A DNA stretch of 57,718 nucleotides, counting the filler, from Dimorphilus gyrociliatus (lineage: Eukaryota; Animalia; Annelida): NCBI GenBank assembly GCA_904063045.1. It is 3 parts of 3 records of this genome, joined end to end, with 100 filler letters (N's around TTAATTAATTAA, not from the genome) between each part and the next. Parts side by side here need not be neighbours in the genome. Positions count along the whole stretch, not along the records: positions 25,763 to 46,328 come from CAJFCJ010000080.1; 2 more parts are not named here. One strand, 5' to 3'. The position numbers were made by a program, and so were the translations under genes. Under the pieces are notes generated by a model. The model was not told where the DNA came from. It saw only the letters and a program-made list of their open reading frames with translations, and ran no database searches. How positions within the stretch are numbered: the stretch's first letter is position 1; every line of letters begins with the position of its first letter. Shown piece after piece: positions 1-57,718 of the stretch.

Positions 1-634
1 GATTTAGCTTTGAAATTTCAATTTTACCAATCGGTTTGACTTTGTTGGCAAAGTACAGAATATTTCCGCAAATTTCCCTATTGATCTTTGGCAAAAAACA
101 GTAAAGACGATTAGTGTTGAAGACGCGTCGAAATACAATTTGTCGATTAAAGGAAGAATCAATAAAAAAATCTGGAAATGAATAAATAATAAATGTTTTC
201 TTTTGGCTTCAATAACATCAATTACATGATTTGTTGGATAAGAAACACGTTACGCTTATTGGCTTAAAATGTTTTATATCTTGATTGGAACGGCTTAGAA
301 TTTTAAATTTGCAGTATAAATGTCTGCAAGACATCAAATAATACTTTTGGTATTTGTTACTATTCGATAAAGAATGTTTTAAATCAGTTCTGTAATGATC
401 ATAATTGTTGCTGTCCAAAGTTTTGCAGATAATTTCTCCTTCATTTTCAGTTTCTGGTATTATCAAAGGCTCGTTTGCCTTACCTAAATTGTGTTTAATT
501 TGTCCATTGCAGTAGTTGCTATTACATTTTTTCCCAATAAAAGAAAAGTTTAATCTCAAACAAGAAACGGGTGTACTGATGATTATGTAAGAAACCATGT
601 AAGAAACCAATGCGTTTATTGTAAATATTTCCAT
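1..634 (-). CDS. 5' part of receptor-family paralog E (signal peptide + SRCR-like domain); runs off the window
   Basis: ORF 218-634 starts with a hydrophobic leader. CNSNYCNGQI...IICKTLD matches CKGSYCYG...ICSKLGFD (gene C) and CTSSYCYG...KICDNLGYD (gene D). After a short intron the next exon contains RLYCFLPK, similar to RLYCLTNK in gene A. Confidence 0.6.
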
Positions 635-950
635 TCTCTATTGGAGAAAAAGAGAGAAAAAAAAAGAGAGAGAAGGCTTGCTTTTGTTTGTTATTAACTC
701 AATTCACTTGGATACTTTTCAAAGAAAACGTGATTTGCTTTGTAGATTTTCATTTTGCAGTTTAATCTAAGAAACTTGTCTTGACAATAATAGAAATTAT
801 TATCAATAGAATTCTATTTGAAATTTGATGAATTGATTAGACAGATTGAATAGAATGGTAAAGAAAACAACTTTTATCATCATTTTCAATAATTAATTTT
901 TAAAAGTTGATGGATTGTTCAAAGATTTTTTGTTCATTTCCTCAAAGAAA

Positions 951-3900
951 ATGCAATATTTACCATTAAAATTAACTCTATATACCGTCTTTCCTTTGAT
1001 AATCATTTGTCAGTGCAATCGAGTATAGAAGAAACTGACGTTTACATTTACGGATACTTGAAAGTCGAAATATTCAAAAATAATTCAATAGAATTTGTAG
1101 CTTTTGAGAAATTGAATAAGATATTTTATGAGAAAATATGCAAGTTTTTAGGCTATGATCAATTCCATTTTACTGCAAATATTTGCCAAAAACAATTAAA
1201 TGGTCTGTATCTAAGTGCCAGATGATTGAATGATCAATAAAAATATTGTACTCAAATTGAAGATAGGCCAACAGTTCAAATCTCAAGTATGCTGGGAAGG
1301 TGTTGCTATTTGTAAGTAGACTACAACTTTACTCCTTTTTTCGCAAAATACGAAACTGACAAAACAGATTTGAATCAAAACGAAAGGAAAGTGACAGACT
1401 ATTTTGTTTAAAATGCTTTAAAAACAATGTAAAATGTTTGTAAAGATGGAAAAAAAACGATCTTTGCAATACAAATTTTTTTTTCCATATATAGATTTGT
1501 TTTCATTGAAAGTGAAAAAAGGAAAAATTGAAAAATACCAGTTAATCCTAAGGGAATACTCAAATAATTTTATGTTAATTGGCAAGTTTAATAATGCAAC
1601 TGATAAGGAATTTGTCTGTTCACTGTCCCAATTTATCAAAAGCAATGTGAAAGTACTCAATACGAAGAATTTCTCTAAGCAAGCCACTTCGTTAGAAAAT
1701 TCAAGTATAATCATTAGAGGGAAAATTTTGGAGAGTAATGATAAAATTATTTGCTATGATTACGAAATCAAAGGTTAATTGACGAGAAGGATTGAGTAGC
1801 TGGCCCCTTAATGCCTTATCAGGGGCAAAAATGTTAGGGGTTAGGCCTACCTGAAATAACTTGTTTATTCATTCTAGACATGGAGATTAAATATTTGCCA
1901 ACAATTTTCTTTCGGCAAGAAAATTCTAATGAATTCTATGATAATAAATCAATTAGTCTGATGATACAATCAAAAACTTATGGAAATTTTCCACTTGTTT
2001 TTAAAACTGGCCAATCAAAATTGAAAATTTTTCAAATGACTTGTAAATCTATAAACAATCAAGTTGTTGACACTTTCAAAGCGGTTTATGAAATGAGAAA
2101 TTACTGGAAAAAACAGGTAAGAATCAATCGCCAACTCATCAAATCTTTAGGGTCTACTAATATCCATTGTTTTTCATTGATTTCCAGAAAGGATTCTGTC
2201 CTCATATTGTTAATTATCACTTTCAGAATGATAATGATAAATTCTTAGTTTTTCATGATTGTAAATGGGATAATTCCTACTTGAATGGTTGTAAATTGTA
2301 CTTGACTGATGAAAATTTCTTCCAGCCAAGATTGTATTGTTTAACGAACAAATGTATAAAATAAGATATTTTCTCGAAACTACAATTGGGAAGACTGTTA
2401 AACAACAACAAAAATTACACCTTTTCAGATAGTAATCATTTGTATAGATTCAGAAATCATATTCATTCAATCTATGAGAAAAATCACTCTCTAAATCAGA
2501 TGATTGGAACGGTAGAAGCGAAAAGCGTCTATTTCTGGTATAGTATTTGTCCAATGAATTTAAGGGAGAGAGAAGTAAACATATTATGTAAATATTTTGG
2601 TTTCGATAAGGGAATGCTGGTATTGGACACTGGCACAGAACCTTTTTATTATAGTAGAGGCTATTCGCAATCACTTCAACTTTCGTGCTCATCAATAAAC
2701 AATTCGTTTGACGAGTGTACAAAGACGTTTTCCTGCCCATTCTTTGATCACTCTCCATATTCAAAGTAGGCAAAAGACACTCTGTAAACGAGAATTGTTG
2801 AAAATCGTTTTAATTAATTTCAGAAAGGGAGATGATTATGAATTAAAATTCAATTCTCCAAACTTTGATAAATTGCTGTTCAAAACAATGATGAAATGCT
2901 TTAAAACTACAGATGGAAAAAGTAATAAACTATAAGATATATTCCTTCATTAACCTTGATTCTCTTCTTCCAAAAGAAGGCTTTGAAAGAAATAAAACTA
3001 AAAGTAGTTACTACTTGATAGACTCTTTAAAATATCAATATTTCCAATCAGAAAAGCCAGTGTCGGTAGATGGCGCAATAGACTTTTGCAGAAAGAAAAA
3101 TCTCTTTCTTCCAGATTATACAAACCCCTATGATTTCAATAGAATTTCACATATGTTAAAGCTTCAAATGCTTGAAAAATATGGTTCTAATTTTGATAAA
3201 ATTAAGAAAGAGCTTTTTCAAATTCAATTGCCAATTGGTTTGTTTATTTAAAAAAAAAACCTAACAAACAAACAAACAACAAAAATAGAAATTTTCTTTA
3301 ATAAAAAATAGGTTTTCAACATGTTTTGAACTCTAGAAACATTTCCATACTTGTTACATCATCAAGATTTCCTTATGAATTAATTTCATCATTATATGCA
3401 TTTGATTTAAGGTTGGTCTATGGCCACTTTTAGGGCAATTGCTACCAAATTTCAACAGAGTCTTATTGATGCAGATCTTTTAAGATAATATTTGGTAAAG
3501 GAGGAACGTATGGTATAAATCCCCAACACTTATTCAATCCATCCTCATTATGCTACAAACTTCATTTCCATACTGAAACTGTTCATCTTCCATATACATA
3601 TATCTATAATTTTACTATAAGAAAAGTTGAATGCTACTCAAAACTATTTTATTCATTTTTTTGTATAAGTGTAGAATTCTTTCAAAATTTTGGAAATTTG
3701 ACAAACTCGATAGAAAATACCCGAATCTCAAATATCTTCAATGGCTGCAAGCTCAATTTCTTTTTATGTCCAAATACTAAAAATTGTATAAACTTTGTAA
3801 ATTTATGCGATGGAGATAATGACTGCCAAAATGGAGAAGATGAGGAGAATTGCACAACAAGTAGTTTATTTCAATGCGAGAATGGCCAAGAGATATCATT

Positions 3901-4852
3901 GCAATTTGTCTGTAATTTCAATTTGGATTGTGCGGATGGAAGTGACGAAAGGAATTGCGGTTTGTACAAGTTTTTTTTCGTTTCTAACTGCAATTTGTTA
4001 CTTTTTCTTCTCTCTTTTTCTAGTGAGTAAAGAGTGTCCCAGTGAATTTTTCAAGTAAAGAAAAAACATAAGATATCTCCTTTTATTTCCCAATTTCAAT
4101 TACTTTTGATTATTGGGAGACTTTTGAAGGCAGCAGTTGAACCTAAAAAAATGGAATGCTTTCAATGAAAATCCATCTTATCGTTCTTAACCAAAAATAA
4201 ATTCCCTCTCCCATGACCAAGCAGTCACTTATTTTTTTGGGTCAGCTGCCCTGTAAAATTTCCCAATGCAACTCAACTTTCTTCTTATTTATTTAGATGT
4301 AAAAATAGGCAGTGCATACCCTTGAAATATCCTCTACAATTCGACAATAAACGTCACTGCTTCGACAATAGTGACGAAGAGTTGAATCCTATAGGTAGGA
4401 CATTTAGAATTAAAGAAGATTGGATTGTTTAAGAAATTCTTTAAAAAATAGATTGTGAAATTAATAAGGGATTGGTTTGCGAATTCCAATGTATTAACAG
4501 GAAGAAACTCTGCGATTTTAAAGCTGATTGTCCTTTGGAGATTGATGAACTAGAAATAAATAATTGTAAACATCTGTCAAACATGAATGCCGAAATGTTT
4601 CTAAAAAAGTTTCAAAATCAAACTTGTGATATTGAACTCTCCAATCAGGGAAAATCGATATTGAGAAATTTTTATCCTTGGTCCAATAGTAGGAATTGCA
4701 AGGGTAGGTGTAAATTGGGAAAATACGTATGCTGGTATACATTTCTCTGTCTATCAATTGATTTGGTTTGCGATGGTATTAACCATTGTTACTATGGTGA
4801 TGACGAGATTGGATGCGGTGAGTGTCTTATTTTTGAAATTTTTATTCATCAG

Positions 4853-4883
<31 letters not shown>

Positions 4884-6908
4884 GTTAGAAAATTACAAGG
4901 GTACTGGATTGTTCAAGTGCAAGAATGAAAAATATTGGCTAGACTCCGGCAAACTTTGCGATGGTGTAGTCCATTGTAGAAATGGGAATGATGAATTGCT
5001 TTGTTCGAATGCTATTGACTGTCCTAAAAGTTGTAATTGTAGACCAACCTATTCAATAATATGCCCAAAAAACATACTTGATGTTTTGGAGATTAGAATA
5101 ACTAATCATAAACAGCTGATTTTGAAAGGTATTGATGTTGATTTAATAAAAGTAAATTCAACACTGACTGTTACATACCTGGAAATAATTGGTGGATTTA
5201 TGAAGACAACTTCAATTGCTTGTTTATTTCCCAATATCTATTATTTGAATTTAAGGGATAATCTAATTTCATTCTTAACCAATGGACAATGTTTTAAAAA
5301 GCTTCAAATTTTAAATTTGTCTAAAAATCCATTAGCTTTTATTACTGAAGGATCATTCAAATTTTTCAATGAATTAAGATATCTAGATTTGTCTGAAAGT
5401 GAATTATCATCTCTAAATTTGAAAATTTTTGAAAAATTACAAAAATTATCAATCTTATTAATGACAAACTGCAAATTAGATTTTATTGAAATGGAAATAT
5501 TTCAACTATTTGAAAATTTAACTGAATTACATTTCAATAATTCAAATATTCCTTTTTTAAATTTTTCAACTGGTATTTTAATGTTGAATAGATTGCAAAA
5601 GTTTTTTAACAATGATTATAGATTATGTTGTATTGGTAGGAAATATTTGAAATATTTGAGAATATGTTTCTCCACCGGAAGTGGAAGAACATGTGACTAC
5701 ATTCTATCAACAATATTCCTTAAACTGTTACTTTTTTGCTCTGGTGTTTTTTTGTGTTTTTCTTTACTATTCAATTATTTATTGGTCTATTTAAAAAATC
5801 CAAACATGGATACTGGTTGTATTGGTGTATTTTTGAAAATACCAGATTTTTCACTATCATTACATTTGATAATGTTTTTTCAAGTTCACATTTCAAACAA
5901 TGGAATTTCAATTGAAAATATACAGAAAATAGCTCATACGAAATTATGTAAATTGACTGAATTCATTCTATTCTTTTCATTTTCATACGAACATTTCATT
6001 TTAATTTTTCAATATATTCAAATATCGCTCATTGCAAATAATAAATCATTGAAAGATTACTTTAAATATCAAAAACTTTACTATCTATCCTCTTTGCTAT
6101 TGTCTTTAATATTGGCTTTTACCTTGGTTTATTTAAATCAAGTAAACAATTACCAACTGAGATTGACAGAAAACGTCCAGCAACTGATTTTGGTCTCCTC
6201 TAAGGGTTAAGGGTAATGGGAAAGGGTTAGGTTAAGGATTAGAGTAAAAACAGGGATTTTTGGACGTTTTCTTGTCCTGTCCTTACCAACTTAACTATAG
6301 TATATTATTCATCATAGTTTTATTTTTGTGAACACAGTCTGTTGATTCACAACTCCTTTGCACCTGCCAATTTCACTTTGAAAATCTCTACTCATTTAAG
6401 GAATGGACTATTAAAATTTTATTGTTTACTTTATCTCCAATAATTCATATTGTTTTAATCGTTTTCTTCCAAAGAAAAATCTATAAATTATTCAAAATGA
6501 GATTATCAACAATAACAGTTTTTCCCTTAATCCCTCAGGGAATTCTCAAGAATGTTTTGTACATTTTACAAATGATTTCTGGACTTATTTTTTCATATAA
6601 AAAGGTAAAAAGTAAATGAAGTTGGATAAGGCAATTATTAATTCAACTTTTTTTCTGTTCAGATGAACACTACCACCTATAGATATACAATAATATCATT
6701 ATACTGTTCCATACCTGTCCTTTATTATTACTATTTGGTTATGGAAATGTTCAAGACTCTCAATACAAGATACTTTTCCCTCAAACATAAAAGGTATAAA
6801 GAACAACTTGAATACTCTTCATTTTCTGTTGGCTATATTTACAGGCAGAGAATCTTTAATAAGGAACAAGAAAGTATAATTGATCAAAGTGAATCTCCCT
6901 ACACCTGA
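951..6908 (+). CDS. Receptor paralog A: SRCR-like, C-type lectin, multiple LDLa, LRR and a diverged 7TM (GRL101/LGR-C-like); multi-exon, possibly a pseudogene
   Basis: Leader MQYLPLKLTLYTVFPLIIICQC needs a 1-nt shift to join IEETDVYIYG...KICKFLGYD. SRCR-like 2386-2769; CTLD-like YQYFQSEKPVSVDGAIDFC 2913-3251; LDLa CDGDNDCQNGEDEENC etc. 3760-4990; LRRs (LNLSKNPL, LDLSESEL) and TM helices in ORF 4909-6210; further TM exons to 6908. No NPxxY found. Confidence 0.75.
4128..4252. mobile_element. Intronic mini inverted-repeat element (MITE-like)
   Basis: Left end ggcagcagttgaacctaaaaaaa is an imperfect inverted repeat of right end tttttttgggtcagctgccc. No clear TSD. Confidence 0.5.
4855..4882. repeat. 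(CT)n microsatellite in intron
   Basis: tctctatctctctctctctctctctctc. Confidence 0.9.
6159..6282. mobile_element. 124-bp MULE-type MITE with 9-bp TSD and internal telomere-like repeats
   Basis: TIR gacagaaaacgtcca / tggacgttttcttgtc; flanking direct repeat ttaccaact at 6150-6158 and 6283-6291; core gggttaagggtaatgggaaagggttaggtta. Confidence 0.7.
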
Positions 6909-7491
6909 CAAATAGAATAGTTTTTTATTGTTCAATTCTTTTGTCTCCCTATCAGGGCTTGACTACCTGAAGAATAAGTGTGAAAATCATATTGTCTGCG
7001 ATAGTGAACCGTTTAAGAGAATCGCCATTCCTCTATCTAATACATCAGCATTTACATTAAATCAGAGAGTAGACTGTTTGAAAGACATGATAAAAACTGT
7101 TGCAGATTGTCATGACATTAATATATGCTTCAAAGGAAGTATGTCAGCCAGAAATTTTGTACAATTGGTTAAAAATATTTCATATTTTCTTTTAAATAAT
7201 TAAACACAAATATTTGTTTGCAGAATTCTCGTTTTAAATTTATACTTTTATTAGATTCAATCTCAGATTTCAATCAAGATGGAATAACAAAAGATATAGA
7301 AATAATAGGCCGAATTATTGATAAATTTATTACATCTTTTTATGTTTAATTTGTTGAATAAATACTAATTGAAAATATTCATTTATATTAGTGACTCGTG
7401 ATTTTTTTTTTCTTTCAAAAGTTGATTAGTTTTGCTTTAACAATAAATAGATATTTATTATTTCCTTCTTCTTCTTCTTTCACTCGTATAG

Positions 7492-10400
7492 ATGGCACAC
7501 AATTTCTCTCTCCTTTTTTATCTTGTTCTATTTCTTCAAGTCGCTTCTCTATTGAGCTTTAGATTATGCAATAAACTAGTTGAAAAACTGGACGTAGAAC
7601 CATTTAACAAGAAGCAAGTGATATACCATATTGAACCTATTGACGAAACAGAACATTATATATATGGATTATTAAACATCAAAGTTATTAAATGGAATAT
7701 GACGTATCTATTGGATGTCAAATCAACTGTAACTGACAAGTACATTCGAAAAATATGCAAAAGGATGCGCTATGATCAACTTCATTTTTGGGCGCAAAGA
7801 TGTGAGACAAAAGAGAGTACGTGACAAAGAAAGAGGCTGTTGAATAACGCCCGTTTTTGGTTGGGAATTGGTTAAGAATGATTAACTACTTAAAACAGGG
7901 TTCAGGTCTGGGTTAGGGTAAAAACCAAAAAACAAAACTATGGGCGTTCGTCAACAACTTTCAAGAATAGAAAATTTACAGAGCCTAATTTTTAAAAAAC
8001 AAAAAAATTCCTTTAGGAAGAACTGAATTATTTTTACATCAGGAAGGAAAATCTGTTACAATGTGAATGATTCAAGTTTTTTTCTTTTAACCTTCTTAAT
8101 TGTCAAATCATTACAATTCTCCATTATTTTTCCATCTCCATAAATAGAAACAGATACTATGAGAATTCCGACAATGGCCACGAATTTTGTATCAAGTGCT
8201 TTAAAACTGATGTATTCTGTTTGTTGAAATTAAACGACTGGTACCCCATTCCATTCTTCTTTTGATTTGTACTTGTTTTCAACAGATATATTTGGAATTT
8301 ATGTAGATGGTAAAGATTATCCAACTTACAGGCGTTCAAAGTTATATGGTAGATATAATAAAAAATCCTATTACTTAAGAATTTCAGGTGTTCAGGATAT
8401 CTGTTCCCATTCCCTCTACGAAATTGCTACCAATAAGTATCACAAGAGGAGTTATAGAAGTGTACTAGTTAAAAGACTGCCTAATGGAAAACTTGAATTT
8501 AAATTGATTAAATATAAATACAGTTATCACAGATGCTATAATGAAGAGATTGAATCATACTCATTTAAATTGGCTAATTCATCTACTCCAAACGTTTATC
8601 AGTATAATGTTGGAAAAGAGAAGATTTTAATACCACTTCTTCATTCAAAAACTTATGGAATAATTCCGCTGTTATTCAATTTTGGTACACTTGAATTCTT
8701 TCAATAGTCTTTTGAATGAATGTTTGATTGAACTTGATTATTTTTAGAGCTCATATCTTTTGACAACAATTTTAATACTTTCTGTTTACAACAAAACAAA
8801 ACACTTAGACTGGAAAAGAAAAAATTCTTAATAAATCCCTTCTCTGAAAAGGTCAATGTCAAGTTTTTGGGAATAGAAATTGAACACTAAAATTATATAT
8901 CCATTCAATTAGTTTTGGGATTGCGAAGATCAATTCAATTATTATTTACAAAGAAAACTGAAACCAGTTATTTACCAGTGTCACAATTATGATTATTCCT
9001 CAGATAAATGCTCATTAATTGCCACTGAACACGTTTCTCCCTACACCATTGAGCTGGAGTGTATAGAGAATGTTCATACATTTCAAAGTATCAATAGTTT
9101 CTTCAACTGCTTACAATTTAATCCTTTCTAATGGGAGAATAATTTGTTTTCTGCAGAAGGAGACCTGTCCCTGTTTAACGGAGATAACATCTACTATGGT
9201 CCTCCAAATCAGCATCTTAATACTAAAAGCCATTGGGAATTTGTAGGAAATGTTCAAATTTTTCTAAAAGGAACATGGTTTCAAATATGTCCTGAGTATC
9301 TAACTGACGAGAAGACAAAATTTATTTGTCAAAAACTTGGATTTCTATCAGGATTTAGGGCAAAAAATCAAATACACATTGTAGAAAAGATTTCTATTAT
9401 GCAAACAATCAATTATTGCCAGAATGTCAGCCAATGGAGTTTACCACTTTGTCATACCACTTGTTATTCTTTTGAACGCCTTTATGGTATTTCCCGAGTC
9501 AAAGAGTATTTTCAGTCTTTCAAGTATTTATATATATATATTTATATTAATATATAGCAAATAAACAAACGAACAAACACACAGGCATGGTATTTACTCT
9601 TTTACAAACTCCCTCAAGTCAATTATCAAATGTACAAACTTGAAAGAACAAGGTATTTTTTTTGCATTTAGTTAAAATTTTCCGTGTCTACAAACTGTCA
9701 ATATGATATTGAACATTTACTTAAATTGTTTGGTAAACAAACAAACAAACAAACAGTTTTAGATTGTCCTCACAAAACTGCTTACAATTTTGACAATAAA
9801 TGCTACTATTTCTTTAATGAACAAACTAAACATTCACCTGCTGAGGCGAAGCAATATTGCCTTAAAAGAAATATGACACTTGTTGATATAACTTGGACAA
9901 ACTTACAGCATATTTATTCAATGTTGCCTCTAGAAGAAGAATTTGAATTTGAAAATACCAGCAGCTTTCACAGGAAATCCAAACTGATAGCAAGTACGTT
10001 ACAATTTCTTATCAGTCGGAGAAACATATATCTTCATAATTAGTCCTATAATTTTATAATTGTCCAATAATTTTTTCAAGTGCACAACACAAAATTAAAT
10101 TCAAGAAATAGAAATATTTCTATAACATCCGAAGGTTATTTAGTTGATTTTTCTTCATCCATTATCCATAACCCTAACAAGTTGGTAAAGACTTTTTTAT
10201 CACTTCGATTTTCTTTCTAGTCTTCTCTTCTTCCTTCTTCCTTCTTCCCTATAATCCTCTCCCTCTCTCTCTCTCTCTTTCACCAACCTGCTCTGTCTTT
10301 CAAACAGAGACTTTTGCAAATTTTACACCAATCATTATACTGGTAGCCATGAAAGTTTTGTGAAATTGAATGGGAAATTTACTTGTACAGCAGTTACTTT

Positions 10401-13400
10401 TGAAGGTTCAGGTCCACTTTTTGACTATTTTAATGAAATTGTTGATAAATTTGCTTTTGAGGAAGTTGATTGTTATGCAAAAGTTATAAATACCATTTTT
10501 TGTACTTTACCAAAAGGTTTACGATGTGAGTTAAACTTACAATGTCAGACTCTCTTTGTTTCTGTTTAGACACTTATACTTTTGTTGGAAATCATTGGGA
10601 TTCCCATCTTATTTCCATGGAAACAATCGTTTGCCCACCATCATCATTTTTATGTAATATATCAAACATATGTATAAATCTGGCAGATGTTTGTGATGGT
10701 AATTCTGACTGTTCATACTCTGAAGATGAGGAAAATTGTGACAAACTTTTATACCAATGTGGAAATGGTCAAGAAATAGGTTTCCAACGTGTTTGCGATT
10801 ATAATATCGACTGTAAAAATGAAGCTGATGAACATATGTGTGGTTTGTTACAATAATTTAATGGAAAATGGTAGGGTGGGACGAGGAAAGATGAGGGTAT
10901 TGAGGGTCATATTCTTTCCTGAATAAGTCCAACCTAACCCTAACCCTAGTTACTCCATTACTTATATTTTTTTTATTAACGAATGTTTTTTCCATTTCAA
11001 ATTTAAATTAGTAAGAAAGAAGTGTCCTGAAATCAGGTCAGTTTGTCAATATTTTTGTAACTAATCCTAATTATATCTTTGATCATAGTTGCCAGAATAG
11101 TATGGAATGTATATTAAGGGCAAATGAATGTGATAACGAATTGAATTGCTTTGATGGTTCAGACGAGCAATTTTGTTCAAAATTTTACGGTAAATGTTTG
11201 TTTGTTTTTTTTGTTTGTTTTTTTGACAAGACGAAATATATTTAGATTGTAGTGAAATTTCAAGATTTATCTGTGACGGAGAATGTAAAAGTTTATCGCA
11301 TAAATGCGATTTTCAATTGAATTGCAAAGATTTTTCTGATGAGAGTTTAAATTGCGCAATTCAAAATGTGACTTTTGATTATAAATTCTGTGTTGAAAAT
11401 TTCCAAAATTTTTCAAATGATTGTAATTTGGAATATAATTCTTTAGGAGAATTAAAATCTAAATTGTATTATCCATTCAATAAGTTTTTGAATTGTTCAA
11501 AGGAAACTGGAGGATGCAGAGTTGGATATTATCAGTGTAGAAGAACATATTATTGCATATCTATCGAACAAGTTTGTGATAATATTCCGCACTGTCCTTT
11601 AGATGATGATGAATACGATTGTGGTTTGTAAACAATTTGAAAGTTTGTCCAGTTTCTTTTACCCTATTCACCTTTCTAGACAACTTTTATCCAAAGGGTT
11701 TCTTTAAATGTAAAAATGAAAATTACTTTATCACTCTTACAAAAGTTTGCAATGGAATTATGAACTGCTTGAAAGGAAATGATGAACTATTTTGTCAAGA
11801 GCCTTTAGCTTGTTGGGAAAAGTGCATTTGTACACCTCTATATACAATGAATTGTTCAGGAATATCAGTAGAGAGCAATGGTACAGAATACACTCTAAGA
11901 GGACATAAGAGATTGCTGATAACAGCTTCTGAAATTACTGGAATATTTTTTAAAGGAGTTTTAACACTGACAGTCTTGGAAATATATAATACTCAACTAA
12001 CTATCTTCCCAAAAGTTTCCATATTTCCCAATTTGTTCTATTTGAATTTAAGGAATAATCAATTAAGAGAGATCAACATTGACAATAGAAACACTTTATA
12101 TAAATTGAAATATCTCTCTTTGGCCAATAATCCAATAAGAATATCTAAAATTTTTGTGTTCAATCATTTAAAGAATTTAAGGTATTTGGATTTGTCAAAA
12201 ACCCAGATTTTTCACTTGAAATCTTCCTTCTTCTACCAATTGAATTCTCTTATTGTTTTAAAAATGGCGGATAACCATATTAAATCAATAAATAGTAGTA
12301 TTTTTATAGAAATGTTTAGTTTGATTGAAATTCATTGGAATCGATCTGAAATTTCACCAAAAATCATAGGAACAGATTTGGGTAAAATGTTGAAAACAGT
12401 TGTAAGAATCTATAGTGAAGTATTCAAATTGTGCTGTTTAACAAAAATATATGCTCCAAATTTGACATATTGCACACCAAAGAAATCTGATATTCATTCT
12501 TGCAATGATTTAATTCCATTAACTATTTTCAAATCATTGGTTTGGATTATTGGAATATTAAGTTCAATTGGAAATTGTTTTGCCTTGTTTGTTCATTTAA
12601 AGGGAAAGAGTAAAACTAGTCAAATTTTTTACATTCTCCTCACAATAGGAGATTTATTTACTGGCATCTATTTTCTAATAATTGGAATAGTTGACAGAGC
12701 TTTTAAGGGAAACTATGTTGAAAATGATTTTTCTTGGAGAAGCAGTATTTTTTGCAGTTTTTTAGGTTGTTTTTTAAGCTTTGCTACTCTGCTCTCAATA
12801 TTTAGCCTACTTTTGATTACAATTGAAAGATTCTCAAAGATCACCAAACCATTTAATGCAAGATTTACAAAGAGGAAGAAAATCATCTATAGTATATTAA
12901 TATTGATAGTCTCACTTAAAATACCAACTCTTCCTTTCTTTTTCTACCAAGTATGAATTGTTTTTTTCTTATTTGCCGCAATAAATGATTCAATAGGAGT
13001 GTAAAGATACAGTATCCAACTATTTTAGGGATTTTATTCAAGTTCCTCTATGTGCTATTTACTTCATATCAGAACAAAAAAGACTGAGGGATGGCTATAT
13101 TCACTCTTAGTTTATGGAATTTTGATGATAACAATATCATTGTTTGTAATTCTCTTCTATATTAATATGATTGTGTTTATAATCAGATCTAAAAATATTA
13201 CCACCAAGAAGAATTTTGCTAGAAGGTTGAAGAAGATAAGACAAACTTCTTTTGCAATAATTGTTACTAATCTAAGTTGTTGGTTGCCTATATCAGTGTT
13301 GGGTTAGTTTTGTTAGTGTATTGTGATTTTTCTCTCTTTCTAGTGTTGCAGGAGATTCTGTTATCAGTTTGCTACCCTAACTGCTAGATACCAAAATCTC

Positions 13401-13641
13401 TTCCCTCACTTCCTTCTCTTCCTCCTCCTCCTCCTCACTTAACAAAATATACTTTACTTCCATTCCTTATCTTCTAGGTGTATTATCAAATATTATTGAA
13501 GTTAAAATGAGTGATGATATCTACACTATATTTATAGTTAGCATTTTACCTGTGAACTCTGTTGTCAATCCATTTATTTACAGTCTGGCTAATGCAAAGG
13601 AAATTTTGGAAAAAAGAAAAACTGTCTTTAAGCAAATGTAA
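7492..13641 (+). CDS. Receptor paralog B: signal peptide, SRCR-like domains, C-type lectin, LDLa repeats, LRRs and a canonical rhodopsin-type 7TM (GRL101/RXFP-like LGR)
   Basis: Signal MAHNFSLLFYLVLFLQVASLLS; SRCR-like WFQICPEYLTDEKTKFICQKLGF; CTLD KCYYFFNE...AKQYCLKRNMTLVDI; LDLa CDGNSDCSYSEDEENC and others; LRRs; TM motifs IGILSSIGN, LTIGDLFTGIY, SWRSSIFC, LITIERF, TNLSCWLPI; last exon LPVNSVVNPFIY; stop TAA at 13639-13641. Confidence 0.9.
7835..7959. mobile_element. Intronic MITE with gggcgtt..tcaaca termini (related to the MULE end at 54140-54193)
   Basis: gttgaataacgccc ... gggcgttcgtcaac inverted repeat; internal gggttcaggtctgggttagggta. TSD imperfect. Confidence 0.6.
10858..10960. repeat. 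Intronic mini inverted repeat with (CCCTAA)n-like motif
   Basis: taatggaaaatggtaggg ... cctaaccctaaccctagttactccatta. Confidence 0.45.
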
Positions 13642-13833
13642 TAGAGGAGCAGTATTCTATTTTCTTGATATCTTTCAAATTATTCTAACCTTTACATTCA
13701 AGGAAAATCCAAGCTGAAAGAGACTTGATGGAGAAATTTTTATATGGTAATCAATACTTTTTTTTAGAATGGAAATTTTTCCTTTCTCATAAAAAGTCGC
13801 CATTTTCTTTTTTTGAGTTGTTTCTTACATCTA

Positions 13834-15046
13834 CAGTATAGGCAAAAAAGTCCCCAGTCACCTTGTAAAATTTTTAGTTTAGATATTATGCTATACAGAA
13901 TAACTACTTTTAATTGGTAATAGTAATTATTCATATGTAGAAACTAATATCCTTTATGAAAAATTATTAAAAAATTGTTTTTCTTTTATAAAATCCAGTT
14001 TTAGTAATTATACCTCGAAAAAAGGAGTTAGTTAAAAATGAGTCACTATCTCTTTAATTAAATATTTTATGTTAAATCTACCTTAGGACACTGTTTTACA
14101 ATTTATATACATGAATTATTATAATATTTTATGAAAATATAATAATAATACTTTTGAACCTTTTTAATACTTGGTATGACTACCCTTATTAAAAAGACAC
14201 AGCTGTAGCCTCTTTTTAAATCTATTAAACAATTTTTCAACATATTCAGTTGGAATATTGTCAAATTCTTGCTGTGTTACTCTCCATAGATCATCTACAT
14301 TTGTGCACATATGTGTACCAACCCTTCCTTTTAGGTGTGACCATAAATTTATCCTTGTCTCATCTGAAACACAATTGTTTTAATTTGCTCTGTGCTCCAA
14401 GACAGGAGTCTTCTACAAAACATTCTCCTATTTGACAAGTGTCTTTTTTTTAATAGGGTCTTTTTTGCTGCAACATAGCCTCTCAAGTTATGTTTCCTTA
14501 AAACATTCTTATACATTGATAAGGATATGACTGATGCTAGTTTAGAGGCTGACAAAATTTGAGTTGCTCCCCAAAAAGGATTTCTGCTTGATATAAGGCA
14601 TAATATTCTCTCATCTCACTCACTTAATTTGACTGGTCTGCCACATCTGGGTAAATCTTCAATTGTATGATGCAATTGAAACTTTTTCCAGATAATTTGG
14701 GCACTGAACCTCAAAATTTTAAACATTTTGGCAATTTTATTTAATGATAGCCCTTGGTGTTTTTCAGTAATCAAACAATGAATTCCTTTATCAATGACCA
14801 TCATTTTTTTGAATAACCAAAGATACAATTATAATAAGATAATTTTCTATTTGATTTATGCAGCTTAACCCCCATAGTTTTTGATTAAACAGATAGTGAC
14901 TCATATTTAACTACTAATTTTTCATAAAGGATATTAGTTTCTACATATGAATAATTATTATTACCAATTAAAAGTAGTTATTCAGTATATCTTAATATCT
15001 AATCTAAAAATTTTACCAGGTGGCTGGGGACTTTTTGCCTATACTG
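13834..15046 (-). mobile_element. Internally deleted Tc1-family DNA transposon with long (~200 bp) TIRs and TA TSD
   Basis: TA|cagtataggcaaaaa...tttttgcctatactg|TA. The minus strand encodes the HTH (EDLPRCGRP), LRKHNLRGYVAAKK and IVF-SDETR (frameshifted), then jumps directly to NLWSHLK...KGSHTKY*. Confidence 0.9.
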
Positions 15047-16486
15047 TATATGTTACAATATTCCTTAAATCAGTTAATAGTGTAGCTCCTTTTATATGAC
15101 CGCCGAACAACATACAATTTTTCGATTGCTGATTTTTTTTGACAGCTAGAGTTGCCTTTGTTTTTCTGTCCCATATAGGTTGCAATGTCTACATAAATCC
15201 GAATGCTTATAGTTTACACTGCATAAAATGTACTAAGCAAATAGTGTATGAAAATCTGCAAACAAACAAAGAGTTCTTTATGAACTGCTCATTTTTGCGT
15301 TGTATTCAAAATATATCTCAAGCATTGGCTTTCTGCCATAAACATTCTGTATCTTTTAATGGAGCCATACATCAAAATCAGATTTATGTTAAAACGCGAA
15401 CAGTTAGTATATTTTTATTTTTCAATCCGATGGAAAACGTTAAACAACTTAACAACCTTTTTAAAAAAATGGGGACGTTTTCCACCAATTGCATGATGAG
15501 ACAAAGAAATAATGCTATCTCTATATGTAGAGAGGAGACAAGAAATTGGTCACCTATGCTTTAAAATTAAACTCATCAGAATTGAGAAATGTTTTGAGCA
15601 TGAGAAAAGATATAGAAGCCTTTGGATTGATAGTAAAAAACTTCTTGGTTCAAAAGGCAACCAAATAAATAAGCTGATGGACAGATTGAAAAATTTTGTA
15701 TATCATGCTATTTTTAGTCCACATTTCATAACACATCAATCAATTAATAAAATACTCAAAATTTATTAATAAATGTATGTTTAAATACAAAACAATTATT
15801 TTGCAAAGCTGGAAAACTTACAAAGAAAATTTTCTAAGAAGTCCCCACCCATCAAAAGTTTATCTTCAATTTTTTTTCCAATCTGTCGTTATCTTTTGCC
15901 TTTTTCATGCCAAGTCCTTTTTCTAGAGATAATCAATCCCTTCATATTTTCTTTGTAACACTTTTCTGAGTAAACAACCAAAATTCCACATGTTTTCTTT
16001 ATCTTCATTCCTCTTGCTTATCTTTCCAAATTGAAAATTTTTTGAATATTTCTGCATTTTAAGGGAAAATTTTGAGTAATGTGGTATTTTTCACTTTTCT
16101 GAATGGATTCAGTTGACCTGTAACCCCAACATTTTTTTAATTTACTTACAAAACAATCATCAGCTGAATTTAATAGGAAAATATCCATTTTGTGAAGGTT
16201 GTTCAAAAACTTACACACCATTCTATACAAAAGAAATATTTGCCTAATATTATAAACTTTTTCATTACTTTTCACAAAATTCTCCTTTTGAAAATTCATA
16301 ATTTTCCATACACCTTTTGTATGATATAAAGATTTATTTATGAATTTATTAGCTGCTTTGTATTTCGAAGAATTTACCTGGGAAAATTTTTTCTCTATAC
16401 AATTTAATTTCCATATGTTTTCTGGAAAGATAAAGACAGTTTAAAGATTGTTTAGACAGCTCCTATCACTGAGCTGTCCACAAAAA

Positions 16487-19400
16487 TCATAACCTGTTCT
16501 TGTTCCTAAATTTCAATAGTTGGTTGATATGATAACAAAATGGTATCCGAAGTGACACAATATTGTATAATACCAAAACTATAAATAATTTTGTCTGTGA
16601 ATTGAATGGTATGCTATAGGATAAGATAAAAATGACCCAAAAACACATTCTAGCTGTATTTATTAAAAGGGTTTCAAGAAAGTTTGCAATTTTGAAAATA
16701 AAGTAAAAATATCCGGTAAAGATTAAAGACAGTAGAGATAAAAGAGGAATAAAATAATGAAATAATATGTAGCTTCCAGTCTTAATTTCATAGTTCAACA
16801 GAGAGTTTAATAATGGATGACAAAATTTACCATTTGATTGAAAAGACTGAAAAAAAAATTTAGGGTTGTCTACTCATAAATAGATTTATAATTGAGTGTT
16901 TTTTGGGTGATATTGTTGAAAATACTTCAAATTTTTAATATTAATTTTCCCCAATTTCCAACCCAAAAGTTTTCTTCAAACTAAGCAATTTTCAACATCC
17001 AATCATTGGTTAGTTGACTTACTTTTAAAAAATTTAGAATGAGCAGACAAATAATTACTAACAAAACTTGAGGAATTCTGAATTGAATGAGTTTAACTAA
17101 ATAGTAATACATTTTAAAAAATTTATTAGTTTCTTTAAGAAAACTATGTAATTTTTCCTCCCCAAACATTTTTAATAGGGTAAAAAATTGATGGAATGAA
17201 GAAAATAGTATAAATGCAGACATAATTAGAGTTAAAAATAAACAATTAAAACTTGATAACCAACTTGAATATGTTTGTAGAAAATCATCTTTTGTTATAA
17301 AATTGACAAGAATTATATTGAAATTGTAAAATATAAAAATAAAATCATTCAATGGATTTGAAATTAGTCTGTAAATTTTATTGTCAAGGTCACATTTGAA
17401 AATTGCAAAACCCTCAATAAAAAGCATAATTAATGATAAAATTGAAATTGAAATCATTGCTATAATCAATAATTTAGAGCTAATTAGACTTGAACAATCA
17501 AGAGTTTTATCAATTTGCCAATGGCATTTAGAATTTAAATTATCCAGTGCAAATGAAAAGAAACAACAGTAGTAATACTCATCTACTACAATTTTTCTGA
17601 GATATGGAAAATTTTCTAATTGATACTTTTCAAAAATAACCAATGTTTCAAATGTATTTCTAAAATTTAAATATTCCAATAAATTTAAATTTTTGAAAAT
17701 ATTTAAAAGATTTGAAGAAGTAGAAGATTTCTGTTGAATTTTATTATTTGTTATGTTTAAAAACCATAATTTATTCAAATTTTCAAAATTGAAATTCCAT
17801 AAATGAGTTAAATGATTATTGGACAAATCTAAAAAGTTTAATTCAGTGCATGTTTTACAAAATCCTCTTCCAAATTCTTGAATATTTGAATGAGTTATTG
17901 ATAATCTTTGAATTTTGCTTTTAATTGATATATTCAATAAAGAACTTTCTTCAAAATAGATGTTCTCCATAATTAGAATCTTTAAATTTAGAAAATTTTC
18001 AACAAATTTAAAATTGTACGAAGACAAAAATAAAGATTTTTTGATTGAAATTAAAGTGGCCTTGTAATTTAAACTTTTTAAATTTTTTCCAATATTTAAT
18101 ATATTTAATAGAAATATTGATTTATAAACTTTGAAATCATTCCAAATGGATTTCAATTCACCAATGTTTTCACATGTTAAACTAAAAATATTGAGGCATG
18201 TGCAATTTGTTGGGCATTTTTTAAATGGGTTTTCCTCTCTTCTATATTTACAGAATAATTCATCACAACCACTCGGACAATCAAAAATTCCATTACATAC
18301 GTCCAATTGCTTAATAAATCTGTTTGTTAAACAGCATCTGAAGTATCCTCTAGGACGAAATGTCTCTAAAAGAGGCAACAAAATAAGTCTAATAGAACTG
18401 AATATGTATAATTTCAAACCACAATTAGCTTCATCCTCGCCTTCGGGACAATGAGAAATTCCATCACATATAAATTTCACATCAATACAATAAATGCTAC
18501 GAGAGCATTTAAATTGTCCAACACCACTGCAAGACTTTTCTTCAGAGCAATCCCTAAACTTTGTAAATCTCTTTAAAGGTTTTTCTTTTAATTGTCCAAA
18601 ATCGTTGTACTCAATAGAACAACTGAGAAAAGTAAGAAATCATTTTTGTTTAAGATATTCTCTAGACAAAACCTACCCTTTCAATGTATATATGATTTTA
18701 TCATCATCATCATTATCATTTTGCTTCAAAGCTCCAATTTCTATAGATAACATTTAGTTTCAGTAAGTTTTGGTAAATTTTGCTTTAAAACATAAAAAAA
18801 ACCTGTAACTGTTGAAAAAAATGAAATAAAATGATTTACAAAACAGTAAAAATGACTTACAATCCTGATTCAATTTATCGCTATAGTCGTGACAGTGGCG
18901 AATTTGATCCGTCTCTTGACCCTTCTTTATACATTGCCCATTGTTACAAGATCTGAAGAAATTCAAGAAAAATTCAAAAAGTATTGCAAGAGTTTCAACT
19001 ATGGAACTTTACATTTCATCTTTTAAACATTTTTCAAAGTCTTGTAACAGAAAAAAAAGTATTAAAAACCCAAATGATGAGAATGATGATGATGATGATA
19101 AAAAAAACAGTAACTTACAGCAATATTCTTCATCCATTTTGTTTGTACAATCATTAATAAAATCGCAAACAAGATTCGAATTGATTGTTTCAGTTCGATT
19201 ACAAAAGAATAATTGAAAATGACAAAATTTCTCATCTGAACCATCAATGCAATTTTTGTCGCCATTACAAACATTTCTCTTGTGAATACAAATATTTTCT
19301 TGAGAGCAATAAAATCCGTTTGGTTTGCAGTTTATAATTTTATTTACAAAGATTGTTGTAACGGGATTTACAGGGAAGGGCGCTAAAAGATTAAGGAAGT

Positions 19401-22019
19401 ATGATAGGAAAAAACAATCTCTACAAATGGATGTATATAAACATAGAAGGAGAACATACTTTTTGTGCTTTTCTGACAAAAGATTTTTTTTGAATATAGT
19501 AAAAACTGACAGGTTTTGGGATGGAGAACTATTTCTCCAATTCTATCATCATTTAATCTGTTCCTAACCATTAAAACAAAGCACAATTCACCATGATATT
19601 TCTTATATGTATCTAAAAGTTCCTTCCTAAAACTAATAAAATGGTAAAAATCAATTAAATACAATTTCAGGCAATGAAAGAGTTGAAAAACTTAACCCCT
19701 ACTCTTTTCATTCAATTCATTAACACTCTTACCTATATTCAATATCCAGGAGATTGATTGGGAAATTTCTTAAATTAACCAAATGAAAATCTCCATTTGT
19801 TTCTTTTAATTTTAAAACTAAAACAACAAACAATGTTCATTAATGAATCAAAAATTAAAGTTAAATCTTCTTCATTACCTAATGGTACAGTCATATCTGC
19901 AAAAGTCAATTTCTTCTTACCAGAATTTATCTCTTCTGAAAGCCTTTCTACAAGATAGTTTAATTGATGATTGGTTGTTGGACTGATAATTTCCATATTA
20001 TTTCTTAAACAATGATCTTTCCAGTTATTTGAATGGAGAAGATTCACTCCATCAAAAGAATAGTAGCAAACATTTTCAATTGCTCCAAAGAGTTTTCCAT
20101 TCTTTGGATGTAAACATTCTGTTGTTTTTTTTAAAAAAAAAAAACATAAGCATCTTCCACTTTAAAGCTCTTTAGAAAGAGATTTTGTTTAGTTCTAATT
20201 CATATACAAATTAGCCTTTTGGAACCTATACATTAGCCCTGAGGAATAGTTAGACCCCTTCAGACAACATCTATGAACCTGTTTTATTTTTAATAGTGCA
20301 ATGAAGTTCAAATCCAATATGCCTAGAATTGTATATTTTTCCTTTCATGGAATCAATATTTTTGCAATCAGTCAGTCCAAGTGCTGTGTTCGGACAATGC
20401 AAACCAAATATTACTTTTTGTATCATTGAATTAGTATCTATTGATAAAATTGTCTCTCCATTACTATAATTAAAGTGCTGACAAACAATCTGTTTTTTAA
20501 TTGTTATGGTTTATAATTGAAACAAAAATATTATCAACAAACATTTGCTTCCCTCTTCGTAAGATGATAATACAAAATTGGACTTGACCTCCCTAGTTCA
20601 ATCTTCTCAAGTATTCCTTTCTTCTCAGAACTATGATCGAGATTATCATTTGTTGATCTAAGCCTATAGACTTATATTTTGAAAAGATTTAGTTTTTTTA
20701 TTATTCAACTATCAGTATTGAAATTAAAAGGTACAAGTTTTTTTAAGATCTGGATACTTCAGTGATTGCTTAGACTGACATTTTAACAACCAAGTTTTGT
20801 TGACACCAGTACCAACATTAAAATTATAATCACAGGAAAGTTGCTGAAGTTTATTAGTCATTGAACAACTTATTGCAGATTTTCGTGGGAAATGTGAATA
20901 TAAGTTGAATTCAACTAGTTCCTTATTACGCAATAGAAAATCTCGACTAACGTCTGGTAGTTTATTCACTTTTTCACACAAGTGTAAAACGAAAAGATTA
21001 TATTCTGCAACTGCAAGAATCATAAACAGATATCACAATTAGATTTACTTTTGAAATTGGAAAAATGATTTTGTTCTTACTCTTTGTAGAAAAGTCATTT
21101 CCATGTGTTACATACATTGGTACATGAATATCTCCAATTTTCATACAAGGTACATAAAGTTTGTTTTTATCAGTGATAAATGTGAATAGAAAATGAGAGA
21201 CAGGCTGTAGGACTATCACTGTAGAATTACGTTCTTTAAAGCAGTCATATCCATAGCGTCTTCTTAATTTTAACAATGGCATTATAGTCATATTTTTAAG
21301 ACGATGAAACCCAACTTTGTAATCTACCCTCTCCCCAAATTCTAACTGGTAATCTTTATTTAGCTTATAGGATTGTTCACACGACTCTTTCTGTCCACCT
21401 ATAAAGAAATGAGATTTCTTATTTATTCTATAATACTCAAAATAAGGTGTGTGATCCTTGACATTGTCAGTGTAGTAGTAAGTGTCTGAAATAATGAAGA
21501 ATAATTCAATTCTTTCTCTCAACCACTCACTCTCAGAATTGTCCTTACATTCAACATGAGTTTGTAAACAGTTAACTGACAGATATTTTGGCTTAAGAGT
21601 TGAATCCAATTGAAAAAATTTGCAATAAGTTTTATTTATACATTGAATTTCCATTAATGGTCTTTCATCTAATCTTTGAAGATCTGTTGATAAATATTCT
21701 TACACATATGTTGTTTAATATTTTATTTTGTACCAAAGCTAAATCCAATTGCAAACAATGGATCAAATCCAAGTTTTGAACAGATAAACAATGCTTCAAT
21801 TTGACTATTAGCACCAAAAACAGATATCCAATGGCTTTGATTCTTATAAGAAACTTGAGGAAAACCATAACAGTAACTACCTTTACACCTCTGAAAATTT
21901 TTGCTAAATTTCAATGTTTTTACAATATTTTCATTATTGAATTGAGAGTTTTTAGTTATTCCATTAATATGATATTGTGCATAAAGTACAGTTGTTACAC
22001 AAAAGACTAGTTTGTCCAT
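16487..22019 (-). CDS. Receptor paralog C: SRCR-like domains, C-type lectin, LDLa repeats, LRRs and a diverged 7TM
   Basis: Signal MDKLVFCVTTVLYAQY; SRCR-like ICSKLGFD and LHCPNTALGLTDC; CTLD CYYSF...KDHCLRNNMEIISP; LDLa CNGDKNCIDGSDEKFC and CDGISHCPEGEDEANC; LRR LDLSNNHL; hydrophobic helices at 16981-17500 and 16487-16798 without the canonical motifs. Confidence 0.8.
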
Positions 22020-22680
22020 TCCTATTCCATTTGTTTAAAAAATACTTAAGTGAAGTTTAATAGATAGACAAACTGCTACTTCAATAACAAAAGAACTATA
22101 AATGATAATTTTCTATTGAATGAAGAACTGATTACTTATATATATATATTCATTCATTGAATCAATTACTCAATCACTCATATTCTTTCTTTTCTCTCTT
22201 TAAAACATGTTAATTATCTATTGACGACTGATAATCAACTTTATTGTTATGAAATTGTGCACTTTATTTTGCCTTGACTTGGTTAGGATAGGGTTACTTA
22301 GTGTGGTTACCAAATGGAATTTTCATACGAAATTAAAAATGGCAAAAAAAATTTTTTTAAATCAATTGTCAAGTCAGAAATAATTGGACAGGCATTTAAT
22401 TAATTAATTAACAGCTTGTTGTTCTAAGGGTTTCATTAGTATTGTTATATTGGATCCTTTACCTGGACATTTCATCCCTTTTGTTTGAATATAAAATTGT
22501 TCTACCAACAAACCATTATTCAAGCTGGTGCTTTGTGCTGAAAAGTATAGGTTACACAGAAGTCTCAAAAATTATTATAGGCTTAAAACTCATTCAGACA
22601 AACATGCAGTTTGTAGTTTTGTAGTTTGGTCTTGTCATTATTCATAATTAATAATTAATCTCATAAAATTGTTTTTAGGG

Positions 22681-22860
22681 TGTACTTTGTTGTATTGTAA
22701 TGGTAGTTATTTCTGACATTTCATCACAGTATTTGTTCTTTTCAATCAAAATTCCATCGTTATAATTCTTATAAAATAAAGGCGTTTCCGAAGTTCCTTT
22801 TATATCCAAAGTCTAAATATTGCCATATTACTATTTCTAAGTTTATATATGGTTACATTG
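22681..22860 (-). repeat. Diverged terminal fragment of the Gypsy LTR family
   Basis: Begins tgtactttgttgtattgtaatggtag, matching the LTR terminus at 52045 and 32195 (reverse); similarity persists for roughly 180 bp. Confidence 0.55.
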
Positions 22861-22929
22861 ATCGAATTTGTTTTTGACATAATTTGCAGCTACAGCAACC
22901 CTTTTCTCCAAAATTCCAGTTTTTAATTC

Positions 22930-25662
22930 TAACATTTTTTGACAATGCCTAAATCTATGGTTGTATAGTTTGTCATCGTCCGAGTTCTCACACAGCTTTC
23001 TAGTGGAATGTCTTCAGAAAAGGAACGGTAGTTTGTTTCCATATAATTTGCAGTCTCATCCCGAACATTAGTGAGGGATTTGCTGATGCCATTCTTGAGC
23101 TTTTGTTATCCTTGTAAGAGATGTGACTAATTTTAAGACTAATATCAAATTCAACATGGACAAGATGAACTTTTTTTTCAATGTCTGCACTGGTTAAGCA
23201 ATACTCTGAACTGTCTACAATTTGCAAGTTCTGAACAATACCAGTACTGTAATAGTCAACAGGCTTGATTTCTCCATTTTGAATGGTGTAGTGGATATTT
23301 TCCTGATAGTTTAGGGCTTCAAGTGCATTGAAAATCCACTTTTTCTTTTGTTTTTCAAAATATTCCATATGATTACTTGCTTCATATTCACTAAATTCTC
23401 TTTTATTACGTTTGCAGTCATATGCCCAGTTTCTAATCTTTTTCTCATCCCAATTAAATTTGTCTGACTGACATTTGAAAATAAGTTTTTCTATGTTCAG
23501 TGAATCAGCAGAGGAAGTAAACTTTTTCAAATCTTTATCATATTGGTTAGATTCTCTCAGCTCATTTAAAAGTTCAGGTAAATCTTTCTCTTTCCCTTCA
23601 ATTTGAAAATTATTCTGAATAAATACTTTATTGAGCTTTTGCATGATTTCAGCATAGAATGTTGTCTTCAGTAAAACCTGATATTTTATTTGTTTAAAAT
23701 TGTGAGGTGGTAGGCTGTACAACTGCAGAGTGTTTAAAAATTGGACCAAGTTTTGTGAGTTGTTGATTGAAGTTTCAAATGATTGAACAAGTTCACAAAG
23801 TTGAATGAAACTCCAATGATTCTTTTTCAACTGGCAAAACACTGTGAAAAAGTCATTTTCTAGTAATTCATTATCACACCTGAAAAGGCATCTTGCTTCA
23901 ATCAGATTCCTAAAATCAGTTAACGGAATACTTTTTACACCCTGCATAACGTCCAAGTCAATTTTCTCTGTTGAACAGAAGTTTATCAGGTTTTCAAATT
24001 CACATAAATTATCAATACTCCTTAAACATTGAAACAGTTGACCAATGAATTTAGCTCGAAAGTTACAACACAAATTTTCAGCCAATTTCTTTAAATATTT
24101 ATAATTAACGTCCTTTTCCAATTGACAGGCTGATAATATCAACATTGTCCATTCCTGTTTAATGGCTTGAAGTGGAGTTGGGGAATAAATCGCAAAGAGA
24201 CGTTTGACTTTGTCAAATGTAAAATCTTGAACCATCCAAATTAGTTCAAATAATTGTGAAAATGGATGAATATTACACCTCTGAATCAAAGATAAAATTT
24301 CATATGATTTTTCCTTTTGGAATTTTTTCTCAATAACAAGCCAATTGCGAAAAAATTGCATTTGGTCTGAGTAAGAGGCTTTTATATTCCTAAATATGTC
24401 CGAGATAAGAAGCTCTTTCATCCACTCGCTCTCTTTCTTTGAAAATATTGCGAAATCTATACTTTTTAGCGAAACAATACACTCCAGCAATTCATAATTA
24501 TGCTCTGATACTTTAATGTCCCATTTGTGATTATGTAATAGATCTTTCACTACTTTAGAGCAGAATTCTTCCAAAAAATGTACATATTGCTGTTCCTGAT
24601 GATCCTTAAGGATCCCGAATGAATATCCTTGGATGATATGACAATCACTGTAAATATTCTGTGAAACAAATCTCATACAAACTTCCGGTAATGATAAAAA
24701 TTTCCTGACGTAATACATTGATTCGAAAAATGAAACAATCAGATTTTTGAATCTTTTTTGGTCCTTGTGAAAGAAATGTTAAACAGCTTCTAGACATTTT
24801 ACATCACATTTTTCCCTTTCTTTAATAATTCGACAATAACATGGTAATGCTATTTCCAAACATTTTCCTTTGAGCAAACATCGTTCTATCAAGAGAATGA
24901 AAGAATCCTTTTTTGGAAAATCTGAATTTTCTTCAACTATCAAAATAATGAAATAATCCAGAGATGGTAAATTGCATAATTTTCTACCATCTTGTATCAT
25001 AGTCAGCAAATCAGATACATTTTCTTTACTCATTTCTTGAAGAAGACTATCATAAATTTTACTCTGATAAAAAATTTGGTTATGTTCATCTCGATTCGCT
25101 ATTTGGCTGTGTAATTTGACTTGCTGCATTAGTCAACTTTCTACGATTGTCAACTTGTGTTTTTAAAAACTGTAGGCAAGACTTTTTCAGCTTGTCTGAC
25201 TTTGTACTCTGATATAAAATAGCTACACTATTCAGCAATTCATCAGGAATTTCTTCTTCCATACAGTCAAACTCATTCAACAAATCTAAAGTCATTTCTT
25301 GACACTGCACACTTTTTTTGTCAATGATGTCTTTTAGTTTATGATAGTTCTGTGTCAAAAAACCACCAGTTTTCTCTGCATATTTACGCAAGTCTGTCAA
25401 AAACGTATCTGGCGTGTCATTATAGCTTAAATTTGCCATTTTAATTTTGATTTTTTTCTGACAAATAGAAGAATTGTCTTGAAGAACAGATTCAAAGAGC
25501 TCTAGAATTTTACATATTATTGCTTTGGTGCTGTCTGGACTAGTGCCAACTTGAACCAGCTTACAAGAAGTTCATTATCCACTTGCTCAACAGCACAGGC
25601 CAACTTGGCAACAGAATCAACACAAAAACTTTGAATATTGTAATTATGCGAAGCGATTTCTT
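22930..25662 (-). pseudogene. Fragmented gene resembling metazoan SecA-like (SecA DEAD/crosslinking domain) proteins; 5' end lies in the gap
   Basis: Overlapping ORFs 25086-25439, 24779-25129 and 23000-24718 with frameshifts. KWIFNALEALNYQENIHYTIQNGEIKPVDYYSTGIVQN resembles the SecA segment YIVxDGEVxIVDxxTG. The ATPase motifs are absent. Confidence 0.55.
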
Positions 25663-25762
25663 NNNNNNNNNNNNNNNNNNNNNNNNNNNNNNNNNNNNNN
25701 NNNNNNTTAATTAATTAANNNNNNNNNNNNNNNNNNNNNNNNNNNNNNNNNNNNNNNNNNNN
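25663..25762. other. Assembly gap: 44 N + TTAATTAATTAA + 44 N
   Basis: Exactly 100 bp with a six-frame stop linker; identical structure at 46329-46428. Confidence 0.97.
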
Positions 25763-28700
25763 TAACTATCAAAGTCAAAAAGAACAAAAGAAAAATCCAT
25801 TACTCGAAATAGAAGAATTACAGTTGGAAAGTATGAATTATGACATTTGTCTAATCAAAATGTACACAATATTAATTCAAATACACTAGAAATTGACAAT
25901 ATTTTACATTGTCCAAAAATAATCTGAACAAGACAGAGAAGAATTAAAAGAAATGATAAAGAATTATGAAATATATTGCTACAAATCAGAATGACATTGG
26001 TTCACCAGATGTTCACCAATGGCAATTGAATTATTGGAAGATATAAAGCCTTTTCAAACAAAGACCATACAGAATTGCACCCAACAAACAGCAGAATGCA
26101 GGATCAATTAAATGGATTATTGGAAAATGGTCTAATTAGAGCAAGCAAAAGCCAAGGCTTCACCCATTGTTTTTGTGAAAAAGAAAGAAGGAACATTAAG
26201 AATGTGTGGATTACAGAAAACTTAACAAGCAATCAAAAAGAATTGTTATCCAATCCCACATCAGAAGATTTATTTGATAAGCTTGGGAGGCCACAAATAT
26301 TTTTCTATATTGGATTAACAAGTGCATTCATCAATTCCAATTAAAGAAGAAATAAGAGAAAACTGCTTTTATTACCACCATTTGGTTTATTGAATTCAAC
26401 CGCATCCATTTGTTTGGCAATGCACCTTCACACTTCAGCTATATCATGGCAAATTTTGTTATTAATGATTGGAAAACTTCTGCATTAATTATATAGGATG
26501 ATATTATAGTTTTTACCAAAACATTGGAAGAACACTTTGTAGCTCTACAGAAACTTATGGAAAGAATCAAGGAAAAAGACTTCAGAATTAAACTGAGCAA
26601 ATGTGCATTCTTACAAGAATCATTCAATTCCTTGGTCATAGAATTACACAGAATGGTATTGAAACTGATCCTGAAAAGATTCAAAAAATAAAAGATGCCA
26701 AATTACCTATTTTGCAAATACTCTGTGATTTTGTGGCATTTTGTGGTTATTATAGAAGATTTGTTAAAGATTTGCAAAAATCACAAAACCTTTGAGAGAA
26801 TTATTAAAAGTACACCAAAAGACAGAAAACTGAAATGGACAAAAAAAGCAGAGGAAGCTTATGAAACACTAAGGAATGCAATGACAGAGCCCCCAATCCT
26901 TCAACTGCCAGACTTTACTAAATCATTCTATTTAACAACAGATGCTTCTAATTATGCAGTTGTGCAGTTCTAGAACAAGAAGGAAGAAGATGGAAGAAAA
27001 TAAGAAAACCAATTTCTTTTGCTTCCAAGCTCCTAATCAATACACAACTAAGATATGCAGCTTATCAAAAAGAGGCTTTTGCAGTATATTGGGCAGTACA
27101 AAAATTCTCCCATTATCTACAGTATAAGAAATTTTTCTCTACACTGATCACCAAATTTGTACAAACATTTGTACAAAACAAACTGAATACAATACTGTTA
27201 AATGGTGATGGCACTTATGGATATGGATTTTGAAATAATATACATACCAGGAAGACTAATAGAGCAGACTGGATATCAAGAATTGGTGAAACTGTATGAA
27301 GTAATTGATTTTCGTAATTTACTTAAGGAAAGATTAAATGAAGAAAAACAAAATGGCAATACAGTTCCCCAATTAGCAGAAAGAAAGATATGCTTAAATG
27401 CTTTTATATTGATACAGAGGACTTAGAAGAATTAGATGATTGTTTAGATGACAATCTAGACAATGATTATGATGAAGACATAACTGAAATCCAAGCCCAG
27501 TTATGAAACTAAAAATCACACCAGTTGAAATAAACTTCTATAGAGAACAAGTATTAGATACTCCACTAATGAAAGTTGTAGACAAATTGAAGGAGAAAAC
27601 TTGATAATGGTCTTTGAATGAATATGGAAACTTTATTGAATCTATGTTTGTAAAAAGACCTTGTATGGTATCTAAATGGCTGTCAACCACTACTTGTAAT
27701 TCCACTATCAACTCTAACCAACTTACTTGGACAAATTCATCAACATCAACTATTTGAGCACTATGGTGTAGACATAACAATTCACACTTTGGAGCAAGCT
27801 TTCTGGCACCCAAAGCTAAAGAAAACAATTAAAGATCACATAAAGAGTTGTGAATTTTGTAGCAATTAAGAGCACCAGGCAACAAACATCTGTTGGTTGA
27901 AACACCTCACCCAACTTTACCAATGCAAAGAATAGCTATGGACATAATGGGACCTCTGACTGGACATGATTCTTACAAGTATATACTTGTCATTATAGAC
28001 CACATGTCCAGATTTACCAACATATTCCCTCTAAAAACTCAAACAGCTGAGGAAATTTCTAAACATTTGTTTTTCAACTATTTCCCAATATTTGGTATCC
28101 CAGAAGAAATTCTCACAGATCAAGGAAGGAATTTTCTTGGGGAAATCTTTACAGAAATGGTGACATCAATGGGAATACGAAAAATTAAAACAACAGCATT
28201 CCATAGCCAAAGTAATGGAATGGTAGAAAGAAAGAATTTGGAAATTCGTAGAGCACTACATAAACATGTAGTTATGGAACAATTAACAGATTGGACAAGA
28301 CAGTTACCATTAATTCAGACATGTTTAAATCAAATTCCAGTTGGAAGCACTGGCAAAACCCCACATGAAATATTATTTGGATTGAAGAATAGAAATGTTT
28401 TAGACCTGTTAATGGAAGTTCCAAGATTAGAACCAACAACAAAATTCTTATTTGATAGAAAACATGAACTTGAAGAAATTAGACAACAGCACTTTGCAAA
28501 TCTGTTCTAAAAAAGAAGGAATATAGAGATAGAGTTAATAAAGCTATTACAAGAAAACCTCCAACTTACAAAATTGGTGATTGGGTACACATAAGAAATG
28601 AAAACATTGGTCAAGGAATGAACAGAATAAATACAAGCAAATGGAGTGGACCATATCTTGTAACTGCTACAGATACTACAAAATGTTTGTATGAATTACA

Positions 28701-28800
28701 AATATTGGCAGATAAAAGAAAATTCTATCATGCTAGTAGACTAAGACTAGCTAACAAACAACCTATAACAGTTAACACAGTGACAGTAAGGAAACACCAA
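25763..28800 (+). pseudogene. pol: Gypsy pol (RT, RNase H, integrase), multiply frameshifted
   Basis: NGLIRASKS, broken Y-x-DD (tatataggatgat), FLGHRIT, LTTDASNYA, HYG...FWHP...CEFC zinc finger, QRIAMDIMGP, LTDQGRNF, SNGMVERKN, KWSGPY. Confidence 0.9.
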
Positions 28801-31245
28801 ACAAATGGTGGAATGCTTCCTATCAGAGGATCAATAATTTATACACTGTTAGCAATATGCTGTTTAAACTTGGTCCAAGCAAATGTATCCATAACAAAAG
28901 CAAACATAACTGTAAGAATGCTACCATCAGTACAGTTTTGTCAAGGACAACAAGTACACCAATCATTTGATTTAGCAGATGAACCAGTATGTACCTTTGA
29001 AACTAAACAAATGATCAAAATTGTAGCTAACATATATGAAATTAAAGCTGACAATTTGGCAATTCAAGCTGTCAAGTGTTTAGTGAAAAGAAGAATCAAT
29101 TTTCTACACTCATTACTTTTTTGGAGCAAAGAAACACAGAATTGAAAAACAAACACTTGCCTTAAGTGAAAACAATGCAGAACAATGCTATACACACACA
29201 AAACCTTAAAATGGACAAAACCTAATTGAAAAAGGCAAACTTCTTATGTATAATGAAAACAAAGGACCAAATTACAAATGGCCAAGAACCACAGTGGTGG
29301 AAGAATTTACAACAATCCTTCAAATTGGCAAGGGCTTATTGGAATCCAAGTCAAGATAAAATAACCACAATTTGGAATATTTAGAAGACTGTTCTATTAA
29401 ACAAAAATTTTGTAGAACTTTGGATTCAATCATTATATTTAATCCAGAAAAAGGCCAAAGTCTTCTAGGCCATGTTTCACCATGGAAAATAGTTTTCCCA
29501 TAATGTGGAATGTGTAAAACTTGGAGGATATTTTTCCTGCCCCAACTATGCAATAATGGATTTACCTTACCAAGACAGATATATCAAAGGATATGGTGGT
29601 CCTGGTACCAGAGTATTGGTACCCCAGAAAGAATATGACTTACTTAGAACTGATCTTACAAATTCTAATTATGCTGACAATAAAATAATAGAGGATACAA
29701 AATACAAGATCATTTCAAATAAAGAAGTTAATAGATTGGAGAAATATATTGGAAAGAAATCATCACTAAGAAAGGCCAATGTCACAGAAATACAAGATAT
29801 TTTAACATATAATGATTGGTATAGAGATGGTGACAAAACCTACCATATGCTGATAAAAAATCATGCAACACCATTAGTGAGGACTTGGTTTGTCAAAGAA
29901 ATTATTTCTCCAGACATCTGGGATATTCACAACAAATACATACTAAAAATGCTGAAAACAACAAAGCTAAAACCTGCCAGACTAGTCAGATCACAAGATT
30001 TTGAATTGGACAAAAAACCAGTTACTTTCAACCCACTCCCAAACATGAACATTTGGTATCAAAGCCCAAAAGATACACAATTTCAAATTCATACAGAAAA
30101 TGGCAAATATACACTTTTACAAAGAAAACCAATAAATCACAAATGGAAGAGGAAACAATTAGAAAACATAGAGATTCCAGAATCCCACCAAATAAATATA
30201 AAAGATGCCTATAAGAACAGCTGCACTACTAAACAATATTGACAAAAATTTTCAAAATTTACAAACAGTTTTTAAACAAGTTTCACAACTTTTATGCAAA
30301 GAATTTATCATGAGAAACAAGATGATAGCCCTACTTACACCACTATCACCTCAACTACCAACAATACTTGGATCTAAACATGGAACCCATAGTACATGGT
30401 TAGGAGATCTAACAACCCTCAATACATGTACAGAATTAAAAACTGTTCAAGTAGTTTGTGACACAACAATTATAACAAAAAATGGATTATGTTCAAAAGA
30501 ATTTCTGATCAAATATAAAGATCTCCTATTCTCAATTGATCCAATACTTCATCATGCTTACCACATCACAAAAGAAGACATAAGATATGGTACATGTGAC
30601 CAAACTCAGCATCTCTTCAAGATCAAGAAAAATCCTTTGGATGCAGAACAAAATCAATATGCCATACATTCTGGCAAGAAGACATTTATCTATTATACAA
30701 GGAAAGGGTGCAGGTTCCAAACAGCAGCAGCACAATCAATCAGAATGAAAATCAACAGTCAAATTGAAGAACCAAAACTAGAAGTTGTCAGACTCACAGA
30801 ATTATTACAACTAGGTATAAAAGAAGATGTGGGCAAGAAACATTATCAGATACAACAAGTTTTGGAATACATACAGGATACTTTGACTAAGCATAGAGAG
30901 CATATTAACTTTGCAAATGATTTAGGAATTGATGCAGCCTTGTCACCAACACAACATCTATTTTCTTCATGGATAAGAAAACCTTTCAAAATACTAATAG
31001 ACACACTTCTGCCAATTATACTCTTGATTGGAATTGGATTCTTCATCTACTTTATTTGGAAGAAAAAACTGAAAAGAGTTCAATTTACCAGACTGTCTAA
31101 ACTACTGACAAAAACAAAAAGATTACCTTCAGCTCCAACAGCTGAATCAGAAGAAATAGAACTGCAAAATTATCCTATGTTCAGAAAAAGTGGTGATAAC
31201 ATAATTGTCACAAGTCCTAGACCTTTCGTGGAAGCAAGGTCTTAA
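28801..31245 (+). CDS. env: Envelope glycoprotein (frameshifted), in frame with the integrase C-terminus; class III fusogen-like cysteine pattern; C-terminal TM
   Basis: Signal-like IIYTLLAICCLNLVQA; FCQG...EPVC...AVKCLVKRRINFYTHYFFG...QCRTM; LLC...LSPQL...WLGD...NTC...LCS; TM ILIDTLLPIILLIGIGFFIYFIW followed by KKKLKR. About 800 codons over several frames. Confidence 0.7.
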
Positions 31246-31255
31246 AGGAGTGGGA
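31244..31255 (+). promoter_or_regulatory. Polypurine tract
   Basis: aaaggagtggga overlapping the env stop and 4 nt before the LTR start. Confidence 0.75.
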
Positions 31256-31259
31256 TGTT

Positions 31260-32195
31260 TGTACACATACATTCGTCAGCTATATTCTACAATAGAGAAG
31301 TAGTATTGAACCAGTATTGTACTATGCAGATAGCACTGATAAAGATAAGCAGTAGTGACCTAGTTTCGCATAGGGCAGTGCATACACATTATGCCAGTAA
31401 TAAAACCTATTGAATTATATAAAGAATATTTGCTATTTGCAACCTAGCATTAATATTACAATTTATTAATCCATAAATTTATGATTTCGAACTAAAACTA
31501 GTTCAATTAATTATCAATTATGCTTAAATTCTAAGGTTAGATTTATATTCACTATTCAACAGTATTGTATACACAATACTGTTCTTTTAACATGCATTAA
31601 TCAGATATACTTCCTCCTTATATGCTGATGCTAAATTTACTAACTCAATCAATTGAATATCATTATTAAGGTAGAATATAAAAACGGTCAAATATACAAT
31701 CTACATGTTTTCTTGATTGTTGGACTTGTCCTACTAAAATTGTTACATCTTATGCAACTCTCCAACCTTCGAAATTCAACTATTATTTAGAAGAGGAAAA
31801 CAATAAAAACATGACCATATTTAGAACTTTTCTTTGTCTTCAAATGTTACTTTTGTTTTTGTGAACATTGAAATTTGTGAACTATCAACCCTTAAAAGAG
31901 TATATAAACCCTACGAAATTAACAGTTGATAGTTCAGTTTTCTAACCGTCAGCTAGTTGTTTAAACTAGCTTGTTTAGAACTAGAAGCTCATTTTACTCA
32001 ATACATATTCTTTGGACGAAATACTGGTGTTTTGTTAATCAATTTCTACCGAAATTGCCTTTGTTAGACTATTTGTGGACGAACTTTAAAGGTTCTATTT
32101 GGACCAGTACTTTGGCAAGTTGGTAAATGATTGGAAAGGACGATTACAGTTGTGACGAACCAGAAATTCCTACAATTACAATACAACAAAGTACA
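31260..32195 (+). repeat. 3' LTR (~936 bp, TGTAC...GTACA)
   Basis: Follows the PPT; 5-bp inverted termini; exactly this interval recurs inverted at 52045-52965. Contains an 11-bp-stem hairpin at 31558-31583 and AATAAA near 31398. Confidence 0.75.
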
Positions 32196-32786
32196 AATAC
32201 CAACAACAATAATAATAATAATAATAGAGAACAGCTGAAAGAAAGAAAAGGTCACCAAATCAGGGTTTATAATATCACCAACAGTCAACATTTAACATAT
32301 GTCATTGTACCAGGGGATGGAAATTGCCTGTTTAGCTCTCTACTTTACTTTCAGACAAGGTTTACATGTCCAAATGTTTTAAGAAAATTTATTGTGGGAC
32401 ATTTGCTATGTGGAAATCTGGGGAATAAAAGTTTATTTGGAAATGTAACATTGAAAAAAAGGATCAAATGGGAGTATCAGAATATGGATAATTATAAAAA
32501 AACCATGTATTACAGTTTAGGTTGGGGGGGTTCTATTGAGATAGAAGCATTTTCGCAATTATTTAACAAGAAAATTGTTGTATATGGTAAACGGTTTCAT
32601 AAATACATAATTGTGGAAATGACAAATATGCATGATGCCAACATTAACCAGATCCACTGCTTAATGTACAAAGATTACCATTATAATCCCATTGTAAATC
32701 AAGTTACAATAGGTAAGTTCAATAAAATAGTTGGTTTTAATCTGTACTATCTTTATTTAATTTCTACAGATTCTGTTCAGGGTTAG
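32196..32786 (+). CDS. OTU-family cysteine protease domain fragment, 5' end replaced by the LTR
   Basis: VPGDGNCLFSSL, WGGSIEIEAFSQLF and YHYN motifs; probable intron (gtaagt...ctacag) near 32713. Confidence 0.8.
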   Translation, partial: NTNNNNNNNNREQLKERKGHQIRVYNITNSQHLTYVIVPGDGNCLFSSLLYFQTRFTCPNVLRKFIVGHLLCGNLGNKSLFGNVTLKKRIKWEYQNMDNYKKTMYYSLGWGGSIEIEAFSQLFNKKIVVYGKRFHKYIIVEMTNMHDANINQIHCLMYKDYHYNPIVNQVTIGKFNKIVGFNLYYLYLISTDSVQG

Positions 32787-33071
32787 ATAACAGCCTTACA
32801 ACTAACCTAAACTATTATAGTCAACAACATCAACTTTACAAATTTCTGTTAATGTTCCTTATGTATGTAAACAAGTTGTGGATTGTTAGGGAAAAACCAG
32901 TTTATAGTATTCCTAACAGTTTGTTAGATGCCATTTTGCTCAGTATTAATAATATATTTGTTTCTATAATCTGAAAAAACATTGATTACAATAAACATTT
33001 TCTTTATAAAACATGGGTTAGTCAAAAACCATTGTATCAAGCACAAACTTCGATGCTTAATATCTCTAATT

Positions 33072-33162
33072 CCAAGCCCACAATTTTTTTTAATTTTTGA
33101 TATGTGTTTTAGTAATATGTTATAAGGCTATATTCAAAAAATAAAAAAAATCGTGGGCTTGG
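33072..33162. repeat. ~28-bp inverted repeat (hairpin)
   Basis: ccaagcccacaattttttttaatttttga ... tcaaaaaataaaaaaaatcgtgggcttgg. Confidence 0.8.
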
Positions 33163-33456
33163 GTTTTGAGCTAGGGGTCAAAACGTAGAAAAAAACATCA
33201 TTTTTTCCTATTTTACACCTCAAACATATAGTTTGCTTCAAAATTTCGAAATTTTGAATCCAATTTATTACTGTACACCTTCAAATTGTTCAATTTAAAA
33301 AAAAAAAAATTCAAAAAAACAGAAAAAAATTTTTAATTGTTAATTTTCTTTCTCCAATATCTCAGCCTACAGATGCCAGCAGATGAAAAGACTTTAGTAA
33401 ATTATTAGTTAGGCATATATATACAAGTTGGCATACTCAACTAAAAAGGAACCCCC

Positions 33457-33507
33457 CTGTAACCCTTACCTAACCTAACCTTACCTAACCCTAACCTAAC
33501 CCTAAAC
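33457..33507. repeat. Degenerate telomere-like (CCCTAA/CCTAA) tract
   Basis: cctgtaacccttacctaacctaaccttacctaaccctaacctaaccctaaac; shorter copies near 37150, 41160, 42505, 45380 and 45882. Confidence 0.85.
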
Positions 33508-33919
33508 AAAATTTAGATCTGGAGAATATCCATTTTATATTCTTCAAAAAATTAGGGGTAATATTGAAAACAGAGTCATTGCTTTTAATATTTTTTTTCT
33601 AATTGTATGTTTTTAATTTTAGTTCTAGTCATTTTTCTTCTTTTCTATTTTCTTTTTAATAAATATTCTTTTAAAAAAAATTTACATTTCTTTTCAATTC
33701 ACTTTACAACTTTCATTTACAATACTTCAATATATTCTCATTCCATTATTTATTTTACTTCAAATTTTATTCAACTTGCCATACATATTTCACTTTGAAC
33801 ACAAATATTTCCCTTTTAATTGTATCAATTTCTACCAATAGAATTAAGTTACTTTTGAACAGTATATTAAATGTCAGCCTATATGTAACACAAAGAACCA
33901 GTTTTGTTAATATTTGATG

Positions 33920-34210
33920 TACAGTTATCAAATTTGGCATACAGAATGATTGTGATATGTCGATCACAAATCTTTTTACAGAATTCAATTATCTTTTACG
34001 GTTCCAGAGTTATGGTGCCGTCAAATTTTGTCAACTTTTTTCTTATATAAGCCTATATATAATATTCGATGGGTGAAAACTAACTTTGTTAATATTTAGA
34101 GTAGAGCTTGGAAATTTGGTATATAGACTGATATTGGTATATCGATATCAAATCTTTTTTAAAAAATTAATAATTTTGTACAGTTCAAAAGTTATAGGAA
34201 CGTAAACATT
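33920..34210 (+). repeat. 182-bp repeat array, left copy set
   Basis: cgat(c)acaaatct motif at ~33960 and ~34142; the same unit occurs at 36007, 36189 and 36337. Confidence 0.75.
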
Positions 34211-34322
34211 TTGGTGGATATTCAATGCACAATATTATATAGGAGTATAATATAACATTTGTTCTGTTTAAAAACTTTGTTTATCCAAGTTGAGACTTTT
34301 ATCTTATTGCAAAGGTGTAGGA

Positions 34323-35516
34323 ATGACATTCCAGAGATACCCCCACCCAACAAAAATATACCCAACCTTTACAGAATATGCTTATAATAGCTTATTGATT
34401 CAAATAAAGCATATTCTTTTAATAGTGTTTAATGCATCTAACAATAATTTTGGAAAATCTTTTGAGACTGTTTTTAAAAAACACATTTTAAATTATCCCT
34501 TACTTGGGAATTTAAAAATTACGGACCATAAAAAGCTGTATGATAGAATAAAAGGTCATTTTGAAACATTTCAAGAAAATGTAGATGCTGAAATACAAAT
34601 GTACTATCAAGAACAAATTGATTTGAATCAATTTTTTTATCTGAAACCACTCCTGAAAACTGCTGAAAATTGGGGACAAATCCAAACAAGTATGAGATAT
34701 ACAATATATCAAGTGTTGAAAAGTAAACCAAATACCATGGAGGGGTCAGAACTTTTTCAATCAATAATTGATGAAATCAAAGACATATATTTTCGTCAAT
34801 CCCAAGAAGAAGAGAGTGAAGAAAAAGAAGATCCATTAAATACAACTGTAGAAATTGAGAATCAGCAGCCAACTCAAACAACAAATTCTCAATCCTCAAC
34901 TGCAGCATCATCTGTCTCAACTTTAAATGAAAATGAACATGTTAATATTGTTAAGAAAGCAAATGAAAGGTATTTTAACTTTGATAATAATAATCATGTA
35001 AATTTTAGAACTTACAATTTTGTACAAGAAGTTGCAAATATTTTTTCCAAAAAAGAACAAAGAAAAATTGTAAAAACATTCTGTCCAACAATGGATTTTA
35101 ATACTGAAGTTGTAATTATATCTAAATATTTTAATGACATTAAAGTACAGGATTTTAAGAAAATTTTTGAAAAACATAATATGAAGAGTGTTCAATTTTT
35201 ACTTTTTAAAAAATTATGTTTCAACAGTTTTCCATATTTACTGTCTGAGTGGCCTTTGCAGGATAAAAAAATTTTTATACTTTTGAAAGAATTTCCAAAA
35301 AAACTTAAATTTGAAATGGTAGAATTGGTAAAACTAAAGCCAAAAATATCAAATGATATATTCTTTTTAAAAGAATTCTTTCCTTCCCATATGGAAAATT
35401 ACATTGGTTGGAATGGTTTCAAATTAATTGACTTTAATCCAAAAAAATATAACAAAGAGCAGACAATGCTTTTGAAATTTATAAAATATGTGTTTTTGGA
35501 AAAGAAATTGGTCTAG
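34323..35516 (+). CDS. Intronless orphan ORF (~397 aa from first ATG), function unknown
   Basis: Uninterrupted ORF 34290-35516; two globular-looking halves separated by an acidic and S/T/Q-rich linker; no motif recognised. Confidence 0.6.
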   Translation: MTFQRYPHPTKIYPTFTEYAYNSLLIQIKHILLIVFNASNNNFGKSFETVFKKHILNYPLLGNLKITDHKKLYDRIKGHFETFQENVDAEIQMYYQEQIDLNQFFYLKPLLKTAENWGQIQTSMRYTIYQVLKSKPNTMEGSELFQSIIDEIKDIYFRQSQEEESEEKEDPLNTTVEIENQQPTQTTNSQSSTAASSVSTLNENEHVNIVKKANERYFNFDNNNHVNFRTYNFVQEVANIFSKKEQRKIVKTFCPTMDFNTEVVIISKYFNDIKVQDFKKIFEKHNMKSVQFLLFKKLCFNSFPYLLSEWPLQDKKIFILLKEFPKKLKFEMVELVKLKPKISNDIFFLKEFFPSHMENYIGWNGFKLIDFNPKKYNKEQTMLLKFIKYVFLEKKLV

Positions 35517-35949
35517 AAATAACAACTTTTATTCCTTTTATATTTGTAAATATGCTTTTAACTTTTTAACTGAAATTTTCTCTTTTTGTACATGTATTTC
35601 TATATATTTGTATATTTTCAACTATGTGCTTTTTTTCTATCTTTCTTATAATGCATTTTAATTTGCAATTTTTAAACAATTTTTTTTGTTTCTTATCATT
35701 TACTCTTTTATAAACTTTGTAAACATTTATTATTTCAATTATATTTCTCTATTTCTACTTTCATGTTTTTAATTTTAGTTTTAGTCATTTTTCTTTTCTA
35801 TTTTATCTTTAAAATAACTGACTCATTCTGTCATTCATTTTGCTTCAAATTTGATGGAAATCGGCCCAGTAGTTGCTGAGATATGATTTTCTTTGAACGT
35901 TATATGTGCATATGTAAAACCAAAATATTCGACATACAAAAATACTAAC

Positions 35950-36410
35950 TTTCTTATTATTTAAGCCACAGTTTTGAAATTTTGCACATAGACTAATTTC
36001 GGTATGCCGATCTCAAATCTTCAAACAGAATTCAATTATCTTTTATGGTTCTTGAGTTATGGCGCCGTCAACTTTTGTTGCTATATAGCATATATAAGCC
36101 TATATGCAATATTCGTTAGGGCTAAACTAACTCTGTAAATATTGAGAATAGAGCTCTGAAATTAACTGTATTTAGTAATTTGGGTACGCCGATCTCAAAT
36201 CTTTTTACAGAATTCAATTATTTTTTTGCTATATAGCACATATAAGCTTATATGGAATATTCGTTAGGGTTAAACTAACCCTGTTAATATTTAGAATAGA
36301 GCTCTGAAGTTGTTTTCATATAGTAATTTGGATACACCGATTCCAAATCCATTTACAGAATTCAATTATCTTTCATGGTTCCAGAGTTATGGCACTATCA
36401 ACATTCATTG
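35950..36410 (+). repeat. 182-bp tandem repeat array (about 2.5 units, one with a deletion)
   Basis: ccgatctcaaatc...cagaattcaattat...gagttatgg...aatattcgttaggg...gaatagagctctgaa repeated. Confidence 0.85.
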
Positions 36411-36921
36411 CTATTGTATCATTCTGATGGATTTGCAGACTTCCCACAGAACTTTTATCAATGTTTATCCTCATCTCTTTTGACAAGTTTGTAGAAAGTA
36501 CTCACAGTCAGGTTAATAATGACCAATAAAAAGGAAAGTTTTCAACAGAGTTTGGTTTACTGGTTTCATTTTCTCACATAGTTGTTGGCACCACATAATC
36601 TTATCTATAGATAATCAGGTTGTGACATGTTCTCACAGATTTTTCCACATATCTCATACACATATATTGTAAATATTTGTTCACATGGTTCATTTGCAGT
36701 TTGCAGATCAAGGAGTCAACATCACATTTAGTTAAATGTGCAACTGCTACAACTGCTTTTGAAAATCAACATCCTTCAATAATAAAATGAATAAAATGGT
36801 ATGTACATTAAACTGTTAAACAGTATTACTATAAGTAGCAGTTTTAATATGATATATATTAATTAAAACCTGAAGAAGACAATTCCCTATTGGAATTCTG
36901 CAACCTCTCTGTAGGTGTAGG

Positions 36922-36990
36922 TTATTAGACCCTGATGAGTCCTTGGTATTCATTATAGAGAGGAGGACGAAACCGTGGTAGGTCGAATAG
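36922..36990 (+). ncRNA. Minimal type I hammerhead ribozyme
   Basis: Stem I UUAUU-A-GACC (36922-31) pairs with GGUC-G-AAUAG (36981-90); core CUGAUGA 36932-38; stem II GUCCUU/GAGGAC 36939-68; GAAA 36969-72; short stem III with loop CGUG; GUA cleavage triplet 36978-80. Confidence 0.85.
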
Positions 36991-37622
36991 GTAGGAATAA
37001 TTCAGAAAAAAATTTATTCTGTTGGAAATTGCTTGAAAAGTCGATTTTGGTGTATTTTTTCTTTGACTGCTTCCCAAAATCGAATGGGACTCTTGAAATG
37101 TGAGAATTCTGTTTCTCTTTTTTGACAAAATCAAAAAAAAAACTTTTACTAACCCTAACCCTTACCCTAACCCAGAATACTATGCCAATATTGCTTTTCC
37201 ATAGAGGAATGGAATGTAACAATTTGGAGCATACACTATAAAGTGTGCGTTCTTTTAAGTAAATGCTCGCGAACAGTGTATGATAACTACCTAAATGTGT
37301 ACATTTGTTAAAAAAGTTAAGAAAAACACAAGTAATTGATTGTGGAGCCATCTATGAGCAGAAAAAAACATTAAAAAACATACACAGTTGCTATGGTAAA
37401 GATTTGTTAGGTTTCATCATATCATCACTTGTTTTCAAATTTTTTGGGTGGCATTCTATTCCATAATATTTCTTTATAGTATTGAGTGAATGAGTTTCTA
37501 GTTCAGAACACAAGCATGTGTTTTAAGTAGAGAAAAATTAAAAAAAAAAGTCTACTACTATCTTCTCTTCTTTATTTTACAAATCTTTCTGTTTGCTTTT
37601 TCAACAAATATTTCAAATTTTT

Positions 37623-40172
37623 CTACATTATATCTATATTTACAATTGTTGATTTTGAAAATTCCATTCTATCCATAAATTTATCAAAAAGCTCTCCAAT
37701 ATGAGAAAAGCTATAACCGTCAGCAAGAGCACTTTCTTCAATGTCCCTAAATTGATGTTTTGTAAGCGATAGTGAAACGTTTTGGGCTGAAAAACATTGT
37801 GAAAGAAATTCTTGCAACCCTTCCACATCAGAAAAATTATGAACGTCACAATTTCCCAAATTAATTAACAAGAGTTGGCTTGCAAATTTATTTAATTTTG
37901 AACATACATTTGCAAGTTCTGAATCGAATCCCTCATGGCCTGATATATCTATTTTTTGCAAGCTTTCGCATTCGTCGAATAAATCTAATAAAGGCTCAAA
38001 TTCCAAATAGGAAATGGCACAACGAGAAAAATCAATTGACAATAGCGAATGGGAAGAGCTTTTTAATCCATTACATATTATCTTGAATGCGTCATCTAAA
38101 CCTCCATCATAGGATAGTTTGATTTCTTGAAGAGATTTACACTCACTTAGTAAACTACCCACATATTTATAATCCTCTTGCTCCAGACTACAATCACATA
38201 GATGGATAGATCGAAGACTTTTAGATGATAATTTTAAAGCCATGCATACTCTGTGAAAGTCTCTTCCAAAAGAACTGTCTGTCAGACTGATACTTCGCAA
38301 AGTATGACATTCTCGAAAAAAATCACATAAGATCTCAATATGTTTGTCACCTGCTGCATTACATAAACAAACTGATGAAATATATTTCGTTGATGATTTT
38401 AAGAAATTACAAATTGTTTTCAAATTTTCAACAGAATGGTTCAAATTCAAATTTCCAATTATATTATAAAAGAGTTGGTCATTGATGAGAAGTTGACGAT
38501 TTAACGATTTGAACCTAACAGCCAGAAGAGTAATATCTATATTTTTTGGCACGTAGACTATTTTTATTGCCTTACATTCAAAAATCAAATTATTTAAACA
38601 GCTATTCTCACTGTCCACAGCTAGGATAGGAGCATTTGAAAAATCAATTTCAACAAGAGATCTGGCTGACAATGTTAGTCCATTGCAAATATTTTCAAAA
38701 TCGTTTTGTAACAGATCAGCTTCTCTTCCTTCATGTTTATATTTTTGTAACGATGTACATTTCATGAGTAATTCACTTAGATGGAAAGCATTGTTTCCAT
38801 CTATATCGCACGAACGCAAACTGAGCGATAAAAGAGTTTCAGACGATGATTCTAATCCGTTGCAGATTTTCTCAAACTCTTTATCAACTGACTGACCTAT
38901 ATCGGATAGTTGAATTTCTTGTAATTTTGTACATTCTGATAAAAAACTGCCTAGATGGCGATAAAGGCTTTTATCCAAATTTTTCAATGACACATCAATT
39001 GATAGAAGATTCCTTGATGGTGATTTTAATGCATTACACATTCTCTCAAAACCTTCTTGGTTCCAATGATTACCACTTAGCTTGATTTTACGAAGTAAAC
39101 TACAGTGTGAAAGTAAACTAGACAAAGGATTATCATTTTCTTCGTCCTTGAAACAAGATGATATATCAATTGATAAAAGACTTGATGAAGACGATTCTAG
39201 TGCATTAAAAACTCCAATAAAATCACTTCCAAAATGTTCGTTATTAGATAAATTGATGTTTTTCAGGCAATTACATTTTACTAGTAAATCCGTCAACAAA
39301 TCAAGGTGATGTTTCTCCTTCAAAGTGTTGCAAAGATTAAGATTTTTAAGAGAATGCGATGATTTTTTCAGTGAATTACACATTCTATTAAATTCTCTTC
39401 TGTTTATATCAATATTCTCCATACTATATTCTTGTAGACAAGTACATTCATTGAGTAAATCACTTAACAAAACAAATTGATATTCAGTGAAATGACAATT
39501 TGAGAGGTCAACACTTTGAAGTGTCTTAGCAGACGAATTTAGTCCATCAAATATGTGTAACCAACTATCAGCAATATCTTTATTACAACTGAAATCGATT
39601 GCTTGTAATGATTTACACCTTGTTAACAAATTGCCTAGTGTTAGACCTTCAACATCTGTTAAAAGGCAATTGGATAATGTTAATTTATGTAGAGATTCCG
39701 TGCACAATTCAAGTAATTTAAAACTACTACTAATCAGTTTAAGGCTTTTACTATCTTGTATATTGAGAGATCTTAGATTGCATATATCTACCTCAAAACA
39801 GCTACAATCAATAGAATCGCATCTTTTCAGTTCAAGATCTTGAAGAGAGTTACCAATCAGTAAATTACAAATTTTACAAAATCCTTCCAGTGCTAGAGAC
39901 TCCAATGAATGATTATTAATAAATGTTGGAAAATTTTCATTTATTATCTGATGTCTCCTCAATAAAATATGTGTTAATGATAAGACATCAGGAGAGAAAA
40001 ATTCCAAATCATCATCATCCAATTGTTTATATTCTTTATTAATGAAGTCAAAAATTTTATTTCCAACTTGTTGAGGTAGATATAATGATTGATTTTTGCA
40101 TATTCTACTTATTAATTTCAAATTGTTACAGATGTAATTCAGCAAAATATTCTCCAAACAATTGGTTGCCAT
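37623..40172 (-). CDS. Intronless RNI-like leucine-rich repeat protein (849 aa)
   Basis: Regular ~57-aa double repeats (LxxLLxxCxxLxxIxLSxN...ICNGLxSSxxxLxSIDxSxC); N-terminus resembles the ZYG-11/ZER1 leader. Confidence 0.9.
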   Translation of the reverse strand: MATNCLENILLNYICNNLKLISRICKNQSLYLPQQVGNKIFDFINKEYKQLDDDDLEFFSPDVLSLTHILLRRHQIINENFPTFINNHSLESLALEGFCKICNLLIGNSLQDLELKRCDSIDCSCFEVDICNLRSLNIQDSKSLKLISSSFKLLELCTESLHKLTLSNCLLTDVEGLTLGNLLTRCKSLQAIDFSCNKDIADSWLHIFDGLNSSAKTLQSVDLSNCHFTEYQFVLLSDLLNECTCLQEYSMENIDINRREFNRMCNSLKKSSHSLKNLNLCNTLKEKHHLDLLTDLLVKCNCLKNINLSNNEHFGSDFIGVFNALESSSSSLLSIDISSCFKDEENDNPLSSLLSHCSLLRKIKLSGNHWNQEGFERMCNALKSPSRNLLSIDVSLKNLDKSLYRHLGSFLSECTKLQEIQLSDIGQSVDKEFEKICNGLESSSETLLSLSLRSCDIDGNNAFHLSELLMKCTSLQKYKHEGREADLLQNDFENICNGLTLSARSLVEIDFSNAPILAVDSENSCLNNLIFECKAIKIVYVPKNIDITLLAVRFKSLNRQLLINDQLFYNIIGNLNLNHSVENLKTICNFLKSSTKYISSVCLCNAAGDKHIEILCDFFRECHTLRSISLTDSSFGRDFHRVCMALKLSSKSLRSIHLCDCSLEQEDYKYVGSLLSECKSLQEIKLSYDGGLDDAFKIICNGLKSSSHSLLSIDFSRCAISYLEFEPLLDLFDECESLQKIDISGHEGFDSELANVCSKLNKFASQLLLINLGNCDVHNFSDVEGLQEFLSQCFSAQNVSLSLTKHQFRDIEESALADGYSFSHIGELFDKFMDRMEFSKSTIVNIDIM

Positions 40173-40599
40173 GCTTTTTATTCGTGGACTTCGTATTTTC
40201 GCATTTGGAATAGATTTTGATAATTAGCATGGATTTGATTGAATGCTGAAGATTTCTTCCTGTTTGAATTTATTTTTTAGTAATAAAAGCTTTCTGTGTA
40301 GTTTGTAAGAGTAGTTTACCTTCTATCCCTCTCTCTCTCTCTCTCTTTCTCCTTCCCATCTTCCCTCTCTGCAATGGACTATTTTTATAGAGTTTTTCCT
40401 CTCAGCTTTAGGACTTTCAATCAAATTTTTGGGTAGGAAATAAACAAAGTTGCTTGTTTTATCAACTGTTAACCAGAAATTAATAAGAAATTAAGCATTT
40501 TTTAAAATTGCACTTATTTGACAATAAAGCCATTTTTATAAAAATCTGAGTAATATTCAATTGTGGACAGTGATCAATATTTCTAGACAGGCGATTGAT

Positions 40600-42268
40600 A
40601 AATCAATTCAAACACTTTCTGCACTCTTCCTAATATGCTCCTTCAATCTAACAAAGAGTTAGAAGTGTGAAGATGCCAAGTCAGGAGTGTAAGTGTCCAA
40701 TTTTGCCTCTGTATGAAGCTCATAGTTTCACTGCTTGTTTGTAATCACACATTGTCATGTTGGAGAATAACATCCATTCCTTGTTGAACTCGGTTTATTC
40801 TTCTCTTTTGGTTCCAGAGGATTGGAATGTACTTCCAACTTCTCCAGCTTCCTCATAAACAATTGAAGTATTAAAGAAGAACTTCATTTGAGGAGTATTC
40901 CATCCTACTAGCTCGAATGTAACGTCACAATTATCAATTATCAATTCACCAAAGCACTTACTCAAATAAAACTGTTAAAGGTTTGTCCTGGTGAGGTTGT
41001 ACAATGGTCATTGATTCATCACATTCAGTAAAACTTGTAGCAAACAAGCAATGAATTCCAACTGACAAAAATAGACATTTGTCAGCATAATGCTGTTCTT
41101 ATTTACCACAAATTATTAATAATAATTGTTTGTGAAATGTTGTATGTTTTAGTGTCAAGGTTAGGGTTAGAGTAGAAACTAATTCCAATTCATCATCTAA
41201 TATAGTATTGTGCTTTGAATACTGGTGAAAGTCACAACAATCTACAAACTCCAAATATAAATAGGATAGTGTACTGCTTCTGCTTGCTGACTTCTCTCTT
41301 AATATCAGTTTTGGGAGTGTGTGGAGATTTCATCCCAAATGTTTCTTGCTCAATTTCTAAGCTTATATATTGAAATTCTATGTTTAACTTGATACAAAAT
41401 GATTGTTCAACTCCCAAATATCCTCTTTGATTTCAATTTTGATGGCCTCCCACACTTGCCTGAGCTTTCCACTTCAAAGTCATTATTAGTTCTGACAGTT
41501 TGATTGAAAACAGACCAAGTTTGAGGGGGCCAAAAGTTACTTTTAATCTAATTTTCCAAGCTAATCCAGTTCATTCTCTATGTTATTGAATTGATTTGCA
41601 ATTAAATTACTTGGAAGTTATCCATATCTATTTTTAAACTCTGAGCTATAGCCGACATCATACAAATCTATAAAATATAATTAAACTGCATTTTCACATT
41701 ATGATAGACCTTTGACAAGAACAACTGCAACAAATTATAGTAAACTGCAATGGTACAAAGAAAATCTCTGTAACCAACTTTTCAAATATAAAAAAAAAGT
41801 AGTTTTTCCTTTCTCTCAGTTTGCAACTGGAAAAACTTCTAGAAGCTTCTTGACTAATCCAAAAAACTGTGTCACCTATTTCCAGAATGCATTTGCTATG
41901 TGATAAAAAAGCTCCATTTTTCAAGTTTGGTCAACATTTGACAGTGCAGTAAGAGGATCAAAAGCACTCAGCAAAGTAGAGTTGTTGGAGGATGAATGAA
42001 TGCTGGAGGTTACGAGCTTTCCATATCAGGTAATGCTCACCTCCTCTGCTGGCTGTAGCTGCTGTCTTTGGGTGTACTGGACATGGCTTTTCAAAGATGT
42101 CTGATTTGTCATCCCTGATTTGTTTAGCCTGATCTCATATATATGATACCTCTTGATAAGATTTTAATGCTCATAAATCACTTCAAGTCTTTCAAAAATT
42201 TCCTTAGAAGATAATCCCACCAATGTCTTAAATTTGATAGCTACACATTTTTCTTGACCAATGTCCAT
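40600..42268 (-). mobile_element. Decayed mariner-family transposase relic
   Basis: Minus-strand remnants VAIKFKTLVGLSSKEIFERLEVIY (HTH), VILQHDN and YTPDLASSHF*LFVRLKEH (YSPDL-type motif), with stops and shifts. TIRs not identified. Confidence 0.6.
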
Positions 42269-43839
42269 ATTGAATGTAAATTATAGGATAATATGTTCAA
42301 AATAGTTGAAAGAATATTGTTCATAGTCCTTCCTTGCATAGAACTAACATCATTGATAAAGAAAGAGATCAAACTGTATAATAAGTTCTTACTGTTGCAT
42401 CCTACTCAACTGTGGAATCTCCCAAACTGCAGATGGAGGTTATTCAACTATCCATTGGAACTTAGATCTCAGTGTCTAGTTCAATTATAAAACTATAACC
42501 CTCCTGTAACCCTAACCCTAAACATCTTAGTATATGTTTTCAAACAACAACTATTGACAGATGAAAGTTCCAATATTGAATTTTTAATAATGAGGCTTTT
42601 TACAAAGTTGTTCATAGAGTGAAAGTTTTTTTAGCTCAATTATTCATTATATTTATTTATGGTTAATTGGGTGCAGAGAATCTAATTGTGTAGAATTTTT
42701 GCTTTAATAGCAAACCTAATTTGATGAGGCAATTAGTGATAAATATAGATTTAGCCTAGATACCACTAATAAACTCATCACCACATCTTTCAAATTAATA
42801 AACCATACCATTCACGAAACAGGAAAGTCTCTTGTCAGAAGCTGCTGAACAAAGCATCTCTCTGCAAGAGGTTGAGAGACTGTGTCGCCCACATGTAGAT
42901 ATAGTAGAAAAATGGCGTCAAATACACGTTTTAATGGGAACCCAACCTTGTTCTATTACTCTTATAAATCTCTGATGGTGAGTAATTAGAATATTATAGG
43001 TTTTAGGCCTATAGATTTCTTAATAATTGTTATTCCACAAATTTTAGGGAAATTCTTAGCCATAACGATCTATATTTAGAATGAATCATAGAGGTTAATA
43101 ACTTCAAAATATCAATAGCGTTTTGTCAATAGAAATACCTTTTTTATATTATCATCGTATTGTATAATAAAAAAAGTTAACACAGTCTGACAAAGACACA
43201 ACAACTTTTCTGTATAGGCCCAAGAAAAATGATTCATATTGATCTTTTAAAATAGTCAAATATTCTATACGATTTTGTTTTTCTTGATTTCTGATTCTCT
43301 AAATTCAAGCATTAAAAATTATCTTTAAGTACACATCATACTTTTTACGAAATCGTTCAATAAGTCAAGTAATTTTTAGAATGAATTCGATTTTACACAG
43401 GTCTTGATCACTCACTCCACCCACCTTCTGTCATGGTCATGTGACCATTTTCTATACTACTTATTCTAACGATTAGAGCCTCTGGGAAGCATTGTACGAG
43501 AGGTAGAAAAGTAGAAATAAAAAAAAAACACAACAACTTATTAGAGGTAAGAATTAAAATTAAGGAAAAAAGATACATAAATATAACATAGATAAAGCGA
43601 AAGCTTTCAGAAATAGATCACACTATAATTAGGTCAACTGGTACTCTACAGACAGTAAAATAATACCCGTTTTCTATTTCATAGTCCTACATATATATGT
43701 ATCAATATTTTGAGAACAACAGCATACATCTACACTATTTATATGTTAGATTACAAAAAATATTCAAATATACATTTTAATTAATATTTGACTTTCAATG
43801 ACTTTGACACAAGTTCAGATTAACTCGAGAAATAAAAGT

Positions 43840-45366
43840 ATGGCTGTTATCAAGACAAATATTCCTGGAATAGTCATCTATACAATTTTTATGCTGAGTA
43901 GTATCATTTCTACATCTGCAGGTATGCATATTTCTTTTTTTTTTTAAATATCTTATCTATTTCGGTATCTTTTCAAACATTATTTATGTTTTAGTTAAGT
44001 TCCAATCTCCTCCTACTTATGAAGCTTTTAAACTTGGAGAAAAGATAACTCTTACTTATAGTCTTAGTGGTATAGCATCCTAATATTAACAGTTACCATG
44101 TTTTCACCCAGTGGGTTTTTTTTCTAAATAGGTATAGCCAAACTCCAGTTGAAAAATCTGTACAACAATACTTCTGAACCAATGTATGAAACTCCAAATT
44201 TTGAACCAAAATTCCAGAATAGGTGGAAAGCGACACCTGCTGTAGAAAGTTCAAGTTATACCTTTACAGTAGATAATTCTGACAAAGTAAGTTGTGAATG
44301 ATTCACAGTATCCTTGGGTGTTTTGTTTTCATATTACATTCGATTAATTGAAATGTTGATACTTAAAAATAATAGAATGATGGTATGCAAATTGAAGCTT
44401 CTGTTCCTGATGGTAGCAATGTTGAGTCTGTTAAAACTGGAATAGTCCTCTACGGTAACAACTTTATCCTTTACTAGTTAACATATTCACACTTTTTGTC
44501 CAAAAATATAGATTCAATTCCAAGAATCACAAAATATCCCCAAAATGTTTCTCCTGTAGAAGGTGAAAAATTCCCATTTGAATGTGAATTCAACTATTGG
44601 GGATCAGGACACTCTGAATTTTTAGTGTTTCTGAAAGACAAAAAGATGAACTTTAGGGATGTTCAAATTATATTTGTTGATGGATTGGCTACTTTTAAAA
44701 GCAATTTCATTGCTTCTAAGGAAATGAATGATAATAATATCTTTTGTCAAATGATTTTACATAGAACCATAGGAAAATCTTCTTTAAAGTTCAAGAGTCA
44801 ACCTATAAAATTTCAAGTTCATTGTAAGCTTTAAAATAATTTAATTGACTGATTGCACAAATTTTGACAAAAGCCAAAAGTTGTATGATTTTTTTTTTAT
44901 AGATAAAGTAGAGAACATAAAAATCACTTCTGAAAAAGATAATTCAACTACAAATGGTAAAACTGAAATTTCATGTTCAGCAGAAGGAAATCCAGCTCCA
45001 AAATGTGAATGGAGAAAAGTAATTAATAGATTTTCTATCTTTTTTTTTAAGCTAATAATGTTGACATTTTCTAGAAATCATCTGATAAAATTCTATCAAC
45101 CAATCCCACAATGAAAATTGTAGAGTCTTCTGATGATGAGTACAAATGTACCGCCTGGAATGTGATTAAAGGGACAAAACATGAATTGACCAAAACTATA
45201 TCTTTTTCATCTAGTGAGTTATTTCAGAAAGATACAATTGCTTACTTTCTATACAATTTCTGTTATATTTCCTTTAGATGGGGCATCGAGAATGGCAAAA
45301 TTCAACATTAGTCTTATCTCTTTAATGTTTGTTTTACTATTAACAATTTTTAAAGTTGAGAATTGA
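43840..45366 (+). CDS. Immunoglobulin-superfamily protein (about 3 Ig domains) with signal peptide and C-terminal hydrophobic (GPI-like) tail; frame problem in the first domain
   Basis: Exon 1 MAVIKTNIPGIVIYTIFMLSSIISTSA; DDGMQIEASV; EGEKFPFECEF; EISCSAEGNPAPKCEW; DEYKCTAWN; tail NISLISLMFVLLLTIFKVEN*. No in-frame splice found at ~44070-44150. Confidence 0.75.
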
Positions 45367-45739
45367 AGATAAAGTCCCAGCCCTAACCCTAACCCTAAAC
45401 AAACTATGCACATCTATTGAACACAAAGCTAAAATGTATTTCTAGTGTTTCATAAAATGTTCACTTTTATCTTATCAACTGTCTTTTTAATGTCTTTTTT
45501 AATAATATTTATTAATGTATAAATGTTAAAAAATGTACTTGAACTAAATCAATAAACGCATCGAATTGGTGGAACATGTGTTGTCTAGTGCGTAGTTAGA
45601 GCTATAGCTATATTTTATTTAAATCTGATTGGTTGTGATATTGTGAGTTGAGAGTTCATTGACATCACCTTGATAAGATAAATAATCGAATGTGAGGAGG
45701 TGAATGAATATGAGAGACAGGAAATTGTTATTAGATAGA

Positions 45740-45798
45740 TAGATAGAGAGACAGAAAGAGAGAGAGAGACAGAGAGAGAGACAGAGAAAGAGAAAGAG
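45740..45798. repeat. (GA)n / (GATA)n microsatellite
   Basis: agatagatagagagacagaaagagagagagagacagagagag... Confidence 0.9.
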
Positions 45799-46328
45799 CA
45801 TGATTAGTCCCCATTTTGATATTTATGAATATTATTGTTTCTAACCCTCAGCAAATCATAAATGAACAATTTCAATATTAACCCTAACCTAAAATGTAAA
45901 ATGTGTTAATTTTCATGAAGAATTTGTGGATATATGATAAAGGATCCTTATCTATCTATTTCTGTATTTATGTTGCCTAACCCTTAACTCAAACTCCAAA
46001 CACAATAATAATAAGTTTGTAGAGACGATTGGAAACTTTTTAAAAAGATTGGAAGGTTAATTTATTTACCAATGGTAACCATGGTAACAATATTGATGGA
46101 CAAACAACAAAAATGAAACATTTGAAAAAAAGAATTTCCTTTATGAAATGTCATTTGTATTATGAAGTAAAAATTTTTTCAAAGTCAACTTACTTGAGAT
46201 CTATAGATTGAGTCTTTGGGCTGGCTGAGTGTAAGGCAGGGGGATTCCCCTTGAGGACTATTACACAATCCAAATTAGTTATATTCCTTATTTTGAAATT
46301 TTTCATTCAGATATTGAAATTTCCTGGT

Positions 46329-46428
46329 NNNNNNNNNNNNNNNNNNNNNNNNNNNNNNNNNNNNNNNNNNNNTTAATTAATTAANNNNNNNNNNNNNNNN
46401 NNNNNNNNNNNNNNNNNNNNNNNNNNNN
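46329..46428. other. Assembly gap: 44 N + TTAATTAATTAA + 44 N
   Basis: Same linker as at 25663. Confidence 0.97.
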
Positions 46429-49400
46429 TTTTTTTCTTTTTCCATACAAACCATATTTAGTAGAGTAGAGAAGATCTAAACCATAAGTATAGTATCCATG
46501 GCAATCATTTGAAAGCCATTCATTTGGAAAGATTGCTATATAAAAACAAAAAATGCTTATATTTTCAAAAGAAGTCATCCTACTAAATGTCCATTTTGTT
46601 TTTTACTTGGGCAATTTTTTCCAAAATTCTCATCACTTCCATCAGGACAATCTATCAAATAGTTGCATTTCCTATCGAAATTGATAGATGTATAATCTTC
46701 ACAAAAAAATATTTTAAATCCTGGATCAATTACTAGAGAAAAAATATTTTTCCAAATAAGCATGCAAAATACACAAATTATATAAAATATATATATTGAC
46801 AAACTGTTAAAGCAAAATTTCTCATCAGAATGATCAGCACAGTCAAAAATACCATCACAGAAATGGCTACTTTTAATGCATTTTTTATTAGTACATGCTC
46901 TGTTTGTTTAAAAGAGAAAAAGTTGAATTTTGAGTAAATAGTTCAAATTATTTAAACAAACTTATAGCTTTGTTCACATTCTTTGTGATCTATTGATGAT
47001 TGATTGATTGATTGATTGAAAAACAAAATATTGATTTAATAGATTATTAGAGTAATCTAATAAAAAAAAAAAAGTATTCTTATCCTATTTACAACAAAAT
47101 CTTTCATCAGATTTATCCGCACAATCGTTACGATAATCGCACAATGAGACAATTGAAATTGTCTTTTCCCCATTATAGCATTGGAATTTTATTGATAAAG
47201 AATCATTTGGACAGTCTTTTTCATCTGAATTATCGCTACAATGCCTATTGCCATCACATTTATACAAAAGACTGATAAAATTCTTATCACTTTTGCATTG
47301 AAACAGTTTCATCTCATCAACTTGATTTGTTCTACTATATTCAACTTTATGGTCCTTTATCAGTTGATCAAATTTCAAGTAATCTGTATATATTTATATA
47401 TGATCTCTTATATTGGCACTTATATATTTTCAGGGTTTTTTTTTATACTTATGTCTTCTTCACAAATTATATATTTGAAAAGTTTTTCCTCACAGTTGAT
47501 TGAGTACAATCCATAAAAGTTGAAATTTTTATATTTTTTCAATTTTGTACACGGTCTATTGTGCCACAAATATTTTGGCTCATTGGCTGAAAGATGACAA
47601 CTATTTTTTGTCTGTTAGTTTCTATTTGGTTGCTATAGGAACTAGTTATGAACATACCCGTTGTCTAGAGTTGTATTTAGAGCCCACATAGCAGAAATTG
47701 TATAAGATATACTATCGCTTGTCATCCATTTTTGAAACTTTCTGCTACTGGGTAAGGATCCTATATTGAACAAGAAGCAAAAATATACTACTCTACTCCA
47801 TATATTTGGAGTTAGATGACTAATAAAAGTCCATTTTGGATAAACTACAAATATAAGACAATGTGGGCAGATAAATATATATATTAACCAGTTGGAATCT
47901 GCCAAGCAAGTCTGGATCTGATGATATTTTCAGTAAAGTTTTCTTTTGAATTTTCAACAATTGTTGATAAGAGTGAACTTTCTAGAAATCTAGCCTCATC
48001 TTGACTTGATATTCCAACTAATCTTTTACCTTTTAATTGGCAAAATCTCTGAGCATTTTCAAAAGTGATTGTTTTTGATAACTGGTATAAATAGTAACAA
48101 CTGTTCAAATAGATAAAAATTGATACTGTACTATTGGGAAAAATTGGACATTTTGTTTGTTTATATTTTTGACATATAACTGATAAATAGGGTAATTGGC
48201 CAAGACCAATTTCCATAAAATTTGTAATTAAACAATCATTAAAATTTTTAGCATTATGGGAACAGTTTAAAGAAAATATTGGAAAATTGTTCTTATCTGG
48301 AATATTCAGTTTGTCAACAGTACCACTTTGAAATTTAAAGTGCTGGCAAATTAAGTTTATTTCAATATTTGATATGCCAAAACTGGAGATATAATTCCAA
48401 AAATTTTTGTAAAATACTTGTAAACTACCATTTTTCAAGCGAAATTCAAGATCTGTAACGAAAACAATAATGACAATGATGACAATGATGTATTTTGTTT
48501 GGAAAAGACCTGATACTTTCTTTGGAATATCTAACACTCGATCATAGCACTTTAGTTTTACTGCTGGATAATCGTAATATTTAAATTTGTCGACATATTT
48601 ATGGCAATCATTCAAAGATTGTCTGGGTTGATAACACGTTATAATTTCAACATCATTCTCACTAAATGGTAAGTGCCAAAAGAGATAAGTATCATAAGTT
48701 TTCTCTTCAACTGGATGAATGTAGAATGTTTTGTTATATTGTCTGCAAATTGTTGATAAAGTGCTAAATAGCTCATAATCATTTTTGTAGTAAATGAGAA
48801 GAGGAGTGTAAGATCTATATTTATTGGACCAATAGATAGGACTCAACAGGTAATATTCATTTGGCTGATCTTTCAAATTTTCAACATTTTCCCCCCATTT
48901 TATAATCCATTTTATTTCGTGTTTATTCCCATTTCTTAATGATTTTTTACAGAAAATATGAGAGCATGGAGGTAAATCTAATCTACTGCCAAAATCTTTT
49001 TCAAATGATGCTATATGAAACAAGTATTTAGTTTGAAATTGTAGAATATTTTCACATTTTTGAAAAGGTTCTTGAAGAAAGCATTTCCCAATTGATGTAT
49101 TGTTAATTCTTTGATAAACAATCAGTTCCATAAAATACAGGGAAACTTTGTCAGGGTTAATTGGAGAGTAGTAATCTTTTTTAAGTTTAAAATATATGAG
49201 GGACAGGAAGTGGGGTTTTTACTACTTACACGTTTGATTCACAAAGAAACATTTTAAGCATACTGAAATTGCTCCTGCTGCTGCAGATCTCTCATGTTTT
49301 ACATAATAATAAGAAGTATTCAATTGAATATTATATTCAGTGACATATCTTTCATAATTATCTAGTTTTGACAAAAACCAAGTAAAACTTAAAGCATTAT

Positions 49401-49800
49401 TTGTTGTTCTAACTTGTATTTTCACAATAATGAACTTCAATTTTTAGTTTATCATAACCTAAATTATCACAGATTTTTGAAAAAAAAGCTCTTGATTGAT
49501 TGCCAATTCTATTTGTTATCACAACTTTTCTATTAAATTTCATATAAACTAACAATCCATAACAATATGAAGATGTACAAATTGCGTTTTCAAGGTGAAT
49601 ATCATTGTTAATATAATTTAAATTCTATAAATAAATTTTCGCATATTTTCCCTCATTCAAACAAAAAAAAATATATATATATATATATCTACCGTTTGTT
49701 CATTGTCACTTTTATACCAAAAAGCTGATGATGAGAGGAAGAAGAAGAAGAAGAAGAGGTAAGCAATATGGAAGGAGAGGGAGATATTTATTAATTTCAT
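46429..49800 (-). CDS. Receptor paralog D (signal, SRCR-like domains, C-type lectin, LDLa repeats); 3' part lost at the gap
   Basis: Leader MKLINISLSFHIAYLFFFF; CTSSYCYG...KICDNLGYD; SRCR NLICQHFKF...LNCSHNAKNFNDC; CTLD CYYLYQ...NAQRFCQLKGKRLVGISSQDEARFL; LDLa CDGNRHCSDNSDEKDC and CNYLIDCPDGSDE. Confidence 0.8.
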
Positions 49801-50929
49801 GTCTAAAAAAAGACCTAAATGTTCTTGCTTATATATATATAGATATATAAATAGTAAAAAAACGCCCATGTAACATAATGCTCATATCTGCAACAAAACA
49901 CCAGTACCTTTTAGAAAACAATAAATTATATTTATTTTTAGTCAATGCTTTTATTTTTATCAAAACTGGAAAAAAAAATAATGTTTAGAAAAGAAGATAG
50001 GATATGACTGAATAATTTGTAACTGACAATGAAAGAGCAAATTTAGCCTGATCAGTAATTATTGAATGGGTATTTCCGTTGGAAACTAACTTTTCTAACT
50101 TGTAATGGGACTGAATAGGACAAAAGGGAGGAGCAAACTATGATAAGGCTCATGGCTTTTCCATTTCCTCCATCCAGTAAACAATAATAAAACCAGTGTC
50201 ACAATATGTAAAATCAATAAGGGAAAAATTTGAAATAGGTATAATATTGCCTGAAGGGTTTGATTCATGCTATTTAATTTAACCCATTCAATGATACTTT
50301 GCAATTGTAATTAATTGATTTGGAATAAACTGTTATCTTAGTATTTACTATGTTTTAAAATTAGAAAGCTCGGTTTTTAATGTCAAAGGTCAATTCATAC
50401 TAAACAAATTAAACTACTAATTAATTAGCTGTAAATTTTCAGAAAAGATTTTAACATTTTTTGGAAAAAAAAGATGAGAAAATGATAAGGAATACAGGGA
50501 ATAGGTGAGGAGAATAAGCATATATATGTAATGTTTGGGGCTATAATATTTCAGTGCCAGGACATTTTAGCCTACATTGCTCAAAGTTCAATAAATTCAA
50601 CTGGACAAATGTTTAATGTTCCATTGTTTACTTATGAATGGTACTGTTCTATGTTTAAGACAACAGAGACTACTTTTTAAATACAATAAAATATACAGAA
50701 GAATTAGACTGGAAATATTGTGGGTTTTTATTTATTGCTGAATTTGTAACTGGTTTTGTTGGAGATGCAGTAATAGCTTAGGCTGGGAACTGCTACTTCA
50801 GATGGCAATTCCTTAATAGCTACACCAACCCTTAGCCAAATCCTAGTTACAAGTGTGTATGCAATTGTAGGATTACCAGTCTCTATTGATTGTGCTAATC
50901 CCTAACACTTAAGACCTAATCATTTTCTA

Positions 50930-51326
50930 TGTACTTTTCTGCTGGGGTTGTAAGTAAGTACTGATCCAAATAGAACCAAATTATGAGTAAGCCACTTAGA
51001 AGAGGGATGTAGAATTGATGAAGGATGAATATAGAACCAAAACGTAAGAATAATATAACTGTATTCTAAAGTAATACTAGACCTGTTCACTAAGGCAGTT
51101 GATTCAGGACTACCTACGCCCTTCTTTTACACAATTCCTTATCAGTTGTTTATGCCTTGGCTGTCAACAACAAGGGTCTAACCCCAGATAAGGATTGTTC
51201 ACAACAAACAGGGTCAAGGGTTATCATATTATGCAATAGTGATGTAAACAACAACAACTTTGTGTAGGTTACCCCTCAAGGGTCAATTGTTACATCATAT
51301 TCATGTAAATAAACACTTCTATAACA
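50930..51326 (-). repeat. Solo LTR-like repeat A
   Basis: Copy of 56573-57064; shares ggttctatttggatcagtact and the ...aaagtaca end with the long LTR. Confidence 0.6.
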
Positions 51327-51558
51327 AATTCAATCAAAACTTACAAGAAAGCTCTTCTTTTTATTACACTATGGATGAGTTGAAGAGAGAAAGTGACTTA
51401 ATTGGAGTTTATCAAAAGTTACTTTCAAATTTGTGATTGTACAACTTTGATTATATTTTACATGCTTGAACTCTATTATTTTATGCAACTTATACATGTA
51501 CATCTTAAAACCTACGCAAGAAAATGCTATAACATTGGCCTTCCTAAATGTTGAACCT

Positions 51559-51923
51559 TGTAACATCCTGTTACTAAACATAAATATGAACTACACATTT
51601 CGGCAACTGTAAAGTGATGATTGGATGTCAGAGGCAAACCTCAAAGTATATAAATCCTCACTATTCTCATTCTGCATGCAGCTTCCATCTGGACCCAAGG
51701 ACCTGGGAAGATAACCTGGAAACAACCTCCACTGGAACCATCCATCTACTCCTCAACATTGGAAGACAGTTTGGTAATTTGGCAACCTGCTATTACGAAC
51801 TATCTACTCTGCTATTGAACTCTCATATTGTTACTTGCTTAAGTATTATTATTGCAAAAAAACCGTTTTAATTTAAACATTTGTTTAAAGGTTCCAGTAG
51901 AACCAGTATTGTTATAACTTGCA
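51559..51923 (+). repeat. LTR-like repeat B
   Basis: Starts tgtaaca; TATA-like gtatataaa; diverged direct repeat of 54654-54999. Confidence 0.6.
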
Positions 51924-52044
51924 AAATGATATTTGTCAATGGATGGATTATGATGGTATACACAGTGACAAGAATTTGTAGGTATTAAGATAGAGAGAAG
52001 CAAATTTAGTTGTCTTCTATGAAAATCTTTTGTCTGAAAAGAAG

Positions 52045-52965
52045 TGTACTTTGTTGTATTGTAATTGTAGGAATTTCTGGTTCGTCACAACTGTAATCAT
52101 CCTTTCCAATCATTTACCAACTTGCCAAAGTACTGGTCCAAATAGAACCTTTAAAGTTCGTCCACAAATAGTCTAACAAAGGCAATTTCGGTAGAAATTG
52201 ATTAACAAAACACCAGTATTTCGTCCAAAGAATATGTATTGAGTAAAATGAGCTTCTAGTTCTAAACAAGCTAGTTTAAACAACTAAACTGAACTATCAA
52301 CTGTTAATTTTGTAGGGTTTATATACTCTTTTAAGGGTTGATAGTTCACAAATTTCAATGTTCACAAAAACAAAAGTAACATTTGAAGACAAAGAAAAGT
52401 TGTAAATATGGTCATGTTTTTATTGTTTTCCTCTTCTAAATAATAGTTGAATTTCGAAGGTTGGAGAGTTGCATAAGATGTAACAATTTTAGTAGGACAA
52501 GTCCAACAATGAAGAAAACATGTAGATTGTATATTTGACCGTTTTTATATTCTACCTTAATAATGATATTCAATTGATTGAGTTAGTAAATTTAGCATCA
52601 GCATATAAGGAGGAAGTATATCTGATTAATGCATGTTAAAAAGAACAGTATTGTGTATACAATACTGTTGAATAGTGAATATAATCTAAACTTAGAATTG
52701 AAGCATAATTGATAATTAATTGAACTAGTTTTAGTTCGAAATCATAAATGTATGGATTAATAAATTGTAATATTAATGCTAGGTTGCAAATAGCAAATAT
52801 TCTTTATATAATTCAATAGGTTTTATTACTGCATAATGTGTATGCACTGCCCTATGCGAAACTAGGTCACTACTGCTTATCTTTATCAGTGCTATCTGCA
52901 TAGTACAATACTGGTTCAATACTACTTCTCTATTGTAGAATATAGCTGACAAATGTATGTGTACA
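52045..52965 (-). mobile_element. Solo LTR of the env-bearing Gypsy element
   Basis: Near-identical reverse complement of 31260-32195 (one ~15-bp indel, scattered substitutions); flanks gaag / aaag may be a 4-bp TSD with one mismatch. Confidence 0.85.
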
Positions 52966-54193
52966 AAAGATATTAATGAAAATGGGTTTTGCATTATAAT
53001 TTTTGCAACAAATAAGCAAATTGAACTTCTTTCCTCAACTAAAACATGGTTTCTTGATAGAACCTTTAAACATGCCCATAATCCTTTTATACAAATATTC
53101 TCTATACATGGATTTTTGAAAAAAAATGACAAATTAAAACAAGTACCACTATTAAATGTGTTTATGTCTTCAAAAAAGAAAAAAGCATATAAACTGTTGT
53201 TTCAAGTAAGATGAAAGTTTTTCTAAATATATTCCAAAGGTGATTTTGAACTTTTTCAGACTGTTTGTGAATTAACAAATAATTATAAGCCAAAGAGATT
53301 TGTTATTGATTTTGAAAAGGCAATTTGGAAAGCAATTCTTTCTGTTTGGGAAAATGCAGAACTAGGTGGATGTCTATTTCATTGGTGTCAGGCTGTATTT
53401 AGAAAAATAAAGGTAGTAATTTTTTATGATATTTTAAGAATTTTTAATATTTAAAAAACACATTAGGAGCTTGGCTATAGTAGAGACTACAAAAATAAAA
53501 CAGGAGAATGGTATGCAATGAAGATGATATTAGCTCTTCCTTTTCTTCCCAGTAATATTATAAAACATCACTTTAAAAAGATTAAAACGAACTTAGCTGA
53601 GACTGGCAAATTAAATAATTTTGTGAAATACATGGAGGAAACATGGATAGATAATGATTTGTGGTCACCAAATAATTGGTCAGTGTTTAAAAGAGCTATT
53701 TGAACAAATAATGACTTTGAAGGTTTCCACAACAAATTCAACAGAAATTTGCAAGAAAATGCCTCATTTTATTGCATTGTGGATGAACTAAAAAGAGAAA
53801 GTGATCTAATTAATGTATATCAAAAGCTAATATCAGAAAAAAAGATTTGTAGGATGCAAAAAAAAATCTATGCCAACATTCAGAAGAAACTATATGAATA
53901 TTGGGATGAGTTTGAAAATGGTGATATTTGTGCAAGTGAGCTGTTGGAAAAATGTTCAGCAATTTATCATCCATGAATCTGTTTGTCATTTTTTATATTT
54001 ACTCTAAATGATTCTATTTGCTGAATACAATTGTAAAACCAGATTTATTCCTTCAGTTGTATTATTTCAATATAAAGTATTACAATTTCAAATGTATTTA
54101 AACAGCTTTGGTAAGTTTAATGTAATAGTTCAAAACAATGGGCGTTTTCAACAGGATAGTGGGCGTTTTCAACAATGGGCGTTTTCAACAACA
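52966..54193 (+). mobile_element. MULE (Mutator-like) transposase, 5'-truncated pseudogene with two introns and a terminal repeat
   Basis: IIIFAT...WFLDRTF (DGTF variant), IDFEKAI, GCLFHWCQAV, LALPFLP, YMEETWI, *TNNDFEGFHNK (premature TGA at 53701); ends in 3x gggcgttttcaaca at 54140-54193. Confidence 0.9.
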
Positions 54194-54653
54194 TCCTATC
54201 ATCAGAGTTATTTTTATTTAGAGAATTAAAAGGAGGGAGAACAAATATTCTTGATAAAGACAGACAAGGATGCTCAAGAACAGCCACTAACAATGAAAAT
54301 AAGCTCAAACTTTGTACAGTGGTTCGTTTGTCTCAGATCATACTTTGTACAAAATTTCAAGGAAATTGGAGAAGTTTGAAAATTATTCTTTTCTTGCTCA
54401 TTTATTTTATCAAGTGAAAAGAACATTGTACAACTTTCGTTCTATTCTATTCTTATTCTATACTACTATTATATATAACTTACTACAAACCAATGCAAGG
54501 AAATACAATAACATGTGGCCTAACACAGACCTTCTTGATCATACTTAAGGTTCATCCTAAGTACCACTTAAGTTTTGGCCACATTATGATTGATGAGCTT
54601 GTCTAAGGTTTTGGCCAAACTATGATTAATTAACTTTCTCAAGTGGGGAACTT

Positions 54654-54999
54654 TGTAACATATTGTTCTAGGACAAACATGAACTAGGTGAGTTCACAGC
54701 TGTAAAGTGGTGATTGGATGCTAGACAATAATCTTCAAGTATATAACTCCTCACTGCTTTACTCCAATTGGCTAACCTCAACCTGGGAGGATGAACTGGA
54801 ACCAACACCCACTGGGATCTTTCTACTTCCTCAACATTGGACACTAGTTTGGTAATTTGCCAACCTACTGTTACCCACTACTTACTCTGCTATTGAACTT
54901 TCATATTGTTACTTGCTTAAGTATTATTTTCAATAAACCACTTAAATTTAAACACTTTGTTTAAAGGTTCAAGTAGAACCAGTACTGTTATAAGTTACA
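54654..54999 (+). repeat. LTR-like repeat B' preceded by a PPT-like tract
   Basis: TGTAAC...GTTACA termini, tatataa and aataaa; aagtggggaa at 54641-54650. Confidence 0.65.
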
Positions 55000-55704
55000 A
55001 ACACATAAATTGGCAAGACCAAAGCAGTACAGTAATCATATTACAAGATTCACACAAGCCTCCACTCATTTCTGCTTCAATTAAATAAATAAATGAAATA
55101 TCTTAAAATCAATTGAATAATTACCTATACATGTATGATTGCAACAAATGCATTTCAATTTCATTTTGGGGAATGGTTCACAAAGATTGCAAATGTGCTG
55201 AGTTGGATCTTTAAAAAAGAGCTTATTAAATATAAATAGATATATCTATATATTAATGAAAAGATATCTACCTTTGAGACACTTTTGGTGGAGAAATTTT
55301 TTTCATTCAACACATTTTATCTTCTTTTGTCTACCATAAAATCAAATATCACTGTTTGGTCAAAGTGAAGCCATCTTTGAGTTGAGGATTTCCCTGGAAA
55401 AAATTGTAACAATCTATATATGAAAAAGACATTTTTTTAACATTAAAATTATACTCACAGTCTTTATAGGGTAAGCAAATATAACAATATTAAATTTTAC
55501 CTTTACACTTTCAAATCATGTAAACAGGAAGTAAGGGACTGCTTTCTTTGTCATGAAATACACCTGGTAATGCAGAGTTTGATATCTACCAGTTTTCTCA
55601 AAAGCAGAGTTTTAGTTTGCTAAGTATTGTAACTACAATAAAAGGTTTCTCATTTTACAGTATATATATTTCTTATACTTTCTTTTAAAAATGATAAAAC
55701 TTAC

Positions 55705-55819
55705 TGTTACCAAAAGGGGATGACTTTTCCCAAAAAAGAGGACAACTTTTCCCAAAAAAGGGGATGACTTTTCCCAGGGACGAGTTTTCCCAGGGACAAG
55801 TTTTCTGGCTCCCATTCTG
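55705..55819. repeat. MULE/MITE-type terminal repeat block (gga[c/t]ga[c/g]ttttccca)n
   Basis: Five degenerate ~16-22-bp units ending ttttctggctccc. Confidence 0.6.
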
Positions 55820-55829
55820 AAGTGCTCTC

Positions 55830-56030
55830 CATGTCCTTTTATTGTAAATGAAAAGCCATTGTGAATCATTAATGATTTTCCTTTTTGGCTTTCATTCTTG
55901 AAAATTTTAAATGCTTCACCATCATCTAAATTTCCTTCATACAAGTGAAATATTTTCTTGCATAGACTGCATATGCATTCATATTTTTTATATATTTTTG
56001 TTTGGCAAGAATAGCAAGAAGGAGCCATTT
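55830..56030 (-). pseudogene. PHD-like Zn finger plus start of a FLYWCH-like domain; probable 5' end of a second MULE gene
   Basis: CYSC...CSLCKKIFH followed by SQKGKSLMIHNGFSFT, then interrupted by the repeat block at 55819. Confidence 0.5.
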
Positions 56031-56439
56031 TGAAAGTGGTCTGATATAAAGTAGAACTTTCTGTTGAAATGCAATCAAAACTTTTCTGAAAAAAAAATGA
56101 TGACAAGAACAAAATCAGTTCTTTCTAAATATAAAATAAACAACCCTCTAATATGGCCATTAAACATGTTTAAATTATGAAATTTATGAATGTTACCTAA
56201 TGGTTTCCAACTGAAATAGTTTCAGTGAAATATACATTTTACAAAAGAAAACTGGTATATTATTTTAGTTGTGATATTATCACTTACAAACATTTAATTA
56301 TGTGTAGGTTTTGAGTAGTTAAAAATAATATAATTAAATACTAAAAATATGTACCTTATTAAATAAAACAAAAAGTAGCACCTAAGTCTTTTTTTTAACA
56401 ATTATTTTTTTTATTATCTATATAAAAGGTGGTTTTTGG

Positions 56440-56548
56440 CCATTTTCAGTCAGAGTTCTGGCTGTTTTCAATCATAGCTGTGGCTGTTTTTAACTGAGCT
56501 GTGGCTGTTTTAAACTCTGGCCGTTTTCAATCCTGGCCGTTTTCTATT
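56440..56548. repeat. Subterminal repeats (ggc[c/t]gttttca/aa)n, MULE-type end
   Basis: About six copies of ggctgtttt/ggccgtttt; similar to the gggcgttttcaa repeats at 54140. Confidence 0.6.
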
Positions 56549-56572
56549 GGTCCCAATATTTGTATATATATC

Positions 56573-57064
56573 TGTACTTTTCTGCTGGGGTTGTAGGTAA
56601 GTACTTTTACAAATAGAACCAAATTAGGAGTATGCCACTTAGAAGAGAGATGTAGAATTGAAGGAGGATGAATATAGAACCAAAATGTAAGAATAATGTA
56701 ACTGTATTCTAAAGTAGTAGACCTGTTCACTAAGGGAGTTGATTCAGGACTGAATGCCTGTTACTACCTATGCCCTAGTTTTATACAATTCCTTAACAGT
56801 TGTTTATGCCTCAGCTGTCAACAACAAGGGTTTAACCCCAGATAAGGAATGTTCACAACAAACAGGGTCAAGAGTTGTCAAATTATTCAAAAGTGATGTA
56901 AACAACAAGGGTCTAACCCCAGATAAGGGTTGTTCACAACAAATAGGGTCAAGTGTTATCATATTATGTAATATTGATGTAAACAACAACTTTGTACAGG
57001 TTATCCCCTCAAGTGTCAATTCTTACATCATATTTATGTAAATAAACACTTGTTGTTGTCAACA
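56573..57064 (-). repeat. Solo LTR-like repeat A' with an internal ~78-bp tandem duplication
   Basis: Aligns with 50930-51326; aacaacaagggt(t/c)taaccccagataagg unit occurs twice. Confidence 0.7.
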
Positions 57065-57479
57065 TGTTTGATTATGTAACATTTTATCCTTTGCCTATAA
57101 AAGGGGTTGGTTCTGGCAGTTTGGTGCCATCTACCCTAGGGCCAACATCTACTTCAACACTTCTACCTTATGGAAATTTATGCAGACTACTTTATATATG
57201 CACCAAAACTTTTCATATTAACATCTCTTTGTCTAATCCTGTAGTTTAATTCTTGATGTTTTTGGTGTAACAAAATGTTATTTATTAATCCTTAAATAAA
57301 CTATGCACTTCAGTGATTTCTTATTTAAATGCATTTTATATTGCAAACCTTTTTCTTTCCTAAATTCTTTTCATAAGACAGAATTGTCACATTCCCATGT
57401 GTCATTCTATAACACTACTTTCTGTTTGATATCAAACATTCTTTCCATAGGATATTTATTCCATGGGATGTTCATTACT

Positions 57480-57695
57480 GGTCCTTCTCTTATTGCTACT
57501 TGCTTGTAACATTTTGAATAAACCAATTTCAATTAAACATTTGTTCAAAGGTTTGAGTTTACCCAGTGTTGTTGTAACTTACAAACTAATAAATTTGACA
57601 AGCAAGAGCAGTACAATATTTCAATCTAACAATCTAAAATAATCTGGAATATAAACCCCATTACCAAAAATGTACAATACACTACAATACAAAGT
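57480..57695 (+). repeat. Diverged 3' part of a B-type LTR
   Basis: ttgctacttgctt...aataaacc...ttaaacatttgttcaaagg...ccagtg aligns with 51830-51920 and 54905-55030. Confidence 0.5.
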
Positions 57696-57718
57696 CCAAA
57701 AACAGTCAAATACCAATT

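What the first reader, a model, noticed from the sequence alone, without database searches (positions are those of the whole stretch)
28560..31245. Gypsy element with Pol-Env read as one frame and a class III-type fusogen
Seen: the integrase C-terminal module (KWSGPY...YHASRLR) continues without a stop into a signal-peptide-like stretch and a Cys-patterned ectodomain ending in a TM and a basic tail. The patterns C...FFG...(E/Q)C..M and LC......L.P......GD....C resemble class III fusion proteins (herpes gB, chuvirus/rhabdovirus G). Known: insect errantiviruses use a separate, spliced, baculovirus F-like env, and gB/chuvirus-like envs are described from nematode and insect BEL/Pao elements. Inference: an independent env capture by a Gypsy lineage, expressed as a polyprotein released by signal peptidase; a candidate endogenous infectious retrovirus-like agent in a non-insect invertebrate.
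Basis: partly seen in the sequence, partly recalled or inferred. Interest (0 to 1): 0.8.

Follow-up and report, generated by a model that had tools for sequence, protein, structure and literature searches.

The report
Annelid Gypsy element with herpes-like envelope
This is a retrovirus-like jumping gene, likely of a small marine annelid worm, whose integrase gene runs without a stop into an envelope gene predicted to fold like herpesvirus glycoprotein B; the feature is real, but this kind of element is already published.

Summary
The integrase C-terminal module and the env signal peptide share one open frame (28483-29145), and near-identical short-read contigs show no indel across that junction. 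The rest of pol and env is broken into many frames in the window; the breaks look like long-read errors. Env is class III: a natural homolog folds confidently in domains I-II and matches herpes gB, rhabdovirus G and GP64, and that domain's profile maps in order onto four window pieces. The novelty claim fails. The integrase core is 98% identical to a Dimorphilus gyrociliatus protein. That worm's Dingle Gypsy family with a gB-like env was published in 2020 (PMC7854359), and gB-type env Gypsy elements are widespread and probably ancient (PMC13524379). That paper's supplement labels two gB-type elements POL-ENV or GAG-POL-ENV. Polyprotein processing is inferred; Env also has its own Met, so a separate mRNA is possible. 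Infectivity is untested. A roughly 140-170-residue insert of unknown fold is the only unexplained part. The scan noted similar flatworm elements before. Interest 0.2.

The parts
25763..27260 (+). Reverse transcriptase and RNase H of a Ty3/Gypsy pol, in many frame pieces; 5' LTR, PBS, gag and protease are missing at the assembly gap 25663-25762
   Evidence: Pfam RVT_1 E 4e-7, RT_RNaseH E 7e-14, RT_RNaseH_2 E 6e-12; pieces 43-100% identical to P0005; gaps listed
27654..27866 (+). Integrase zinc-binding (H2C2) domain
   Evidence: PF17921 E 2e-12; 91% over 69 aa to P0005
27863..28510 (+). Integrase catalytic core
   Evidence: PF00665 E 2e-10; 98% over 100 aa to P0005, D. gyrociliatus DgyrCDS14407
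28483..28746 (+). Integrase C-terminal module (GPY motif; 'GPY/F' label recalled); no room for a chromodomain after it
   Evidence: weak MLVIN_C match E 0.032, below cut-off; sequence
28747..28812 (+). Open 22-codon linker between integrase and env
   Evidence: bridged by contigs of 3 runs with no indel listed here
28813..28881 (+). Env Met and signal-peptide-like stretch (cleavage site judged by eye; no signal-peptide predictor run)
   Evidence: hydropathy peak 2.2; weak alignment to the N-terminus of P0006, E 0.001
28882..29633 (+). Env domains II and I (class III fusion module), in several frame pieces
   Evidence: profile of the folded P0006 domain hits four consecutive pieces in order at 29096-29633, the top 4 of 2974 six-frame pieces; folds
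29634..30200 (+). Long insert between domain II and the central helix, shared with P0001; fold unknown
   Evidence: spacer about 208 residues here and 193 in P0001, against 35, 73 and 64 in P0004, P0006, P0009; 34% to P0001; no Pfam or PDB hit
30202..31245 (+). Env central helix region, domains IV-V, TM and cytoplasmic tail; stop at 31243-31245
   Evidence: weak collinear phmmer match to VZV gB, E 0.73; homolog P0001 hits Glycoprotein_B at E 0.022 in the matching segment; 8 homologs found
31244..31255 (+). Polypurine tract overlapping the env stop codon
   Evidence: sequence
31260..32195 (+). 3' LTR, 936 bp, TGTAC...GTACA
   Evidence: 97.3% to a second copy at 52045-52967; contigs of other loci begin matching at 31260
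52045..52967 (-). Probable solo LTR of the same family
   Evidence: 8 mismatches and 17 gap bases in 939 columns; no PPT before it and no PBS-like TGG after it; flanking 4-mers match at 3 of 4

Best explanation
This is the 3' two-thirds of an env-bearing Ty3/Gypsy LTR retrotransposon, likely of the published Dingle group of dinophilid annelids, whose integrase frame runs without a stop into an env predicted to be a class III (gB/G/GP64-type) fusion protein. Shown: the domain order RT-RH-IN-env-PPT-LTR, the open junction, and the class III fold of a homolog. Inferred: a ribosome reading pol on the genomic RNA would continue into env. The internal signal would send the ectodomain into the ER, signal peptidase would free Env as a type I membrane trimer, and the element's protease would trim integrase from the leftover signal stub within the 22-codon linker. 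Env would then let particles fuse with neighbouring cells, probably soma to germline as in Drosophila gypsy. The frame breaks in the window are likely long-read errors rather than decay.
For: Pol domains and order. Integrase core 98% to a D. gyrociliatus protein; env tail 42-45% to two others. Dingle is described as Ty3/gypsy with a gB-like protein downstream of integrase (PMC7854359 passages). Junction open in the window and bridged by near-identical contigs of 3 runs; 8 of 11 indel rows are shared by 4 of 4 runs and all lie at frame breaks. The indel-rich, substitution-poor pattern (one contig: 25 gaps, 3 substitutions in about 700 bp) fits read error. P0006 model has pLDDT about 80-90 over residues 65-270. 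Foldseek PDB: 101 hits at E<=0.001, the listed ones all class III fusogens, best HCMV gB 1.3e-7. BFVD best 1.8e-11. VIA-align top 10 are all class III (HSV gB Z 8.4, rmsd 4.7, 137 aligned). P0006 hits Pfam Rhabdo_glycop_FD above its cut-off. Single-ORF Gag-Pol-Env is documented for the BEL/Pao Atlas element (PMC9094657 passages).
Against: The window's own env could not be folded whole; its C-terminal piece gave pLDDT 46 and no Foldseek hit. Direct sequence matches to gB are not significant (E 0.73, none). No intact Pol-Env protein was found among longer database proteins (weak tests). One diverged contig in one run has a 2-base indel inside the integrase C-terminal module. The four runs are two studies and may include the source of the assembly. 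Env has its own Met right before the signal. The D. gyrociliatus element tabulated in PMC13524379 has 631-636 bp LTRs, a chromodomain and a GAG-POL label, unlike this one, so it is not that exact family. No RT tree was built. No RNA or protein evidence.
Confidence: 0.7

Rival explanations
1. Same element, but most functional Env comes from a separate spliced or internally started mRNA using the Met at 28813, as in Drosophila gypsy (recalled). The in-frame junction is incidental, and Pol-Env read-through is a tolerated by-product.
For: The Met sits directly before a normal-length signal peptide, with G at -3. Three AG sites with 9-10 of 15 upstream pyrimidines lie in 28600-28812. An open, in-phase linker has about 8% chance probability. 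Pol is normally made at low levels (general knowledge), which would limit Env.
Against: The acceptor candidates are weak in such A+T-rich DNA. With no stop after integrase, pol translation must enter env anyway. None of the joints listed has splice-site ends into env, but no run is on record as RNA.
Confidence: 0.2
2. The copy is a decayed, dead insertion whose frameshifts are real, and the open junction says little about the living family.
For: Many frame breaks in the window. The 5' part is absent. Internally deleted derivatives exist in contigs.
Against: Near-identical contigs of 4 of 4 runs differ from the window by indels at the breaks and by few substitutions. Real decay would give many substitutions and in-frame stops. 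The two LTR copies differ by only 8 mismatches.
Confidence: 0.07
3. A recent, independent capture of a chuvirus- or rhabdovirus-like glycoprotein by an env-less Gypsy lineage.
For: Best BFVD fold hits of the homolog are glycoproteins of negative-strand RNA viruses. Pfam Rhabdo_glycop_FD hits P0006 and, weakly, P0009. ESM Atlas neighbours include Monjiviricetes_fusion clusters (low recognition, lead only).
Against: No viral protein appears among the named sequence hits (5 of 8 are unnamed). Identities in the fold hits are 8-17%. PMC13524379 argues gB-type env in Gypsy elements is ancient and widespread (sections read).
Confidence: 0.08

Closest known systems
Dingle (Dinophilidae Gypsy-like elements) of Dimorphilus gyrociliatus, PMC7854359
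   Same: Ty3/Gypsy LTR element; env downstream of integrase resembling CMV and HSV-1 gB; integrase core 98% identical to an annotated D. gyrociliatus protein.
   Different: Dingle sequences and Extended Data Fig. 3d (the six-frame map) were not available, so identity with Dingle-1 and whether its pol and env share a frame could not be checked.
HSV/gB-type errantiviruses (env-bearing Ty3/Gypsy), Chary and Hayashi, PMC13524379; entry Annelida_Polychaeta_Dgyr_errantivirus_1
   Same: POL-ENV order; gB-type ectodomain between signal peptide and TM; furin site not always present; entries labelled POL-ENV (Llat_errantivirus_2) and GAG-POL-ENV (Bcal_errantivirus_1) are ENV_HSV.
   Different: The Dgyr entry has 631-636 bp LTRs, a chromodomain and a GAG-POL label; this element has a 936 bp LTR, no chromodomain and env in the pol frame. 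The main text does not discuss polyprotein expression (0 hits for 'polyprotein' and 'splic'; 0 for 'fused'). That the labels mean fused ORFs is my reading.
BEL/Pao elements with env in the polyprotein: Atlas of Ancylostoma ceylanicum (PMC9094657) and Anakin of mosquitoes (10.1101/2020.02.15.950899)
   Same: Env downstream of integrase; Atlas has one 2828-residue Gag-Pol-Env frame; Anakin carries a chuvirus-like glycoprotein.
   Different: BEL/Pao rather than Ty3/Gypsy pol; the Atlas env is class II.
Class III viral fusion proteins (herpes gB, rhabdovirus G, thogotovirus GP, baculovirus GP64)
   Same: Fusion domain plus adjoining domain fold, long central helix, C-terminal TM (through homolog P0006).
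   Different: Only 5-17% identity; an extra insert of about 140-170 residues before the central helix; no R-X-K/R-R site in the three long env ORFs scanned.

Membership tests
Ty3/Gypsy (Metaviridae) | pol order RT - RNase H - integrase with Gypsy-type domains | tested here: met
   RVT_1, RT_RNaseH, Integrase_H2C2 and rve in that order
Ty3/Gypsy (Metaviridae) | LTR with TG...CA ends preceded by a polypurine tract | tested here: met
   PPT 31244-31255; LTR 31260-32195 with a 97% second copy
Ty3/Gypsy (Metaviridae) | 5' LTR, PBS, gag and protease | not testable with these tools
   lost at the assembly gap 25663-25762; no genome held
Ty3/Gypsy (Metaviridae) | RT phylogeny inside Ty3/Gypsy | not tested
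   no reference RT set was fetched; no tree built
HSV/gB-type errantivirus | env with signal peptide, ectodomain and TM next to a Gypsy pol | tested here: met
   hydropathy and layout
HSV/gB-type errantivirus | class III fold of domains I-II | tested here: met
   shown on homolog P0006 and mapped in order onto window pieces
HSV/gB-type errantivirus | domains III-V and trimer | tested here: inconclusive
   low-confidence model; weak collinear sequence hints to gB
HSV/gB-type errantivirus | uninterrupted ORFs in multiple intact copies | tested here: inconclusive
   the window copy is frameshifted; contigs point to read errors, but no single contig spans the element
Dingle | dinophilid host | tested here: inconclusive
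   all 3 named hits of 8 are D. gyrociliatus, integrase core 98%; 3 of 3 flanking ORFs not found by exact look-up
Dingle | gB-like protein downstream of integrase | tested here: met
Dingle | placement in the Dingle pol clade | not testable with these tools
   Dingle sequences and figure not held
Dgyr_errantivirus_1 (exact family) | 631-636 bp LTR and chromodomain | tested here: not met
   LTR is 936 bp; only 22 codons separate the integrase module from the env Met
BEL/Pao (Belpaoviridae) | Pao-type pol domains | tested here: not met
   no Pao-type Pfam family hit on the pol pieces scanned or on P0005; only Gypsy-type ones. Which families mark Pao is recalled.

The most novel reading that the evidence does not exclude
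An annelid Gypsy lineage makes Env only as the tail of a Pol-Env polyprotein, which ties integrase to the ER membrane during assembly, and carries a new roughly 150-residue domain inserted before the central helix that serves as a built-in receptor-binding module, so that a single-protein gB-type entry machine produces infectious particles in a spiralian.
Probability: 0.15. Interest if true: 0.55.

Novelty: already known. Interest (0 to 1): 0.2.

Why it matters
As a discovery it matters little: Gypsy elements with gB-type env, one in this annelid lineage among them, are in print. What stays open is mechanistic. PMC13524379 states that cell entry by gB-type errantiviruses is unknown, and its main text does not address how env is expressed. 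A recently active family with an in-frame Pol-Env junction and an unexplained insert, in a small-genome laboratory-cultured worm if the host inference holds, would be a convenient place to ask whether Env comes from a polyprotein and whether the element moves between cells.

Tried and rejected
Own-genome search: no genome held. Word-index homolog searches: nothing among longer proteins for the env C-terminal piece (2582 candidates) or for the integrase region of P0005 (66 candidates); the env profile returned only its own seed. All three are weak tests. Viral contigs: 4 pattern matches, none real. Metagenome contigs: 2 loci, both chance matches (an unrelated short ORF and a myosin-like gene). 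PDB sequence searches: nothing significant. AlphaFold of the window's C-terminal env piece: pLDDT 46, and its Foldseek run had 0 hits at E<=0.001; treated as uninformative. ESM Atlas: low recognition for both queries, no usable hit for P0006. Pfam on 6 window env pieces: no fusogen family. Exact look-up of 3 flanking ORFs: none found. No RNA holder listed, so expression is untested. Paper searches for a direct account of Pol-Env fusion in Gypsy elements found none: 'Gag-Pol-Env polyprotein'+'gypsy' gave 0 papers; searches added no such account in their listings. The library lacks most subscription papers, and figures are not held. Rejected: BEL/Pao identity; a chromodomain; identity with Dgyr_errantivirus_1.
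Full report
What is in the sequence. From the assembly gap at 25663-25762 to 32195 the + strand carries the 3' part of an LTR retroelement. Pfam finds RT, RNase H, the integrase zinc finger and the integrase core in Ty3/Gypsy order, in separate frame pieces. A stop-free frame at 28483-29145 holds the integrase C-terminal module (KWSGPY...YHASRLR), a 22-codon linker, a Met at 28813, a hydrophobic signal-like stretch and the start of an ectodomain. The other two frames over 28483-29094 hold 21 and 20 stops. The last ORF, 30202-31245, holds the LC...GD...C pattern, a TM, a basic patch and a 62-residue tail. Its stop overlaps a polypurine tract, followed by a 936-bp LTR (31260-32195). The LTR is defined by a 97.3% copy at 52045-52967 on the other strand and by contigs from other loci that start matching at 31260. 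The 5' LTR, PBS, gag and protease are not in the window.

Is it one frame? In the window only the junction is. Seven public runs were listed, none on record as RNA. Four were laid on 28250-30450. Of 11 indel rows, 8 are present in 4 of 4 runs and each lies at a frame break. Two are placements beside those in minor, diverged contigs. One is a 2-base indel inside the integrase C-terminal module in a diverged contig of one run. None of the eight lies between 28500 and 29090. Three near-identical contigs, from three runs, bridge the junction, one with no substitution over 528 bases; no single near-identical bridging contig is listed for the fourth run (44 pieces were not shown). Near the gap one contig differs by 25 gaps and 3 substitutions in about 700 bases, a pattern typical of long-read error. 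So the family most likely has pol and env in one frame. The limits: the four runs are two studies and may include the source material, contigs merge copies, and an open in-phase linker of this size arises by chance about 8% of the time.

Is env class III? A full HMMER scan with the last ORF gave 8 relatives. P0006 hits Pfam Rhabdo_glycop_FD above the cut-off (E 2e-5), and P0001 hits Glycoprotein_B weakly (E 0.022) in the segment matching the window's central helix. The window piece itself gives only a non-significant, collinear match to VZV gB (E 0.73), and its own model was poor and uninformative (pLDDT 46). P0006, folded with a 10-row alignment, is confident over residues 65-270. Foldseek gave 101 PDB hits at E<=0.001; those listed are herpes gB, thogotovirus GP, rhabdovirus G and GP64, best 1.3e-7. 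BFVD gave 202 hits, best 1.8e-11. VIA-align over 48,161 chains ranked ten class III proteins first (HSV gB Z 8.4, rmsd 4.7, 137 aligned); these Z values are middling, but the ranking is clean. A profile of that domain, built from P0006, P0004 and P0009 only, scored four consecutive window pieces at 29096-29633 in order (E 2e-5, 0.001, 0.003, 0.05), the top 4 of 2974 six-frame pieces; the next scored E 0.57. The class III call is therefore well supported for domains I-II through a homolog, and only weakly tested for the rest. Fold does not separate gB from rhabdovirus or chuvirus G as nearest kin. The spacer before the central helix is about 208 residues here and 193 in P0001, against 35-73 in three others; this insert has no Pfam or PDB match. 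No canonical furin site was found in the three long ORFs scanned.

Host and family. Three of the eight relatives carry names, all Dimorphilus gyrociliatus. The integrase core is 98% identical over 100 residues and the zinc finger 91% over 69 to DgyrCDS14407; the env tail is 42-45% identical to two other proteins. The host is thus likely this annelid or a close relative; three flanking ORFs were not found by exact look-up. The D. gyrociliatus genome paper (PMC7854359; passages, and passages of two supplementary files including the review file; preprint passages) names its most abundant TE class Dingle: a Ty3/gypsy family whose protein downstream of integrase matched CMV and HSV-1 gB by HHpred (P>99). 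Its six-frame map is a figure I could not see. Chary and Hayashi (PMC13524379; abstract, sections 6 and 14, first parts of sections 4 and 9, passages, and parts and searches of the supplements) report 1512 env-bearing Gypsy elements across animals, with F-type and gB-type env both widespread, and argue for an ancient origin. Their table lists one D. gyrociliatus ENV_HSV element with 7 copies. Its 631-636 bp LTRs, chromodomain and GAG-POL label differ from this element, so the two are not the same family. Their supplement labels a bee element POL-ENV and a rotifer element GAG-POL-ENV, both ENV_HSV; I read these labels as fused ORFs, which the main text does not state. Single-frame Gag-Pol-Env is documented for the BEL/Pao Atlas element (PMC9094657, passages), and a chuvirus-like glycoprotein for Anakin (bioRxiv 10.1101/2020.02.15.950899, passages). 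Two earlier scan notes on flatworm elements point to the same eLife paper, which I had already found; look-ups by place and by sequence returned nothing.

How it likely works. Shown: layout, open junction, class III fold of a homolog. Inferred: with no stop after integrase, translation of pol from genomic RNA would continue into env. The internal signal would insert at the ER, signal peptidase would release a type I trimeric glycoprotein, and the element's protease would need to free integrase from the signal stub, plausibly in the linker. Env on budding particles would allow cell-to-cell spread, by analogy with Drosophila gypsy. The main rival is a separate env mRNA starting at the Met that directly precedes the signal; the two routes can coexist, and no RNA data were available to separate them. 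The LTR pair differs by 8 mismatches in 939 columns. They are not the two LTRs of one insertion, so this shows recent family activity, not this copy's age.

Verdict. A real, correctly spotted gB-type env on a Gypsy element, with a junction that is probably truly in frame. It is most likely a member of the published Dingle group and clearly of the gB-type errantivirus kind. The claim of an independent, undescribed capture is not supported. Without a mended env, the fold of the window's own full ectodomain and its activity remain open. Novelty: already known. Interest 0.2; 0.55 if obligate polyprotein expression and a receptor-binding insert were shown (probability about 0.15).

Noticed in passing
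window 52045-52967 (-) and 22680-22748: A near-identical probable solo LTR of this family (97.3%) and a short older piece of the LTR 3' end; the family has inserted at least three times within 58 kb.
   Followed up: partly
window 29634-30200: Env insert of about 140-170 extra residues shared with P0001 (34%) and absent from three more distant homologs; no Pfam or PDB match.
   Followed up: partly
window 28647-30543 and 31325/26729: Contigs show internally deleted derivatives: one run skips 1895 bases covering most of env (ends not splice-like), and three runs join the LTR start to RT. The gene model P0005 likewise passes from the integrase end to an env tail.
   Followed up: no
window 31087-31570: Summed contig depth over the LTR's first 300 bases is hundreds of times that of the internal region in two runs; a weak hint of a short, high-copy derivative (summed depth is not copy number).
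   Followed up: no
window 32127-32786 (+): A 219-codon frame with an OTU-like cysteine protease match (PF02338, E 3e-5) begins inside the LTR end and runs into the flank.
   Followed up: no
window 37623-40223 (-), 23000-25571 (-), 34272-35516 (+): Long stop-free frames: an 866-codon leucine-rich-repeat-like ORF (LRR_4 E 0.026) and others with no convincing Pfam match.
   Followed up: no
window 33892-36414 and 50930-57601: Diverged duplicated blocks: about 148-bp units, and segments repeated at 3.1 and 5.6 kb spacing.
   Followed up: no
window 25663-25762 and 46329-46428: Two assembly gaps with the same short spacer between N runs; indel density in pol rises towards the first gap.
   Followed up: partly
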